DNA from: Syntrophales bacterium
Lineage (GTDB): Bacteria; Desulfobacterota; Syntrophia; Syntrophales; PHBD01
Assembly (NCBI GenBank): GCA_963668175.1
Contig: OY764159.1
Coordinates: forward strand, 4,384,001-4,448,000
Length of the DNA stretch: 64,000 nt
Direction of reading: 5' to 3'
How positions within the stretch are numbered: position 1 is the first letter of the stretch; each line of letters opens with the position of its first letter. Position numbers and translations under genes: made by a program. Of the stretch, positions 1 through 64,000 are shown piece after piece. The notes below the pieces were generated by a model that saw only the letters and a list, made by a program, of their open reading frames with translations, was not told the DNA's origin and made no database searches.

Positions 1-212
1 ATCTCCTGCCCGCACCGCCGGCAGAGAATGGGATGCCTCCCCTCCCTAAGACGGACATCATCCTCCTCCTCGGGGAGCACAGAAGCCGCCGGTTTGCCGG
101 CCGTCTTCTTCAGAAGCTCAAACGGATGGGGACACAATAGATGGGGGTTAAAAAAACTCCCGGATATGCTTGGTATCCCGATAGGATGGCAGGCTTCCGT
201 CTGTGTATTCAT
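1..212 (-). CDS. Partial CDS (3' end runs off window), CxxC zinc-binding protein, possibly cereblon/CULT (Yippee-Mis18) family
   Basis: Not in the ORF track. Manual translation from ATG 212 (AGGAGG RBS at 230-225) is open to the edge: MNTQTEACHP...EEEDDVRLREGRHPILCRRCGQE(I). An acidic linker followed by 'ILCxxCGxxI' resembles the start of bacterial CULT domains. Only the first CxxC is visible. Confidence 0.5.
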   Translation of the reverse strand, partial: MNTQTEACHPIGIPSISGSFFNPHLLCPHPFELLKKTAGKPAASVLPEEEDDVRLREGRHPILCRRCGQE

Positions 213-385
213 CGGAACGAAGAACCTCCTTTTTCGTTTATCGCAAGGCCAGGGCTTCCGACCTCGAGTCGTAAGTTATAACGAAAAGGCGACGGCGCGA
301 AACGGGCACGACATGGTCGGCGCAAAGGCGGTCTATCGATTCTTCCCTAAGATTGTCAGTATGTTAAAGGACTGATACGGCCTTG

Positions 386-2974
386 TCAAGGCCCTGGAAG
401 GATATATGGGCGTCCGAGACTAATCTTTTCCCCAATGACGTCCGTCAGACTGCCTTTCAGGTCTTCGATTTTCTGCAAATCGGTAATTTTCATCTTATCG
501 CGGTCCGTCACATAAAAGACGTCCACCGCCTGGTCAATCCGCGTCGACAACCGGGCCATATGGATATTGATGCCGTTTTCACTGAAGCAGCGGGCGATTT
601 TGTGGAGGAGACCGAAATTGTCCGCCGTATCGATTTCGACGACGGTATAGAGACGGGAAAGGCTGTTGTCGATGCCGATATTGATCGACGGCACCGTGGC
701 GGCCAAACGCAGCGGCTCCGGCGGATATCGCAGGATACGATCCCGCATGAGCGAGTCGGCGGTCGCCTCCTCCCGGGACAGCATACCCCACTTGTGATAC
801 AGATTGCCGATCCGGTCCGCGCTTGAGATCCGGGGTTTGTCCGGCGCTTCGAGATGAAAAATATCCAACACCTTGCCGTCCGTCGTGGAATAGATACGGG
901 CGTTTAAAACATTGAATCCTTCAGAGGAAATGCACCCGATGACGTCGCTTAAGAACCCTATCCTGTCGCTGCCGCAGACCGTCAGTCGCTCAAAGCCCAC
1001 AAACATCTCATGGTGAAGCCGAAAGGCATCTCCCTCAACCTCCATGAGCCATGACCGATGCCTTTTTCTATCCTCGGGAGTGTTGTCCTGAAGATAGGCC
1101 GTATCGGTAATGGCAACGAGGGAAAGCTCCGAAGATACGTCTTGTTCCCGCTTGATTGTCTCCGTTACAATGCCATCCCGAAGAGGCTTACCACCACCGT
1201 GAAGAGCGGCAAGCGTTCCTTCGTAGAGCTGTTCCAGCTGATAGGCCTTCCATTCCGTCCAGGTACGGCGTCCGACGCTGCGGATGTCGGCGATGGTCAG
1301 GAGGTAGAGGAGATCGAGCATGTCCTTGTCCCCCAGTACCTCGGCAAATTCGCGGATGTGGTAATCCTCCGGCTCGCGGGACAGGGAAAGATCGGACATG
1401 TCCAGATGATGATAGACGAGAAAGCAGGTCTTCTTCGTTTCCTCGGCACTCATGCCCAGACGCTCGCAGACATTCGCGGCAATGACGGCGCCGCTGTGGG
1501 CATGATTCCCCGGAAGCGACTTGCCGATATCGTGAAGAAGAAGGGCCAATCTCAGGACAAGGGGGTGCGAGAGGCTTCCGTACAGGAGGCGGATATGGTC
1601 GTCGGGGTCATGGGCAAAGGCGTCCGCCGTCTGAAAACATTGTAATGTGTGCTGGTCGATGGTGAATTCGTGATAGGAATCGTATTCGACTTTACAGGTC
1701 AGGGCTGCAAATTGGGGAATCAACCTGCCCAGAAGCCCTGTCTCGTGCATCATCGCCATGGCCTGGCCGATCGGTTCCGGACATTCCATGATATCCCTGA
1801 AAACCGCACCCATGGACTGTGTTCTAAAGTCTTTGGCCTCACCACGGGCGACAATCCCGCGGAGACGGTTACGGAGTTCCACGCTGAGCGTGGCCTTATG
1901 AAGGATCGCATACTTGAATACGCCCAGCGACCATAAGGCCGACCCCACGGAGGGATCATGAGACCGGGTGGAAAAGAGAATGCCGTCCAGGACGGCAATG
2001 CCGGGACCGAGATGATTGGCGCTCAACCTCCGTCGCACGTCGTACCAGATATTCCGGCCGGACGAATCCTGCTCGAGGAAGGCCAGGAGGATCATACGGA
2101 TATCCCGCACTGTCCGGAAGAATTGTTCCATGAGACGGCCGGCGCCATCGGGACCGAAACCGTGCTGCTCGGCGATCGCCGGCTGCAGAGATGTCTCCAG
2201 CACGTCCAGGCGGCGCTTGCAGAGCCAATGGAGCTCCGCCCTGAGACCCATGAGGAAGCCGTAACCGGCTTCAAGCTGGCCGGCCTGGGACATCAGGTAG
2301 TTCGACTTGATGTGCAGGTCCCGGAAGTTGCGCACGCCGTTTCTCACGCGTTCGGCCCAGAGCAGCCTCTGACAGTCGCGGAGGCAGCAGATGCCGTTCT
2401 TCAGGTGAGGCTCTACCCGGTAGATAGCGTTTTCCAGGGAGAATATCCCTTCCCGGAGGGCCTGATTTATTTCGTTCAGGTAGTTTTTCTTCTCCCTTTC
2501 GAAGTAGGGTTTCACAATACCGCTCTGCAGTTTTTCATAGAGCGCCCACTGCCCGGCCAGGTAGCGGCCTTCCAGCAAAGCCGTATCCGTGGAAATGTCC
2601 TGACCGATGATGTCCGCACACTCGGAAAGGGTCCGAACAACGCACCCCATGGTCAGTCCGATATCCCAAAAGAGGTGGATGGCCTGATCGAGGCAGGCCT
2701 TGTCGCTTCCGTTCTCAAGGAGAATAAGAATATCCACGTCGGAGTATGGACATAACTCCTTGCGGCCGTATCCGCCCAGAGCTACGAGACAGACACCGAG
2801 GTGCGGAACCGCAGACTCGACCTGGGAACCGAATATTTCGCCCAGGATCAGGTCGACTTCCTGGGCGTAATCACGAACGGTCTTGAGCGGTTCGAGGCGG
2901 ATACGATCCGAATCGAAAAGCTGCGTCCTGGCGTCGGCCAGGCGGGTTCGATAGGCGGCAACCGATTCATGCAT
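386..2974 (-). CDS. glnD: [Protein-PII] uridylyltransferase/uridylyl-removing enzyme
   Basis: 862 aa; ALGGYGR..PYSDVD nucleotidyltransferase motif, HD domain (LLLHDIGK), two C-terminal ACT-like domains (DRIGFL, DNFGLL); lies downstream of PII. Confidence 0.95.
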   Translation of the reverse strand: MHESVAAYRTRLADARTQLFDSDRIRLEPLKTVRDYAQEVDLILGEIFGSQVESAVPHLGVCLVALGGYGRKELCPYSDVDILILLENGSDKACLDQAIHLFWDIGLTMGCVVRTLSECADIIGQDISTDTALLEGRYLAGQWALYEKLQSGIVKPYFEREKKNYLNEINQALREGIFSLENAIYRVEPHLKNGICCLRDCQRLLWAERVRNGVRNFRDLHIKSNYLMSQAGQLEAGYGFLMGLRAELHWLCKRRLDVLETSLQPAIAEQHGFGPDGAGRLMEQFFRTVRDIRMILLAFLEQDSSGRNIWYDVRRRLSANHLGPGIAVLDGILFSTRSHDPSVGSALWSLGVFKYAILHKATLSVELRNRLRGIVARGEAKDFRTQSMGAVFRDIMECPEPIGQAMAMMHETGLLGRLIPQFAALTCKVEYDSYHEFTIDQHTLQCFQTADAFAHDPDDHIRLLYGSLSHPLVLRLALLLHDIGKSLPGNHAHSGAVIAANVCERLGMSAEETKKTCFLVYHHLDMSDLSLSREPEDYHIREFAEVLGDKDMLDLLYLLTIADIRSVGRRTWTEWKAYQLEQLYEGTLAALHGGGKPLRDGIVTETIKREQDVSSELSLVAITDTAYLQDNTPEDRKRHRSWLMEVEGDAFRLHHEMFVGFERLTVCGSDRIGFLSDVIGCISSEGFNVLNARIYSTTDGKVLDIFHLEAPDKPRISSADRIGNLYHKWGMLSREEATADSLMRDRILRYPPEPLRLAATVPSINIGIDNSLSRLYTVVEIDTADNFGLLHKIARCFSENGINIHMARLSTRIDQAVDVFYVTDRDKMKITDLQKIEDLKGSLTDVIGEKISLGRPYILPGP

Positions 2975-2980
2975 ACATTA

Positions 2981-3328
2981 TTACAGCGCTTCGGAACCCC
3001 GTTCCCGGGTCCGGATGCGCATGGCGTCTTCCAGCGGCAGGATGAAGATTTTACCGTCGCCGATCTTTCCCTCCACGCCCGTGCGCGCGGCATCGGCTAT
3101 GGCATTCACGGTTGATTCGACGTACTTCTCGTCTACGGCAATCTCCAGCTTCACCTTCCGGATGAAATTGATCTGATATTCGTGCCCCCGGTACGATTCC
3201 GTATGCCCTTTCTGCCGGCCGACCCCTTGAACATCGGAGACGGTTAACCGAAAAACTTCGATATGGCTCAGTGCTTCCTTGACAGCTTCCAGACGGGTGG
3301 GCTGAATGATGGCAATAATATATTTCAT
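2981..3328 (-). CDS. glnK: P-II nitrogen regulatory protein
   Basis: GRQKG..YRGHEY T-loop with Tyr51 equivalent, GKIGDGKIF, RIRTxERG; adjacent to amt. Confidence 0.93.
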   Translation of the reverse strand: MKYIIAIIQPTRLEAVKEALSHIEVFRLTVSDVQGVGRQKGHTESYRGHEYQINFIRKVKLEIAVDEKYVESTVNAIADAARTGVEGKIGDGKIFILPLEDAMRIRTRERGSEAL

Positions 3329-3405
3329 GTTCTTCCTCCTTCATCAGTGTAGTGTGGGGAACATCCCAAAAGATTATAGAGAGTCGTGCGCCCGTTTTCC
3401 ACCAT

Positions 3406-4647
3406 TTATGAAGTCCGGACGTCGTGTTCCGGATACGCTGAAATATTGTGAACGCTCAGGTCTGCGCCGCGCATCTCCTCCTCGTTGCTCAACCTGATAC
3501 CCACGGAACTCTTCAGTCCTATATAAACCAAAGTCCCGACCACGAGCGCCATGATGACGGCGGCGAGACTTCCCGCCACCTGGGCTCCAAATGTCACGCC
3601 CCCCATGCCGCCGAGAAAGGTCTGCCCGAAAATACCCGTGGCCACGCCTCCCCACGTACCTGTAACGCCGTGGAGCGGCCACACTCCCAGCACATCGTCT
3701 ATTTTCATCTTTTCCGTCTCCCATTGGAATCCGAAGATGAAAATGATCGAGGCGATGCCGCCGATGAAAAAAGCACCGAAAGGATGGACGACATCCGATC
3801 CTGAACAGATGGCGATCAACCCCGCCAAGGCCCCGTTATGGATGAATCCGGGATCATTCTTGGAAAAGACAAGCGCGAAGAGGACCCCCCCGACCATGGC
3901 GAAAAGCGAATTGACCGCCACGAGTCCGCTTATGCCGTTGATATCCTGGGCGCTCATGACGTTGAATCCGAACCAGCCGACGCAGAGGATCCAGCTCCCC
4001 AGGGAAAGGAAGGGGATATTGGAGACCGGGATACCCTGGCTGATCCCGTAAGTCCAGCGGCCGATCCGCTGCCCCAGAATGATCACCGCAGGCAATGCGA
4101 GCCAGCCGCCCATGGAATGCACGACGACGGACCCGGCGTAATCGTGGAATTTAGCACCTAAATTTTGATTGAGCCAATCCTGAAAGAATGAAAACTGCCC
4201 CCAAATGATTGACTCAAACAGGGGGTAGCATAATCCCGCGAGGATGGCTCCGGCCAGAAGCTGGGGCCAGAATTTGGCCCTCTCGGCGATGCCGCCGGAA
4301 ATAATGGCGGGAATGCAGGCGGCGAACGTCGTCAGGAAGAAACAGTGGACAAGATCGAATCCCCTGGCCCCAAGGACGACTTTACCGTTGAAGAGGTTGG
4401 AGAGCGTCCCGGCATCCATCCAGAAATTGATGCCGTAGGCAATGGGAAAACCGACCAGAAAATAGACAACCGTTGAAACGGACCAGTCGGTTATGATCTT
4501 GACCAGGGCGTTGACCTGATTCTTGCGCCGCACCGTTCCGACTTCCAGAAATGCGAATCCGGCATGCATGGCAAAGATCATGACGGCGCCCAGCATCAGA
4601 AAGAGGGTGTTGCTCGAAAATTGCAGACTTTGTAATGTTTCGTTCAT
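3406..4647 (-). CDS. amtB: Ammonium transporter
   Basis: HAGFAFLEVG, DYAGSVVVH, GWFGFN, IDDVLGVWPLHG motifs; start set at ATG 4647 behind a GGAGG RBS. Confidence 0.95.
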   Translation of the reverse strand: MNETLQSLQFSSNTLFLMLGAVMIFAMHAGFAFLEVGTVRRKNQVNALVKIITDWSVSTVVYFLVGFPIAYGINFWMDAGTLSNLFNGKVVLGARGFDLVHCFFLTTFAACIPAIISGGIAERAKFWPQLLAGAILAGLCYPLFESIIWGQFSFFQDWLNQNLGAKFHDYAGSVVVHSMGGWLALPAVIILGQRIGRWTYGISQGIPVSNIPFLSLGSWILCVGWFGFNVMSAQDINGISGLVAVNSLFAMVGGVLFALVFSKNDPGFIHNGALAGLIAICSGSDVVHPFGAFFIGGIASIIFIFGFQWETEKMKIDDVLGVWPLHGVTGTWGGVATGIFGQTFLGGMGGVTFGAQVAGSLAAVIMALVVGTLVYIGLKSSVGIRLSNEEEMRGADLSVHNISAYPEHDVRTS

Positions 4648-4711
4648 GAGGCCTCCCGTCAAAGATAATATGTGGGAGAAACGGATTCTCAACCACCTTG
4701 TTCTGCCTTTT

Positions 4712-4727
4712 AGCAACATCGAGGCCA
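4712..4727 (-). promoter_or_regulatory. Sigma54 (-24/-12) promoter of amtB-glnK-glnD
   Basis: Minus strand TGGCCTCGATGTTGCT, with exact GG-N10-GC spacing, about 65 nt upstream of amtB. Confidence 0.75.
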
Positions 4728-5174
4728 CTTCTCGGCACGGCAGAGCAAGTTTTGGGAAGGACGGGAGGAAAGCCGTCACAGCATTGACTTAAGAGAGAAA
4801 GAAATAAAAAAAAGAGGAAGATAGACAGCCTAGAAACGGGGCATGGCCCCCCCATTTATCTTACAATTATGTTCAATCGTGGGATAACGAAAAACAAATT
4901 TGTATCCCGAATGTTTTTTTCAAAACAAACAGACGTACCGGGGGTTCGACTTGAGAAAATTACAGTCCCCACAGTGTATTTCCTCTCAAACCGGAAGGCC
5001 GCAATTCATGCTCAGTCCACAGGGATAGACTCCGGAACAAGGGATAGTTGATAAAAGGGATTGGCCGGCAGCGGTGAGGTTTTAAGACATATCCAGGATT
5101 CATCCCTGCCGGGAAGGCCGGCAACTGCCATTCTTTTTGACTGGAACTGGGCCGAGGGTGAACTTTCCCGGTTC

Positions 5175-6761
5175 TTATTTACGGTTCCAGATCGCCAGGG
5201 TATCCGGCGATCCCTGGGCGCGAATGCCGTTGTCCGTCAGAATCTCTTCCGTTGCGGCAACCATCTCCTTGTGAGGAAAGACCAGCGTTTCACCGCCCCG
5301 CTGGGCGAATTCGAACTTGGTCATGTCCTCCCGGGTATCACGCAAGACCTCAACGAGATGACGGAGATTCTTGATGGGCTTGTCGTTGACGGTCTTGACC
5401 ACGCCGGCGACCGGATTGGAGTAACCGATGGCAAGCTTGTTCGGAAAGAAGGGAGAGGAAACCACGACCAGTTCTTCGCCTTCGAATGCCGGCGCATCAC
5501 TCATCCTTGTGACGAGGGGACTTGCAACGGCGATCCTGCTCGGCAGAATGCCTGCGGTAAGAAACTGCACCGTGGCGGTCGAAAAGACAAGCGGCCCGTA
5601 AATAAAATAGGACGGATAACTGCCGACCAGGGGCTTTATCAGCATCGGGCGAGAAGAAGAAACCGGCACCTGGACCATCATGGTTTTGCCTGCCCTGACC
5701 ACAGTCAGCGGAACCATGCCGTTTTTTGCTACTTTCTGGATCAGATAATGAAACCGGACGCGAATGTTGTCATTTAACTTAATCATGCCCTGATTGTCGA
5801 TCGGGGTTTTGTCAATTCCGGTAATGATATCCCATTTCCTCAAAGGGTAGTTCTTATCGGTTCGATAAGGCTCGTGGACGACGATACCTTCGACCGTCTT
5901 GTCCACCTTGAGAAATTTCCTCAGGGTCGGATTTTCGAGGGTCTGGAGTTCGTCGAACATGGCCGGTTTGCCTTCATAATTTCCTTTATTATCGGCTATA
6001 TCCCGGAGAAACAATTCTATCTCCTCACAGGGGATAATGTAGCCTATATTCTGCGCACCGCCGCCAAGCCGACTGAAGGCGAGACCGATCATCTTGCCGC
6101 CCACCACAGCCGGACCGCCGCTGTTGCCCGGATTGATAGCGGCATCGATCTGAATCCTCAGACCGGAACCTGTATAGTTATAACTCGCAAATTCGATGCG
6201 GGAGACGATACCCTTCGTGATCGACAGACTGGTGCCGCCGATGGGAAATCCGTAAGCTATGACGGTATCCCTTATCTCCGGCAAAGTGTTTGCACGGGCC
6301 AGCGGCGGGTACTTGCCGAACAACGTTTCATCCTCAAGTTTAAGGATGGCAAGGTCTATATCCGGAGCAATGGCCTCGACCCTGGCCGATATTTTGTCGC
6401 TGGCCTGGTTGGCCTGAACCTGTACCTGGCTCGCATAAAGAACGACATGGGCATTCGTCAAGATGCGCTTACCTTCGATGATGACGCCGCTGCCCGTGAC
6501 TTCCTGCGGTGCTTGTTTGGACCATGGTTTGTATAGATCGGGATTACGCTTCGTCGCAAAAATCTTTACGACGGAATTTTCGACCTGGGTGGATTCTGCG
6601 GCAGAAGGCGTTTTGTCTGCCTTAGCGCCGCCGGGGGAAAGCTCAGCGCCGACACCGACCGACAAAACCGGGCCGGATATGGATACGATGACAAAAAAAG
6701 CCACTAGCAGTGCGAGCTTCATATGGAAGCGATTCAGTCCGAAAGTACCGATTCTTTTCAT
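5175..6761 (-). CDS. HtrA/Deg-family trypsin-like serine protease with PDZ domains
   Basis: LTNAHVV, DLAILK, IDAAINPGNSGGP catalytic motifs; N-terminal hydrophobic anchor or signal; start uncertain. Confidence 0.9.
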   Translation of the reverse strand: MKRIGTFGLNRFHMKLALLVAFFVIVSISGPVLSVGVGAELSPGGAKADKTPSAAESTQVENSVVKIFATKRNPDLYKPWSKQAPQEVTGSGVIIEGKRILTNAHVVLYASQVQVQANQASDKISARVEAIAPDIDLAILKLEDETLFGKYPPLARANTLPEIRDTVIAYGFPIGGTSLSITKGIVSRIEFASYNYTGSGLRIQIDAAINPGNSGGPAVVGGKMIGLAFSRLGGGAQNIGYIIPCEEIELFLRDIADNKGNYEGKPAMFDELQTLENPTLRKFLKVDKTVEGIVVHEPYRTDKNYPLRKWDIITGIDKTPIDNQGMIKLNDNIRVRFHYLIQKVAKNGMVPLTVVRAGKTMMVQVPVSSSRPMLIKPLVGSYPSYFIYGPLVFSTATVQFLTAGILPSRIAVASPLVTRMSDAPAFEGEELVVVSSPFFPNKLAIGYSNPVAGVVKTVNDKPIKNLRHLVEVLRDTREDMTKFEFAQRGGETLVFPHKEMVAATEEILTDNGIRAQGSPDTLAIWNRK

Positions 6762-6968
6762 ACGATGCCCATAACATAGCGAAATCGTTTCGTCAAACAA
6801 TATTCGGCATTTGCGTGGAGGCATCCATCCTTCGCACGGGAAGCGCCTGCGCCCCCTCCTCGATAAGGCATCCCGTCCACCCCCATCATGTGGCGAAAAG
6901 ACCGGTCCGGAGACGGTTTCCGGCCTTCATCTCATGGAATCCTCCGGCGTCATCACCGGTAAAATGCC

Positions 6969-6997
6969 TTGACTTACGATCCTGCAACCACTAAAAT
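6969..6997 (+). promoter_or_regulatory. Sigma70-type promoter of rpoH
   Basis: TTGACT-N17-TAAAAT upstream of the TAAGGAG RBS. Confidence 0.65.
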
Positions 6998-7035
6998 TTT
7001 AGGAAGTATATTGCAACGATTAAGGAGAATATAAT

Positions 7036-7896
7036 TTGGACGCACCAGCAGTTACAGGGACATTAGATGTTTATATCGCTGAAATTAACCGATTCGACGT
7101 ACTGACCGCAGAGCAGGAATTCAGCCTTGCCGTTAAATTTAAAAAATACAATGACATGGAGGCAGCGGAAAAGCTTGTTGTCTCCAACCTGCGGTTTGTA
7201 GTGCGGATTGCGCACGAATATCGCAATTACGGAATGAAGCTGGCCGATTTAATCCAGGAAGGTAACATCGGCCTCATGCATGCGGTCAAGAAATTCGATC
7301 CCTATAAGGGGTACCGCCTGATCTCGTATGCCGTGTGGTGGATCAGGGCCTATATTCAGAACTACATCATCAAGAGTTGGAGTCTCGTCAAGATCGGCAC
7401 GACCCAGACCCAGAGAAAGCTTTTTTTCAAACTCAATCAAGCCAAAAAGAAGTTGGAAGCCCTGTCCCAGAAAAATCCCGAATTCGGAGAAATCGCCGAA
7501 TCTCTTGGCGTCAAGAAAGTCGAGATTGAAGAAATGGATCTCCGCTTGACGAACCGCGACGTCTCGCTGGATGCCGCCATCAACGAAGACGGCGACACAA
7601 CCCATATGGACTATCTTACCTTCGACGGAGAGGACCAGGAAACGGCCTTGATCAAAAAAGAGGAAATGGATCTGATTAAAGACAATATTGCCGGCGCATT
7701 GGCGAATCTAAGCGAGAAGGAAAGCTATATCATCAAAAACCGTATCATGGCCGACGATCCCGAAACGCTTCAGGAGATCGGCAACCGTTACCGTATCACG
7801 CGGGAAAGAGCCCGGCAGATCGAGAAGCAGGCGTTGAAGAAGCTGGCCTTGGCCCTTCCCTATCTGGGCAAGGAGCCGGAGTTGCTGGAGGGCTAG
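7036..7896 (+). CDS. rpoH: RNA polymerase sigma-32 factor
   Basis: DLIQEGNIGLM, YAVWWIRAYI, RpoH box QRKLFFKL, region 4 TRERARQIE; TTG start. Confidence 0.92.
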   Translation: MDAPAVTGTLDVYIAEINRFDVLTAEQEFSLAVKFKKYNDMEAAEKLVVSNLRFVVRIAHEYRNYGMKLADLIQEGNIGLMHAVKKFDPYKGYRLISYAVWWIRAYIQNYIIKSWSLVKIGTTQTQRKLFFKLNQAKKKLEALSQKNPEFGEIAESLGVKKVEIEEMDLRLTNRDVSLDAAINEDGDTTHMDYLTFDGEDQETALIKKEEMDLIKDNIAGALANLSEKESYIIKNRIMADDPETLQEIGNRYRITRERARQIEKQALKKLALALPYLGKEPELLEG

Positions 7897-9248
7897 TCGG
7901 CAACATCCCCCCGGGCAAGGTTTTCGAACGCCGTATACTTTTCAAGAAAGGCCAGCTTGATAGTGCCTGTCGGCCCGTTACGCTGTTTGCCGATGATGAT
8001 TTCGGCGATACCTTTTTCGGGATTATCCTCCGATCGGTTATAAACCTCATCCCGATAGATGAAGGCGATGACGTCCGCATCCTGCTCGATGGCGCCCGAC
8101 TCCCTGAGGTCGGCCATCTGGGGCCGCTTGTTCGTCCGGTCTTCGACCTTTCTGTTCAACTGGGAGAGGGCGATGACGGGGACGTTCAGTTCCTTGGCCA
8201 GGGCCTTCAGCGACCGGCTTATTTCCGATATTTCCTGCTCCCGCGAATCCTTGAAGCCGCCGCTGCGCATGAGCTGGAGATAATCGACGATCACAAGCCC
8301 CAATCCCTGATCCGCCTTGAGTCGCCTCGCCTTGGCCTTCATTTCCAGAACCGTGATGGCCGGCGTATCGTCTATAAAAATAAGCGATTCCGAAAGCTTG
8401 CTCGCCGCGGAAATCAGCTTCGGCCAATCCGTCTCTCCCAGGAAACCCTTTCTGATGCGCTGGGAATCCACTTTGGCCTCCGAAGCCAGCATACGGATGG
8501 CCAACTGCTCCTTGGACATTTCCAGGGAAAAGATGGCTACGGGTGTCCTGCTGTCCAGGGCCGCATTTTTTGCGATATCGAGCGCAAAGGCCGTCTTCCC
8601 CATACTGGGACGCCCGGCGATGATAATGAGATCGGATTTCTGCAGACCGGAAGTCTTATCGTCGATTTTTTCGAATCCCGTAGGAACACCGGTGACCAGT
8701 TCCTTTTTCTCGTAAAGTTTTTCAATGGTCTTGATCCCCTCCTTGATAAGGGTTTTGAAGGGATAAAAGGAGGGTCTGACCTTGTTCTCCGATATTTCGA
8801 AAATGGCGTGTTCCGCTTCATCGAGCACGGTGTCGATATCGGCACTCATGTTGTAGCTGTTGTTCAGGATGCCGGTGGCGGCCTCGATGAGGCCCCGCAG
8901 GATGGCTTTTTCCTTAACGATCTTGGAATAATAGGCGATATTGGCCGCCGAGGGCACATTATCCACCAGGGAGGCAAGATAAACCCTGCCTCCAACCTGA
9001 TCGAGCAGTTTTTTGTCTTTTAAATTATTGCTGAGCGTAACGACGTCGCAAGGCTCGTTCCTTTCGGACAATTCGAGTACCGCGGCAAAGATTTTGCGAT
9101 GCACGTCGCTGTAGAAGTCATTGGTATTCAGGATCTCCAAGACATTGTTCAAGGCTTGATTATCGAGCAGTATTCCCCCCAGAATCGATTGCTCCGCTTC
9201 CAGATTCTGCGGCGGAACCTTGAACGAAGATGTATCGGGATCTTTCAT
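7893..9248 (-). CDS. dnaB: Replicative DNA helicase
   Basis: PPQNLEAEQ, GRPSMGKT Walker A, IVDYLQLM, DLRESGAIEQDAD; no intein. Confidence 0.98.
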   Translation of the reverse strand: MKDPDTSSFKVPPQNLEAEQSILGGILLDNQALNNVLEILNTNDFYSDVHRKIFAAVLELSERNEPCDVVTLSNNLKDKKLLDQVGGRVYLASLVDNVPSAANIAYYSKIVKEKAILRGLIEAATGILNNSYNMSADIDTVLDEAEHAIFEISENKVRPSFYPFKTLIKEGIKTIEKLYEKKELVTGVPTGFEKIDDKTSGLQKSDLIIIAGRPSMGKTAFALDIAKNAALDSRTPVAIFSLEMSKEQLAIRMLASEAKVDSQRIRKGFLGETDWPKLISAASKLSESLIFIDDTPAITVLEMKAKARRLKADQGLGLVIVDYLQLMRSGGFKDSREQEISEISRSLKALAKELNVPVIALSQLNRKVEDRTNKRPQMADLRESGAIEQDADVIAFIYRDEVYNRSEDNPEKGIAEIIIGKQRNGPTGTIKLAFLEKYTAFENLARGDVAD

Positions 9249-9256
9249 TACGTTAC

Positions 9257-9703
9257 CTAGGATTCAGCAACGACAGAAACCTTGATTTCCGCTGCGACAC
9301 CGCCGGGGAATTTAATCTTGACGGGGAATTCGCCGAGCGCTTTGATCGGTTCTTCAAGCACAATCCACCGTTTGTCCACATCGATCCCATTCTCTTTGAG
9401 AACGGCTTCTATGTCTTTCGCATGAACCGAACCGAATAACTTGTCCTGTTCTCCGATCCGCCGTTTGATCGTGCAGACGACGCCGGCGGCCTTGGCGGCC
9501 ATGGCTTCGGCTGTTTTCTTCTGTTTTTCCAGTTTCTGCAAAACGATTTTCTTCTCTTGCTCAATGACTTTTACGTTACGGCCGCTGGCCTCAACGGCCA
9601 ATCCCTTGGGGACCAGGTAATTTCTAGCATATCCGTCCGCTACCTTGACGGCGTCCCCGGCCTTTCCCAAGGATTCAATGTCTTCTTTCAATATCACTTT
9701 CAT
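9257..9703 (-). CDS. rplI: 50S ribosomal protein L9
   Basis: MKVILKEDIESLGKAGDAVKVADGYARNYLVP; LFGSV. Confidence 0.97.
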   Translation of the reverse strand: MKVILKEDIESLGKAGDAVKVADGYARNYLVPKGLAVEASGRNVKVIEQEKKIVLQKLEKQKKTAEAMAAKAAGVVCTIKRRIGEQDKLFGSVHAKDIEAVLKENGIDVDKRWIVLEEPIKALGEFPVKIKFPGGVAAEIKVSVVAES

Positions 9704-9723
9704 TCCGCACCTCCTTATGCTGA

Positions 9724-10710
9724 TCAAACATCAATGGTTTTGTCTTTCTTGCGAATAAGCTTCCTGAAATCAATCCACAGATCGAAAAGCCCGACCATGG
9801 CAATAATCAATATCAGATACTGTATCGTAAATACGAGCAGATAGAACGCATATCTAAAGAACCAAGGGACCCGCCTTTCCTTGAAGAGATAGCCGACAAT
9901 GGCAAAGCCCTGCAGCAGATAAACGAACATGCAAATGATGAGAACATTGAGGCCTGTCGTCTCAATCCAGGGCGGCGCCGGCATCAGTATGGCCCCGACA
10001 AGACACATCCCCGAGATAATGAGTACCCAGACAAACTTTTCAGGGGCCTTCCAAACGGAAAGGTCTCCAAAGTCGGGATAGGGAAGCTGCCTTAACTGAA
10101 GAAAGGCCTTTCCCGATATCACATTCATGATGACCGTCAAAGCGACCGTGATGAGAAACAGGGCCGGGAAAATCATCGTAAACAACTCCGTGATCTTGGG
10201 CAAATCAGTCTTGATCATGGCGATCATTTCCTGAGAAAGCCCCTGGCTCTCGTAGTATTGTATATTTTCCTGAATCACGGCACTTATATTCTTTTCAACC
10301 AGCGACCACGGCATCTGCCCGGAGACATGACTCTGATAGCCCAGAAAAAGAAGAAACAGACCGAGAATCGCAACCACGGGGAAGATAACGGCCGCCTCTA
10401 CCGAACTTCGCCTGCGGAATATTTCCGACAGGGTAACGCCTATAAATCCCATGGCGAAAAAGACCAGCAGATGCCATTCCGTATGCATGAAAACAAGGGT
10501 GATGAATACAAGAACCGCCGACAGGGAGAATACAACGGCCCCACCTCCGCGGCCCAACTTCGAGAAATAATAGAGAAGCGGCAGAGGTGTAAATACGATG
10601 ATCACGGACCCGATAAAGGGGATAAAGGAAGCCGCTAGAAAAAACAGGGCAGATACAGCCGCACCCGTGACGATATTCTTCAAGAAAAAAGCAACGTGCC
10701 CTTTATTCAA
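9724..10710 (-). CDS. YybS/DUF2232 family membrane protein
   Basis: Multi-TM protein ending GLFDLWIDFRK, in the conserved position between rpsR and rplI. Confidence 0.85.
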   Translation of the reverse strand: MNKGHVAFFLKNIVTGAAVSALFFLAASFIPFIGSVIIVFTPLPLLYYFSKLGRGGGAVVFSLSAVLVFITLVFMHTEWHLLVFFAMGFIGVTLSEIFRRRSSVEAAVIFPVVAILGLFLLFLGYQSHVSGQMPWSLVEKNISAVIQENIQYYESQGLSQEMIAMIKTDLPKITELFTMIFPALFLITVALTVIMNVISGKAFLQLRQLPYPDFGDLSVWKAPEKFVWVLIISGMCLVGAILMPAPPWIETTGLNVLIICMFVYLLQGFAIVGYLFKERRVPWFFRYAFYLLVFTIQYLILIIAMVGLFDLWIDFRKLIRKKDKTIDV

Positions 10711-10942
10711 GACCGGTATCCATCGCTTTTGTATGCCGCGCCGCTGATTGCTACGAACCGTTGGTCGCCGGACACCGATTTAACGATATCGGGAATAAGC
10801 CCCGCTAAAAAGACAAAACACCGCCATGCTGAAACCATATGCTGCAAACTGCCCGCAACAACGGTCATTTTCTGGTGTCTGTTTATCGTAAAACCGTCGG
10901 TCCTGCAACGCCCCTGCACCAAGAGCAGGACGGCCCGTGAAA

Positions 10943-11212
10943 TTAATTCTCGCTGACGGCGAAGGGCATCAGAGCTATCGTCCTGGCCCGTTTAATCGCC
11001 ACAGTGACTTCGCGCTGATGGGAGGAACAATTTCCAGTAATGCGCCTCGGCATGATCTTTCCGCGTTCCGTCGTATAGTCCTTAAGGATTTGAGGGTCCT
11101 TGTAGTCAATTTTGATCTCGGAATCTGTACAGAACCGGCAGAATTTTCTCCTGTGGAAAAATTTCTTCTGGGGTCTTGACGGCCGGTTTGTCGTTCTGGT
11201 TGGCTCGCTCAT
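10943..11212 (-). CDS. rpsR: 30S ribosomal protein S18 (Zn-type)
   Basis: [24 protein letters not shown]. Confidence 0.97.
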
Positions 11213-11215
11213 GGA

Positions 11216-11614
11216 TTATTCCTTCCCTTCTACTGTTTCAGGGGTTTTTGCTGGCTCCGTTGCTGGTGCCTCTTCGGCCTTTTCCGCTTTCGCGGCGATT
11301 TCTTTCTGCAACGCCTCAAGATCGGCATGGGGTGACGTGACAATCGTCATGTACTTCAAGACTTTGTCGTCGATCTTGAAATTTCTTTCCAATTCTTTGA
11401 CAATGGCGCTGCTACCGGCATAATCGAACAGAACATAATATCCCCGGGTCTGTTTCTTGATTTCATAAGCCAGTCGCTTCTTACCCCATCGGTCAACCTT
11501 TACGACGAGCCCTTTCAGGCCGTCTATGATCGAAACCGCCCGATCAATGAGGGCGCTCACGTCCTCATCGGACAAATCCGCCGCAGCTATAAAAACCGTC
11601 TCGTATCTCCTCAA
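11216..11614 (-). CDS. rpsF: 30S ribosomal protein S6
   Basis: RRYETVFI..WGKKRLAYEIKK..GYY; TTG start at 11614 after GAGGAGG. Confidence 0.96.
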   Translation of the reverse strand: MRRYETVFIAAADLSDEDVSALIDRAVSIIDGLKGLVVKVDRWGKKRLAYEIKKQTRGYYVLFDYAGSSAIVKELERNFKIDDKVLKYMTIVTSPHADLEALQKEIAAKAEKAEEAPATEPAKTPETVEGKE

Positions 11615-11620
11615 AATCTT

Positions 11621-11666
11621 CCTCCTCTCGGCTCTAAAGTCCGGATACGGGGTCCGGACAAGGAGT
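11621..11666 (-). promoter_or_regulatory. Probable S6:S18 ribosomal protein leader (translational autoregulation)
   Basis: CTCCTTGTCCGGACCCCGTATCCGGAC...CCGAGAGGAGG: the 5' CTCCT can pair with the RBS, enclosing an inner hairpin and a CCG. Confidence 0.6.
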
Positions 11667-11917
11667 CCTCTTTTTTTAAAGGATAGCGTATTATAACATC
11701 CATGTCCATAAATCAAGCATTTTATCGCCTTCATAATAGCGGGTGTAAACCATGGCGGTGCGTTCATTTTCGGCAATATGGAAGATTATTCCGCCCGCTC
11801 TCTTAGGCCGGAACGACGAATTCTGCCTTGACACCGAATAGATTCTCTATTAGACCTTAAACCATCAAGACAACATCCATATATGATTTGGAGAGGCAGC
11901 ATAAGAGAGGGAAAATC

Positions 11918-12400
11918 ATGGACAAAATTCCTATAACCAAAACAGGTTTCAATAAACTGAAGAAAGAACTGGAGCATCTGAAGACGGTTGAAATGCCGGA
12001 AAACATACGGGATATCGAAACGGCCAGGGGACACGGCGACCTGTCGGAAAACGCCGAGTACACGGCGGCCAAGGAGAGACAGGCCTTTATTCACGGCAAG
12101 GTACAGGAACTGGAGAAAAACCTCTCTATGTCAAAGATCATCGATATTGAGAACCTCTCCACGGAAAAGATCGTTTTCGGCGCTTCTGTCACGATCGAAG
12201 ACATCAATACAGGCGAGAGCATTACCTATCAACTCGTCGGGCCCTTTGAATCCGATATCAACAAGAACCAGATCTCCGTAACCTCGCCTATCGGCAAGGC
12301 GCTTATCGGCAAGAAGATCGGAGAAGAGGTGCGAGTCAAAACCCCGGGAGGCGTCCGTGAATTCGAAGTCGTCGATATTTTTATGAGCGATCCCCTTTAA
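11918..12400 (+). CDS. greA: Transcription elongation factor GreA
   Basis: ARGHGDLSENAEY, ISVTSPIGKALIG. Confidence 0.96.
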   Translation: MDKIPITKTGFNKLKKELEHLKTVEMPENIRDIETARGHGDLSENAEYTAAKERQAFIHGKVQELEKNLSMSKIIDIENLSTEKIVFGASVTIEDINTGESITYQLVGPFESDINKNQISVTSPIGKALIGKKIGEEVRVKTPGGVREFEVVDIFMSDPL

Positions 12401-12434
12401 TCAGGTTATCTTTGTAAACATTTTCAAACGCAAT

Positions 12435-12470
12435 AAAAAAGCCGGAAGTTCATCCTTCCGGCTTTCTTCT
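12435..12470. terminator. Bidirectional intrinsic terminator between greA and atpC
   Basis: AAAAAA-GCCGGAAG-ttcatc-CTTCCGGC-TTTCTTCT between convergent genes. Confidence 0.85.
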
Positions 12471-12493
12471 TTCCACAACGGTGTGGTTTATTT

Positions 12494-12910
12494 CTAACTT
12501 GCGGAATGTCTGTCTAACGCGGCCAACCTGGCGATCGCCCGGGCCAGCGCTGCTTTTTCCTTTTCGAACTCGATGTCTTCCTTCGTCATCTTCGACAAAC
12601 TGGATTCGGCCCTTTCTTTCGCTTTTTGGGCCCTCTCCCTGTCGATCATGTCGGACCGTTCCGCCGTCTCCACCAGGACGATCACCTTGGAAGACGTCAC
12701 TTCCGCGTAACCCATACTGACCGCGTAAAAGGTCTTCTTATTATCCTGGGTATAGTTGAGCACCCCTGCATCCAGAGATGAGAGGAGCGAGGCGTGTCCG
12801 CGGAGGACCCCGAATTCTCCCTCCGAACCCGGAATGGTCACTTCTTCGATCTTACCGCTGAATGCCATCTTTTCAGGGGTTACTATCTCCAGCATCAATT
12901 CATCAGCCAT
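12494..12910 (-). CDS. atpC: F1 ATP synthase epsilon subunit
   Basis: [16 protein letters not shown]; last gene of the atp operon. Confidence 0.96.
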
Positions 12911-12933
12911 TATCTTCGAACCTCCGACCTATC

Positions 12934-14367
<1,434 letters not shown>

Positions 14368-14395
14368 TTATCCTCGCAGTCTTTCCCGGTCCTGC

Positions 14396-15271
14396 CTAAG
14401 ACTTTGCCAGAGCCTCGGTACCGCCGACGATATCCATCAATTCGGCCGTAATCGCAGCTTGTCTCGCCTTGTTGAATTTCAAGCTCAAGCTCGAGATCAA
14501 CTCATCACAGTTCTTGGTCGCATTGTCCATCGCCGCCATACGGGCACCGTTTTCCCCGGCATTCGTCTCCAAAAGCGCCCGGAAGATCAGGACATGGACG
14601 TACATATTGAGGAGCTTGTCCAGAAGGACTTCCTCCGAAGGTTCATAAATGTAATCCAATCTCGCATCGGCCGAGACTTCTTCCTCCGACCCCACGGTGG
14701 GGAGGGGGAACAAGCGGACCACGGACGGTTTTTGCACCGAGACATTCCGGAATTCGTTGTAGATAAGATACAACTCATCGTACTCCCCGGCGACGAACGG
14801 CGGAATGAGATCATCGCTGATCTGCGCGGCAAGAGATATCGTGAATCTGGCCAGCGCGTCGGTCCGCTCGTTCATGATCGGCATTTTCTTCCGGAAAAAG
14901 TCGCGCCCCTTGCGGCCAACCGGGACGAGAACGACATCCTTTCCTTCGGCTTTCTTCGTCGAGATGAACCGCTCCGACGCTTTGATCAGGTTCGTATTGA
15001 AACCGCCGCAGAGCCCGCGGTCGGAAGTCATGCAGATAACCCTGATCTTCTTCGGGTCTCTGACCGCCAGGAGCGGGTGCGAATCCGTCGATACGCGCAG
15101 GGCCAGGCTGCTCATGACGTCCATAAACTTAATGGCATAAGGCCTGAAGTTCTCCATCCTCTGCTGGGCAGCTTTAAACTTGGCAGCGGCCACCATATTC
15201 ATGGCCTTGGTGATCTGCTTCGTCTTACGAACCGCTGCAATCTTGACTTTAATGTCCTTTAACGCGGCCAT
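14396..15271 (-). CDS. atpG: F1 ATP synthase gamma subunit
   Basis: ITKAMNMVAA, DRGLCGGFN, RQAAITAEL. Confidence 0.98.
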   Translation of the reverse strand: MAALKDIKVKIAAVRKTKQITKAMNMVAAAKFKAAQQRMENFRPYAIKFMDVMSSLALRVSTDSHPLLAVRDPKKIRVICMTSDRGLCGGFNTNLIKASERFISTKKAEGKDVVLVPVGRKGRDFFRKKMPIMNERTDALARFTISLAAQISDDLIPPFVAGEYDELYLIYNEFRNVSVQKPSVVRLFPLPTVGSEEEVSADARLDYIYEPSEEVLLDKLLNMYVHVLIFRALLETNAGENGARMAAMDNATKNCDELISSLSLKFNKARQAAITAELMDIVGGTEALAKS

Positions 15272-15326
15272 TAAAATACACTCCCTTTAATCTTATTTGA
15301 AACCTCAATTAGAATACCTTGCAAGA

Positions 15327-16841
15327 TCAAGCCGCGACGAATACGGAATCGAATTCAGTCATGACATCCCGCATCTTCTTTTCCAGTTCCGGACTGATGA
15401 TCTTCTTATCATCGATCTCCTTCAGGATGTCGGGATACTTGCTTTTCACAAAACTGATCAGCTGAGGTTCATATTCCTTCAATTTTTCGACTTCGTATTT
15501 ATCCAGGAACCCCTTTGTGCCGGCAAACAGAATCGCAACCTGCTCTCCCAGGGACATGGGCTGGAACTGTGGTTGCTTCAGGATTTCGACGAGTCTGACG
15601 CCTCGGTCCAGCTGGGCCTGGGTCGCCTTGTCCAGGTCGCTGCCGAACTGGGCGAATGCCGCCAGTTCGCGGTATTGAGCAAGGTCCAGTTTCAATGTTC
15701 CGGCCACCTGTTTCATGGCCTTGACCTGGGCGGCGCCGCCGACGCGGGAAACCGACAGACCGACGTTGATGGCCGGACGGATACCCGAATAGAAGAGGCT
15801 CGGTTCAAGGTAAACCTGACCGTCGGTAATCGAAATAACGTTCGTTGGAATGTAGGCGGACACGTCGCCGGCCTGCGTTTCAATGATCGGCAGAGCCGTA
15901 AGGGACCCGCTGCCGAGTTCCTTGCTGACGCGGGCCGCGCGCTCCAGCAGACGCGAATGGTTGTAGAAAATGTCTCCAGGATAGGCCTCGCGCCCGGGAG
16001 GACGTCTCAGAAGCAGGGAGATCTGCCGGTAGGCAACGGCCTGTTTGGAAAGATCATCGTAGATAATCAAGGCGTCTTCGCTCTTGTCCCGGAAGTATTC
16101 GCCGATGCTGCATCCTGCGTATGCGGCGATGTACTGCAGGGTCGCCGGGTCGCTGGCGCAGGCGGAAACGACGCAGGTATAGGACATGGCGTCGTATTTT
16201 CTCAAATTTTCCACCACCTGGGCGACGGTCGATTTCTTCTGGCCGATGGCGACATAGATACATTTGACACCCGTATCTTTTTGCCTGAGGATGGAGTCTA
16301 TACAGATGGCCGTTTTCCCGATTTGCCGGTCGCCGATGACCAGTTCGCGCTGCCCGCGGCCGATCGGCGTCATGGCATCAACGGCCTTCAAACCCGTATA
16401 CATGGGCTGATTGACCGGCTGTCTTTGAATAACGCCGGGGGCGACCATCTCGATTCTGCGGAACTCGTTCGTTTCGATCGGCCCTTTGCCGTCAATCGGC
16501 TTTCCGGTGGCATCAATGACACGCCCGAGAACGGCTTCACCGACCGGCACCTGGGCGATTTTTCCCGTACGTTTGACGATATCGCCTTCCTTAATGTGGG
16601 TGACTTCGCCGAGAACGGCAACACCGACGTTGTCCGTTTCCAGGTTAAGAACCATGCCGAGGATTCCGCCGGGGAACTCGAGAAGCTCCATGGCCATCGC
16701 ATTTTCAACGCCATATACCCTGGCAATACCATCGCCGACGGACAGGACCGTACCGGTCTCGCTCACGTCGAGCTTCTTTTCATAGTCTTTGATCTGCTTG
16801 GATATAATTTGACTGATTTCTTCTGCCCTGATTGCGTCCAT
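15327..16841 (-). CDS. atpA: F1 ATP synthase alpha subunit
   Basis: [25 protein letters not shown]. Confidence 0.99.
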
Positions 16842-16844
16842 GCT

Positions 16845-17390
16845 TTATATCTCCTCCCCTAAGAGATTGTTTATATTGTTGAGTTGAGCCCTGATGCTTC
16901 CGTCATAAAGGGTATCGCCAACCCGAACGACGATTCCTCCCAGAAGAGATACATCTTCCGCGATGCTCATGTCCACCTGTTTTCCGGTCAGTTCCTCCAG
17001 CTTTTTCTGAAGCATGCCTTTCAATTCGGACGACAGCGGAAACGCAGTGCTGACACTCACCCTGACCCTCTTCAGTGTATCGTCCATGTAAATACGGTAA
17101 CAGTCCTCAATATCGGGCAGGATCCCGATCCTTCCCTTGTCAACGAGGAGATTGAGAAAGTTTGTCGTGATGGGAGACAGCTGAATTTTCTGCAGCAGCG
17201 AGGCGACAACGGATTTCTTATCGGCCTGGTCAAAGACAGGATTCGCAAGAAATTCCTTCAGGTCCGCGCTTTCTTTGATGATGCCTGAAAATTTATTCAG
17301 CTCGTCATAATACTTTTCGTATAGCCCTTCTTCTGCGGCTATCTCGAAAAAAGCCCTCGCATACCGCTTTGCAATATCGCTGCCGATCAA
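16845..17390 (-). CDS. atpH: F1 ATP synthase delta subunit
   Basis: IAKRYARAF, LLGGIVVRVGDTLYDGS. Confidence 0.96.
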   Translation of the reverse strand: MIGSDIAKRYARAFFEIAAEEGLYEKYYDELNKFSGIIKESADLKEFLANPVFDQADKKSVVASLLQKIQLSPITTNFLNLLVDKGRIGILPDIEDCYRIYMDDTLKRVRVSVSTAFPLSSELKGMLQKKLEELTGKQVDMSIAEDVSLLGGIVVRVGDTLYDGSIRAQLNNINNLLGEEI

Positions 17391-17995
17391 TGTTTGGTCA
17401 CCACCTTATCTAAGTATTCCCGAACCATGGCATCATGGTCAGCGGTCGTTATGCTTCTCTTTAAAATATCTTCGGCCATCTGTACCGATAGTTTCGCAGC
17501 TTCGAGCCTCAACTGGCTGCTTGCTTTCTTGAACTCCTGTTCCATTCTGGCCTGGGCATCTTCTTTGATCTTCGCGGCCGCCTTCTTGGCATCTTCGATG
17601 ATCCTTTCTTTCTCGATCAATCCCTGGGCCTTGATGGATTCGGCGATATCGGCGATTTCATCCGTGGCCTTTTCGAGCTTGGCGGCATACTCCTTATATT
17701 TGTTTTCGGCATCCGCCTTCGCTGCTGCGGCAGCTTCCAGAGAGGTCTTGATATTCTTTCTTCTCTCGACAAAGAATGACTTAAGCTTAGGGGCAAGCAT
17801 CCAATAAAGGAAGCCCATTAAAATGACAAAGTTGAGCGTGCGCCAGGCGAAATCCTTCCAGTTGGTCGCCTCTTCGTGACCGCCTCCGCCTTCGGCGTAT
17901 GCGCATACTGCCATAAATGTCACAAGCGAAAGAGGATAAACAACGCGGAGCAGTAATTGTTTCAGCAAATCCGTTTTATGAACCTTCGCACGCAT
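17387..17995 (-). CDS. atpF: F0 ATP synthase subunit b
   Basis: TM segment (WRTLNF) followed by a charged coiled coil; operon position. Confidence 0.9.
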   Translation of the reverse strand: MRAKVHKTDLLKQLLLRVVYPLSLVTFMAVCAYAEGGGGHEEATNWKDFAWRTLNFVILMGFLYWMLAPKLKSFFVERRKNIKTSLEAAAAAKADAENKYKEYAAKLEKATDEIADIAESIKAQGLIEKERIIEDAKKAAAKIKEDAQARMEQEFKKASSQLRLEAAKLSVQMAEDILKRSITTADHDAMVREYLDKVVTKH

Positions 17996-18420
17996 TAGAC
18001 ACTCCTTCCCAGTACCTTTTCTGCAATCTCTTTGGATATTTTCTGGGATTGGCCGGTTAAGATCTTCCTGGCTTCCTCAACTTCTTTCGTCAGCTTCTCA
18101 TTAAAGCTTTCAATGATCTTGGGAATTTCACCCCTGACGGCATCAATGATGCCCTTCGCCTTTTCCGACCCTTCAGTCATGGCCTGGGTCTTGAGCTCCA
18201 TCGCTGCGAGCTTTGCCTGCCGGGACTTCTCCTCGTATTCGAGCATCTTCTTTTCGGCGTCCTCGTTAAGGCGTTTGATCTCTTCCTGAGAATCGTCAAA
18301 CTGCTTTTGTCTTTTTTCGATGATTCCCAAGATGGGTTTGTAAAGCAACAAATTGAGGATAAAGATTAAAAGAAGGAAATTGATGATCTGGAGTATTACG
18401 GTATAATCGATGCTGACCAC
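17995..18420 (-). CDS. F0 ATP synthase subunit b'
   Basis: QIINFLLLIFILNLLLYKPI plus coiled coil; first gene of the operon. Confidence 0.9.
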   Translation of the reverse strand: MVSIDYTVILQIINFLLLIFILNLLLYKPILGIIEKRQKQFDDSQEEIKRLNEDAEKKMLEYEEKSRQAKLAAMELKTQAMTEGSEKAKGIIDAVRGEIPKIIESFNEKLTKEVEEARKILTGQSQKISKEIAEKVLGRSV

Positions 18421-18670
18421 GGCCCATTACCTCGTCTCGATGATAAAAAAAAACCGAGTGAAGATTCTTTATCCACCCGGCAAGTTCCATGTAGCAGCTT
18501 CCAACCTCAACACTTTTTTTCACCTCAGACGACCAGGGGAAAATATCCCCATAACTGAGCGAATACTAGGCGTTTCGCTAGTCTCCATCTGCAAAGGCGC
18601 GGTTTACTAATCATAACTCTCGCTCGTTGTCAAGCAGTTTTTGGGTGCTATTTTTCAATCCCATTACCCA

Positions 18671-19078
18671 TTATTTCTTCAGATGATCGGAAAGACTGCC
18701 AGTTCTGCTTTCCGCAGCGATATGCGTCCCGGCGGCATCGCTCACCATGCGTGAATAACCCTCGAAAATGCCTCCTTCTTCAATGGCAATCGACGAGGTT
18801 TTAATGTTGCCGAAGAGCCTGCCGGTTGCAAATATTTTAATTTTGTCCTTAACATCGATTGTCCCGATCACGTCGCCGCTGATGTACAGACTGCCGACGT
18901 CGATATCCGCCTTGATCTGGGCGCCTTCACCAATCACGAGTGTGCCCGTGCCAACGATTTCCCCGTCGAAATCACCATCAATCCGGATGGACCCCTCAAA
19001 ATTCAAATTGCCTTTGAATGATGATCCTCTTCCTAAAAAGGCTTCAATTTCGTTATTCCTTTTCTTACTGCCGAACAT
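18671..19078 (-). CDS. Bactofilin (polymer-forming cytoskeletal protein)
   Basis: Beta-helix repeats FKGNLNFEGSIRIDGDFDGEI...IEEGGIFEG. Confidence 0.92.
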   Translation of the reverse strand: MFGSKKRNNEIEAFLGRGSSFKGNLNFEGSIRIDGDFDGEIVGTGTLVIGEGAQIKADIDVGSLYISGDVIGTIDVKDKIKIFATGRLFGNIKTSSIAIEEGGIFEGYSRMVSDAAGTHIAAESRTGSLSDHLKK

Positions 19079-19180
19079 AGCCGATAGCCTCCTTTGAATG
19101 ACTGGTTCGAAGACGGCTTTTCATCATCGCCGAAAAGTGCCGGGCATTGAGACTCGCTTCGGTTTTAGAACCGCTTTCGC

Positions 19181-20299
19181 TTATGCCTTGGGCTGAAGGA
19201 TAAACCTCCTCATACTGACATTCATCAACAATCCTATACTCGTCATCATGACAATCATGGAAGATCCTCCATAACTCAGGAAAGGAAGAGGAATGCCGAC
19301 AACAGGGAGTATGCCCAGAACCATTCCCATATTGATGAACAATTCCCAGAAAATGAATATGGTGATGCTGTAAGCGATCAAGGTGCCCAGATAATCCCGG
19401 GAATGTAGCGCTATCTTTAATCCCCAGAGTACGAGGGACAGAAAGAGAAAGACCAGGACCATTCCTCCCAGAAACCCCCACTCCTCCGCATAGACGGAAA
19501 AGATGAAATCGGTCTGCTGCTCCGGCAGAAATTTCAGCTGTGTCTGGGTCCCTTTTAAGAAACCTTTACCGAATATTCCACCCGAACCGATAGCGATCAT
19601 GGATTGAATAATATGGTAGCCCGAACCGAGAGGGTCCCTCTCCGGCGACAGGAACGTCAGAATCCGCTCCTTCTGATAATCCTTGAGAAAGAACCACGTC
19701 AATGGGGCCAGCAAAAGACATACGGATGAACCGATGAACAGCGATTTCCATTTGATGCCGATGAAGAAACTCAGGGACACGAAGATAATCAGCAAAACGA
19801 GAGCCGTTCCCAGGTCAGGCTGCTTCATAATCAATAAAAACGGCACGGCCGTGATAGCCATAGGGATGGCAAGGTCTCTCAGCCGGTAAGACTCGCTGGC
19901 CTTGTAATCGTCAAAATACCGGGCCAGAGCGAGAATAAGTGTCAGTTTCATCAATTCCGAAGGCTGGAGGGAAAATCCGGGAAGAGAAATCCAGCGCTGC
20001 GACCCGCGGGCTTCATTGCCGATCAAAAAGACCGCAATGAGCAGGATCAAGGAACCTCCGTATATCAAATACGCATAACGGGAAATGGATCGGTAATCTA
20101 TACTGAACGCGACAATCATGAAGACCAGGCCCAGCGCTATCCATTGCGCCTGCTTGATATAGAGGGGCGTCTGCCTCATATCCCCGAAACTGAAGCCGGT
20201 ACTGTAGATGTTCAGGAGCCCTATGACGCTGATCGATATGACGATCGCCAGGAGGGTCCAGTCGAAATTTAAGAAAAGGCGGCGGTCTATTTTCATCAA
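19181..20299 (-). CDS. rodA: Rod shape-determining protein RodA (SEDS)
   Basis: QPSELMK, QPDLGT, PEQQTDFIF, PFLSYGGSS. Confidence 0.96.
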   Translation of the reverse strand: MMKIDRRLFLNFDWTLLAIVISISVIGLLNIYSTGFSFGDMRQTPLYIKQAQWIALGLVFMIVAFSIDYRSISRYAYLIYGGSLILLIAVFLIGNEARGSQRWISLPGFSLQPSELMKLTLILALARYFDDYKASESYRLRDLAIPMAITAVPFLLIMKQPDLGTALVLLIIFVSLSFFIGIKWKSLFIGSSVCLLLAPLTWFFLKDYQKERILTFLSPERDPLGSGYHIIQSMIAIGSGGIFGKGFLKGTQTQLKFLPEQQTDFIFSVYAEEWGFLGGMVLVFLFLSLVLWGLKIALHSRDYLGTLIAYSITIFIFWELFINMGMVLGILPVVGIPLPFLSYGGSSMIVMMTSIGLLMNVSMRRFILQPKA

Positions 20300-20314
20300 A
20301 CCTCCGATACCCGT

Positions 20315-22210
20315 CTACTGCCCGCCGGCAGCATGTTCACCTGCATTTTTGACAATCGGCTGCTTCATCTGCGGATTCTGTTTTTTCTGAAAATAGGCAT
20401 CGACAATTTTTCTTGCCACGGGCCCTGCCGCCGATCCGCCGTGGCCCGCATTCTCGGCGATAACGGCGATGGCGATCTCCGGATTTTTGTACGGCGCGTA
20501 GCAGACAAAAAGGGCGTGATCGCGGAATCTTGCGCCGATGGCCTTGTTTTTTCGCGATTTCTCATCTTCGGGCAACCCGATGACCTGAGCCGTACCGGTC
20601 TTACCGCTGACATCGGCTTCTTTCCTTCTCAAGGCCGAACCCGTACCCCCGCTCTCATTGACGACCCCCCAGAGCGCCCGCTTCAGGATATCCATATTTT
20701 CCGGACTGATCTTTAACATCGACAGCTTTTCGGGGGGAAATGTTTTGACGATCTGACCGTCGACCGATTCAATCTGCTTGACAATCCTGGGTCGCCAGAC
20801 GGTCCCTCCATTGGCCAGGGTAGCATATGCGTTCGCCAACTGCAGCGGCGTTACCGTATTGAAGCCCTGACCGATGGAGATGGAGATGGTTTCACCCAAC
20901 TGCCAGGGAATCTTGAACCGGCCCAGTTTCCATTTCTTGGTAGGGATCAGGCCGCTCTTTTCCCGGGGAAGGTCCACGCCGGTCGGGGCTCCGAATCCAA
21001 ATGCGCGGGCGTATTCGGCAATCGTGTCCACCCCGAGGAGTTTCCCGACATTATAGAAATAAACGTCGCAGGACTCGACAAGGGCTCGGTGAAGGCTGAT
21101 CCTGCCGTGGCCCTTCTTGCTCCAGCAGCGGTAGGTCCGGTTGCCCAATTCAAAATAACCCGGGCAGTTGAAGGAGGTGGACGGCTCCACGATTCCTTCT
21201 TCGAGGGCCGCAGCGGCAACGACGAGTTTATAGGTTGAACCGGGAGGATACTGTCCAGATATAGCCCTGTTTTCAAGGGGATGATATGGATCGGTGGACA
21301 ACTTCTTCCAATCCTTGGGCGAGATGCCGCCGCGAAAGAGATTCGGATCGAAGGACGGTGAGCTGACCAAAGCGAGAATGGAACCGTCGCGCACATCCAG
21401 GACAACCACGGCTCCCGGCTTGCCTTCCAGCGCATTCCAGGCCGTCTCCTGAAGGAAGGCATCGATCGTAAGAACCACATTATTCCCCGATACCGGAACG
21501 ATTTTTCCGATAACCCTGATTTCCTTCCCGACGACATTGACCTCTACCTGCTCCGCACCGTTCTTTCCGCGAAGATACGCATCGAGATATTTTTCGATGC
21601 CGTATTTACCCACCATATCACCGCCGGTATACTGACTATTGTTGTCCCTTTCCAATTCCTCCGGGCTCACTTCGCCCATATAGCCGATGACATGGGACAT
21701 TTTTTCTCCGCCGAGGTACTGTCTCACGGGAACGATGTCGGAAACGACACCCGGCAGTTCCAGGGCATGCGATTCTATCAGCGCCAACTTCTCCCGGCTG
21801 ACATTTTTTTCGATTTTTATCGGCTCTATGGATCGTTGCCTTTTGGTCAACAGAATCTCCGGAGAAAAAGGCAGGGATCGCTCGGCATAGATGCTTTCCA
21901 ATCGCTTCGCCACGTCCTGAACGTTTTTCGCCTGGTTGGGTACGAAGAGGATATCGAAGGACGGCTGGTTATCGACGAGAACATTGCGGTTCGTATCCAT
22001 AATAACGCCCCTGATTGCCCTGATGGTTCTCAACCGGACGCTGTTGCTCTCCGAGCGATGGCCCATCTCATCCCCTTTGATGACCTGGAGGTACCACATC
22101 CGGACCACCAGAACCATTAACATGACGGTAACAAAGACGATGAGGATCCTGAATCTCGACCGGTATTCACCGGGTTCATGACCATTAAGCCGACCGACGG
22201 ACTCCGCCAT
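20315..22210 (-). CDS. mrdA: Penicillin-binding protein 2
   Basis: PGSTYK (SxxK), SCD, GKTGT; in the mre operon. Confidence 0.95.
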   Translation of the reverse strand: MAESVGRLNGHEPGEYRSRFRILIVFVTVMLMVLVVRMWYLQVIKGDEMGHRSESNSVRLRTIRAIRGVIMDTNRNVLVDNQPSFDILFVPNQAKNVQDVAKRLESIYAERSLPFSPEILLTKRQRSIEPIKIEKNVSREKLALIESHALELPGVVSDIVPVRQYLGGEKMSHVIGYMGEVSPEELERDNNSQYTGGDMVGKYGIEKYLDAYLRGKNGAEQVEVNVVGKEIRVIGKIVPVSGNNVVLTIDAFLQETAWNALEGKPGAVVVLDVRDGSILALVSSPSFDPNLFRGGISPKDWKKLSTDPYHPLENRAISGQYPPGSTYKLVVAAAALEEGIVEPSTSFNCPGYFELGNRTYRCWSKKGHGRISLHRALVESCDVYFYNVGKLLGVDTIAEYARAFGFGAPTGVDLPREKSGLIPTKKWKLGRFKIPWQLGETISISIGQGFNTVTPLQLANAYATLANGGTVWRPRIVKQIESVDGQIVKTFPPEKLSMLKISPENMDILKRALWGVVNESGGTGSALRRKEADVSGKTGTAQVIGLPEDEKSRKNKAIGARFRDHALFVCYAPYKNPEIAIAVIAENAGHGGSAAGPVARKIVDAYFQKKQNPQMKQPIVKNAGEHAAGGQ

Positions 22211-22688
22211 GGAACCATTCCTCAAACCGATGACACAGCGTAAAAAAAGCCGGGCTTATCAGGCTCAGAATAACCGCCTGGGGAAGATAGATCGACAGTC
22301 CGGCGACAAGGACATTGGCATCAAAAATCAATTGATAGATAAGCACCAGGGCCAGCATCTTGACGACGGTACATACCATCGTAAAAGCCATGATGAAAGT
22401 GATCTTGGTTTTGTAAACCCGCGGAGCAACCTGCATGGTAACGAAAAACATAACGACATAGATCATCGTGTAAATCCCGGTGACGGAAGCAGTCAGTGAA
22501 TCCAGCATAAATCCGAGTACAAAACTCATGAGGCAGCCTTTCCATGTATCCATGTAAAGACCGGCATAGATCACACACAGAAAAGTTATTTCGAGGCTAA
22601 TTGTATTGAACAGCAACGCTTCCAGAATGGATGTCTGAAATATAACCAGCAGTAAAGCCAATACAGGCAAGGTGAAATAATAAATCAC
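22185..22688 (-). CDS. mreD: Rod shape-determining protein MreD
   Basis: Hydrophobic ~167 aa protein between mreC and pbp2; GFMLDSLT motif. Confidence 0.8.
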   Translation of the reverse strand: MIYYFTLPVLALLLVIFQTSILEALLFNTISLEITFLCVIYAGLYMDTWKGCLMSFVLGFMLDSLTASVTGIYTMIYVVMFFVTMQVAPRVYKTKITFIMAFTMVCTVVKMLALVLIYQLIFDANVLVAGLSIYLPQAVILSLISPAFFTLCHRFEEWFHGGVRRSA

Positions 22689-22851
22689 AAGCCGACCCCA
22701 TTGGAAGACCGGTAAGCTGCCATAGACGGCTGAACACACAAAATCCCGTCCGAAAAAGGACCATTTGAATGCCGCAGAGAGAATGGAGAAGCATTCTTTC
22801 TGAACAAAGTGGAATGGCTCCCCGGAGTATTGCTTTCTTCTTCGTTAACCA

Positions 22852-23673
22852 TCATGGTTCCTTTGCTTTTCCGAGGACGAGAACCTCTTCCAGCGACGAA
22901 AAATCGACGGCGGGCGTGACAATGATCTTCTGAAACAGACCGCCTTCCTTTTTGTCTACGCGATTCACGGTCCCCAGAAGCAACCCTTTGGGGAAGACGC
23001 CGGCGATTCCTGATGAGATGACAACGTCACCGGCCTTGATATCTTCAAGCGTGCTGACATACTTGAGATGGCATCCGGAAACACCGGACCCTTGGAGAAT
23101 TCCTTGCGCTCTGCTGGCCTGGAGGGCGGCATCGATATTGCTCTTCTCGTCGATCAGAAGCAGGACTCTGGCCGTATGCCACGACGTCTCAATGATGCGG
23201 CCGACGACGCCCCGATCGGATATGACGGGCAAACCCACCTTGATTCCATTGGCCGATCCCCGGTTGATCAGGATCGTTTTGAACAGCGACGCCTGATTCT
23301 GGTCGATCACCCTGGCGGCAATGCCGTTACGGTCGACATTCTCCTTCAAGGCAAGCAGTTTTTGCAGACGCTGGGCCTCAAGATATCCTTCCTGGTACTG
23401 AATCAGCCTTTCCTGCAGGAGTCTGTTTTCTTTCTTAAGGCGGGTGTTTTCCTCTCCCAGCCCTATCAGGAAGATATACCGTTTCCAGGCATCGCGTAAA
23501 GTGAACAGACCGCCTGTAATTCCATCCTCCAAAGGATAAGCCGTTTCAAGAACGAGTTTTCTTATGAAACTGTTTTCAAACGGCCTTTTAACACTGAACG
23601 TGAGGATTATCAGAGAAAGGACGATGAAGATGGATACCACGACGATCGGCTGATTTTTCTTTGGGAATAGCAT
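22852..23673 (-). CDS. mreC: Rod shape-determining protein MreC
   Basis: TM, coiled coil, INRGS..GVVGRI, SSGIAGVFPKG. Confidence 0.94.
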   Translation of the reverse strand: MLFPKKNQPIVVVSIFIVLSLIILTFSVKRPFENSFIRKLVLETAYPLEDGITGGLFTLRDAWKRYIFLIGLGEENTRLKKENRLLQERLIQYQEGYLEAQRLQKLLALKENVDRNGIAARVIDQNQASLFKTILINRGSANGIKVGLPVISDRGVVGRIIETSWHTARVLLLIDEKSNIDAALQASRAQGILQGSGVSGCHLKYVSTLEDIKAGDVVISSGIAGVFPKGLLLGTVNRVDKKEGGLFQKIIVTPAVDFSSLEEVLVLGKAKEP

Positions 23674-23773
23674 CTCTTTCCTGCAAGGATGTCTCTGGGA
23701 AACAACCCTTCAGGGAGCGCCCCTGAAACGGTCTATGGGTTAACGATCATCCGGATTTGACGAAACCATACAA

Positions 23774-24883
<1,110 letters not shown>

Positions 24884-25177
24884 TTATTTTTATAGCCTAA
24901 TCAAACACTTTTTCAAAGCACAAGCCCGGCTTCGATCTGTCGCGATAACCCGGACCTTGTCCTTTCCTCTCTTATCCGGGATTTTGACCTAAAAAGAGGT
25001 ATCATGTGTACTTTCCGCCAGGCATCGTCTTTATATATCTTCAAAGATGAATTGGGAACGGAGAAAAGACGGACAAGCGAGCCTCCCTGGGATAAACAGA
25101 GAGATGACAGCCGCCATGGAGAATACATCCATCGACCATGTCTCTCGACCGGCATGTGCAGCGGTTATGTCCGTCCT

Positions 25178-26449
<1,272 letters not shown>

Positions 26450-26452
26450 ATG

Positions 26453-27265
26453 TCACACATCCTTTCTTTGAACACGGTTTAATAACGGTGCCAGGTGGTT
26501 CGTAGGACCATGACCGGCGCCTATGCGAAGCGCATGCATCACTGCCTCGGTGATATACGCTTTGGCTTCTCTCACTGCCACGGCGAGCGTTAGTCCACTC
26601 GCGAGGAAGGTCGCGATCGCGGCGGAATAGGTACAACCCGTCCCGTGCGTGTCTTTGGTGTCGATCCGACGGGAGGTGAATTCGTGCCAGGCCGTCCCGT
26701 CATAGAGGACGTCCGTTGCTTCCCCGGCCAAGTGTCCCCCTTTGATCAGGACCGCACGTGCTCCTATTTGATGAATCGCTGCGGCGGCTTTTCTCATATC
26801 CTCAACCGTCTTGATTTCCACGCCCGTGATTTCTTCCGCTTCGGGTATATTCGGCGTAATCAAAAAAGCAAGGGGAAGCAATTCCCGTATAAGGGTCGCC
26901 TTGGCTTCGTCCCGGATCAGCGACCGCCCCCCTTTTGCCACCATGACAGGATCGACTACCAGTATATCGATCTTATACTGGCGGATTTTATCGGCCACTG
27001 CCTTGATAATTGTTGAATTGGCCATCATGCCCGTCTTGGCCGCATCCACGCCGATATCGGAGGCGACGGCATCGAACTGGCTTTTCACAAACTCAGGAGG
27101 AACTTCGTGAACATCCGTGACCCCCAGAGTATTCTGGGCCGTCAGCGCCGTTACGACAGTCATCCCGAAACCTCCCAGGACCGTGATCGTTTTCAGATCG
27201 GCCTGGATACCGGCGCCGCCCCCGGAGTCGGAGCCGGCAATACTTAATATCCTCTTCGGTTTCAT
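26453..27265 (-). CDS. thiD: Hydroxymethylpyrimidine/phosphomethylpyrimidine kinase
   Basis: [20 protein letters not shown]. Confidence 0.97.
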
Positions 27266-27942
27266 AATTCCTGCTCCGCTGCCGGGAATATGCCCGGTTT
27301 ATAGTACCGAATGCCCAGGAGATAGCCCGACTTGACGGCGATCAGACCCTGGGCCGCCTTAAGGCGATTGCTGATTCCCACGGGATGCCCCAGTTTCATC
27401 ACCCCTCCCTCCATAGGGTATTCGAAGCCCTCCAGCGTGATGCCTTCGACAGACAACGTGAGGGGAAAGAAGGATACCGTCTGCCCTACTTCACCTTCGA
27501 GCCTGTAATTCTTGTGTACCAGAAAAATGTCGCCCCATTCGTTGACCAGAGCGACGGGGATCCCTTTTTCGGCGCCGGAGACAAGCAGGGAGATATTGGC
27601 CAGGGTATGGTCAAGCCGCCCTCCGGTCGCGCCGAAGATGTGGATCGATTCCGGTTCCTGCAGGAAGGCATACGCGAGGGCCAGTTCCGTGTCGGTCTCA
27701 TCCTTCCGCTCGGGATAACGGATGAAGCGGCAACCTTCTTCCTCAAAAAAGCGCATTAATTCAAGGCCAAGGGAATCCATATCGCCGATGATCGCTTCCG
27801 GCACCAAGCCGAGGCGATACAGATGAAGGGCGCCGCGATCGGCGCAGATCAGATCCGATCGTTCTGCAAAGGCAAGGCGGTCTTTCAGAAATAAAGGGTC
27901 CCGGATTTCTCCGCCGGAAATGATAAAAATTCTCTTTTTCAA
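27262..27942 (-). CDS. thiN: Thiamine diphosphokinase
   Basis: [34 protein letters not shown]. Confidence 0.93.
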
Positions 27943-27954
27943 AGGACAACGCTC

Positions 27955-27990
27955 AAAAAAAAAGGCCATTTCCCCGATCCGGTTATGGCC
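27955..27990 (-). terminator. Probable expression-platform terminator of the TPP riboswitch
   Basis: GGCCAT...ATGGCC stem followed by a T9 tract, just before thiN. Confidence 0.7.
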
Positions 27991-28011
27991 CATTAAAGTT
28001 TTATTCTGGCT

Positions 28012-28088
28012 GCCACTCCCTGCGCCGGCATTATCCGGATCAGGTTCAAAGGGTATCTTCTCAGCCGGATCGGCACCCCTGTATGAAT
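28012..28088 (-). ncRNA. TPP riboswitch aptamer
   Basis: AGGGGTGC...GGCTGAGAAGATACCCTTTGAACCTGATCCGGATAATGCCGGCGCAGGGAG matches the THI-box consensus; upstream of thi genes. Confidence 0.96.
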
Positions 28089-28115
28089 GATTGTTATCTT
28101 ATGCCTCGAAGGAAA

Positions 28116-28904
28116 TCAATGATAATTTGTATTTATCGAATCGCGAATCCCGAAGAGGGTTTTGGCGTTTTCGGACGTTATCCGTTCCACGTCTTCCGTG
28201 GATATTTTCTTTATTTCCGATATTTTACGGGCCGTATGGACGACATAGGCCGGCTCGTTGCGGCTGCCCCTGTGAGGCTGAGGCGTCAGGAAGGGGCAAT
28301 CGGTCTCCACCAGAATTCGCTCCATGGGAACATATCGCACAACCTCCGTTATCCTCGCCGCCTTGGGGTAAGTGACCGGCCCGGGAATGGAAATATAAAA
28401 ACCCATATCGAGACACTGCTTGGCCATGACCGTATCGCCGGAGAAGCAGTGGATGACACCGCCCCGCTCCCGTTTTCCGGCCTTCAAAATCTGCACGGTT
28501 TCCTCATGGGCGTCGCGATCATGAATGATGACGGGAAGCTGCAACTCACCGGCTATCTCAAGCTGCTCTCCAAAACGGCGGATCTGTATCTGCCGCGGAG
28601 AACGGTTGCGGTAAAAATCGAGTCCGATTTCTCCTAAAGCCACGACTTTATCGCAAAGCGCCAGTGTCTTGAGCGTCCGATAGGTATTACCGTCAATCCC
28701 TTTGACATCGTGAGGGTGGATGCCGATGGCGGCATATACCTCCTGATATTTCTCGGACAGCGAAACGGCCTTATGGCAATCCTCCAGGTTGGTCCCGACG
28801 GTGATGATGATGCCGATTCCGGCCTGCCTGGCTCGCGCCAGGACGTCATCCCGGTCATGTTCGAAATCCCCCATCTCCAGATGGGCATGCGAATCGATGA
28901 GCAT
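28116..28904 (-). CDS. tatD: TatD family hydrolase
   Basis: IDSHAH, GIHPH, GEIGLD, IHCFSG, ETDCP. Confidence 0.95.
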   Translation of the reverse strand: MLIDSHAHLEMGDFEHDRDDVLARARQAGIGIIITVGTNLEDCHKAVSLSEKYQEVYAAIGIHPHDVKGIDGNTYRTLKTLALCDKVVALGEIGLDFYRNRSPRQIQIRRFGEQLEIAGELQLPVIIHDRDAHEETVQILKAGKRERGGVIHCFSGDTVMAKQCLDMGFYISIPGPVTYPKAARITEVVRYVPMERILVETDCPFLTPQPHRGSRNEPAYVVHTARKISEIKKISTEDVERITSENAKTLFGIRDSINTNYH

Positions 28905-28916
28905 GTCGGGTATTCC

Positions 28917-29099
28917 CTACGGCCGCTTTCCCAACTCGACAACGAATTCCTCCGCATTATCGGAAGCATCCGGAATGCTGTCGATATATCCCTTCAGATC
29001 ATCCGCGGCCAGGGTCCTTTCACGCAGCATTTTTTCGATAATTCTCTTGTCCGTATCCCCTTCAAATGTGGCTTGTTCCAGTTGCTTTTTCTTGTTCAT
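28917..29099 (-). CDS. Small hypothetical protein (60 aa)
   Basis: ATG after [19 protein letters not shown]...YIDSIPD; ends 12 nt before tatD. Confidence 0.65.
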
Positions 29100-29362
29100 A
29101 CCTTTCCTCGCAAAACAATATCGCCTCAGCAAGGCGTTTTGACGTTTCATTTGCCGGCACAACCGGCGGCGGACGGCGGTCATGCCTTTGCCTTTCCGGG
29201 CCTGAACATAGATCAGAACTGGGGGATTCTGTCAACCATTTTTCAAAGCACCGAAGCGGAAACATATTGACATCCTTAGTTGAATCCGCTAATTCGCAGG
29301 TCATGTCAACAAACGGATTACCGGAAGGAAAAGCGGGCCACGGTCCGCCACGTGAGGAGCAC

Positions 29363-29848
29363 ATGGACAAACAACCCAAACAGATCATCATCTACACGGA
29401 CGGCGCATGCCTCGGCAATCCCGGACCCGGCGGTTTCGGCGTCATCCTCGCCTACGGGAAAGAGAAGAAAGAACTGTCAGGCGGGTACTCGCTGACGACC
29501 AACAACCGCATGGAACTAACGGCCGCTATTGTAGGTCTCGAGGCCTTGAAATCAAGATGTTCCGTTACGATCTGGACGGATTCACAGTACCTCGTGAATG
29601 CCATGAACAACGGATGGGCGAGAAAATGGAAGGCCAAGGGCTGGATGCGGACAAAATCGGAAAAAGCCCTTAACGCCGATCTGTGGGAGAGGCTGCTTGC
29701 CTTATGCGAACGTCATGATGTCCGTTTTCACTGGATTCGAGGCCACGCAGGCCATCCGGAGAATGAACGGTGCGACCGTCTGGCCACGGAAGCGGCCAAA
29801 GGTCGGGATCTGCCACGCGACGGGGGATACGAAACGCATAAAATGTAG
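29363..29848 (+). CDS. rnhA: Ribonuclease HI
   Basis: [39 protein letters not shown]. Confidence 0.97.
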
Positions 29849-29875
29849 GATTTAAAAGAGATACCCGGGATCATC

Positions 29876-30265
29876 ATGGTATACCGACTGCTCGCCGACA
29901 TCCTGGTGATGATTCACGCGGCCTTCGTGCTGTACGCCCTTTTCGGAGGTCTCCTGGCACTCAGATGGCGATGGGCCGCAGGGCTTCATCTTCCGGCGGC
30001 GATTTGGGCGGCCGCGGTCGAATTTGCAGACGCAACCTGCCCCCTGACCGCGTGGGAGAATATGCTCCGAGCGCAGGCCCGCGCCTCCGTCTACCAAACC
30101 GGCTTCGTGGAACATTATATCCTGCCGATCCTTTATCCGGAGGCACTGAATGAAGACATTCAGCTCGTTCTCGGCGCCATTGTCCTTATCGTGAATGCAA
30201 GCATCTACGGTCTGGTCATCAAGCGATCATTTTTGAAAAGAATGAAGGGGCAGACGAATTTCTGA
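29876..30265 (+). CDS. DUF2784 family membrane protein
   Basis: HAAFV..LHLPA..W..CPLTAWEN..GFVEHY. Confidence 0.85.
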   Translation: MVYRLLADILVMIHAAFVLYALFGGLLALRWRWAAGLHLPAAIWAAAVEFADATCPLTAWENMLRAQARASVYQTGFVEHYILPILYPEALNEDIQLVLGAIVLIVNASIYGLVIKRSFLKRMKGQTNF

Positions 30266-30334
30266 TGCTCCCGGCGTCGGAGATAAGCCTGCCTGCGTCA
30301 CGGCGCTTCGCTGCGCAAGCGGCACCGATATCGA

Positions 30335-31537
30335 TTAGTACCGAAATTCCCCGCCGTCGTAAATAATCTGCCGCTCCCCCGTTTTAAGAACGGCCGTCAC
30401 CGTCTTTTTTTCCGTATTGACCAGGTCCCAGTGCAGGGCGGAATCGTTAAAGCCGAGACGCCGGCGCAGATCTTTCGTCAATTCTTTCGGATTGCCGCTG
30501 TACGTATCGGAATAGGAAGATCCCACGGCGATATGGCAGTTGCCGTATCGGCCGCCGTGGTTTTCGTCGAAGAGGGTATCGGCCATGAAACGGTCGATGC
30601 GGGAAAAGCGGCGGTCCGTCAGGGAAAACTCGCCCAGGGCCTTTGCGCCCCGATCCATGGCGATCTGTTTCTTGGCAAACGCCTCTCCCGATTTCGCCGT
30701 CAATGTCCTCGCCACGCCTTTTTCAAAGGTAATCCGGATATCCTCCACGTAATTGCCGCTCCGGAAAGACGGCAGGTTCGCAAAATACGTCCCTTCCGTA
30801 CCTCTCCAGTCGGGTGAAAGGAACAATTCGAAGCTGGGGATGTTGTGCCCCGAAATCCCGATCCATCGCCTCTTTTCTCCCGGCGTGATCCGGAGATCGA
30901 TCGTCCCCGATTCTACGATGAATGCCTTGACGGGAAGGCCGTTCAGCCATTTCTTGATCTCGCCTACGACCTTGTAGATCCACTGCCAGCGCTCGACGGG
31001 GTTTTCTTCGTCGAGATAACAGGCCCGGATGATCTGTTCCGAATAACGTCTGAGACTCGACTTGGCCTGCCTGGCCAGTTCAGGGGTCGGAGCGGTACAG
31101 AGCGTCCAGCTGTAAACGCCCTGCTCTTCACGTCTGTCGAGGATATCCCGCAACGGTTTTCTGGCCACCAGAAACTTCCCGATCTTCGCCGGATCGATAT
31201 CCCGCAAATGCGTGATGGAATCGGGGGCCCGCAGAAAGATCCTTCCGTTGAGATGGGCCATCATCTCCTTCTCTCCGGGAGGAACAAAGAGCAGTTGCTG
31301 GCCCTTGGACCTTTCATAGAAGGTCTGTTCCATCGTGCAGGTCCAAACCGGCCGTTGAACGGGATTCATACCCATATCGATCAGTTTTGCATACAGGACC
31401 TCGGCAAGCTTTACCGCCGCCGTTTCATACTGAAGCAGAACGACGTCGCCCTTCCGAAAGCGTCCCTTTCTCGCTGTTTTCAGTCCCCAAAGGAGAACGT
31501 CCGCATAACGGTCCAACTGAATGTCCGTAAGTACCAT
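30335..31537 (-). CDS. Aminopeptidase (M29, AmpS/AmpT-like)
   Basis: NIPSFELF, GEFSL, TLFDEN..HIAVG..Y, SALHWD. Confidence 0.88.
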   Translation of the reverse strand: MVLTDIQLDRYADVLLWGLKTARKGRFRKGDVVLLQYETAAVKLAEVLYAKLIDMGMNPVQRPVWTCTMEQTFYERSKGQQLLFVPPGEKEMMAHLNGRIFLRAPDSITHLRDIDPAKIGKFLVARKPLRDILDRREEQGVYSWTLCTAPTPELARQAKSSLRRYSEQIIRACYLDEENPVERWQWIYKVVGEIKKWLNGLPVKAFIVESGTIDLRITPGEKRRWIGISGHNIPSFELFLSPDWRGTEGTYFANLPSFRSGNYVEDIRITFEKGVARTLTAKSGEAFAKKQIAMDRGAKALGEFSLTDRRFSRIDRFMADTLFDENHGGRYGNCHIAVGSSYSDTYSGNPKELTKDLRRRLGFNDSALHWDLVNTEKKTVTAVLKTGERQIIYDGGEFRY

Positions 31538-31708
31538 ATCGACCACCTTTCCGTTCTGATGGATGACCTGTATATATGAACAGGGATGCGGATGCAAGCG
31601 GGACCTGCCGAGCTGCGGTGGAAACGCCGGCGACGACCGGTTTCGGCGGATTCGCTTCCCGAGCCGGAAGAATGGAATGGCCGGTGACGGAATCGACCGG
31701 GCCGGTCT

Positions 31709-32872
31709 CTACATCCTGAGGGAATCGACGATGTTCATGCGGGCGGCGCGGAAGGCGGGAAGTACGCCCCCGAGAAGGCCCATAACGAGGGCAAAAGTCA
31801 AAGAGGCGATGATGATACCGGTGCTTAAGGTAAAACTGAACGCCAATTCGGCAAAGGTTTGAAAATTGATGGTCGAGACGGTGATGAACTGCATGAACGA
31901 TGCGAAGAAAAGCCCGACGCAGCCTCCGGCAAATCCCAGCATCAGCGACTCTACGAGGAAAGCGATAAGGATGCTCCTCCTCTGAAATCCCAGAGCCCGC
32001 AGGGTGCCTATCTCGCCCACGCGGTTGGCCACGGCGGAGTACATGGTGATCATGGCGCCGATGATCGAACCCAGGGAAAAGATGAGTGTCAGGGAAATCC
32101 CCAAAATACGCAGGAATTTTGCCATCATCTCCGATTGATCCAGGTAGTATCGGGTTTCGCGCTTGGCTTCCAGGGTGAGGCGCGGGTTTCCCTCGATCTC
32201 CTTTTTCACGCCATCGAACTGTGAAGGATCCCGGAGCTTAAAGATGACGGAAGAAAAAGCGAGACGGCGAAAGGCCGGCATGATCTGATTGACGTCCCCC
32301 CATATTTCGGAACTGAAACCGGTATTGCCGGCGTCGAAAATCCCCACGACGGTCCACCGGTTCATCCCCCACTTCAGGACTCCCTGGAGGTCTACGCCCT
32401 TAAAGCCCTTGGCGATACTGGTTCCGACGATGACTTCCGACGATCCCATCCTCGGCAGCCGGCCTTTAATCAATTTGATTTGAGGCCGCAACGCCAGCGA
32501 TGCGTCCTGAATGCCCCGGACAGTGACGTTGGAAGGTTTATCGTTGTCGCGCTTGGGCAACGCAATCAACACCACAACCTCTTTGGACAAAAGCCGTTGC
32601 CCATCCATGCCGACGGCGACCTGCGGCAGCATTTCAACAACGGCGGCCTGCTCCTTGTCCACGCCGCTCATGACTTCCGAGGTGGACCCTTTCCGAATGA
32701 CTACGACGTTGTCATATGAACCGGTATCCACGAGCGTCTTCTGGAGCCCTTCAGCCATCATCAGGATAGCGGCGAAGACGAACACGACCAGGGACATGCC
32801 GGCGACGGTAAGGGACGTGGTCAGCCTGCGCTTCCAGAGGTTTCGGATATTATACGTAAGCGGAATGGCCAT
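31709..32872 (-). CDS. ABC transporter permease (MacB/FtsX family)
   Basis: N-terminal TM, periplasmic domain, EIGTLRALGF, GGVLPA. Confidence 0.9.
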   Translation of the reverse strand: MAIPLTYNIRNLWKRRLTTSLTVAGMSLVVFVFAAILMMAEGLQKTLVDTGSYDNVVVIRKGSTSEVMSGVDKEQAAVVEMLPQVAVGMDGQRLLSKEVVVLIALPKRDNDKPSNVTVRGIQDASLALRPQIKLIKGRLPRMGSSEVIVGTSIAKGFKGVDLQGVLKWGMNRWTVVGIFDAGNTGFSSEIWGDVNQIMPAFRRLAFSSVIFKLRDPSQFDGVKKEIEGNPRLTLEAKRETRYYLDQSEMMAKFLRILGISLTLIFSLGSIIGAMITMYSAVANRVGEIGTLRALGFQRRSILIAFLVESLMLGFAGGCVGLFFASFMQFITVSTINFQTFAELAFSFTLSTGIIIASLTFALVMGLLGGVLPAFRAARMNIVDSLRM

Positions 32873-34029
32873 TATCCTATTCTCCGCAAGCCGTCCGCGA
32901 TGCCGATCCTGATGGCCCTCTGTGTCGGCACGACGGCGGCGACGAGCGCAACGACGATGGCCGCCGCAAGATCGAACAGCAGCGTCTCGCCAGAAACGTT
33001 GAAGACGGGGAAATAGGTGACCAGGGTATGCCCGAAGGCTTTGGCCGCCGGGAATGTCAGGACCATTCCGCAGAAGCATCCAATCAGAGTGATGACCATG
33101 GATTCCCCGAAGATGAGAATGACGATATCCCTGGCGCCGAAGCCCAGGGTTTTCATGATGGCGTAATCGCCGATTCTTTCCCGGGTGGTCATCGCCATGG
33201 TATTGGCGACGACGGCCATAATGATAAAGATGACCACAAAGGACACGAATTGGATCGTGATAATAATCGCATCCGTCATGGCGATGAACCCCAGGTTGAA
33301 AGCTTTCTCCGTTTCCGTCAGGGTTTCGGCAAATGAATTCTTGAATAATTCGTCCACGGCCAAAGCGACCTCTGCCGACAGGTCCGGCCTGGTCACACCG
33401 ATCATATAGAATCCCACCTGATCCGCCTGTTGAGGGAACACCTTCTTGATCGTTTCATTCAAATAGTCCCACTGGAAAAGGAACTGGGTTTCGTCGATCG
33501 TTTCATCCCTCCCCTTGTAGATTCCCCGAACGACGAAATCCCAATTCCCCGGATAGATCGTCCCCTTGAGGGTTATCGTGCTTCCTATTTTCCAGCCGAA
33601 TTTGGCCGCGAGCTTGGCTCCTACAATGCAGCCTTTGCGGTCGGAGAGAAAGGCCTTCTTCTCTTCCGGGCTGACGATGAACTCGGGATAAAGGGCGAAG
33701 TACGTCTTCGGTTCGACGCAGAAGTTGGGAAAGAAGTTCTTCTCGTCGATATAGATGCCGCCGAACCAGTTCCCGTACGAAACGATTTTGACCCCCTCGA
33801 CGGTACGGATCTTGTCCTGATAGGACAAAGGCAGGGGGAAAATAATGGAGATGGCATTCCGCGTGACAAGCCTTGATGCCGATGCGGCCTCCGCGCCGGC
33901 ATACCAAGCACTGATCACCGTACGAAGAAGCCCGAAGGCCAGAATGGCCACCGCGATTCCGGAAATGGTCAGGGCTGTCCTCAGTTTATTGCGGAAGGCG
34001 TTCCTAAAGAGGATTTTCAGGATGATCAT
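32872..34029 (-). CDS. ABC transporter permease (MacB/FtsX family)
   Basis: RNKLRTALT, RERIGDYAIMKTLGF. Confidence 0.9.
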   Translation of the reverse strand: MIILKILFRNAFRNKLRTALTISGIAVAILAFGLLRTVISAWYAGAEAASASRLVTRNAISIIFPLPLSYQDKIRTVEGVKIVSYGNWFGGIYIDEKNFFPNFCVEPKTYFALYPEFIVSPEEKKAFLSDRKGCIVGAKLAAKFGWKIGSTITLKGTIYPGNWDFVVRGIYKGRDETIDETQFLFQWDYLNETIKKVFPQQADQVGFYMIGVTRPDLSAEVALAVDELFKNSFAETLTETEKAFNLGFIAMTDAIIITIQFVSFVVIFIIMAVVANTMAMTTRERIGDYAIMKTLGFGARDIVILIFGESMVITLIGCFCGMVLTFPAAKAFGHTLVTYFPVFNVSGETLLFDLAAAIVVALVAAVVPTQRAIRIGIADGLRRIG

Positions 34030-34723
34030 GGTTCAGATATCCCTTGTCCAGATGTTTGAGCAGCTTGGCCCTCTTGGCGGCTCGGGGGTCATGGGTCACC
34101 ATGATGATGGTCTTGCCGATCTCCCGGTTCAGGCGCTCCATCATGTCCAGGATCTCTTCCGCGGAATGGAGGTCGAGGTCCCCGGTGGGCTCGTCCGCAA
34201 CAAGGATGGTGGGATCGGTGACAATGGCCCGGGCGATGGCGACGCGCTGCTGCTCACCGCCGGACAGCTCCCTGGGATAATGATCCATTCTGTGGGTGAG
34301 ATTGACCATTTGGATGGCCATCTCGGCATGCTCGCGCCGTTCGGCCCGGGAAAGGTTCGTCAGGTGGAGAGGAAATTCCACGTTCTCAATGGCGGTGAGG
34401 ACGGGAATCAGATTGTAGAACTGGAAGATGAATCCGACATGATTGGCGCGCCAGTGCGCAAGTTCCGTCTCCGACAGGGCCGTGATATCGATGCCGCCGA
34501 TCCGTATGGTCCCGCTGTCCGCTTTGTCGATGCCCGCGATGAGATTGAGGAGCGTGGTTTTCCCCGAGCCGGACGGCCCCATGAGGGCCATGAATTCCCC
34601 TTCCAAGATATCGAAGGTTATATCGTACAAGACGGGAACAACCAGTTTTTCCCGGTGATAGGACTTGTATAATTGCCTGATCTCGACGATGGCTTCTGAT
34701 TGTCCGCTCATAAGGCTATCCAT
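34004..34723 (-). CDS. ABC transporter ATP-binding protein (LolD/MacB-like)
   Basis: GPSGSGKT, LSGGEQQR, ADEPTG. Confidence 0.95.
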   Translation of the reverse strand: MDSLMSGQSEAIVEIRQLYKSYHREKLVVPVLYDITFDILEGEFMALMGPSGSGKTTLLNLIAGIDKADSGTIRIGGIDITALSETELAHWRANHVGFIFQFYNLIPVLTAIENVEFPLHLTNLSRAERREHAEMAIQMVNLTHRMDHYPRELSGGEQQRVAIARAIVTDPTILVADEPTGDLDLHSAEEILDMMERLNREIGKTIIMVTHDPRAAKRAKLLKHLDKGYLNHDHPENPL

Positions 34724-34742
34724 CGGAGAAGAGTAGAGGCCT

Positions 34743-35963
34743 TCATTTTTCGGCTATTTTGATTCTTGCGCCGTCCTGCAAACCCTTGGGAGCTTTCATG
34801 ACGACACGGTCGCCGGGTTTCAGTCCGGAGAGAATTTCCGTCATATCGCCGAGCTTCATCCCCGTGGACACGGGAACTTCCCGGACTCGGGTGCCTTCAA
34901 CCAAAAAGGCGGTGACCCTGTTTCCTTTTACGGACAAACTGCCGTCACCGGCGGCCAGACGCGGTTTCTGTTCTTCGGCTTTCAGTTTCCGGGAGAGGAA
35001 TGATACCTTGGCGCTCATTTCCGGCAGCATGCGCGGGTCCCTGTCGATGAAACGGACCTTGACGAGGACGGTGGCCTTGGTGCGGTCAACCGTCGGGACC
35101 AGGGTATGGACTTCACCTCGAAACCGGACATCGGGGATGGCATCGAGTTGAATTTCACAGGGTTGGTTCATGGAAACCTGATTGATATTCGTCTCGGATA
35201 CATCCACTTCCACCTGGAGGGAATCCATATCGGCCATGGTGACGACGGCGGCCTTGGCATTGGCGGCCGCCCCGATCGGTGTCACAATGTCGCCCACATC
35301 GGCATTTTTCGTGAGGATAACGCCGTCGAACGGCGCCCGGATCAGGGTGTACTCGACTGCAATATCGGCACTCTTCAACGCCGCATTCGCCGCCTTCATG
35401 GAGGCCTCCGCGCCGCTGACCGCAGCCTCGGCCCTCAGGTAGCGCGCCTCCGCGGTTTCGAATTGGGAGCGGGCGACATAACCGCCTGCAGACAGTCTCT
35501 TGTAACGGTCGTACTCCCGCCGGGCATCATCCCTCTCCACCTTCGCCTGCTCCAGCGCGGCCAAGGACGTATTCAGACTGGCCGAGGCCTGTTGCCGGGA
35601 CGCCCTGACATCGTCGCCTTCCAGTTGGGCGACAATCTGCCCCTTTTTGACCAGCCGACCCTCTTCAACCAACATGGACACCAAACGTCCCGTGATTTTC
35701 GAAGAAACCGCCGCTTTCCTTTGGGCGACAATATAGCCGCTGGCATTCAACTTGGAAATACTCTGGGAAGGATACACCAGGGAAATGGTCGCGACGTCGA
35801 CCGTTGCGGCCGGGGCGATGATTCCCTCGACATAGAGAATCCCGAGGGTAAAAACAATGAAAACGCCTGCCAGGATAAAGATTATTTTTCTTTTTCGCTG
35901 ACCGGGACGGGCAACCTTGTCCGTTTTATCGATCTTCAACTTCGACAGGTCATCTGCAGGCAT
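34743..35963 (-). CDS. Efflux periplasmic adaptor (MacA-like membrane fusion protein)
   Basis: TM anchor, lipoyl halves (VEEG..VKKGQ; IRAPFDG), coiled hairpin. Confidence 0.92.
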   Translation of the reverse strand: MPADDLSKLKIDKTDKVARPGQRKRKIIFILAGVFIVFTLGILYVEGIIAPAATVDVATISLVYPSQSISKLNASGYIVAQRKAAVSSKITGRLVSMLVEEGRLVKKGQIVAQLEGDDVRASRQQASASLNTSLAALEQAKVERDDARREYDRYKRLSAGGYVARSQFETAEARYLRAEAAVSGAEASMKAANAALKSADIAVEYTLIRAPFDGVILTKNADVGDIVTPIGAAANAKAAVVTMADMDSLQVEVDVSETNINQVSMNQPCEIQLDAIPDVRFRGEVHTLVPTVDRTKATVLVKVRFIDRDPRMLPEMSAKVSFLSRKLKAEEQKPRLAAGDGSLSVKGNRVTAFLVEGTRVREVPVSTGMKLGDMTEILSGLKPGDRVVMKAPKGLQDGARIKIAEK

Positions 35964-36066
35964 TTCGGGTTCTCGTTTCGGGGAAATGTCGGAGCACTTG
36001 CGGAATATCGAGCGAAAACCGGCGGTCGGAACCCGCCACCGTCTTGCCTATATAACCCTTTTTGTA

Positions 36067-36741
36067 TCAGCTTTCAATAATTTTGCTCATTTGGCGGACA
36101 TATGTCCTTACCCTTTGGACGTATTGCCGATGGTTCTCCGTGAGTCCCCCTTTCACGGATTCCGGCCCGGCAAAGTAAGCGGAGAGGACATAATCCCAGA
36201 GAACGTCCTCGTCATACCCGGCCTTCCTGTAGCGCTCCCGCAGATCGCTCAAGATAGCCGCCGAAACAAGGATATTCAGGGATGGATCAAAGGCCTTCTC
36301 CCGCGATACCTTAAGGTTCAGTTTCTTAACATAAGCGTCCCAGGTGATGGGATGAATCTGCATGATACCCATGGCCTTCACCGGCGAGACGGCATCGATC
36401 GCGAAATTACTCTCTTTCTGCATCAATGCCAGAAAGAGGGTGATGGGAATGTTTGTTTTCTTAGACTGATTGATCACGGCCTGAGCAATCTCCATGGCGC
36501 TGTCCAGCTCCAGGTTCCTGTTGCGGAGTATTTTATAGATTTCCTCTTTAGCCTTGTATTCGGCATACCGTTCCTGTAACTCGGGATTGATCACTTCATT
36601 CAACTTACTCCTGACGTCGGCCAGGGTCTGATGAAACATGATGCCGACGATAAAAAGCGATGTGGCAAGAATACACAACGACGATACAATCCATTGTTTT
36701 CTTTTCGATATGTATTGTTCCCATAGTATTATTTGCGGCAT
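36067..36741 (-). CDS. Membrane-anchored lytic transglycosylase (SLT domain)
   Basis: QKESNF (catalytic Glu), AMGIMQI, SAYFAG; N-terminal TM. Confidence 0.88.
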   Translation of the reverse strand: MPQIILWEQYISKRKQWIVSSLCILATSLFIVGIMFHQTLADVRSKLNEVINPELQERYAEYKAKEEIYKILRNRNLELDSAMEIAQAVINQSKKTNIPITLFLALMQKESNFAIDAVSPVKAMGIMQIHPITWDAYVKKLNLKVSREKAFDPSLNILVSAAILSDLRERYRKAGYDEDVLWDYVLSAYFAGPESVKGGLTENHRQYVQRVRTYVRQMSKIIES

Positions 36742-37191
36742 TTGTGCACCTCCAACTTCTGTAGATTACTGACAATTGTCACGATAGCAACACTCATGTC
36801 GTCAATATCATTACAATTTTTACTATTTTTCCCCTTTTGAACGCCGGCCGGACTTTCAGGGCAAGACTCCACATTGAATAAAATGGGGGATGAATCAAGC
36901 AAGAAAAACGACGTACAAAGGGGAGAATGGCACTCTTGAAACAGAAAAGCCAATTAGTGCTTCACGACTATTTGATTTTTCATAGGGGTGGTAACTGTCC
37001 TCCAAACCATGTCATGGCAAATCCTCTAACACCTCTCCACGTAAAAAACTTAGGGGAGATGTTATCAGCCAGGGTGGCATTTATCATGGCAAAAATAAGC
37101 CTCGCCAAGAGCAATTTAGCCGAGATTCAATTCATTTGAGACTTTTTTTACCACTGTTGATGGGCAATCATCGGATAAAAATATATCCGAT

Positions 37192-37227
37192 AAAAAACCC
37201 GCCGTCAACCATAATGTGACCGGCGGG
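37192..37227 (-). terminator. Probable terminator downstream of cydB
   Basis: CCCGCCG...CGGCGGG stem with a T-tract on the minus strand. Confidence 0.55.
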
Positions 37228-37325
37228 GGAGATTCATCGGCGGGGGAAATTCACATGCGGCCCGATTTCAGCAAGTTATGAAACCGTACTGCATGCATTT
37301 TTTTTGAAAACCCGAATGGACCGTA

Positions 37326-38354
37326 TTAATAGGCTTCCTTGTTGTCCGCAATGTCGGCTACAGTCACCTTGTGCCGGAAAATTCGGTATACCCACAACTG
37401 ATAGGCGATGACAATGGGGACAAAGAGAAGCGCAACAACCGTCATGATCTTCAGCGTATAGGGACTGGAAGACGAATTGAACGCTGTCAGGCTGTATGCC
37501 GGATCGATACTCGAAGGGATGAGATTCGGGTAGAGGCCGATCACCCCCGTGATGACGGTAAAGAATATAGCCAGACCGTTCGAGACGAAACTCCCGAGAT
37601 ATCGACCGCGTGACAGGAAAAATCTCGTTGTTATGACGGCAGCAACGACGATAAGGAGAATAACCAACCAAATTGGATTTTTGATGAAATTATCGTACAG
37701 ATGGGTTGCAAAAGCCGTATAGACGAGAAAAAGGATTAAAACGAGAAGCATGACGGACCAGGATTTGGAGGCGAAACGAACGGCCCGTTCGGCGATGCCG
37801 CCTTCGGTCTTAAAAGCGAGCCACAGAGAACCGTGCAGGAGGAAAAGCAGGACGAAAAGCATACCGGTCAGCAGGGCATACATATTGAGAAGTATGAAAA
37901 GATTGCCGTGGTAGCCGGCGCCGTCCATGGGCAACCCCCTGAAGATATTTCCAAAGGCAACGCCGAATAAAAGAGCGGGTATGAAGCTTCCGAAAAAAAT
38001 CGCCGCATCCCAACCCTTTTTCCAGCCCTGCCCTTCCTCCTTGCCCCGGAACTCAAAGGCAACGCCCCGGAAAATCAAGGCAAAAAGGATGATCAGCAGA
38101 GGGGTGTAGAGATAGCTGAACATCAGGGCGTAGGTCGTCGGAAAGGCGGCGAATGTGGCCCCTCCGGCGGTAACCAGCCATACTTCATTGCCGTCCCAGA
38201 CAGGGCCGATGGCGTTGATGATGATCCGCTTCTCATCGTCGTTTTCGGCCAAATAGTGATGGAGCATCCCCACCCCCAGATCGAATCCGTCGCTCATGAA
38301 ATAGACCGCCCAGAGGATACCCCAGAGAATAAACCACAGGATTTGGTATTCCAT
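37326..38354 (-). CDS. cydB: Cytochrome bd oxidase subunit II
   Basis: DGFDLGVG, PVWDGNEVWL, RGVAFEFR. Confidence 0.96.
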   Translation of the reverse strand: MEYQILWFILWGILWAVYFMSDGFDLGVGMLHHYLAENDDEKRIIINAIGPVWDGNEVWLVTAGGATFAAFPTTYALMFSYLYTPLLIILFALIFRGVAFEFRGKEEGQGWKKGWDAAIFFGSFIPALLFGVAFGNIFRGLPMDGAGYHGNLFILLNMYALLTGMLFVLLFLLHGSLWLAFKTEGGIAERAVRFASKSWSVMLLVLILFLVYTAFATHLYDNFIKNPIWLVILLIVVAAVITTRFFLSRGRYLGSFVSNGLAIFFTVITGVIGLYPNLIPSSIDPAYSLTAFNSSSSPYTLKIMTVVALLFVPIVIAYQLWVYRIFRHKVTVADIADNKEAY

Positions 38355-38369
38355 TCGTCTTCTCCTTCG

Positions 38370-39710
38370 CTAATAAGAGGCCGGACGGGAAGGTCCAGCT
38401 TCATCATCCGGACCCTTCCTTGCATATTTGGCCAGCAGGTAGATATCGATGATACCCAGCAATCCGTAAAAAAGGACAAAACCTATGAGAGACGTTGCAA
38501 CCTGGCCTACGCTGACGCTCTTGGAAACCGCATCGGAAGTCTTAAGAACCCCGTAGACGATCCAGGGTTGGCGGCCGACCTCGGCGACGACCCACCCGAG
38601 CTGAGCGGCAATATAAGGTAGCGGTATGGCAAGCATCATGGCCCTAAGAAAGAGGGGATACGATTCCAGCCGGTCTTTTCTCGACAGCCAAAACGCGGTC
38701 AATGACAGCAGGATGAAAAGGCTGCCAAGACCCACCATGGTTCTGAAACTGATAAATGTTTCCATGACCGGCGGTCTTTCCTCTTTCGGGAAATCCTTCA
38801 GCCCCTTAACCTCGGCCTTCCAGTCGCGATAGGCTAAAAAGCTTACCAAGCCGGGAATTCCTATCGCTTCGACGGCGTTGCGTTCGCCCTTGACGTCGGG
38901 GATAAGTAACAGGTTCAGGTCGACCCCTTTCTGGGTTTCCCAAAGGGATTCCATGGCGGCAAGTTTGGCCGGCTGCACCTTGGCCACCTCTCCTCCGTGA
39001 AAATCGCCGACGATAAAAACCAGCAGGGAACTCGCCAGGCCGAAAACGGCGGCCATGCGAAAAGAGGCCTTAAAGAGTGGGACATACTGCTTTTTCAGAA
39101 GATGGTAGGCTGAAATGCCCATGACAAAGAAGGACCCTACGACGGCACCGGCGAGAATCGTATGAAAGAACTTAAGCCAACTGTAGCTGCTCAAAAAGAA
39201 TGCCGCAAAATCGACCAGTTCCGCCCGTCCATTGCGGAGCACGTAACCGACGGGATGCTGCATCCAACCATTGGCCATCAGTATCCAGAGGGCCGACAGG
39301 TTGACGGCGATGGCGACGATCCAGATGGATGCGGCATGGACCTTCTTCGATACGCGGTTCCAGCCGAAAACCCACAGACCAATGAACGTCGATTCAAGGA
39401 AAAAAGCGAGCAAGGCCTCTATAGCAAGGGGCACGCCGAAGATGTCGCCGACATATTGCGAATAGGCAGCCCAGTTCATCCCGAACTGAAATTCCATAGT
39501 GATTCCCGTTACAACACCCAGCGCGAAGTTGATGAGAAAAAGCTTACCCCAGAATTTGGTCATCCTGAGGTACTTCTCGTCGCCCGTGGTGACATAGCGC
39601 GTCTCCATGGCGGCCACCAGGGGGGCGAGTCCCAGGGTCAATGGCACGAAAATAAAATGGAACATTGCCGTCATGGCAAACTGCAGACGACTCAAGGCCA
39701 AAACATCCAT
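38370..39710 (-). CDS. cydA: Cytochrome bd oxidase subunit I (short Q-loop)
   Basis: FHFIFVPL, EFQFG, QPAKLAAME, FRTMVG, EVGRQPW. Confidence 0.97.
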   Translation of the reverse strand: MDVLALSRLQFAMTAMFHFIFVPLTLGLAPLVAAMETRYVTTGDEKYLRMTKFWGKLFLINFALGVVTGITMEFQFGMNWAAYSQYVGDIFGVPLAIEALLAFFLESTFIGLWVFGWNRVSKKVHAASIWIVAIAVNLSALWILMANGWMQHPVGYVLRNGRAELVDFAAFFLSSYSWLKFFHTILAGAVVGSFFVMGISAYHLLKKQYVPLFKASFRMAAVFGLASSLLVFIVGDFHGGEVAKVQPAKLAAMESLWETQKGVDLNLLLIPDVKGERNAVEAIGIPGLVSFLAYRDWKAEVKGLKDFPKEERPPVMETFISFRTMVGLGSLFILLSLTAFWLSRKDRLESYPLFLRAMMLAIPLPYIAAQLGWVVAEVGRQPWIVYGVLKTSDAVSKSVSVGQVATSLIGFVLFYGLLGIIDIYLLAKYARKGPDDEAGPSRPASY

Positions 39711-39862
39711 AGTCACCTCCTTGCATAGAATCACATCCCATGCGGTATTATTTTAAAACAGTTCTCCGAATATTACAAATCATTATACCTTTTTTTAACG
39801 CCATTATGATATAGACTTTCGTCATGAACCGAATTTTCATTTCGAGCTCAAGGATCGACATT

Positions 39863-40303
39863 ATGAGAAAAATGACCCCGCCGTTTAGAATCGTATTCCT
39901 GTTTGTTTTTATGACGGTTTTTCTTCTGCCGGCCTGTATGAAGGAAGGCGTGGTCATCACCAAGCCCGACGAGTACTCAAGGGCCTTTGAGGGCAACGAA
40001 AAGGTCGTCCTCAAGGCACTCGTTCAAGTATTTAAGGATAAAGGGTTTGGGGCTTCCTCAGTCAACCGCGAAAAGAAAGAGATCGAATCCACCTATCTCA
40101 TCCAGAACGGATGGAGATCCAAGACCATAGCCCGGGTGAAGCAGCTCAATTGGAAAGAAACGGACGTCACGCTGTCGGTTATCACCGAAAAGCAGGCGGG
40201 GGCCGGCTGGGAAATGAGGAGGCTCCTGCAAAAAGAGCAGTACGACAGCATTTTCGACGCCATAGAACTGCAAATCTACCAGGAAATGTACAAGACGGAA
40301 TAA
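39863..40303 (+). CDS. Hypothetical lipoprotein
   Basis: Signal peptide ending in the lipobox LPAC; divergent from cydA. Confidence 0.7.
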   Translation: MRKMTPPFRIVFLFVFMTVFLLPACMKEGVVITKPDEYSRAFEGNEKVVLKALVQVFKDKGFGASSVNREKKEIESTYLIQNGWRSKTIARVKQLNWKETDVTLSVITEKQAGAGWEMRRLLQKEQYDSIFDAIELQIYQEMYKTE

Positions 40304-40339
40304 CCGGGATGTTGATAAGCGATCTCATTATGGACACCT

Positions 40340-41620
40340 TCAGTTGAGCAAGACTTTGGGCAGAAAAGTGCTCAACGGCGGCACGAAGGTAACGATCAAC
40401 AGAACAGCGACGGCAATCAGAAAGGGTATCCAGATGCCGCGGCTCAGCCTTTCCAGGGACAATCCCGAAGTACCACAAATCGAGAAGAGAACCCCCCCGA
40501 CCGGCGGTGTTATCAACCCCAGCACCAGGTTGAAGCAGACGACGATGCCGAAATGAACCGGATCGATACCCATCTTTTCCGCCAGCGGCGCCAGGACCGG
40601 TGTAACGATGGTGAGGGCGGGTGCGGTCTCCATCGGGATTCCGATGATAAGCAGGATAACGTTCACAAGGATCAGAAAGACATAGGGAGACGTTGACCAC
40701 TCGATAAGAACGGTCATGATCTTGGCGGGGACCTGCTCCACGGCCACGACCCAGGTGAAAGGCTCGGACAGGCCCAAAAGAAGCATGACGACCGCCGATT
40801 CAAGACCGGATGTAAGAAAAATGGAGTAGAGCCGCGATAGTTTAAGGCGCCCGTAAACGAACCCCACGAGCAAAGCATACGCTACGGCAATCCCGGCAGC
40901 TTCCGTGGGAGTAAAGACCCCGCCCCAGATACCGCCGATGATAATAACGGGCATGAACAGAGACGGTGATGCCCTTAAAGTCCCTGCCAGCAATTCACGC
41001 CCCGTCGCCCTCGGCTCGCTGGGATATCCCCTTCGGCGGGCGATTACCAACATGTAGATCATCAGACCGGCGCCGAGCATAAGACCGGGTATGATTCCCG
41101 CCATGAAAAGGGCGCCGATCGAAACCTGGGCGATAACGCCATAGATGATGAACGGTATGCTCGGGGGAATGATCGGCCCCATACAGGCTGAAGTAGCCGT
41201 CAGGGCCGCCGATACTTCATCGTCGTAGCCGGCCTTTCTCATTGCCGGCAGCATGACCGTTCCGATGGCCGCCGCGGTAGCTACGGCCGATCCGGAAACC
41301 GCGGCAAAGACGGCACTGGCCAGGATTGTGGCCAGTCCCAGGCCGCCACTGATATGCCCCATGAGCAGGCGGGTAAAACGGACCAGATCATCCGTTATCC
41401 CGCCCTCGTTCATGAGATTGCCGGCGAGCATAAACAGCGGTATTGCCAGCAGGGGAAAGGAACCGATGCCGGCAAAAGTCGTCTGAACGAGTAATGTCGG
41501 CGAAAGGTCCCCATGAAAGAGGAGATAGACCAGGGCTGATCCGCCCATGGCTACGGCGATCGGGATACCGACGGCCATCAGGATAATGAAAGCAATCAGG
41601 AAGACAATCTGCAATATCAA
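40340..41620 (-). CDS. dctM: TRAP transporter large permease
   Basis: LLAIPLF, SGSAVA, IIPPSIP, TPTEAA, TPPVG. Confidence 0.95.
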   Translation of the reverse strand: MILQIVFLIAFIILMAVGIPIAVAMGGSALVYLLFHGDLSPTLLVQTTFAGIGSFPLLAIPLFMLAGNLMNEGGITDDLVRFTRLLMGHISGGLGLATILASAVFAAVSGSAVATAAAIGTVMLPAMRKAGYDDEVSAALTATSACMGPIIPPSIPFIIYGVIAQVSIGALFMAGIIPGLMLGAGLMIYMLVIARRRGYPSEPRATGRELLAGTLRASPSLFMPVIIIGGIWGGVFTPTEAAGIAVAYALLVGFVYGRLKLSRLYSIFLTSGLESAVVMLLLGLSEPFTWVVAVEQVPAKIMTVLIEWSTSPYVFLILVNVILLIIGIPMETAPALTIVTPVLAPLAEKMGIDPVHFGIVVCFNLVLGLITPPVGGVLFSICGTSGLSLERLSRGIWIPFLIAVAVLLIVTFVPPLSTFLPKVLLN

Positions 41621-42108
41621 GCCTTTCTTCGCGCAGCCTGCAGGAAGTTCCCGCACCGTTCCAGGGTGATCGAAAGCATGATCAGGAACCCGACGGGAAT
41701 AGCCAGATAGGGAAAGGCCATGGGTATTCCCATGGCCGGGGAGAATTGATTCAGATTGGCTATGGTCTGCAGCAGACCAAAATAGATCATGACTCCGCAG
41801 AAAGTCATCATCATGAGATACATCAATCCGGTGACGAAGGAGGACAAGCCCGGCGGGAGCTTCTCCGTCATAACGGACAGACTGACTTGATAGCCTTTTT
41901 GCAGACCGACGGCGCTTCCGGCCATCGTCGCCCATACGAGGGCATAAATGGCCGCTTCGGAAGACCAGCTGGGCATCGCGCCGAGGACGTAACGGCCTAC
42001 GACCTCATAGGGAATAATAACCGCCATGACGGCCATGGCAGCCACGGTCAATCCGGAAGCGATTTTCAGCAGCACCTTATTCAGCGCAGCCAGAGACGAC
42101 ATGATCAT
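41617..42108 (-). CDS. dctQ: TRAP transporter small permease
   Basis: 4 TMs, VVGRYV..WSSE; lies between dctP and dctM. Confidence 0.9.
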   Translation of the reverse strand: MIMSSLAALNKVLLKIASGLTVAAMAVMAVIIPYEVVGRYVLGAMPSWSSEAAIYALVWATMAGSAVGLQKGYQVSLSVMTEKLPPGLSSFVTGLMYLMMMTFCGVMIYFGLLQTIANLNQFSPAMGIPMAFPYLAIPVGFLIMLSITLERCGNFLQAARRKA

Positions 42109-43106
42109 TTCACGTTCAGGATGGCATCGACTTTTTCTTTACCGAATTGCTGAAAAAATTCTCCCATGGCCGGAAGCATGGCCTTCCGCCAGGTCTCTTT
42201 ATCGATGCCCTTCGTTACGGTCATGCCCTTTGACGCCAACTCGGAAATCTGCTTTTCCTCTGCATCCCTGCCGAGTTTTCGTTGATATTGAGCGACTTCC
42301 TGAGCGGTTTTCAGGATCATGTCCTGATCTTCCTTGGGAATGGCCTGCCATTTCTTCTGGCTGGCGATCACGACCGCCGGCGAATAGACGTGCTGCGTCA
42401 AGGACAGGTGCTTTTGAACTTCATTCAACTTTACCGAGTAGATGACGGCGATCGGATTTTCCTGGCCGTCGATCGTCTTTTGCTGCAGGGCTCCGTAGAC
42501 CTCGCCCCAGGCCATCGGCACAGGATTGACGCTTATCGCTTTCCACGCCGCTATATGAATCTTGTTTTCCATAGTCCTGATTTTCAGCCCCTTGGCGTCG
42601 GCGGGCAGTTTCACGGCCTGCCTGGAGTTGGTCAGATTGCGAAAACCGTTTTCCCAGAAGGCCAACCCTTTGAATTGGGCCTTGTCAAGGTCGCTCAGGA
42701 GTTGAAGACCGATGGGACCGTCAAGAACGGTGTCCACATGATGATAATCCCGAAAGAGAAACGGGATATCGAGAATGCCGACCGCCGGGCTGAAGCCGCT
42801 GAGAGGGCCGGTGGAACCGACATATAAATCGATCGTCCCCTGTTGGACGGCTTCCAGGAGTTCCCGCTCGCCTTTTCCAAGCTGCCCTTCCGGATATATG
42901 GTGATTTGAATACGTCCGCCGCTCCGTTCCTTCACCAGATCGGCAAACTTGCTCGCCCCCTGATTGTACGTATGGCTCATCGGGGTCGAACTGGCCAGTT
43001 TCATCTGTGCCTTGAATTCCCCCTTAGGCGCCTTCTCGGTGCCGCACCCGGCGACGGCCATCGCCATGAAGAAAACGACGATACAGCAACTGATTCTCTT
43101 CATCAT
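42105..43106 (-). CDS. dctP: TRAP substrate-binding protein (lipoprotein)
   Basis: WENGFR, GLKIRT, DGQENP; lipobox VAGC. Confidence 0.94.
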   Translation of the reverse strand: MMKRISCCIVVFFMAMAVAGCGTEKAPKGEFKAQMKLASSTPMSHTYNQGASKFADLVKERSGGRIQITIYPEGQLGKGERELLEAVQQGTIDLYVGSTGPLSGFSPAVGILDIPFLFRDYHHVDTVLDGPIGLQLLSDLDKAQFKGLAFWENGFRNLTNSRQAVKLPADAKGLKIRTMENKIHIAAWKAISVNPVPMAWGEVYGALQQKTIDGQENPIAVIYSVKLNEVQKHLSLTQHVYSPAVVIASQKKWQAIPKEDQDMILKTAQEVAQYQRKLGRDAEEKQISELASKGMTVTKGIDKETWRKAMLPAMGEFFQQFGKEKVDAILNVK

Positions 43107-43262
43107 AAATCCCCCCTCCTTCAAATTAAAGATGAAGCAGCATGGCAGGGCGCAAAGCCGCCCTGCCGCCGTTTTCCAACCCTTTAACCTTTATAGCGGA
43201 TAAATGCAAGCGAAGCCCGTCGGTCAGACAGGCATGTCGTTCTAACGCAACCTCAAGCTGCT

Positions 43263-45458
43263 CTACTTGGCCTTTGCCGCAGACAGGATCTTCTGCGGAG
43301 CAGCAACCCCCAGGCCCTTTCTGATCTTCTCCAGCATCGCCTTTTCTTTATCGCTGTATGCCCCGTCGACCAGTGCTATGCGTCTGGCTACTTCCAGGGC
43401 TTCCAGGCGATCTTCCGGATTCGGGATCATGGCGGCCAGGGCGGCCAGAGCCCTTTCCTCATCACACTGGAGGATTCTGGCCTGTGTTTTGACGATCCGC
43501 TTGAAAGTCGCGGGCCTGATCTTCTTCAACACCTTGTGCGTCTGGGCGATCCCTTCCGCAATCACATAATGCCTACGGCCGATGACGGGACTGGTCCTAG
43601 CCATGGCCATCATGACCCGGATCAGGCCTTCAGCCGTTCCCCCCTCCTCGAAGGCGAGGACACACGTCTTTTCCGCGGATGCTTCCGAAACGGCGGCCTG
43701 CTCCTTGTCCTCGGTCGGCATGAAGAAGTGATGGAGAAAGTCCTGACTGTAAATCCAGCGGAAGGCCTGTTCCTGAAAGCGATCCCGCGTGTCCCGATAG
43801 AGGTTCAGCATCTCTTCGATTGCAGAGGACATATTCTTTTCCAGCAAAACGAATGGATTGTCGGGCGAGACCGGGCGGCGGTTTTTCCTCGCTACAGAAG
43901 CTACGGAGGCCAGAGGGCGAAGCAGAGGATTCATATCGGAGATCATGTACCGCTGAGAACGCAACGGATGCATCCAGCGGATCATCTCCGCCGTCAATTC
44001 GGAAGACCACATCTGTACCCACGGGCGGAGAAATACACGATAGAGGTCGTCGTTGACGTTGGAGACGGCATTGACGACCTGAAAATCCTCTTCGTCTGCC
44101 GTGCCGTCGTCCATGGCGGCGATATGCTCCAGGGTCCGCTCCTCAAAAGCGGCCTTGAAATCCCCTGTCTTGACGTCGCCTTCGATAACCATCTCGTAGA
44201 GTCCCGGGGGGAGGTATTCGATCATGTCGAAGTTGCTGATGATCTCCTTGTGTTCCTTCTTGGCGACGCTGGCGGACACGAAGATCCCCAGATGTCCGAT
44301 CTCCTCATGCACGACGTAAATGATGACCTGTCCCCTCTCTTTGATCTCATCCACGGAACGATAAACCCGGGGAATCCAGTTAAGGGCCTGCTGAACCGGT
44401 GTAATATTGTCGCCCCGCGAGGCGAATACCAGAATCGGACTTTCGATATTCTTCAGACTGATCTTCTCTCCGCGCCGCAATTCCAGGTCGCCCTTTTCCA
44501 GCTTATTCCCGACGAAGAGATTGCTGACGATAAAGTGAATCTCCTCCGCCGTCATCATGAAGAATCCGCCCCACCACTTCTCAAAGGCGAGAAAGCGGTG
44601 TTCTTCGGTATCGAGCTGTGAATAGACGTGGTAGTTCTTGCTCCAGAGGGTATTGGCCGGATTAAGCGATTCAAAGTTGGATACCAGATGGGCCCCGTCG
44701 AATTTCCCGTTGCCCAGGTCGCTGAGGAGGCTGTTCATCCAAATTCCTCCCACCAGACCGCCCTTGTACCGCATGGGGTTGACGCCTTCCACGCCAGCCC
44801 AATAGGAAAGAGGGGCTCCGTTCAGAACCAGCGGACCGGTTATATCCGGCCGATCGGCACAGAGAAGGGCCGCCGCCCATCCCGCCTGACAATTGCCGAT
44901 GATGGCCGGGTTATCCGCATAAGGATGTCGATTGACGACTTCCTCGACGAAGCGCACTTCGGCGGCTTCCACATCGGCAAGCGTCTGACCGGGTATGGGA
45001 TCCGTATAAAACAGGATGAAATAGACGGGGTGGTTATGGTCGAGGGCCATGCCTATTTCCGAATCCCTTTTGGAGCCGCCTATTCCCGGCCCATGGCCGG
45101 CCCGGGGATCGATGATGATGATGGGCCTTTTGGGGAGTTCGGGCATATGCTTCAGGTCTCTCCTCCGCCGCTCCTCTTCTTCCTTCAGTTTACTTGCCTC
45201 TTTCCGGCGATCGGAGATACGGACCAGGGCATAATTAACGGGCCGCTTGAAGGTCCGTCCGTCCAGAATCATCTCGTAATTGAACGTCAGCACCGGCGGC
45301 TGCCCGCTTTTTATATGCTCGATGTAGGTGTTGCCCCGCTTACGCATAATATCCATAAAAATAATGGACCGCTGAAGCGCATCCACACTGTAATCGAAAT
45401 AAGCTTTCATGCTGTCTCCGAGTGCCTCGGCTTCCTTACCGACGTTCAATGGCTCCAT
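43263..45458 (-). CDS. DUF3141 family alpha/beta-hydrolase (PHA synthase/depolymerase-like) with C-terminal TerB-like domain
   Basis: DPRAGHGPGIGG, GNCQAG Cys box, SRGDNITP, GHLGIF; C-terminal ALVDG..SDKEKAML. Confidence 0.8.
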   Translation of the reverse strand: MEPLNVGKEAEALGDSMKAYFDYSVDALQRSIIFMDIMRKRGNTYIEHIKSGQPPVLTFNYEMILDGRTFKRPVNYALVRISDRRKEASKLKEEEERRRRDLKHMPELPKRPIIIIDPRAGHGPGIGGSKRDSEIGMALDHNHPVYFILFYTDPIPGQTLADVEAAEVRFVEEVVNRHPYADNPAIIGNCQAGWAAALLCADRPDITGPLVLNGAPLSYWAGVEGVNPMRYKGGLVGGIWMNSLLSDLGNGKFDGAHLVSNFESLNPANTLWSKNYHVYSQLDTEEHRFLAFEKWWGGFFMMTAEEIHFIVSNLFVGNKLEKGDLELRRGEKISLKNIESPILVFASRGDNITPVQQALNWIPRVYRSVDEIKERGQVIIYVVHEEIGHLGIFVSASVAKKEHKEIISNFDMIEYLPPGLYEMVIEGDVKTGDFKAAFEERTLEHIAAMDDGTADEEDFQVVNAVSNVNDDLYRVFLRPWVQMWSSELTAEMIRWMHPLRSQRYMISDMNPLLRPLASVASVARKNRRPVSPDNPFVLLEKNMSSAIEEMLNLYRDTRDRFQEQAFRWIYSQDFLHHFFMPTEDKEQAAVSEASAEKTCVLAFEEGGTAEGLIRVMMAMARTSPVIGRRHYVIAEGIAQTHKVLKKIRPATFKRIVKTQARILQCDEERALAALAAMIPNPEDRLEALEVARRIALVDGAYSDKEKAMLEKIRKGLGVAAPQKILSAAKAK

Positions 45459-45543
45459 AAATACTCCTTTGGTCTTCAGTGGTTATTGCTCATCATGACC
45501 GGGAATCCCTACATCCGATGGGTCGATGAGCTATGAATTAAGA

Positions 45544-45559
45544 TGCAAGATATATGCCC
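45544..45559 (-). promoter_or_regulatory. Putative sigma54 promoter of the DUF3141 gene
   Basis: Minus strand GGGCATATATCTTGCA (GG-N10-GC), about 85 nt upstream of the start. Confidence 0.55.
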
Positions 45560-45874
45560 TTCATATCCTTAATATCGCGACCATATCCGGCGCCGTTACA
45601 GCTGACGGCGACACCGCCTCAGGACGCGAAACCGGCAGGCTCTTCTTACGCATACCCTGTAGATCTATTTTTTGGCTATCATCTATATATCAGACTTGAG
45701 GCTTTATGACAAACGGGATGGGTGATTGTTTTACCTCCGAGGCAGAACAGACGGGCATGCAGAAATACATTCGATGACCGTCACGTGCAGCGGATGGTCC
45801 GGCGGCAAACCGCCGGGGCGATATCTCTTGACATTAGCTATAAATATTAATGCGTTGAGCAAGCCCTGATCCAA

Positions 45875-45905
45875 TGTCAACCATCAAGAGATTATATGGT
45901 TGACA
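45875..45905. promoter_or_regulatory. BirA-type biotin operator overlapping the bio promoter
   Basis: Perfect 10-bp inverted repeat TGTCAACCAT-N11-ATGGTTGACA. The right arm contains TTGACA, with TATAGC 18 nt downstream. About 100 nt upstream of bioA. Confidence 0.88.
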
Positions 45906-46005
45906 AAAGTCCTCTCCAGTTGGTATAGCGCCATCTCTCGGTGGTGTCTGCTTGACGATCAGGACACCGTCGAGGCTGAAATACCCTTTGTCCGGGAGCG
46001 ATGGA

Positions 46006-47376
46006 ATGGAATCTTTACGACAAGATAACAAGCAGTTGGCAATCAACGACCGGCAGTATATTTGGCATCCCTTCACGCAAATGCAGCAGTATACGGCGGA
46101 GCAACCGGTCATCATAAAAGAGGGGTACGGTTGCATCCTGAAGGACATTGACGGAAATGAATATATCGACGGTGTATCCTCCCTCTGGACCAATGTCCAT
46201 GGTCACCGGAAAGCCCATCTCGATCAGGCCGTCAAAAATCAGATCGATCTGATCGCCCACTCCACCCTCCTCGGGCTTTCCAACGTACCGGCCATCCGGT
46301 GCGCGGAAATGCTCGTCCGCATAGCACCACCGGGATTGACCCGCGTATTTTACTCCGACAGCGGCTCGACGGCCGTCGAGATCGCCTTGAAGATAGCATT
46401 CCAGTATCATCAGCAAGCCCAAGACGGCCTTCGCGAGAAGAAGAAGTTCATCTCTCTCGTGAATGCCTATCACGGCGATACGATAGGGTCCGTCAGTGTC
46501 GGCGGCATCGATCTGTTCCACCAGGTGTACCATCCTTTGCTTTTTGATTCGTTTAAGGCGGAGTCCCCTTACTGTTACCGCTGCCCTTTCGGGAAATCTT
46601 ACCCGGACTGCAAAATGGAATGTTTTTGTCAGCTCGAAGATGTGGTGAAAGAGCATGCCCACGAGGTCTGCGCCCTGGTGATGGAACCCCTGGTTCAGGG
46701 GGCCGCGGGGATGTTGATGCAGCCTCCGGGATATTTGAAGAAGGTCCGCGACCTATGCACGGCCAATCGCATCTTCCTGATTGCGGATGAGGTCGCCGTG
46801 GGTTTCGGCAAGACGGGCAAAATGTTCGCCTGCGAACACGAAGGCGTGACGCCGGACATCATGACCGTGGCCAAGGGCATTACCGGCGGCTATCTCCCCT
46901 TAGCGGCCACGCTTGCCACGGAAGAGATCTACAGGGGATTCCTCGGCGAGTACGACGAGCTCAAGACGTTTTTCCACGGCCATACGTATACGGGCAACCC
47001 CCTGGCCTGTGCCGCGGCCATCGCCAATATGGAAATATTCGCGCAGGAAAAGGTCCTGGAAAAATTACAGGAAACCATCAGGCATCTCGCCGAACGGCTC
47101 GAGGCTTTCCGGTCGCTTGCCTGCGTCGGTGATATTCGCCAGAAAGGGATCATGGTCGGCATCGAACTGGTAAGCGAAAGGGAATCGAAAGAGCCCTTTC
47201 CGCTCAAAGACAACATCGGCCATCAGGTCACCCTGGAAGCAAGAAAACAAGGACTCATCATCCGTCCTCTCGGAGGAATCATCGTCATGATGCCGCCCCT
47301 GGCTGTGTCCATATCCGAAATCGACCGGATCTGCGACATCACCTACGACGCCATCAAAAAGGTCACCGAACGGTAA
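46006..47376 (+). CDS. bioA: Adenosylmethionine-8-amino-7-oxononanoate (DAPA) aminotransferase
   Basis: [53 protein letters not shown]. Confidence 0.96.
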
Positions 47377-47389
47377 ACGCGGGGACCCT

Positions 47390-47677
47390 ATGGAAATCAC
47401 CGGCACTTTCTTTTTCGATCCCGCCGACCGTATCTATCGGGACCATTTTCCTTCCCATCCGGTCGTACCGGGAACCCAAATCGTCCGCGCCTTCATGGAG
47501 GCCGTCCGAAGAGGGATACCGACGGCAAATCGTTTCGTCATCGACCATTTCAGGTTCCGGCATTTTATCGTCCCCGGGGAGTATTCTTACCGTATTCGGC
47601 CGGAAGAGAAGGGGCTTTCGTGTGCGCTGTTCGATCATGATCGTATCGTTGTAACCGGAAGGATGATCGTATCGTGA
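47390..47677 (+). CDS. Small hot-dog fold FabA/FabZ-like protein (His-bearing half)
   Basis: 95 aa; DHFPSHPVVPG matches the FabZ HFP..P..PG motif; FRHFIVPG. Confidence 0.75.
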   Translation: MEITGTFFFDPADRIYRDHFPSHPVVPGTQIVRAFMEAVRRGIPTANRFVIDHFRFRHFIVPGEYSYRIRPEEKGLSCALFDHDRIVVTGRMIVS

Positions 47678-48432
47678 ATATGACGTTTTCAGGAAAGCAT
47701 GCCCTCGTTTTGGGCGGAAGCTGCGAATTGGCGCTTGCTCTGGCTGATCGTTTCATAGAGACCGGTATCCGCCCCTTCTTAACCTTCAGAAACGAAGAAG
47801 GCAGGCAGCGAATCGAAGAACGCCTCGCTTCGTCTCAGGGGAAATTCGAGAACGTCTATTTCGATTTTGGGAAACCGGATACGATCAGTACATTATTCGC
47901 CGCCGTGGGTGAAGAGCTCGATTACCTCGTCGATTTCGCCCAGGGCAACTATGAGAGCTTTGTCGCGTCCGCAGACGGGGACGCGGTCGCCCGGTATATC
48001 CACGAAAATGTGGCCGTGCGCTCCCGACTTCTGAAAGAAGCGGGCCGTCTCATGTTGGCCAGAAAAAAAGGACGCATGGTGTTTGTTTCCTCGACAGCGG
48101 CTCTTTGGCCGAATCATGGACAGGGCTTCTATGCAGCTACAAAACTGGCAGCGGAAGCCCTCTACAAAAACATGGGCTTGGAACTGGGGAGACGAGGCGT
48201 CACGGCCGTTACCCTGAGGCCTGGCTATGTATATGCCGGACGCGGCCGGTCGTTTATCCAAAAAAACGAAATCGAAGTCATGCACAGAATACCGACGGAA
48301 AAAATACTGACCGCGGAAGAGATCGCGTCAGCCATCATGTTTCTCCTTTCGGACGGAGCCGCCGGCTTTAATGCTACGGAATTAACCATGGACGGCGGTC
48401 TCACGGCCGGCAAACAACTTCGGAGGATTTAA
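47674..48432 (+). CDS. SDR oxidoreductase, FabG-like 3-oxoacyl-ACP reductase
   Basis: VSS...YAATK catalytic residues, RPG, MDGG; atypical Gly-rich motif LGGSCELA. Confidence 0.8.
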   Translation: MNMTFSGKHALVLGGSCELALALADRFIETGIRPFLTFRNEEGRQRIEERLASSQGKFENVYFDFGKPDTISTLFAAVGEELDYLVDFAQGNYESFVASADGDAVARYIHENVAVRSRLLKEAGRLMLARKKGRMVFVSSTAALWPNHGQGFYAATKLAAEALYKNMGLELGRRGVTAVTLRPGYVYAGRGRSFIQKNEIEVMHRIPTEKILTAEEIASAIMFLLSDGAAGFNATELTMDGGLTAGKQLRRI

Positions 48433-48433
48433 G

Positions 48434-48799
48434 TTGGATCCATTCGTACAGATCAAAGAAATACTCATCAACCTTCTGGATATCGAAGGCCATGAGATCA
48501 CGCCGGAAACATACTTAATCAGGGACCTGGGCGCCGAATCGATCGATCTTCTGGAACTTGCCGTGGCCATCAGCGCCGAGTGCGGGGTCCAGGTGAACGA
48601 CAACGATATATTTCTCAAACCGTTGCGTCTTTATCTCGAGCAGGCCAAGGAAAGCGGCATCGATCCCGGAACCTACCTGGCGGAAAAATTCCCGTTTCTG
48701 ACAGGCCCGAGAATCAGGGAAATCCTGGCCGATATCCACCTGGGACCGGTGCTTAAAGTGAAGGATCTCACCGGTTACGTAGCCTGGAAGACATGTTGA
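48434..48799 (+). CDS. Acyl carrier protein with C-terminal insertion/extension
   Basis: ITPETYLIRDLGAESIDLLEL phosphopantetheine-site motif; 121 aa. Confidence 0.85.
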   Translation: MDPFVQIKEILINLLDIEGHEITPETYLIRDLGAESIDLLELAVAISAECGVQVNDNDIFLKPLRLYLEQAKESGIDPGTYLAEKFPFLTGPRIREILADIHLGPVLKVKDLTGYVAWKTC

Positions 48800-48901
48800 A
48801 GGGCGATAACGGATGCGCAGGAGTTTCAGCGGGGCCGATCAGCGAATCGAAGGCGTTTGTCTGAAGAATTGGATTCATAAAGTGCCCGGCATCGTAAGCT
48901 T

Positions 48902-49534
48902 ATGTCGATTTTAGATGAACTGACCACACAAAGAAGAAGCATCCGCACCTACAAGGCGGATATGCCCCCTGAAGAGTGGATCTCGGTGATGCTCCGGTGC
49001 GCTGCCAAAGCGCCGTCGCCCACAAACAGCCGCCCCGTCAGGTTCGTCCGGATAAAATCCCACGAGAAGCGTGCCTCCCTTCACCGGGCGATGCACCAGG
49101 GCTATCAAAACTTGCTGGAAGCGGCCAAGCAATGCGAGAAACCCCGGAGAAAAACGAATATCGTCAACGCCTACTGGCGGTACTCGGAATTTATCAACAA
49201 TGCCCCTCTGCTTTTCGCCGTCGGCGTTAAAACCGACGGTAACGGTTTTTCCAAAAGACTCTTCGAGGCCGAACTCATTTCCCGGGACGACAGAACGGAC
49301 ACCGATCTCGATATCACCGTCGGCCTGGCCTTGAAAGGGTTTCTCCTGAAAGGCACCGAACTCGGTCTCGGCATGTGCATCCTTACGGCGCCGCTCGTTT
49401 TTGCCGGCGATATCGACAAAATCCTCGGACTTTCCGGCATCCGCATCAAGTGCCTGGTAACGGCAGGCTATCCCCATGAAACGCCGCCCTACCTGGAAAG
49501 AATGCAGGCGTCCGATATGCTGTTGGAAATATAA
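48902..49534 (+). CDS. Nitroreductase-family flavoprotein
   Basis: RRSIRTY and APSPTNSRP FMN-binding motifs, LGLGMC, AGYP. Confidence 0.88.
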   Translation: MSILDELTTQRRSIRTYKADMPPEEWISVMLRCAAKAPSPTNSRPVRFVRIKSHEKRASLHRAMHQGYQNLLEAAKQCEKPRRKTNIVNAYWRYSEFINNAPLLFAVGVKTDGNGFSKRLFEAELISRDDRTDTDLDITVGLALKGFLLKGTELGLGMCILTAPLVFAGDIDKILGLSGIRIKCLVTAGYPHETPPYLERMQASDMLLEI

Positions 49535-50746
49535 ATGGACAGACGCGTCGTCATCACATCCATGGGCGTTGTTTCCTCCCTGGGGGACACTCCGGAAAAG
49601 ATCATGGCGAGCATTCGGAATGAAAAGGTCTCTTTTGCAAGACCGGCATTCGACAACGAAATCGTCATCAGCCCCATACGGCATTTTGTCCTCAAGGATT
49701 ATATCGGACGCTTCAAGAACGCCCGATATCTGATACGAGGCGCCCAACTGGGTGTGGCCTCCGCCGTGGTGGCCTTCAAGAGGGCCAACCTTGACGAGGG
49801 CATGACGGCCGACTGCGGCCTCTTTGTGGGAACGGGCCCGAACATGGACATCAGCGGTGAATTCCCCGATTTCGCCAGGGGCAAGCTGGATACGGACAAC
49901 CTGAACGCCCTCTGGATGCTGCGTTTTCTCCCCAACACGATGGCCTCGACGATTGCACAACTGACCGGAACGCACGGAGAGAATAGCACGATCACCACGG
50001 CCTGCGCCGCCTCCCTGCATGCCTTGGGCGAGGCGTTCCGGAAAATCAGGGACGGGTATCTTGATCTGGCCCTGGCCGGCGGCGGAGAGTCACGTATCAA
50101 TCCCATCGGTATCCTCGGTTATAAAAAAGCGCGGGCCTTAAACAGCGGCCCCGGGGCCCCGGAAAAGGCATCGCGGCCCTTCAACGAAGACAGATCGGGA
50201 TTCGTTCCGGGAGAAGGAGGCGCTTTTTTCCTCCTGGAAGACCTGGAACACGCCCGGAAGCGCAAGGCGGATATCTATGGCGAAATTTGCGGCTTTGGAA
50301 ATTCCCTGGACGGCGTAACCATGACCGCGCCCGATGCCGAAGGCATATGGGCCGAAAAGGCGATATTTTCGGCGTTCCATGAAGCAGGGGTTGCCCCGGC
50401 AGACATCGACCTTGTCTGCACGCACGGCACGGGGACCTGTCTCAACGATGCCATGGAGCATACCTTGATCAAGCGAATATACGGAACCCACAAACCCTAC
50501 CTGCTGGCGCTCAAATCATGGATCGGCCACCTATCGGCGGCCTGCGGGGCCGTTGAATCCGCCCTGCTTCTGATCTGCATGCAAAACGGCTATCTTCCGG
50601 AGATCCGCAATCTCAGCGCCCCCTGTGCGGATGACCTTAACTTCGTCCGGGAAGCCAGGACCTTCACGCCTCGGACGGCCGTCATCCAGAATTTCGGCTT
50701 CGGCGGCCAGAACGGCGCCCTGGTGATCAAGTCATGGAAAGAATAG
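49535..50746 (+). CDS. Beta-ketoacyl-ACP synthase (FabF/FabB-like)
   Basis: RVVITSMG, TACAAS (Cys), HGTGT (His), KSWIGH (His), NFGFGGQN. Confidence 0.93.
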   Translation: MDRRVVITSMGVVSSLGDTPEKIMASIRNEKVSFARPAFDNEIVISPIRHFVLKDYIGRFKNARYLIRGAQLGVASAVVAFKRANLDEGMTADCGLFVGTGPNMDISGEFPDFARGKLDTDNLNALWMLRFLPNTMASTIAQLTGTHGENSTITTACAASLHALGEAFRKIRDGYLDLALAGGGESRINPIGILGYKKARALNSGPGAPEKASRPFNEDRSGFVPGEGGAFFLLEDLEHARKRKADIYGEICGFGNSLDGVTMTAPDAEGIWAEKAIFSAFHEAGVAPADIDLVCTHGTGTCLNDAMEHTLIKRIYGTHKPYLLALKSWIGHLSAACGAVESALLLICMQNGYLPEIRNLSAPCADDLNFVREARTFTPRTAVIQNFGFGGQNGALVIKSWKE

Positions 50747-51171
50747 TTATCCATACGGGCCTCGATCATTTCGTCATGGTGGATGCGATCGACGGCATGG
50801 ACGAAAACCAGATCGACGGCGAGGTCACTCTTGAAAACGCCGATCCGACCCTGCTTCTTGAATCCCTGGCGCAATTGGCGGGCCTGCATATCCGCCATTC
50901 CCTCGACTTCACCAAACACGCCTTCCTGGTAAGGATCTCGGGAGCACCGCTTCCTGAGGAGAAATCCCTAACCGGTACGTACAGCCTGCGGGGAAAGCTG
51001 GTCAGCCGCAGCGAGGAGGCCTTCACCTACCGTTTGGAGGCCGGCGGGAAAAATGTTCCCGTCGTCCGCGGGCAGTTTCTCTTCGGCACGGTCGATTATA
51101 ATGACGATTTCCAAAAGGATATTTTACAGAAGCATTATCGAAAGGTCCTGGCATGCGCGAAGAGGAAATAA
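50734..51171 (+). CDS. Hot-dog fold FabZ-like protein (Glu-bearing half)
   Basis: HFVMVDAI and LLESLAQLAG resemble FabZ PFLLVD and IEAMAQ; no HFP motif. Confidence 0.65.
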   Translation: MERIVIHTGLDHFVMVDAIDGMDENQIDGEVTLENADPTLLLESLAQLAGLHIRHSLDFTKHAFLVRISGAPLPEEKSLTGTYSLRGKLVSRSEEAFTYRLEAGGKNVPVVRGQFLFGTVDYNDDFQKDILQKHYRKVLACAKRK

Positions 51172-52298
51172 AGGAAAGACTCAAAGTGCAGAAGCAGGCC
51201 GGCCTCTATCGGGACCCCCCGGAGATAACCCGCCGGGCCGGTAAATTTGTTTATATCAAGGATCGGAAATATCTGAATTTCGCTTCCAACGACTACCTCG
51301 GCCTCGCTTCTTCCCGGGAAGTACGGAAAAGGGTCGCGGCAAATTTTGCGAAATTCGGTACATCGTCTTCATCCTCGCGGCTCGTGTCCGGCAATTACGG
51401 AATCATCTCCCGGGCGGAAGAAGCCTATGCCCGGCACTTCGGCTACGACCAGGCCCTCTTCTTCCCCAGCGGCTATCAGGCCAACATCGGCCTTATTTCC
51501 GGATTGTTCGACCAGGAAGACACCATTATCTTCGACAAGCATATCCATGCCAGCAGCGTCAAGGGAATAGGCATGAGCCGCGCCGCGTTTTTCGGCTACA
51601 ATCACAACAACATGCCGCACCTGGCCAGACGTCTTGAGGCCAACGCAAACAGACGCCCGGCCGTGCTTACGGAAGCCCTTTTCAGCATGGACGGCGATCT
51701 GCTCGACGTGGAAGGGCTCGACCGTCTCAAGAAGCAATACGACTTTTTAACCATCGTCGACGAGGCCCATTCCTTCGGTGCCCTGGGCCCGGGAGGCCGC
51801 GGCATAGGACGGACGGTGGCGGATGTTGCCGTCGGCACCTTCGGCAAGGCCTTCGCACTCTTCGGGGCCTTTGTCCTCATGCCGGAGGGCTTCAAGGAAT
51901 ATCTCTACAATTTTTCCTCGCCCCTCATCTATTCGACCACATTGCCGGAAGCCCATGCGGCCTCGGCGATAGATATTCTGGATATTGTGCAAAGCAGCGG
52001 CCACAGACGGAGAAAGCTCCGCCATATCAGCGGCCGCATGAAAGATCGGCTGCAACGGGAGGGATTTAAAACCTACGGGGATGCCCACATCCTTGCCGTC
52101 GAAATCGGCGCGGAGGAATTGGCGGTCGCCGTCGCCGGAAGGATGAGAGAAAGGGGCATCTTCGTATTCCCGGCCAGATTTCCAACCGTTCCGCTTCATA
52201 AGGCCATTTTAAGGATCAGCATGACCGCACGGCATACGGATCGAGATGCCGCTTGCTTTATCGACACACTCAAGGAGGCCATCCATTGCGAGAATTAA
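51153..52298 (+). CDS. bioF: 8-amino-7-oxononanoate synthase
   Basis: NFASNDYLG, SRLVSG, HASS, FSMDGD, DEAH, GTFGKA, PTVP. Confidence 0.93.
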   Translation: MREEEIKERLKVQKQAGLYRDPPEITRRAGKFVYIKDRKYLNFASNDYLGLASSREVRKRVAANFAKFGTSSSSSRLVSGNYGIISRAEEAYARHFGYDQALFFPSGYQANIGLISGLFDQEDTIIFDKHIHASSVKGIGMSRAAFFGYNHNNMPHLARRLEANANRRPAVLTEALFSMDGDLLDVEGLDRLKKQYDFLTIVDEAHSFGALGPGGRGIGRTVADVAVGTFGKAFALFGAFVLMPEGFKEYLYNFSSPLIYSTTLPEAHAASAIDILDIVQSSGHRRRKLRHISGRMKDRLQREGFKTYGDAHILAVEIGAEELAVAVAGRMRERGIFVFPARFPTVPLHKAILRISMTARHTDRDAACFIDTLKEAIHCEN

Positions 52299-52975
52299 TC
52301 TTTGTTACAGGTACGGACACGGGCGTGGGCAAAACGGTCCTGTCGCTCATCCTCATGCAGTATTTCTTCAGGAAAGGGAAAAAGCCGTTCTATCTGAAGC
52401 CGGCACAGACCGGATGTATCGATCCTTACGATACCGACAGCGACGCCCGGTTTATTTACAGCCACATACCGCAGTTGGGCGGACAGAATCCCGCCGACTC
52501 GGTGATCCTGTGTTTCAAGAATCCCAAAGCGCCTTTTTTTGCCGCCAGGGATGAAGGAAAAGTCCTCGACATGGAGAAAATATTCAAGGTCATCTCAGAT
52601 CGTCACCGGACTTCCGATCCCTTGATCGTCGAGGCGGCCGGAGGGCTCATGGTCCCCATGACGGACCAGATGCTTGTCGTGGATTTCGTCAAGCTGCTCA
52701 ATGCCAGGCCCCTGCTTGCCGCACGCGCGGGACTGGGCACGATCAACCACACCCTCCTCTCCTTTGAAAGCCTGCGGGCGCGTGGGATACAACCGGCCGG
52801 CATCGTCTTCATGGACTCGGGTCCGTCACCCACCGACAAGGAAATGATTGCGGAAAACATCGAAGCCGTCAGACAATTTTCCGGGATAACCGTCGCCGGT
52901 ACCATCGGGGCCATCGGCGATTTCTCCAACCCGGGAGACGACTGCTTCCGGCCCCTGGAGAAGATCTACGGATAA
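52286..52975 (+). CDS. bioD: Dethiobiotin synthetase
   Basis: VTGTDTGVGKT, KPAQTG, EAAGG, LGTINH; TTG start after AAGGAGG. Confidence 0.95.
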   Translation: MRELIFVTGTDTGVGKTVLSLILMQYFFRKGKKPFYLKPAQTGCIDPYDTDSDARFIYSHIPQLGGQNPADSVILCFKNPKAPFFAARDEGKVLDMEKIFKVISDRHRTSDPLIVEAAGGLMVPMTDQMLVVDFVKLLNARPLLAARAGLGTINHTLLSFESLRARGIQPAGIVFMDSGPSPTDKEMIAENIEAVRQFSGITVAGTIGAIGDFSNPGDDCFRPLEKIYG

Positions 52976-53229
52976 TCTCGGGCAGCAAGCCCGTATTCAC
53001 TTTTAACTTCAGCCATTAGTCGTTGCGGGACGGACAGGAGCATTTGTCATATCAAGGCACCAAAGATGTGGCGGAAAACGGAAGCCCATGTTATAGGTTA
53101 TCAGACAATCGGCACGACAGACCTGTCTGGAGATGACATGTCCGGGGCAGTTTGCGGTACGGTTGGATTTGTTTTCCGTTGTAATAATGGACGGATATTG
53201 TCATCCCAAAGCCCGAGAACACATATTTT

Positions 53230-54093
53230 ATGACCTATCGTTATCGTCTTACCGAAGATGACATAGCCGGATTCAAAGACTGGTTTCTGAACTATACGGC
53301 ATCCTTTCATTCGGGCGCCGAACATGACGAGCAAAGCTACGTCCTCAAGAAGAGACATTCCTTCAAAGTCGCCCGGGCGATAAGGATTGTCGGCGAGTCA
53401 CTGGGCCTGAATCCTAACGATCTCCGGGTGGCCGAGGCGATGGCGTTACTGCACGATGTGGGTCGATTTGAACAGTATGCGCGATACAGAACATTCGCCG
53501 ATGCCAAGTCGGTGGACCATGCCGATCTGGGCGTCCAGGTCCTTCGTGAGTGCCGAATCCTGGATACCCTGGGACAACAGACCCGGGATATTATTCTGAA
53601 GGCCATTTCTTACCATAACCGACTCAGTATTCCCGCCGACGAGACGGAGGAATGCCTCTTTTTCAGCCGGCTCTTACGGGACGCGGACAAAATCGATATT
53701 TTTCGCGTCGCCACCTGTTATTACCTGGACAAGGACTCGGAGCGCAATGCCGCCATTGAGCTCGACCTGCCCGATTCCGACGAAATCTCCGGAGAGATCA
53801 TCCGATGCCTGGAAGAAGGCCGTCTCGTCCGGAGCGGGCTGTTAAAATCTCTGAATGACTTTAAGCTCCTCCAGATGGGTTGGGTTTACGATATGAATTT
53901 TCTGCCCGCCCTGCAACTGATCCGGGAAAAAGGCTACATCGAAGCCATTCGCCTGGCTCTCCCGGCTTCAGACGATGTTGACAGGGCATATGCCCGGGTC
54001 GCGGCATATCTTCATGAACGGCTGAACGGCGGGCAGAAGCTTGTCAATCGGGAACCGTGCGGGTCGGCGAAGGAGGCCGGTTTCTTACGGTGA
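53230..54093 (+). CDS. HD domain protein
   Basis: KKRHS...LLHDVGRFEQ...HNR...RDADKID. Confidence 0.88.
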   Translation: MTYRYRLTEDDIAGFKDWFLNYTASFHSGAEHDEQSYVLKKRHSFKVARAIRIVGESLGLNPNDLRVAEAMALLHDVGRFEQYARYRTFADAKSVDHADLGVQVLRECRILDTLGQQTRDIILKAISYHNRLSIPADETEECLFFSRLLRDADKIDIFRVATCYYLDKDSERNAAIELDLPDSDEISGEIIRCLEEGRLVRSGLLKSLNDFKLLQMGWVYDMNFLPALQLIREKGYIEAIRLALPASDDVDRAYARVAAYLHERLNGGQKLVNREPCGSAKEAGFLR

Positions 54094-54228
54094 TTATATC
54101 TTTCCGAACCCGGTAGACGAACCGTAGCGGAGATCGAAGCCGACAAAGTCCGCAGGTATTGTTTCCATTGATTTTCTTACTATTTTGTGGTTTTATTCCG
54201 GGTAATCGAACAGAGGAAGGAAATCTTT

Positions 54229-54945
54229 ATGGACAGACAGATCGTGGATGACGCCCGCAAGGCCAATGTCGATTTCCTGATCAGGCATATCCCCTTCCTG
54301 GCTTGCCTGACCCCGGACGAAATTACCAGCATAAGAAATATCGTCATTGAAAGGCAGTTCGCCAAAAACCAGGTTATTCTTCACGAAGAAGAAACGTCCA
54401 ACTTTTTCTATTTTATCTATACGGGCGAAGTCAAAATCATTCAAATCAGCGTGGAGGGAAAAGAAAGAATTCTTGCCATCCATAAACGCGGCGAATACTT
54501 CGGCGAAATGTCCATTCTGGACGGCAAGACCTTGCCGGCGACCGTCGTGGCCATGGAAGATACCCGGATCGGATTGATATCCCGGGAAAATTTCATGAGA
54601 TACCTGCTGAGCAACGAGAAGGTTTTAAAGGAACTTATCGCCATCCTCTGCTCAAGATTGAGGGAATCCTGGCTCATGATCAAGGTCTTAAGCTTTGCCG
54701 ATGCGGAGCAGAGAGTGCGGGTCGTTCTGAAAAATATGGGGGATCACTTCGGCGTCAAGGATCAGCGCGGCATATTGATCAGTCTGCGCTTGACCCACAA
54801 CGACATCGCCAACCTGGCATCCATCTCCCGGGAAACGGTGACCCGAACGCTAAACCGTCTCGAAGACAACGGTGAAATTGAAGTTCTCGAGGGTAAAAAA
54901 GTCCTCATGAAACCCCTCTTCACGGAAAGAATGGACATCCTCTGA
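54229..54945 (+). CDS. Crp/Fnr family transcriptional regulator
   Basis: cNMP-binding fold (GEVKI, FGEMS) plus HTH SRETVTR. Confidence 0.93.
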   Translation: MDRQIVDDARKANVDFLIRHIPFLACLTPDEITSIRNIVIERQFAKNQVILHEEETSNFFYFIYTGEVKIIQISVEGKERILAIHKRGEYFGEMSILDGKTLPATVVAMEDTRIGLISRENFMRYLLSNEKVLKELIAILCSRLRESWLMIKVLSFADAEQRVRVVLKNMGDHFGVKDQRGILISLRLTHNDIANLASISRETVTRTLNRLEDNGEIEVLEGKKVLMKPLFTERMDIL

Positions 54946-55070
54946 GGAGGGCTATCGGGTCCGGTCTTGAACAACCCGTTTCCGAACGACTTTCCCCATC
55001 GGCGGCCTGCCAAATCCCTTTTTAACCATCCCGCTTCACACCTCGTTCCATCCAGTTACTGCACCTCTTT

Positions 55071-55086
55071 TGTGACCTGGATCACA
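55071..55086. promoter_or_regulatory. CRP-type binding site
   Basis: Exact TGTGA-cctgga-TCACA, followed by TGGTATAAA (-10-like) at 55103-55111. Confidence 0.8.
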
Positions 55087-55188
55087 GATCATTGTCCCAT
55101 TCTGGTATAAATCTGACATCAAAGCCGGCAGGTCGGCATTGGGACCTGGGATCAACTGTTTAACACTAGGAACGAAAGGAGGCCAACC

Positions 55189-55461
55189 ATGGATACGATC
55201 ATGTCAACCGTCGTCGAAATTCCCATGAATCATATTGCCATGGTCCTGTCGATCAGTACCCTCGCTCTGATTTTCGGGCATATCAGACTGGCGGTTCTGA
55301 TCAATTATTGTTTCATCATTTACAGCGGTCGCCTATGGGATATGAATATTTTCGGCGACCCGGCCGCATCCAGCCTTAATGCTCCTGCCATTGCCTTCAC
55401 CGGAATCTGGATCGTCATCATTCTTCTGGCGGCAGTCAGTCTGGCGTTCCACCGAAATTGA
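55189..55461 (+). CDS. Small hypothetical membrane protein (90 aa)
   Basis: Strong AAAGGAGG RBS; about 3 hydrophobic segments. Confidence 0.75.
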   Translation: MDTIMSTVVEIPMNHIAMVLSISTLALIFGHIRLAVLINYCFIIYSGRLWDMNIFGDPAASSLNAPAIAFTGIWIVIILLAAVSLAFHRN

Positions 55462-55530
55462 AAGATTCCGATGAGTACGCCGCGGGAGGGCAGGCATGAT
55501 TCGTTACAAGAAAGGCGGCGGGAGGTCGCC

Positions 55531-55755
55531 ATGGAGTATCAAGAGATTTCAATCATAGAGGCCATAGCCTTAATTGTCGATCACAGGGCGGACAAAGCCA
55601 TTGACAGCGACGGGGCGATCCTGAAACTGTTCAAGGAAGGATTCGTTTTGCTGGACAGCGGCGCCAAGATCTTTACGGAAGTGGGATTCAATGCGAGATC
55701 ACGAGGCCGTATCGACATCTATGACAAATACGTCCGCAAGTACGTCATTCACTGA
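55531..55755 (+). CDS. Small hypothetical protein (74 aa)
   Basis: GGAGG RBS; MEYQEISIIEAIALIVDH...YVRKYVIH. Confidence 0.65.
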   Translation: MEYQEISIIEAIALIVDHRADKAIDSDGAILKLFKEGFVLLDSGAKIFTEVGFNARSRGRIDIYDKYVRKYVIH

Positions 55756-55793
55756 ATATGGAATATCTGAAGGGCGGGGGTCCTCTTTCTCCT

Positions 55794-56753
55794 TCATCCG
55801 GAAGCCCGGCCGCCGAAGAATATGGACCATCCTGCCAGGAGAGAAGCCGGCACTAAGGAAACCGCCCCCGAGGCCTCGGAAACCGGCGTGAAACCGCAGT
55901 GCGTACAGTCGATATGCCCCCGCCGCCTGGCATAACATCCTACCGAGATTTGCCCGTCGGGATCGACATTGATCAATACGTCGTCGTGACATATCCAATC
56001 GTTCCGGATCATGGCCCGGAGGCTTCGTTCCGAATTCAGGATCGGAAACCCCTTTTTTTTAAGCTGCACGGCCGATTCTATGGCGTTTTCGCGCTCCGGC
56101 GGCAACAACGCCAGATGCTCCTCGCCACGGCCGTAAGGGTAAAAAAGCTGGATTGTCACGCCTCTTACCGACGCTATCTGCCGAATCTCTCGCAGCATCA
56201 TTTCCATATCCCGCCAATTCTCCCGGTTCAAAGTAAAATGAACGAGGATGTTGGCATGGGAGGCATGCTGCAGATGATGCCAGACTTGAGCGTAGGAACC
56301 GCTGCGCAGCCGGTCATGCGTCTCTGCCGTACCGTCCACGCTCACCCAGAGGATATCGGCGGGAACGGACAGGGGAAATGTGCCGTTGGTCGTTACGGCC
56401 ACGCGGGGAAACAGCCCCTTGGTATACAGCACGAGATCGGACAGGTTTCGGCCGCCGTCCCGCCATAGGAACGGCTCCCCCCCTTCAAAAACAACGATCT
56501 GCGTTCCCTTTCTTCTTAGCTTCTCCAGGGAAAGAACGGCCGTATCCCAATCCATGTGGGCCCGTTCTTCATCCGCCCTCATGTGGAAAGGACACGCTCG
56601 GCAGGCGAGGTTGCACCGGTATGTCAATTTGAAGCTTGCCAAAAGAGGAATATTTTGTCCGAGCAGCTTGCGGCGGATAAAATATTTCAAGAGGCTGGCG
56701 GCAAAAAGCATTTGATTACATGTACGTTGCAAAAACCATCCGGTTTTTGTCAT
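55794..56753 (-). CDS. Radical SAM protein with C-terminal Cys cluster (HpnH-like N-terminus)
   Basis: CNLACRAC, GGEP, TTNG, SVDG; C-terminal C..GCY..CTHCG. Confidence 0.88.
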   Translation of the reverse strand: MTKTGWFLQRTCNQMLFAASLLKYFIRRKLLGQNIPLLASFKLTYRCNLACRACPFHMRADEERAHMDWDTAVLSLEKLRRKGTQIVVFEGGEPFLWRDGGRNLSDLVLYTKGLFPRVAVTTNGTFPLSVPADILWVSVDGTAETHDRLRSGSYAQVWHHLQHASHANILVHFTLNRENWRDMEMMLREIRQIASVRGVTIQLFYPYGRGEEHLALLPPERENAIESAVQLKKKGFPILNSERSLRAMIRNDWICHDDVLINVDPDGQISVGCYARRRGHIDCTHCGFTPVSEASGAVSLVPASLLAGWSIFFGGRASG

Positions 56754-56825
56754 TTATTCCGGAACCGGACGTAAGGTGAATCATTCAAGGCCGCAACGAC
56801 CCATTCACCTTCGGCGACCGGGGAA

Positions 56826-57140
56826 TCAGCAGCAACTGCATCCCCCTCCGCACGCCGCCCCGGCGGGCAGATTGGAAGTCAATTTAAAGCCGGATCCCTG
56901 CTCCGTTTCGATGAAGTCGATATGAATCGGCTTTGCATCTTCGAACAGTTCCTTCTCAATCAGAAAAGCGATGCCCTTTTCCGTAAATTGAAGGTCGCTG
57001 TCCTGCAGGTCGTCAAGCGCCATCCCCAGAGCAGGGCCGCCGCAACCGGCATGAACATGAATTCTTATGGTATGGGGTTCCTCCTGGGTCTTGAGGAATT
57101 CTTTGATCATCTCGCTCGCCTTGTCACTTACCTCTAACAT
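56826..57140 (-). CDS. IscA/HesB family protein (Cys form)
   Basis: LEVSDKA, GCGGPALGMALD, IDF, C-terminal CGGGCSCC. Confidence 0.88.
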   Translation of the reverse strand: MLEVSDKASEMIKEFLKTQEEPHTIRIHVHAGCGGPALGMALDDLQDSDLQFTEKGIAFLIEKELFEDAKPIHIDFIETEQGSGFKLTSNLPAGAACGGGCSCC

Positions 57141-57521
57141 ACTGCCTCCAATCATGGCAAAAGTGTCATTGTACTGCCGTTTTATCATCAAAAGACGAAG
57201 AACGATCGGGACATACAAGCCCTATCGTCCTTTCGCCGCAGGAGTAATATAGTCACCCTTGCCCAGGATGGCAAATAAAGCAAGCAGATTTTTTTCGTCC
57301 GGCAGCCGGAACCGGCGCAGCGAAGGGAAAGCCGCGATGCTTCAAGATGTCTCTTTTCATCTCGTTGTGATATATTCGTCGTTACGAGGAAGGACTGTCC
57401 GGACGTGCAGTCGAATCCCCATACGAGGAAAGCCCGATGTTCCCCGTGCAGCCCCGGGAAACGGCAGCAGAAGGCCGCGCAGTCCATGGTCTGATTCTGA
57501 TATTCATTAAAGGGATGGAGA

Positions 57522-58325
57522 ATGCCGAAAATCAGGATACGGGACATCGATATCCATTACGAATCGGCCGGCGAAGGTCCGTCCCTCGTCTTTATCCACG
57601 GCCTCGGTTCGAGCACGAGGGACTGGGAAAAGCAGGTCGCCTTCTTTTCTTCCCGATACCGTGTTGTCACCTTTGATTGCCGCGGCCACGGCCAATCGGA
57701 CAAGCCCCGGGGGCCGTACAGCGTCCCGATGTTTGCCGAAGACGCCGCAGGGTTGATAAAATCCCTGGGCATCGCCCCCGCTCACATCGTGGGGCTCTCC
57801 ATGGGGGGTATGATCGCCTTTCAGCTGGCCGTCTCGGAGCCCGATCTCGTCAAGACCATGGTGATTGTCAACAGCGGTCCGGCAATGGTTCTTCGATCAT
57901 ATAAAGAAAAATGGATGTTCTTCAAAAGGAGACTCATCGCGCGTTTCCTTGGAATGCGCATGATGGGGAAGTTTTTGGCACAGATTCTCCTTCCCGAGCC
58001 TGAACAGGAACCGCTAAGGAAGATTCTTGTCTCGCGATGGTCCGAAAACGACCGTCGGGCCTATTTAGATTCGATGAAGGCCCTTTTCGGATGGAGCGTC
58101 ATGGATAAAGTGAAGGCGATCCGTTGCCCCGCCCTGATCGTTGCGGCCGATCAGGACTATACGCCGGTTGCCGCCAAGGAGGCCTACGCGGCCCTGATGC
58201 CTCACGCGGAAGTCGTTGTCATCCATAAGTCCCGTCATTTAACGCCTATCGACCAACCCATACCGTTCAATGAGGCCGTTATGGCTTTCCTCCTTCGTTA
58301 CAGCAATTCGGGAACAGAGGCATGA
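57522..58325 (+). CDS. Alpha/beta hydrolase (PcaD-like fold)
   Basis: HGLG, DCRGHG, GLSMGG nucleophile elbow, C-terminal His. Confidence 0.9.
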   Translation: MPKIRIRDIDIHYESAGEGPSLVFIHGLGSSTRDWEKQVAFFSSRYRVVTFDCRGHGQSDKPRGPYSVPMFAEDAAGLIKSLGIAPAHIVGLSMGGMIAFQLAVSEPDLVKTMVIVNSGPAMVLRSYKEKWMFFKRRLIARFLGMRMMGKFLAQILLPEPEQEPLRKILVSRWSENDRRAYLDSMKALFGWSVMDKVKAIRCPALIVAADQDYTPVAAKEAYAALMPHAEVVVIHKSRHLTPIDQPIPFNEAVMAFLLRYSNSGTEA

Positions 58326-58957
58326 CCGCACTTGTAACCATCTTCTTCTCTTCTTTCGTCATTGCCCTGTCCGGCGCCTTGATGCCGGGACCTCTCCTGA
58401 CCGCCACGATCAGCGAAAGCTCCCGACGGGGCGTCACCGCCGGTCCCCTATTGATCCTGGGACACGGCATTCTCGAACTGGCTCTGGTCGTCGCCATCAT
58501 GACGGGATTGGCACCTTTTTTTCAGAGCCGCGGGCTTTTTACGGCCATCGCCTTTGTCGGCAGCGTTATCCTCTTGTGGATGGCGGTAGGCATGTTTCGT
58601 TCCCTCCCGGACCTGTCGCTCGCCACAAGCGGCGACGGCCAGGCCGAAAACCGCCTCGTGGTGGACGGCATCTTGCTCAGTGTATCCAACCCGTACTGGA
58701 CATTATGGTGGGCAACCATCGGTCTGGGGTACATCGTCCAGTCGCAACGTTACGGCCTTTGGGGCGTCGCGGCCTTCTTTTCCGGTCATATTCTGGCAGA
58801 CCTGGCCTGGTATACGGCCGTATCGGCGGGAATTGGAAAGGGACGGCACTTCCTCAACGACCGCGTGTATCGCGGGATCATAGGGACATGCGCAGCCTTG
58901 CTGATCGCCTTTGCCGGCTACTTTCTCTACACGGGAATCGTGAACATGATGGCCTGA
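58322..58957 (+). CDS. LysE family translocator
   Basis: SGALMPGPL, GHGILE, NPYWTLWW. Confidence 0.88.
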   Translation: MTALVTIFFSSFVIALSGALMPGPLLTATISESSRRGVTAGPLLILGHGILELALVVAIMTGLAPFFQSRGLFTAIAFVGSVILLWMAVGMFRSLPDLSLATSGDGQAENRLVVDGILLSVSNPYWTLWWATIGLGYIVQSQRYGLWGVAAFFSGHILADLAWYTAVSAGIGKGRHFLNDRVYRGIIGTCAALLIAFAGYFLYTGIVNMMA

Positions 58958-59089
58958 CCGGTAAGTTCACCCGGACGAGATCACAGCGGAACACTTTGGA
59001 CAGGAGAAGACCGTTTTTCGTCAGTAATGATTCTCCAAGGGCGGCTTTCGATTCCTGAAAACCCGCTTGCATGATCGTCCGGCCTCCAT

Positions 59090-60358
59090 TCAGCGGGTAT
59101 CAAAGAGACAATATTGGTTGCGACCCGATGCCTTGGCCTTGTTCATGGCCATGTCGCTGTTCCTGATCAGTGATTCCGCATCCCTGCCGTGATTGGGAAA
59201 GATGGACACCCCAACGCTCATGTGAATGAATATTTGCTGCCCCTGGACGATGAAGGGAAGCTGAAAGGCGTCCATCACTCTCCTGGCGACCCGGAAAATG
59301 TGATTGACCTGATCGAGCCTGGGGATCAGCGCGATAAATTCGTCGCCACCGAGACGGGCAAGGGTATCCTCCTTCCGTAAGAGAACCTCCAAGCGGCGCG
59401 CAACGGCGTTCAGCAGTTCATCCCCCGCCTGGACCCCCAGGGCGTCGTTGAGATTCTTGAACCTGTCGAGATTCATCATCATGACGGCCAGTTTATGCTG
59501 ATACCTCCCGGCAAAGGAAATGGCCGCCTGCAGCCGGTCACCAAACAGGTGCTTGCCCGGCAGGCCGGTCAGGCTGTCATAATAACCGGTTTTTACCGTT
59601 TTCTCTGCTTTCTCCCTTTGTCCTTCGTCCGTTTCTGAAATATTACCCAGAACAGCCCGTTTCCCCCAATATGAAATGGAAACGACCGTTTCAGTAAACC
59701 AGCGGACATGGCCCTGTTTATCGACAATCCGGTATGCATAGGGGTCCGACCTCTGGCCGGAAAGCATCTTTATTGCGGCCTCTCTGACCGCCGTTTTGTC
59801 TTCGGCATGGATATAATCCGTACTCGCCGATCCGATCAATTCTTCGGCAGTATAGCCCGTATACTCGGTCACGTGCCGGTTGACCATTTTAATGACACGA
59901 TCCTGGAGTATATAGATGCCGGTTTGAAGGACACGACCGATATTACCGTAAAATTCATCGTTCTCTCCCGATCGGGCGGCATCGGTCATGAAGAAGACTG
60001 CAACCGGTTCATCGCGATACGTGATCAGGCTGCCCGTCAGAAGCACGGCGACGCGACTCTTTGACGCTGTTTTCAGAATGACTTGGAAATCAGCAACCCG
60101 TTTCTTTTCCTGCAACAACCCCATCAGGCCATCATAATCTTCGGGATCGCAGAAGAAGCTCAAGGCCGGGCGTCCCGTCATCGCCTGTTGTTCCGTCTCA
60201 AAAAAAGCCGAAGCTTTATCATTGACAAAGATGAGGAGGCCATCGGTCAATCGGCTGACAAGGACAGGATGGGGGGCATGATTGAGCAGGTCGAAGCAGA
60301 TGCCTTCGGGCACAGGCGAGGCCTTGCCTGTGGAGTTCATCGCTACATCGGATTTCAT
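59090..60358 (-). CDS. PAS-PAS-GGDEF domain protein
   Basis: Two PAS-like domains; DSLTGL, RKED I-site, RLGGDEF. Confidence 0.9.
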   Translation of the reverse strand: MKSDVAMNSTGKASPVPEGICFDLLNHAPHPVLVSRLTDGLLIFVNDKASAFFETEQQAMTGRPALSFFCDPEDYDGLMGLLQEKKRVADFQVILKTASKSRVAVLLTGSLITYRDEPVAVFFMTDAARSGENDEFYGNIGRVLQTGIYILQDRVIKMVNRHVTEYTGYTAEELIGSASTDYIHAEDKTAVREAAIKMLSGQRSDPYAYRIVDKQGHVRWFTETVVSISYWGKRAVLGNISETDEGQREKAEKTVKTGYYDSLTGLPGKHLFGDRLQAAISFAGRYQHKLAVMMMNLDRFKNLNDALGVQAGDELLNAVARRLEVLLRKEDTLARLGGDEFIALIPRLDQVNHIFRVARRVMDAFQLPFIVQGQQIFIHMSVGVSIFPNHGRDAESLIRNSDMAMNKAKASGRNQYCLFDTR

Positions 60359-60564
60359 GAAGATCGTCCCTCCGTATGATATAGCTTGTCCTGCGGCGGA
60401 TACGACGACCACGCCGCATGTAACTCCCCTTCCGGCCCCTCACCCGTAACCGTTGAATTTGTCATATAATTGAATGGATAGGAAGTCAAGTTCTGAGATG
60501 GATGTCACGCGGGGAGGCGATGAAAATGACGCGGAAAATCGCGAGCGTCGCAAGGATGCCTATT

Positions 60565-61398
60565 TCAGCGTTTTAGCCGCGGATCAAGGGCGTCCCGGAT
60601 GCCTTCCCCCAGGAGGTTGTAACCGAGGACCGTAACGAGAATGGCCAGTCCCGGGTAGAGCGAAAGCCACCAGGCGATATCGATATTGTCCTTGCCGGCC
60701 GTCAGGATATTCCCCCAACTCGGCGTCGGCGGCTGAACTCCGATTCCCAGAAAACTGAGGGCCGATTCCGTCAGAATCGCGCCGGCGATGCCCAAGGTGG
60801 CAGCCACAAGAACCGAAGCCATGGCATTGGGAAGCATGTGGATAAAAATGATCCTGGCATCCCCCGCCCCGATGGCGCGGGCGGCCTTGACGAAATCCCG
60901 TTCCCGCAGGGAAATGAAATCGGCGCGGACCAAGCGCGTGATTCCCATCCAGCCGGTCAGTCCGATGATGATCATGATATTCCAGATGGAGGGTTCCAGG
61001 AGGGCAATAACGGCTAGGATAAGAAAAAAGGTCGGAAAACAGAGCATGATATCGACGAAACGCATGATGACGCTGTCAACCCACCGGCCATAGTAACCGG
61101 CAACGGACCCCAGAACCGTGCCGATGAGGATGGCAATGCCCGTCGCCACAAATCCGACCTTGAGTGAAATCCCCGCTCCCCAGACCATGCGAGAAAGGAC
61201 ATCCCTCCCCAACTGATCCGTACCGAACCAGTGTTTGGCCGAAGGGGGGTCCAGGATATTCTTCAGGTCGATGGCATTCGGATGATATGGGGCGAGCCAC
61301 GGCGCCGTGAGAGAGACGACGAACATCGCCAAGACGATGACGAATCCCGCCACGGCCATCTTGTTCTTCAGAAATTGTTCCCAGAAATTTTTCGTCAT
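60565..61398 (-). CDS. Peptide/nickel ABC transporter permease (DppC/OppC-like)
   Basis: HWFGTDQLGRD, ESALSFLG, DPR C-terminus. Confidence 0.93.
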   Translation of the reverse strand: MTKNFWEQFLKNKMAVAGFVIVLAMFVVSLTAPWLAPYHPNAIDLKNILDPPSAKHWFGTDQLGRDVLSRMVWGAGISLKVGFVATGIAILIGTVLGSVAGYYGRWVDSVIMRFVDIMLCFPTFFLILAVIALLEPSIWNIMIIIGLTGWMGITRLVRADFISLRERDFVKAARAIGAGDARIIFIHMLPNAMASVLVAATLGIAGAILTESALSFLGIGVQPPTPSWGNILTAGKDNIDIAWWLSLYPGLAILVTVLGYNLLGEGIRDALDPRLKR

Positions 61399-61408
61399 GG
61401 TCGGCAAC

Positions 61409-62383
61409 TCACGAAACGCGGATTCGGGGATCGGCCAGGGCGTAGCACACGTCGGCAATCAGATTGCCGGCCAGGGTGAGGATCGCCCCGATCAGCAGAA
61501 TGCCCATGACGACGGGGTAGTCCCGGGCCATGACGGATATATAGAACAACTGGCCCATACCGGGAATGGCGAAAACAGTCTCGAAGATGACGCTCCCCCC
61601 GATCAATCCCGGGATGGAAAGGCCCAAAATCGTGATTACGGGCAGCAGGGCGTTGCGCAAGGCATGCTTGTAGATGACGGCCCGCTCGCTCAATCCCTTG
61701 GCCCGGGCGGTCATGATATAGTCCTGGCGGATCACTTCCAGCATATTGGAACGCATGTACCTGGACATTCCGGCCAGGCCGCCGAAAGCCGAAAGAGCAA
61801 CGGGCAGGACAAGGTGCTTCAGGAGGTCGGCCCAGCGATCCCAGGTCGTCATATACTCGTAATTCAGGGAACGGATTCCCGATATGGGAAACCAGCCCAG
61901 ATCGACACCGAAGAGAATCATCAGCAGGAGGGCCAGCCAGAACGTGGGAACGGCAAAGCCGACGAAGACCAGAACACTGGCAGCCCGGTCGAAGGTCGAA
62001 TTCTGATGGACCGCCGCGTAGACGCCGAGCGGTATCGCCACCATCAAAATCAAAACAAGCGACAGAATATTGAGGAAAACTGTAATGGGTAATCTTTCCA
62101 GTATCTTGTCGGCAACCGGTCTATGGTCCGGGGAGAAGGATTTGCCGAGATCGAGATGCAGCACTTTCTTTATCCATATGGCATACTGCTGGTACAGCGG
62201 TTTGTCGAGATCGTACATGGCCATGAGGCGTGCCTTGGCCTCGGCCGACGCCCTGGGATTCATCTGAGTTTCCATATCGGTCGGAGAACCCGGGGCGAGA
62301 TGCATAACGGAAAAACAGATGATGCTGATCCCCACGAGAAGGGGAATCATGAGGAAAAGTCGTTTCAGGATATATCCGCCCAT
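61409..62383 (-). CDS. Peptide/nickel ABC transporter permease (DppB/OppB-like)
   Basis: [30 protein letters not shown]. Confidence 0.93.
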
Positions 62384-62513
62384 ACAAGTCCTTCGACAAA
62401 CGGTTGCCTTCGTAGTTGAAAATGGAATCCGCACTATAACCTTGACAGGCCGTTGTCATATCATATAGCTTTGGCGACATTAACAGAAAACGGCAGCAAC
62501 GCCAAGACCGCTT

Positions 62514-63080
62514 ATGGGAAAATCCTTCAAAAAAGCCAGATTTGCCATCCGCATGATGTTTTATCCGCTGCGCCGGCTCCTGAGAAAAGTCGGCGTCGGA
62601 TATGACGTGGTGACGCTGATCAACGACTATTACCGCGAAGATTTCGACCGGGTTCCAACCAGGGACATGGCCGTGTTGCTTCCCCACTGTCTGATCGACG
62701 AAAAATGTCCCGGCAAATTTTCCAAAGACGACGGCATCATTTGCAGCAAATGCATGAAGTGCAACTGCGGAGACATCAAGAAAATGTGTGAAGAGCGCGG
62801 CATTCAGTTCTATATTTCGCCCAGTTCCGGTTTTTCCCAGCGCCTCGCTCAAAGGAAGAATCTGAAAGCGGCGGTCGGCGCCATCTGCCTGTATGAAGTG
62901 GAGAAGAGTCTGCGGAACATCCGACTTACGGGCCACGGCGTCAGACTGAAATCACGGAAGGTGATACCCCAGATCGTTTTGGCGGCGGAATACGACTGCC
63001 TTAACAACGGCATGGACTGGGACGGCTTAAAAAGAATCATCGATCGTATGTTTTCAAATTCCGCGTCCCCGGTGAAATAA
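62514..63080 (+). CDS. DUF116 family Cys-rich protein
   Basis: LLPHCL...C...CSKCMKCNC...AIC motif. Confidence 0.8.
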   Translation: MGKSFKKARFAIRMMFYPLRRLLRKVGVGYDVVTLINDYYREDFDRVPTRDMAVLLPHCLIDEKCPGKFSKDDGIICSKCMKCNCGDIKKMCEERGIQFYISPSSGFSQRLAQRKNLKAAVGAICLYEVEKSLRNIRLTGHGVRLKSRKVIPQIVLAAEYDCLNNGMDWDGLKRIIDRMFSNSASPVK

Positions 63081-63346
63081 AAAATATGAACCGCGCCATA
63101 GCGCTGGCCCCTTCCCTGCCTGGATACATTACTTTTCGATATTATTACTGAATAATCCGCTTTTACGCCGAATTGTTTTTGGTAGAAGTTGCCAAAAAAA
63201 TGTGATACCTAGGCCTGTAAATCAGCAGATGGATTCGTTTTGTAAAGACATCCATGGCCCCGCCCATCCGCTCTCCGAAAAGAAAAGCACAGGGGGAGGG
63301 AGTCGATTCATCGGTCCGATCGCCGTCAACGAAGGAATGGTGTATC

Positions 63347-64000
63347 TTGTTTAAGAAAATCTATTGGTCGGTAAAGAAATGGTGGACCGATGTTCTGGGA
63401 ACCCGTCAGTATTTCCGCTACCTGGAGAAGGAAGACCGCAGGAGGCGCCTGGCCGGCCAATTCCTGACATTCATCAGTATCACGCTGGGCGTTATTTACC
63501 TTGTCTGGCATTGGCAGCATATCAACTGGGATGTCTGGTATTATTCATTTGCATTCTTCATTGCTGAGCTTAACGGCTTAATCCTCTTTTCCTTCTTTTC
63601 CTTCAACGCCTGGTTTCTGAGATATCACGAACCGGCCGGCCTTGCCGAAGAGAGATCCTATTCCGTCGACGTATTCATTCCCGTCGCCGGAGAACCCATC
63701 CAACTCGTCAGAAAGACGGTCGAAGCCGCCCTGAATATCGATTTTCCCAACAAAAAGATTTACATCCTGGACGATAAAGAGAGCGAAGCCTACCGGCAGC
63801 TTGCCGAAGAGACCGGATGCGGCTATTTTGCCCGAAAGGAACACAGCAATGCCAAGGCAGGCAATCTGAACTATGCGTTCAAACGAACCGACGGCGACCT
63901 GATCCTGGCCCTCGACGCCGACCAGGTCCCGTATCCTGATATTGTGAACAAGCTTGTCGGATACTTCAAGATTCCGAAAATCGCTTTTGTCCAGACCAAA
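63347..64000 (+). CDS. Partial GT2 glycosyltransferase, cellulose synthase (BcsA/CelA)-like
   Basis: Not in the ORF track. Manual translation gives 2 TMs, then SVDVFIPVAGEP, YILDD, AKAGNLN, LDADQVP, FVQT. Open to the window end. TTG start at 63347; in-frame ATG alternative at 63254. Confidence 0.88.
   Translation, partial: MFKKIYWSVKKWWTDVLGTRQYFRYLEKEDRRRRLAGQFLTFISITLGVIYLVWHWQHINWDVWYYSFAFFIAELNGLILFSFFSFNAWFLRYHEPAGLAEERSYSVDVFIPVAGEPIQLVRKTVEAALNIDFPNKKIYILDDKESEAYRQLAEETGCGYFARKEHSNAKAGNLNYAFKRTDGDLILALDADQVPYPDIVNKLVGYFKIPKIAFVQTK

Follow-up and report, generated by a model that had tools for sequence, protein, structure and literature searches.

The window analysed here is a 64,000-nucleotide stretch of a Syntrophales genome. 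Within it, nine tightly packed genes on the + strand constitute a BirA-repressed biotin operon with a private FAS-like set inside (Table 1). Gene calls, with family models for all but hot-dog 2, bear out all nine where the preliminary description had placed them, except that the starts of bioA and bioD are moved to 46006 and 52286. For bioA, the ATG at 46006, which has GGGAG 7 nt on its 5' side, is more likely than the TTG at 45952 where the ORF opens. For bioD, the TTG at 52286 is more likely than position 52253 where the ORF opens; it is preceded by AAGGAGG at 52272-52278, and alignments with homologues begin at residue 16-17 of the long ORF. The bioF product scores below the TIGR00858 cut-off of 426 bits, yet this model is the best of 11.

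Table 1. Features of the biotin operon (positions are those of the window).
Feature	Position	Strand	Details
BirA-type operator, aTGTCAACC-N15-GGTTGACAA	45874..45906		100 nt 5' of bioA ATG; direct reading
bioA, adenosylmethionine-8-amino-7-oxononanoate transaminase	46006..47376	+	456 aa; TIGR00508 549 bits, cut-off 405
Hot-dog 1	47390..47677	+	95 aa; FabA E 1.5e-4, ApeI-like E 0.04
SDR, FabG-like candidate 3-oxoacyl-ACP reductase	47674..48432	+	252 aa; adh_short_C2 4e-28
Dedicated ACP	48434..48799	+	121 aa; PP-binding 6e-9
Nitroreductase-fold FMN protein, candidate enoyl-ACP reductase	48902..49534	+	210 aa; PF00881 2e-28
FabF/FabB-class ketosynthase (KS)	49535..50746	+	403 aa; both ketoacyl-synt domains
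Hot-dog 2	50734..51171	+	145 aa; fold from structure model, outside curated families
bioF, 8-amino-7-oxononanoate synthase	51153..52298	+	381 aa; TIGR00858 327 bits; Aminotran_1_2 1e-45
bioD, dethiobiotin synthase	52286..52975	+	229 aa; TIGR00347 134 bits, cut-off 83
Weak terminator-like hairpin, possible operon end	52979..52993	+	4 nt 3' of bioD

The measured junctions confirm that most genes overlap or abut. Hot-dog 1 and SDR share 4 nt (GTGA), and overlaps of 13, 19 and 13 nt join KS to hot-dog 2, hot-dog 2 to bioF, and bioF to bioD. The gap is 1 nt between SDR and ACP, 0 between nitroreductase and KS (TAA then ATG), and 102 nt between ACP and nitroreductase. The region holds 10 terminator-like sites against 9.3 in shuffles, so the hairpin downstream of bioD is weak evidence.

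The BirA-type operator noticed in the preliminary description is a perfect site. A search of all 4.57 Mb of the genome for the pattern TGTNAACC-N13-17-GGTTNACA, with at most one mismatch allowed, gives two sites, each without a mismatch; about 0.09 perfect sites are expected by chance at equal base frequencies. The second site lies between bioB and birA, 2.9 Mb from the operon, and the BirA regulon comprises these two sites: bioB-birA and the nine-gene operon. The operator agrees with the BirA sites that PMC545781 lists for delta-proteobacteria. Among seven related loci with upstream sequence, BirA operators with 0-1 mismatch precede the cluster in five (L044, L045, L049, L017, L019), and none is detected 5' of the cluster in two (L046, L047).

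The genome is a single contig, 100% complete, and contains bioB (372 bits), bioA, bioD and bioF. In this complete genome BioC (best 60 bits, cut-off 185) and BioH (best 84 bits, cut-off 207) are not found, and BioG, BioW and P450 have no match above threshold, which extends to the entire genome an absence first described for the operon. Three FabH-like genes lie elsewhere in the genome, and a BioZ-type route through them is a formal alternative.

All 10 related loci, which represent at least five families, have KS, hot-dog 2 and bioF side by side, with hot-dog 2 identities of 25-56%; these loci include three MAG records (Syntrophaceae, SAR324 and Desulfobacterales). In a phylum sample of 401 genomes, a BioC-like gene is present in 105 and BioW in 9. 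Neither occurs in the eight genomes of this sample that carry the cassette, defined by a strong hot-dog 2 match. The chance of 0/8 given 110/401 is about 0.075, which is not significant alone, and the eight genomes are related. The mutual exclusion with bioC and bioW that had been anticipated thus holds for all eight genomes and falls short of significance by itself. Left out of the eight are seven genomes whose hot-dog 2 matches are weak (E from 2.5e-7 to 7.9e-6); two of them (G162, G176) carry BioC-like genes. In one genus (g77), BioC occurs in four species, BioW in four others and the cassette in two more. The preliminary description had regarded cassettes consistently accompanied by bioC-bioH or bioW, or mostly unlinked to bio genes, as counter-evidence; the counts of 0/8 and 10/10 point the other way on both.

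The SDR has the motifs S140 and Y153-x-x-x-K157, with R39 after the second strand. It scores 95 bits against TIGR01830, below the cut-off of 298, and is at most 29% identical to its genomic paralogues. The ACP core has the canonical four helices with Ser36, followed by a conserved C-terminal three-helix extension (~residues 78-120); the model has 7 helices and a pLDDT of 94.6. E35, S36 and D38 are invariant in all nine cassette ACPs, which also keep the extension (L61, L89, R93, D111). Matches to the ACP are canonical ACPs only, restricted to the core (best E 1.9e-3). As judged by sequence, the cassette ACP and KS are paralogues distinct from the housekeeping acpP-fabF pair of the same genome, to which they are 30% and 32% identical, respectively.

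The KS aligns end to end with B. subtilis FabF and shares with FabF (KAS II) the fold, the Cys-His-His triad (C157/H297/H332) and the Phe gate (F389), but it scores 286 bits against the fabF equivalog model, under the cut-off of 494. It also differs at the back gate, where P102 and Y196 stand in place of Ile108 and Phe202, the back-gate residues of FabF (bioRxiv 10.1101/2021.02.13.431092). Alignment of the cassette KS proteins (n = 11) gives 83 invariant columns, 29 of them unlike the FabF of the same genome; Ser186-Arg187, Arg68, His147, Glu149 and Arg358 are invariant in this group and unlike FabF. Arg187 aligns with FabF residue 193, which we take to line the acyl pocket, and this position suggests a role for Arg187 there.

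The two hot-dog proteins, neither of which has a paralogue in its own genome, carry complementary FabZ half-sites, with His in hot-dog 1 only and Glu in hot-dog 2 only. By its motifs, hot-dog 1 is a minimal FabZ/ApeI-like hot-dog with the His half-site (H19-F-P..P..P-G) and without Glu. In its family of 12 sequences H19, F20, P21, P24, P27 and G28 are invariant, and position 33, aligned to the FabZ Glu, is variable. Its profile matches FabZ (3e-6), with His aligned on His, and ApeI (6qsr_A, 1.6e-4). Homologues carry PF22818 (ApeI-like), for which hot-dog 1 itself scores 14.6 bits with a cut-off of 28.5. Hot-dog 2 has no Pfam or NCBIfam match in a profile search, ApeP-like included, and its family is small: a search at E<=1e-3 finds 225 representatives in 1.84 billion. 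That it is a hot-dog protein, as the preliminary description proposed for this gene, is a prediction of the structure model (pLDDT 89), which is the sole source of the fold assignment. The model superimposes on FabZ 3d6x with TM 0.66-0.68 and rmsd 1.9 Å, and on chain B of ApeI:P (6qsr_B) with TM 0.63; feature neighbours include ApeP-like clusters. Hot-dog 2 is a FabZ/ApeP-like protein in which the Glu half-site is kept (E43, within LLLESLAQ) and the His motif is missing. E43 is the sole invariant column in an alignment of 123 sequences, and the profile places it on the FabZ Glu.

In the FabZ homodimer, the active site lies across the interface and combines His of one chain with Glu of the other. 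The cassette hot-dogs share this fold and both motifs are recognisable, but each protein retains one of the two catalytic residues and reaches 21-22 bits against FabZ models with cut-offs of 113-155. A heterodimer would therefore have one live and one dead site. An ApeI:ApeP-like heterodimer is predicted: the complex score is 0.92 in three runs, with at least 98% contact agreement and a partner pLDDT of 91, while the best of three controls scores 0.01. Solved complexes attain this mark in 116 of 157 cases, mismatched pairs in 2 of 215. In the model, T29 and Q30 of hot-dog 1 contact E43. The score may mirror likeness rather than binding, because similar complexes (ApeI:P 6qsr and FabZ dimers) are already solved. 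ApeI:ApeP, from an aryl-polyene type II PKS, likewise pairs a short (~95-119 aa) with a longer (~145-152 aa) hot-dog, a likeness in size, profile and model matches. Pathway, substrate and genomic context differ, and the cassette proteins fall below both Pfam thresholds.

The nitroreductase-fold protein is a candidate enoyl-ACP reductase. In NCBIfam it comes closest to the C-terminal domain of FbiB (46.7 bits, far under the cut-off of 250), and PDB matches are 3gfa (2.3e-11), iodotyrosine deiodinase (6.6e-9), BluB-like (3.3e-7) and FbiB (7e-6). It lies inside the cluster in five of ten related loci (46-69% identity) and is not adjacent to it in L052. It is absent from the cluster in four of the nine loci with the ACP-KS stretch (L046, L047, L048, L019), and with the operon protein as query it is not found anywhere in the 4/4 searched genomes that lack a clustered copy. 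This gene is a non-constant part of the cassette, a point against the pathway proposed here.

Gene content, regulation and genome context support a dedicated pimeloyl-thioester route. The private elongation cycle feeding BioF that had been suggested earlier is supported by the gene set, the BirA control and a genome without other routes. We consider it probable that the operon supplies BioF with pimeloyl-ACP through an ACP-dependent elongation module of its own, with no need for the methyl-ester mask of BioC/BioH. In this scheme, whose substrates, primer, Arg187 role, heterodimer and enoyl-reductase role we infer, the 121-aa dedicated ACP would become malonylated. The KS would load a dicarboxylic acyl chain on Cys157, malonyl in the first round and glutaryl in the second, and condense it with malonyl-ACP; its acyl pocket, shortened and polar (P102, Y196, S186-R187) where FabF has a hydrophobic back gate, would hold the free omega-carboxylate. 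The SDR would reduce the 3-oxo group, the hot-dog heterodimer would dehydrate at one composite site (His19 + Glu43), and the FMN nitroreductase-fold protein would reduce the enoyl thioester. Two rounds would lead from C3 through C5 to C7, and BioF would then take the pimeloyl-ACP. The malonyl-primer route is chemically difficult because 3-oxoglutaryl-ACP, a beta-keto acid, is prone to decarboxylation.

The pathway is known and genetically supported, and the Syntrophales operon adds one more instance. Comparative work by Rodionov (2004, PMC545781) predicted a FAS-like route to the biotin precursor. By transposon fitness in D. vulgaris, Trotter (2023, PMC10102598) describes DVU2558-2565 and the nitroreductase DVU1220 as important only without biotin, and proposes pimeloyl-ACP synthesis without methyl esters with the nitroreductase as candidate enoyl reductase. 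The uncharacterised-pathway novelty claimed in the preliminary description was overrated, as PMC10102598 holds the same hypothesis, traced to PMC545781. Its statement that no biochemical characterisation is known agrees with our search, which found none for any pathway step in the published literature. In E. coli, BioC-BioH also start from a malonyl primer and pass through two type II FAS-style rounds to a C7 dicarboxylate on ACP for BioF (PMC10102598), but there the FAS and ACP are the housekeeping ones and a methyl ester masks the free carboxylate, whereas the operon here has private enzymes and a private ACP.

According to published descriptions, on which the likeness rests, D. vulgaris Hildenborough DVU2558-DVU2565 has two FabZ-like hot-dogs, an SDR resembling 3-oxoacyl-ACP reductase, a FabF-like KS and a specialised ACP among bioA/bioF/bioD, together with a BirA site and a genome without bioC, bioH and bioW. 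Here, in contrast, bioB and birA lie far away behind their own operator, and the nitroreductase is within the operon; DVU1220 is unlinked and, by the account in PMC10102598, only distantly related to the clustered type. The same paper describes clusters with a nitroreductase-like gene in the Desulfobacterota Syntrophobacter fumaroxidans and Desulfobacter vibrioformis. The operon is probably a variant of this "Desulfovibrio-type" route with the nitroreductase-like gene in the cluster. Added to the known genetics are the complementary hot-dog half-sites, the predicted heterodimer, the remodelled KS back gate with its invariant Ser-Arg, the three-helix ACP extension, the constant KS-hot-dog 2-bioF adjacency and the lack of BioC and BioW in the eight cassette genomes.

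Parts of the scheme have competing explanations. A housekeeping reductase may handle the enoyl step, leaving condensation, ketoreduction and dehydration to the cassette and another task to the nitroreductase-fold protein, such as electron supply, intermediate protection or a side reaction. We know of no nitroreductase-fold enoyl-ACP reductase, the protein is missing from the cluster in four loci and, with the operon protein as query, is not found elsewhere in their genomes, and a FabK-like gene of this genome (201.6 bits) could serve instead. The nearest characterised nitroreductase relatives, however, act on non-nitro substrates, and the C-terminal domain of FbiB reduces a C=C bond beside a carboxylate. 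The gene also abuts KS and is conserved in five other loci. PMC10102598 gives a housekeeping enzyme as the other option, but also describes the unlinked D. vulgaris nitroreductase as specifically needed without biotin. On balance this division of labour is possible but doubtful. A different primer is unlikely: glutaryl-CoA or glutaryl-ACP from catabolism would enter one BioZ-like round to 3-oxopimeloyl-ACP, which is then reduced, and malonyl would never be the primer. Such a start bypasses the unstable 3-oxoglutaryl intermediate, has a precedent in BioZ, and the remodelled KS pocket would suit a single chain length no less than two. Family models, however, reveal no acyltransferase or FabH-type initiator for a CoA primer in the cluster, FabF-class enzymes usually accept acyl-ACP, and a linked gene for glutaryl formation is seen in none of the 10 related loci, where the search covered the operon's nine genes.

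Hot-dog 2 could instead release or pass on the C7 chain, as a thioesterase or as a gatekeeper of chain length, with hot-dog 1 acting alone or with housekeeping FabZ. Its gene always adjoins bioF, and its top Foldseek matches by E-value are the hot-dog thioesterases HI1161 and PA1618 (~5e-6). We judge this improbable, since FabZ fits better than the thioesterases (TM 0.57-0.60), the sole invariant E43 falls on the FabZ catalytic Glu in an E-x-x-A-Q motif, and the predicted heterodimer sets E43 against the hot-dog 1 helix after His19. Hot-dog 1 lacks the FabZ Glu and so would be incomplete alone, and BioF takes an ACP thioester, which makes release wasteful. Finally, the FAS-like genes might share only their location with the bio genes and make a lipid or polyketide instead. 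The genome has several other KS clusters. This reading is already disfavoured and very improbable, given the operator control, the overlapping or abutting genes, the invariable bioF adjacency, a complete genome without another pimelate route, and the biotin-specific fitness phenotypes reported for the D. vulgaris homologues (PMC10102598).

The biotin operon with a private FAS-like gene set that the preliminary description put forward is real, and its interpretation as a source of pimeloyl-ACP is still the best reading. Nine ORFs fill 45952-52975 on the + strand with almost no intergenic space. Genes for a ketosynthase (KS), an SDR, an ACP, and two FabZ-like hot-dog proteins are lodged among bioA, bioF, and bioD, as in Desulfovibrio-type clusters. 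The gene junctions are as described: a GTGA overlap, a 1-nt gap, a 102-nt gap 5' of the nitroreductase gene, a TAA followed directly by ATG, and thereafter overlaps of 13, 19, and 13 nt.

Features of the biotin operon and its surroundings, with positions in the window
Feature	Position	Strand	Assignment
BirA operator	45874-45906		perfect palindrome
bioA	likely start ATG 46006	+	TIGR00508, 549 bits (cut-off 405)
Hot-dog 1	47390-47677 (95 aa)	+	weak FabA/FabZ match, E about 1e-4
SDR		+	adh_short_C2, 4e-28; S140 and Y153-x-x-x-K157 present
ACP		+	PP-binding, 6e-9
Nitroreductase-fold protein		+	PF00881, 2e-28
Ketosynthase	49535-50746	+	both KS domains; FabF the closest likeness, 286 bits
Hot-dog 2	50734-51171 (145 aa)	+	no Pfam or NCBIfam family matched, even at E 10
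bioF		+	top-scoring model TIGR00858, 327 bits, under that model's cut-off of 426
bioD	likely start TTG 52286, AAGGAGG ahead of it	+	TIGR00347, 134 bits (cut-off 83)
DctP-type solute-binding protein	42105-43124		
DUF3141 protein (731 aa)	43263-45458	-	784 bits; C-terminal TerB-like domain, weak PHA synthase likeness
HD/HDIG-domain protein and Crp/Fnr-type regulator	53230-54945	+	
Radical-SAM protein and small protein	55794-57218	-	small protein with weak Fe-S-biosynthesis likeness
Alpha/beta hydrolase	57522-58325	+	Abhydrolase_1, 2.8e-31

Clusters of this type have been described before. Rodionov et al. (2004) noted that BirA-regulated bio operons in two Desulfovibrio species hold five FAS-like genes, for which they postulated a new pimeloyl route (PMC545781). 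In D. vulgaris, Trotter et al. (2023) found DVU2558-2565 and an unlinked nitroreductase, DVU1220, to be important specifically without biotin. They describe like clusters in two other Desulfobacterota orders and in Desulfurispirillum, with a nitroreductase-like gene in the clusters of Syntrophobacter fumaroxidans and Desulfobacter vibrioformis; they also propose that malonyl-ACP is elongated, free of methyl esters, on a specialised ACP, and state that the biochemistry is still to be done (PMC10102598). The need for these genes only when biotin is absent is a result for D. vulgaris. A search of the full-text literature, with subscription journals largely outside its scope, returned no later biochemical characterisation of the Desulfovibrio-type route. 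The operon is a further member of this described pathway type and not a discovery, and neither the existence of the cluster nor its proposed role is new. What is added here are hypotheses: a split-site heterodimeric dehydratase, a remodelled pocket of the KS that includes an invariant Arg, and an extended ACP. To these comes the finding that the nitroreductase varies between cassettes.

The operator ahead of the cluster, aTGTCAACC-N15-GGTTGACAA, agrees with the delta-proteobacterial BirA sites in Table 1 of Rodionov et al. (PMC545781). A scan of the entire genome for TGTNAACC-N13-17-GGTTNACA with at most one mismatch returned exactly two sites, both perfect. One precedes the bio operon and the other lies 2.9 Mb away between divergent bioB and birA, where birA encodes a bifunctional protein (HTH_11, BPL_LplA_LipB, and BPL_C). 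Ten related loci were compared, seven of which include the region upstream of the cluster. Operators with 0-1 mismatch stand 5' of the homologous clusters in five of these seven (L044, L045, L049, L017, and L019), and no operator was found in L046 and L047; in L044 and L045, bioB and birA are part of the cluster, around the operator. On the + strand upstream of bioA a promoter scan gave zero sigma-70-like sites, and terminator-like sites were no more frequent than in shuffles.

The genome is a single contig of 4,567,304 bp, rated 100% complete, and contains bioB (372 bits). The signature enzymes of the BioC-BioH, BioW, and BioI routes are not present in it: the best BioC match reaches 60 bits against a cut-off of 185, the best BioH match 84 bits against 207, and no BioG, BioW, or P450 was found. 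This lack of bioC, bioH, bioG, and bioW is likewise as in Desulfovibrio-type clusters. Three FabH-like genes score 281, 144, and 139 bits, all under the cut-off of 292 of the general fabH model, and none of them is close to either bio locus, so a BioZ-type route would be unlinked. A housekeeping acpP-fabF pair is found elsewhere in the genome, with 30% (ACP) and 32% (KS) identity to the cassette counterparts, and neither hot-dog protein has a paralogue in the genome. The alpha/beta hydrolase 4.5 kb downstream of bioD, with a LysE-type translocator gene directly after it, was weighed as a possible unrecognised BioH and discarded. Its score of 67 bits falls short of the cut-off of 207 and is similar to those of three other hydrolases in the genome; four unrelated genes intervene after bioD, two of them on the opposite strand, and the genome has no BioC to make an ester. 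The hydrolase probably has nothing to do with biotin.

The hot-dog 2 family is small, with 225 cluster representatives at E<=1e-3 among 1.84 billion (181 at 1e-10 and 55 at 1e-30). A profile of 11 close sequences, which matched 9 of the 401 genomes of the phylum sample (one match being a 21-bit fragment with stops), was too narrow, and a 123-sequence profile was used instead. The latter matched 15 of the 401 same-phylum genomes at E<=1e-5. Eight, including the window's genome, are strong matches (E<=3e-23), and the seven weak ones (2.5e-7 to 7.9e-6) were excluded from the carrier count. Of the 401 genomes, 105 have BioC-like genes (E<=1e-35), 23 of them above the cut-off, and 9 have BioW, giving a union of 110. 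The sample is in line with the mutual exclusion expected in the preliminary description: none of the eight strong carriers has a BioC-like or BioW gene. By our own arithmetic the probability of 0/8 by chance is about 0.075; the carrier genomes are related, and the count is thus consistent with exclusion and not proof of it. Two genomes with weak hot-dog 2 matches, G162 and G176, which are outside the carrier count, have BioC-like genes. Most instructive is the genus g77, in which BioC is found in four species (G079, G146, G293, G391), BioW in four others (G207, G237, G265, G367), and the cassette in two others (G177, G343), with zero overlap among the ten. This distribution across different species suggests that the pimelate route has been repeatedly replaced within the genus.

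A search for related loci gave three, and word-index searches gave ten hot-dog 2 and five hot-dog 1 homologues; the ten related loci comprise seven from phylum-sample genomes and three MAG records. The claimed linkage of the cassette to bio genes holds throughout, as hot-dog 2 lies between KS and bioF, adjoining the latter, in all ten. The entire order bioA-hot-dog 1-SDR-ACP-nitroreductase-KS-hot-dog 2-bioF-bioD is repeated in L044, L045, L049, and L017. At L052 (G231:C98:1-8314), KS, hot-dog 2, and bioF are the only cassette genes together, and bioA, hot-dog 1, the SDR, the ACP, and the nitroreductase are all absent from the 4.6 kb 5' of KS, so the cassette need not stay in one piece. In genome G343 the homologue of hot-dog 1 (L046:6893-7330, +) is longer, about 145 aa, and has a long insertion rich in Pro and Ala ahead of the final strand; in L047, of the same lineage, tblastn gave no hot-dog 1 match.

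The two hot-dog proteins appear to divide the catalytic residues of FabZ between them. Hot-dog 1 has an H19-F-P-x-x-P-x-x-P-G motif that is invariant across 12 sequences and that its profile places on the catalytic His motif of FabZ (3e-6), whereas Arg33 stands where FabZ has its catalytic Glu, a position that varies among homologues. Hot-dog 2 has no His motif in any of 123 sequences; its only invariant column is Glu43, within an E-x-x-A-Q motif that falls on the FabZ Glu. FabZ (TIGR01750/NF000582) holds both residues in one chain. Hot-dog 1, with the His only, scores 21-22 bits against 113-155, and hot-dog 2, with the Glu only, has no match to these models. The predicted structure of hot-dog 2 is a hot-dog fold (pLDDT 89) with its top TM-score to FabZ 3d6x (TM 0.66-0.68, rmsd 1.9 A), and further likenesses are to hot-dog thioesterases and to chain B of the ApeI:P dehydratase heterocomplex of aryl-polyene synthesis. 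The hot-dog 1 profile matches the other chain, 6qsr_A (1.6e-4). The ApeI-like family PF22818 is recognised in five of five hot-dog 1 homologues, with hot-dog 1 itself at 14.6 bits against the Pfam gathering score of 28.5; hot-dog 2 has no match to ApeP-like PF22817, and its feature neighbours include ApeP-like clusters.

Complex prediction from both alignments supports binding of hot-dog 1 to hot-dog 2. The score is 0.92 in three runs, with 0.01 for the best of three controls, and may reflect likeness to solved complexes (6qsr, FabZ dimers); of 157 solved complexes 116 reach this mark, as do 2 of 215 mismatched pairs. Contacts agree between the runs to at least 98%, with a partner pLDDT of 91. 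In the predicted interface, residues 12-23 and 27-38 of hot-dog 1 meet residues 37-46 of hot-dog 2, with T29 and Q30 contacting E43. We read the pair as a heterodimer in which His19 and Glu43 form one composite site and the second site is dead.

The cassette KS aligns over its full length with B. subtilis FabF and keeps the Cys-His-His triad, although it scores 286 bits against the cut-off of 494 for the FabF equivalog TIGR03150. Its Cys157, His297, His332, and Phe389 correspond to Cys163, His303, His340, and Phe400 of FabF. Among 11 cassette KS there are 83 invariant columns, 29 of which are unlike the genome's own FabF. Ile108 and Phe202, described as the back gate of the FabF acyl pocket and as affecting chain length (bioRxiv 10.1101/2021.02.13.431092), are replaced by invariant Pro102 and Tyr196. 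Further cassette-specific invariants are Arg68, His147, Glu149, and Arg358, and FabF positions 192-193 are invariant Ser186-Arg187. Because Arg187 aligns with FabF residue 193, which we take to line the acyl pocket, it may face that pocket and bind an omega-carboxylate.

An E-S36-I-D site is common to all nine cassette ACPs, as is a conserved extension at the C-terminus. In the model of the window's ACP (pLDDT 94.6), the normal four helices are followed by three extra ones (78-85, 91-103, and 109-120), and Foldseek found no solved structure that covers the extension (best E 1.9e-3).

The nitroreductase-fold protein carries the customary FMN motif, R-R-S-x-R, and its PDB neighbours all belong to the nitroreductase superfamily. 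The nearest are the putative nitroreductase 3gfa (2.3e-11), iodotyrosine deiodinase, a BluB-like protein, and the C-terminal domain of FbiB, and the substrates of these solved relatives are other than nitro compounds; FbiB reduces a C=C bond. Known enoyl-ACP reductases are either of SDR type (FabI, FabL, FabV) or an FMN TIM barrel (FabK), whereas the candidate here has the nitroreductase fold (PF00881) instead. This gene is a variable part of the cassette. It lies inside the cluster in five of the ten loci (L044, L045, L049, L017, L018), and comparison over these five gives 46-69% identity, above the 40% that delimits a nitroreductase-containing variant. In L046, L047, L048, and L019 no such gene separates ACP from KS, and in L052 the gene is not adjacent. 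With the window's protein as query, four genomes of loci without the gene yielded zero homologues anywhere at E<=1e-5.

A tentative proposal, which we hold at somewhat less than even confidence, is that the cassette is a self-contained pimelate synthase combining a KS with a remodelled gate, a split-site dehydratase, and a nitroreductase-fold enoyl-ACP reductase, none of which has a characterised counterpart. The private seven-helix ACP would carry an unmasked dicarboxylate through elongation. In the FabF-class KS, the back gate would give way to a short, polar pocket that includes an invariant Arg, binds the omega-carboxylate, and sets the stop at C7. The hot-dog heterodimer would serve as dehydratase through its split site, and the FMN enzyme as enoyl-ACP reductase, which, if so, would be a new structural class for a much-studied step. 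In the biotin pathway, synthesis of the pimelate moiety is the part that varies and the one least understood, and the Desulfovibrio-type route is the one recognised pimelate route with genetic support but no biochemistry. The window's operon is compact and fully linked, and is suited to reconstitution because the five proposed activities and the carrier are together. Residues for testing are hot-dog 1 His19, hot-dog 2 Glu43, and KS Pro102, Tyr196, and Arg187. A synthase for free dicarboxylates would also be of interest to biological production of C5-C7 diacids.

Around the operon, the DUF3141 gene lies just upstream on the opposite strand, and the HD/HDIG-domain and Crp/Fnr-type genes follow bioD. 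No link to biotin was seen for the latter two or for the radical-SAM gene and its small neighbour. Elsewhere on the genome's contig (C1), two groups of three ketosynthase-like genes each are found at C1:731819-736884 and C1:4454653-4466188, the second beginning 6.6 kb past the window's end. An eighth KS-like match, C1:4019209-4020036, stands beside a FabH-like gene at 4022321. These further KS loci may belong to other clusters specialised in lipids or polyketides.

Follow-up and report, generated by a model that had tools for sequence, protein, structure and literature searches.

How pimelate is made by anaerobes that possess none of bioC/bioH, bioW, bioZ or bioI has been a question since 2004. 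In that year Rodionov et al. (PMC545781, in the part of the paper available) proposed that the FAS-like genes located in the bio operons of Desulfovibrio constitute a new route to the pimeloyl precursor. The available sections of Trotter et al. (2023; PMC10102598) report, on the basis of RB-TnSeq, that D. vulgaris requires DVU2558-DVU2565 for growth without biotin, and that a nitroreductase which is unlinked to these genes, DVU1220 (predicted FMN and [4Fe-4S]), is needed too, its mutants failing in the absence of the vitamin. According to the same sections, a nitroreductase-like gene forms part of comparable clusters in Syntrophobacter fumaroxidans and Desulfobacter vibrioformis; these in-cluster proteins are more than 40% identical to each other and only distantly related to DVU1220. 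They were suggested there as a possible enoyl-ACP reductase, with a promiscuous FAS enzyme named as the alternative for the enoyl step. A literature search, with subscription journals lying outside it, found neither biochemical follow-up nor catalytic evidence for the in-cluster nitroreductase.

The nitroreductase-like protein considered here (NTR) is encoded within a bio cluster of a Syntrophales bacterium. The original prediction for this gene was that it may specify a new class of enoyl-ACP reductase; given the suggestion of Trotter et al., that reading of an in-cluster nitroreductase is not new, and the value of the present analysis therefore lies in making the claim sharply testable. What is added is the near-exclusive position of the gene, the recognition of ACP and NTR as a core pair, the nearest folds, and the finding of five NTR-bearing genomes in which no FabI, FabK, FabL or FabV is recognized (FabL in three of them).

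Two characterized proteins provide the chemical precedent. FbiB's C-terminal domain uses FMNH2 to reduce the enolpyruvyl C=C in dehydro-F420-0, an arginine holding the carboxylate (PMC6450877, in its accessible part), and CLA-ER of Lactobacillus plantarum (PDB 4QLX/4QLY) is a nitroreductase-fold enone reductase which saturates the α,β-unsaturated carbonyl in a fatty-acid chain (PMC8174450). Enzymes of the nitroreductase fold are thus known to reduce a C=C next to a carbonyl or carboxylate; the precedent to which the original prediction appealed in FbiB is sound, and CLA-ER supplies a second. FabI, FabL (SDR), FabK (TIM-barrel FMN) and FabV carry out the same reaction as that proposed for NTR with unrelated folds, and Pfam reveals no homology of NTR to any of the four.

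The biotin gene cluster

The window, by which is meant the whole 64,000-nucleotide stretch of DNA that was analysed, contains a cluster of nine genes on one strand in the order bioA, hot1, SDR, ACP, NTR, KS, hot2, bioF and bioD (Table 1). Neighboring genes overlap or are separated by gaps of 0-13 nt, save for 102 nt ahead of NTR. A scan of the cluster for promoters and terminators revealed nothing above chance. The arrangement itself is not a matter of chance because dozens of independent contigs show this gene order as well.

Table 1. Features of the bio cluster, with positions in the window
Gene	Product	Position	Strand	Evidence
bioA	Adenosylmethionine-8-amino-7-oxononanoate transaminase; first cluster gene	45952..47376	+	TIGR00508 549 bits (cut-off 405); PF00202 E 1.9e-106
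hot1	95-aa FabZ/FabA-like hotdog	47390..47677	+	PF07977 FabA E 1.5e-4 (weak); FabZ models E 1e-4, far below cut-off
SDR	FabG-like 3-oxoacyl-thioester reductase	47674..48432	+	PF00106 adh_short E 3e-25; PF13561 E 4e-28
ACP	Special ACP, 121 aa	48434..48799	+	PF00550 PP-binding E 6e-9 over residues 6-60
NTR	210-aa nitroreductase-fold protein, candidate enoyl-thioester reductase	48902..49534	+	PF00881, AF2, Foldseek, gene context
KS	FabF-like beta-ketoacyl synthase, 403 aa	49535..50746	+	PF00109 + PF02801; TIGR03150 (fabF) 286 bits, cut-off 493.75 not reached
hot2	145-aa hotdog-fold protein	50734..51171	+	AF2 + Foldseek
bioF	8-amino-7-oxononanoate synthase, pimeloyl thioester consumer	51153..52298	+	TIGR00858 327.5 bits (best model; below cut-off 426.45); PF00155 E 1e-45
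bioD	Dethiobiotin synthase; last cluster gene	52253..52975	+	TIGR00347 134.4 bits (cut-off 83.3)

The special ACP consists of an N-terminal PP-binding domain, in which the sequence ESID with Ser36 is conserved, and a conserved C-terminal extension of approximately 45 residues. Alignment of 30 orthologues reveals that E35, S36, I37, D38, P87, R93, D111 and Y115 are invariant. The best named NCBIfam matches of the SDR protein are FabG models, all below cut-off, and its translation contains YAATK (YxxxK), a spacing which we take to be that of the classical ketoreductase type. The KS sequence shows TACAAS, HGTGT and GH, presumably the catalytic-type Cys-His-His residues; the best housekeeping KS of this genome is 32% identical to it.

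The remaining two proteins are hotdogs. The first, hot1, whose position is kept in related loci, contains the motif HFPSHPVVPG (HFPxxPVVPG), from which we surmise that it contributes the His half of a split FabZ-like dehydratase. The second, hot2, matches nothing in Pfam or NCBIfam; its AlphaFold2 model (pLDDT 85) has a hotdog fold, and the top Foldseek matches are FabZ (3d6x), hotdog thioesterases and the heterodimeric ApeI:P dehydratase (6qsr). A conserved E43-x-x-A-Q (ExxAQ) motif in hot2 presumably represents the Glu half of the split active site.

With a KS, a ketoreductase, an ACP and two FabZ-like hotdogs encoded between bioA and bioF/bioD, and with no BioC or BioW route, this is a Desulfovibrio-type pimeloyl-ACP cluster of biotin synthesis. 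The present genome has no BioC over the cut-off (the best match reaches 60 bits against 184.95) and no BioW, and none of five genomes tested has BioW or a BioC over the cut-off. Pfam and NCBIfam find no FabI-, FabK-, FabL- or FabV-like gene within the cluster. The description of the cassette as one that has every FAS step except a recognizable enoyl reductase was therefore accurate.

The nitroreductase-like protein

The NTR open reading frame begins with ATG and ends with TAA at 49532-49534, leaving zero bases before the ATG of KS, as had been noted at the outset. The product matches PF00881 (Nitroreductase) with an E value of 2.2e-28 and 100 bits against a cut-off of 23.5, residues 9-190 corresponding to positions 2-167 of the 167 in the profile; membership of the family, as originally predicted, is confirmed. 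PF14512 is the only other Pfam family matched. The AlphaFold2 model has a mean pLDDT of 92.2, and Foldseek returns 193 matches at E<=0.001, with a nitroreductase fold in every PDB match listed. Family and fold together suggest that NTR binds FMN. RRSIR and APSPxN motifs are conserved, and in an alignment of 54 orthologues the invariant residues are R11, R12, S13, R15, P38, S39, P40, I138, G141, C159, L161, P164, G189 and P195.

NTR is a single-copy gene in this genome, which possesses about 14 PF00881 genes. A word-index search yielded 524 relatives, the best 120 of which are 49-96% identical and nearly all 208-222 residues long, and HMMER run with NTR over 1.84 billion representatives gave 41 matches at E<=1e-30, a number that rises to 104 at E<=1e-10 and to 674 at E<=1e-3. 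Judged by these searches, the NTR group is a compact subfamily within a very large superfamily.

The solved structures nearest to NTR are 3EO8 (TMq 0.85; profile E 5e-22) and 3GFA (TMq 0.74; profile E 7e-22) of Clostridioides difficile, a "BluB-like flavoprotein" and a "putative nitroreductase", respectively. Both are structural-genomics entries without assigned function, and they are 21-26% identical to NTR. The FbiB C-terminal domain (PDB 4XOM/4XOO/4XOQ) shares the fold (TM 0.74-0.77; 21-22% identity) and is the best NCBIfam match. NTR does not belong to that family, scoring 46.7 bits with TIGR03553 against a cut-off of 249.55; the FbiB domain is fused to a glutamate ligase and its substrate is a deazaflavin intermediate rather than an acyl thioester. 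Nor is NTR a BluB: TIGR02476 gives 36 bits against a cut-off of 150 and covers the N-terminal 80 residues only. More distant relatives by fold include iodotyrosine deiodinase (IYD), BluB and the NfsA type. A profile of 54 NTR orthologues reaches CLA-ER (4qlx) with an E value of 2.4e-6 over the N-terminal part only; the substrates of CLA-ER are free oxo-fatty acids, and its gene lies outside any biosynthetic FAS-like operon.

Like the in-cluster genes of Trotter et al., NTR is a nitroreductase gene found within a bioA...bioF cluster together with FabZ-, FabG- and FabF-like genes and an ACP. This synteny, and identities of 39-90% to syntenic orthologues on other contigs, indicate that NTR is probably a member of their in-cluster family. 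DVU1220 is likewise of the nitroreductase family and serves the same overall type of pathway, but it is unlinked to the bio cluster. A Desulfovibrio-like genome encodes its probable counterpart, L054 (286 aa; a ferredoxin domain plus NTR), which matches only a 31%-identical locus elsewhere in the present genome and not the bio-cluster NTR. Homologues of L054, with several paralogues, are found in 62 of 101 Desulfovibrionales genomes; among all 101, four have the hot2 marker and two a KS at E<=1e-90, a threshold that is too strict. Genomes G265, G367 and G207, none of which has the special ACP, also carry close ferredoxin-NTR homologues (52-55% identity).

A structure prediction of the complex between an NTR dimer and the special ACP gave scores of 0.30 and 0.19, against a mark of 0.32, and speaks on neither side of the question of binding.

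Genomic distribution

Metagenome relatives numbered 203, and the neighborhood of NTR was examined in the best 80 of them (45-90% identity), flanks being counted where at least 450 nt were visible. Within this set, the ACP gene lies just upstream of NTR in 69 of 70 loci and the KS gene just downstream in 68 of 69; the zero-base NTR-KS junction found in the window recurs in about 20 of those 68. Genome loci retrieved with KS numbered 37, of which 11 are bio-type (51-61% identity) and the others FabF-like (28-42%). NTR directly precedes KS in nine of the 11, and the two exceptions are a separate operon that starts at KS (L006) and a contig cut inside KS (L016). NTR orthologues are almost confined to the slot between ACP and KS.

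A profile of the special ACP, run on 401 evenly sampled genomes of the phylum, revealed a full-length protein in ten. Candidates in two further genomes (G202 and G035) were rejected as they belong to unrelated multi-KS clusters. It would have spoken against the original prediction, by its own account, if most homologous clusters lacked the gene and had nothing in its place; in seven of the ten genomes (the present one, G000, together with G394, G231, G338, G344, G107 and G073) NTR adjoins the special ACP. There are clusters without it. In G368, a close relative whose genome is 93% complete, the order is SDR-ACP-KS-hot2-bioF-bioD, the gap between ACP and KS is only about 110 nt, which leaves no room for NTR, and no NTR orthologue is found in the genome at E<=1e-10. 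The Desulfovibrio-like genomes G343 and G177 carry a five-gene form of the cluster, again without an in-cluster NTR. Replacement by fabK or fabI in homologous operons, which it had been proposed to look for, was not seen: the flanks of these three NTR-less clusters (L045, L048 and L049) contain no fabK/fabI-like gene or other flavoprotein in its stead.

Reduced forms of the cluster reveal which genes stay together. Of five genomes sampled from family f59 (genome size 1.7-2.0 Mb), four carry NTR, and the operon consists of ACP-NTR-bioF(-bioD plus an α/β hydrolase) without KS, SDR or hotdogs; one of the four loci is cut at NTR. A search for KS in two f59 genomes gave one match each (36-37% identical), and the single match in G107 is a FabF over the cut-off, situated in a plsX-fabG-acpP-fabF operon. 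In G424, birA is divergent from bioB-bioA-ACP-NTR-KS, and neither SDR nor hotdogs are present. ACP-NTR is the core pair of the cluster and travels with bioF. The ketoreductase and dehydratase, and in f59 also the KS, are therefore dispensable in these genomes or supplied from elsewhere; in f59, no gene other than ACP, NTR and bioF seems to be specific to the pathway.

Enoyl reductases in cluster-bearing genomes

One question is whether the genomes which carry the cluster have another enzyme for the enoyl step. The principal alternative, which we consider rather unlikely, is that a housekeeping FabK-like enoyl reductase performs this step and that NTR has a different pathway-specific redox task tied to the special ACP, such as conditioning of the starter or of an intermediate, or electron relay. 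A promiscuous FAS enzyme is also the alternative named in the available sections of Trotter et al. (PMC10102598).

With E. coli FabI as query (E<=1e-15), matches were found in two of the 14 genomes searched, G343 and G177 (46% identity), and none in the other 12. These are the only cluster genomes with a clear FabI; since both are Desulfovibrio-type and both are without an in-cluster NTR, the complementarity of FabI and NTR is drawn from a single genus, with phylogeny as a confounder. The FabK model TIGR03151 gives good matches in G000, G394, G231 and G424, weak ones in G344, G481, G343 and G177, and none in G338, G107, G073, G405, G410 and G368. For the latter six, the NMO family (PF03060) yields only partial matches of 36-45 bits in open reading frames of about 500 residues. 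The FabL model NF005975 has no match over the cut-off in the five genomes tested with it (G107, G073, G405, G338 and G368). FabV (PF12241) was found nowhere, a result that shows little as the positive control was likewise without a match.

The present genome has three FabK-like genes (305, 239 and 237 bits with TIGR03151; 201.6 bits with PF03060), and these keep the housekeeping alternative alive. It gains further from the cluster of G368, which works, or at least persists, without NTR, from the Desulfovibrio-type clusters that have no NTR in cis, and from f59, where the ACP-NTR pair is found without KS, ketoreductase or dehydratase, which means that NTR has no fixed tie to the elongation enzymes themselves. 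Against it stand five NTR-bearing genomes (G338, G107, G073, G405 and G410) in which FabI, FabK/NMO, FabV and, in the three of them included in that comparison, FabL are unrecognized; this fits the enoyl-reductase reading of NTR. The nearest characterized relative by fold, the FbiB C-terminal domain, is moreover a C=C reductase. We know of no other redox step that is required by any pimelate route, and the housekeeping alternative therefore leaves NTR without a defined chemistry. As G368 has neither a recognized enoyl reductase nor NTR, an unrecognized type of enoyl reductase may exist in these lineages, and it may also serve the pimelate route.

Proposed function

We hold it very probable that NTR is a conserved, pathway-dedicated nitroreductase-fold protein which is functionally coupled to the special ACP. 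Its placement between ACP and KS and the persistence of the ACP-NTR pair strengthen the link between protein and pathway, and to this extent the original prediction has gained ground; the part of it that proposed a role in enoyl reduction had been anticipated in print, and has to contend with the FabK-like genes of the genome. That NTR is the enoyl-thioester reductase of the pimeloyl-ACP pathway is the most economical reading and a candidate function, the prospects of which we regard as evenly balanced. In a cluster that supplies a KS, a ketoreductase, a split dehydratase and an ACP and has no enoyl reductase, such an assignment is chemically reasonable.

According to this scheme the special ACP would carry an omega-carboxy acyl chain that the FabF-like KS extends, the SDR protein would then reduce the 3-oxo group, and the hot1/hot2 pair would dehydrate the product. 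NTR with reduced FMN would transfer hydride to the 2,3-double bond of the glutaconyl- and/or 2,3-dehydropimeloyl-thioester, and the saturated chain would be condensed with alanine by BioF. Candidate electron donors are NAD(P)H, free FMNH2 as for FbiB, and ferredoxin or flavodoxin. Both the substrate and the direction of the reaction, namely reduction, are presumed.

The direction could conceivably be the opposite. If NTR were oxidative, like SagB or albonoursin synthase, it would desaturate an ACP-bound chain, and the pimelate route would be unlike simple elongation. Dehydrogenases do occur in the superfamily, albonoursin synthase (8uc3) is a weak match in the NTR profile search (E 1.3e-5), and those ACP-NTR-bioF operons that lack elongation enzymes do not show where the chain comes from. 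However, in both sequence and fold NTR is closest to the FbiB C-terminal domain, IYD and the BluB-like group and not to SagB/AlbA, the organisms are anaerobes with no evident electron acceptor, and the dehydratase in the cluster already makes the double bond, all of which renders an oxidative role highly improbable. The least probable reading is that NTR is a general flavin or electron-supply protein (e.g., one feeding the radical-SAM enzyme BioB) or a detoxifying nitro/quinone reductase riding in the operon: most characterized nitroreductases have broad activity as NAD(P)H:flavin, nitro or quinone reductases and the genome has many PF00881 genes, but bioB lies about 2.9 Mb from the cluster, NTR sits beside ACP and KS instead, its orthologues form a compact subfamily essentially confined to that slot, and the gene is kept in the minimal ACP-NTR-bioF operons.

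If the enoyl-reductase reading of NTR is true, a type II FAS-like cycle would for the first time include an enzyme of the nitroreductase fold, the protein would represent a new structural class beside FabI, FabL, FabK and FabV, and the list of enzymes would be complete for in vitro reconstitution or transplanting of the pathway. The comparative results narrow the minimal system to the special ACP and NTR with an enoyl-pimeloyl or glutaconyl thioester. A broader proposal, which we offer tentatively and think doubtful, is that ACP and NTR constitute a portable two-gene finishing unit. Such a unit would take a 3-hydroxy- or 2-enoyl-pimeloyl thioester from the private KS, ketoreductase and dehydratase, from housekeeping FAS or possibly from Dch/Had/Oah, and would deliver saturated pimeloyl-ACP to BioF; NTR would then represent a fifth, structurally new class of enoyl-thioester reductase, and in f59 and G338, where none of FabI, FabK, FabL and FabV is recognized, it might even serve the whole of fatty-acid synthesis.

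A ring-opening module beside ACP-NTR

In one f59 genome, G073, ACP-NTR-bioF-bioD is preceded by genes for an SDR, for Had, which scores 467.5 bits against a cut-off of 338.65, for Oah, with 489.9 bits against 464.45, and for a Dch-like hydratase. We take Dch, Had and Oah to be the ring-opening enzymes of the benzoyl-CoA pathway, with 3-hydroxypimeloyl-CoA as product. The SDR-Had-Oah-ECH module is also found in G107, G405, G408 and G424. Oah was detected in five of six genomes searched that have an incomplete cluster or none, versus zero of nine with a complete FAS-like cluster. It is, at the same time, widespread in the order that holds f59 (95 of 121 genomes), so that co-occurrence is to be expected as a lineage trait, and the module is adjacent to ACP-NTR in only one of four f59 genomes. 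Replacement of KS, ketoreductase and dehydratase by this module in f59 and G424 was accordingly retained as a lead and not as evidence. The association may be a lineage trait, and the module would fit an NTR which acts after the 3-hydroxy- or enoyl-pimeloyl thioester has been furnished by either source.

Known enoyl-ACP reductases and the pathway carrier protein

Neither FabI nor FabK/NMO was recognized in genomes G338, G107, G073, G405, G410, and G368, FabL was not recognized in the four of these searched for it, and a search for FabV in all six, run without a positive control, recognized none. In both inspected genomes (G107, G073) of family f59, whose biotin operon is ACP-NTR-bioF(-bioD) without KS, SDR, or hotdog genes, FabF adjoins acpP; plsX and fabG were also found in G107. 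The pathway ACP carries the serine motif ESID, versus the usual DSL, and a C-terminal extension of approximately 45 residues conserved across an alignment of 30 orthologues (consensus: YL..K.PFL...R..EI..DL..GP.LKVKDL.SY).

Variant clusters in relatives

The close relative G368 possesses a cluster in which only about 110 nt separate ACP from a KS 54% identical to that of the window; no orthologue of the nitroreductase-fold protein (NTR) was found in this genome, which is 93% complete. The variant operon of G424, in which birA is divergent from bioB, is followed after KS by rhamnose-synthesis genes, and no SDR, hotdog, or bioF/bioD genes lie nearby.

Ring-opening genes and a hydrolase in f59

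In G073 (f59), a four-gene module lies immediately 5′ of ACP-NTR-bioF-bioD. The same module is present in four further genomes (loci L144, L146, L147, and L148), all lacking a dedicated ketoreductase and dehydratase; three of the four possess the ACP-NTR cluster, and no NTR was found in the other, G408. The module could be a source of 3-hydroxypimeloyl-CoA. Against a special tie between module and cluster, Oah occurs in 95 of the 121 genomes of the order that contains f59. An alpha/beta hydrolase, possibly an esterase or thioesterase of the BioH kind, follows bioD in all three f59 loci long enough to show that position; the one scanned scored 292 bits against the 3-oxoadipate enol-lactonase model (cut-off 255.85).

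Flanking genes

The genes on either side of the window cluster are listed below; a divergent bioB/birA pair lies approximately 2.9 Mb from its bioA...bioD cluster.

Location of the features discussed
Feature	Location	Strand	Description
Pathway ACP	window 48434-48799	+	121 aa
G368 cluster	L045 1-4400		SDR-ACP-KS-hot2-bioF-bioD
G424 operon	L139 8025-13815		bioB-bioA-ACP-NTR-KS
G073 module	L050 200-4042		SDR, Had, Oah, Dch-like hydratase
Had	within L050 200-4042		6-hydroxycyclohex-1-ene-1-carbonyl-CoA dehydrogenase; above NCBIfam cut-off
Oah	within L050 200-4042		6-oxocyclohex-1-ene-1-carbonyl-CoA hydratase; above NCBIfam cut-off
Module copy	L144 10136-13801
Alpha/beta hydrolase	L050 7295-8152
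Alpha/beta hydrolase	L137 1673-2464
Alpha/beta hydrolase	L138 1069-1857
TRAP transporter	within window 40340-45458 (5′ of cluster)	-	DctM-type 531 aa, DctP-type 339 aa
DUF3141 protein	within window 40340-45458 (5′ of cluster)	-	731 aa, C-terminal TerB domain
HD-domain protein	within window 53230-56753 (3′ of bioD)		287 aa
Crp/Fnr-type regulator	within window 53230-56753 (3′ of bioD)		252 aa
319-aa ORF	within window 53230-56753 (3′ of bioD)	-	CxxxCxxC motif typical of radical-SAM enzymes (from translation alone)
bioB/birA pair	G000 (source genome), C1:1557590-1559645	divergent
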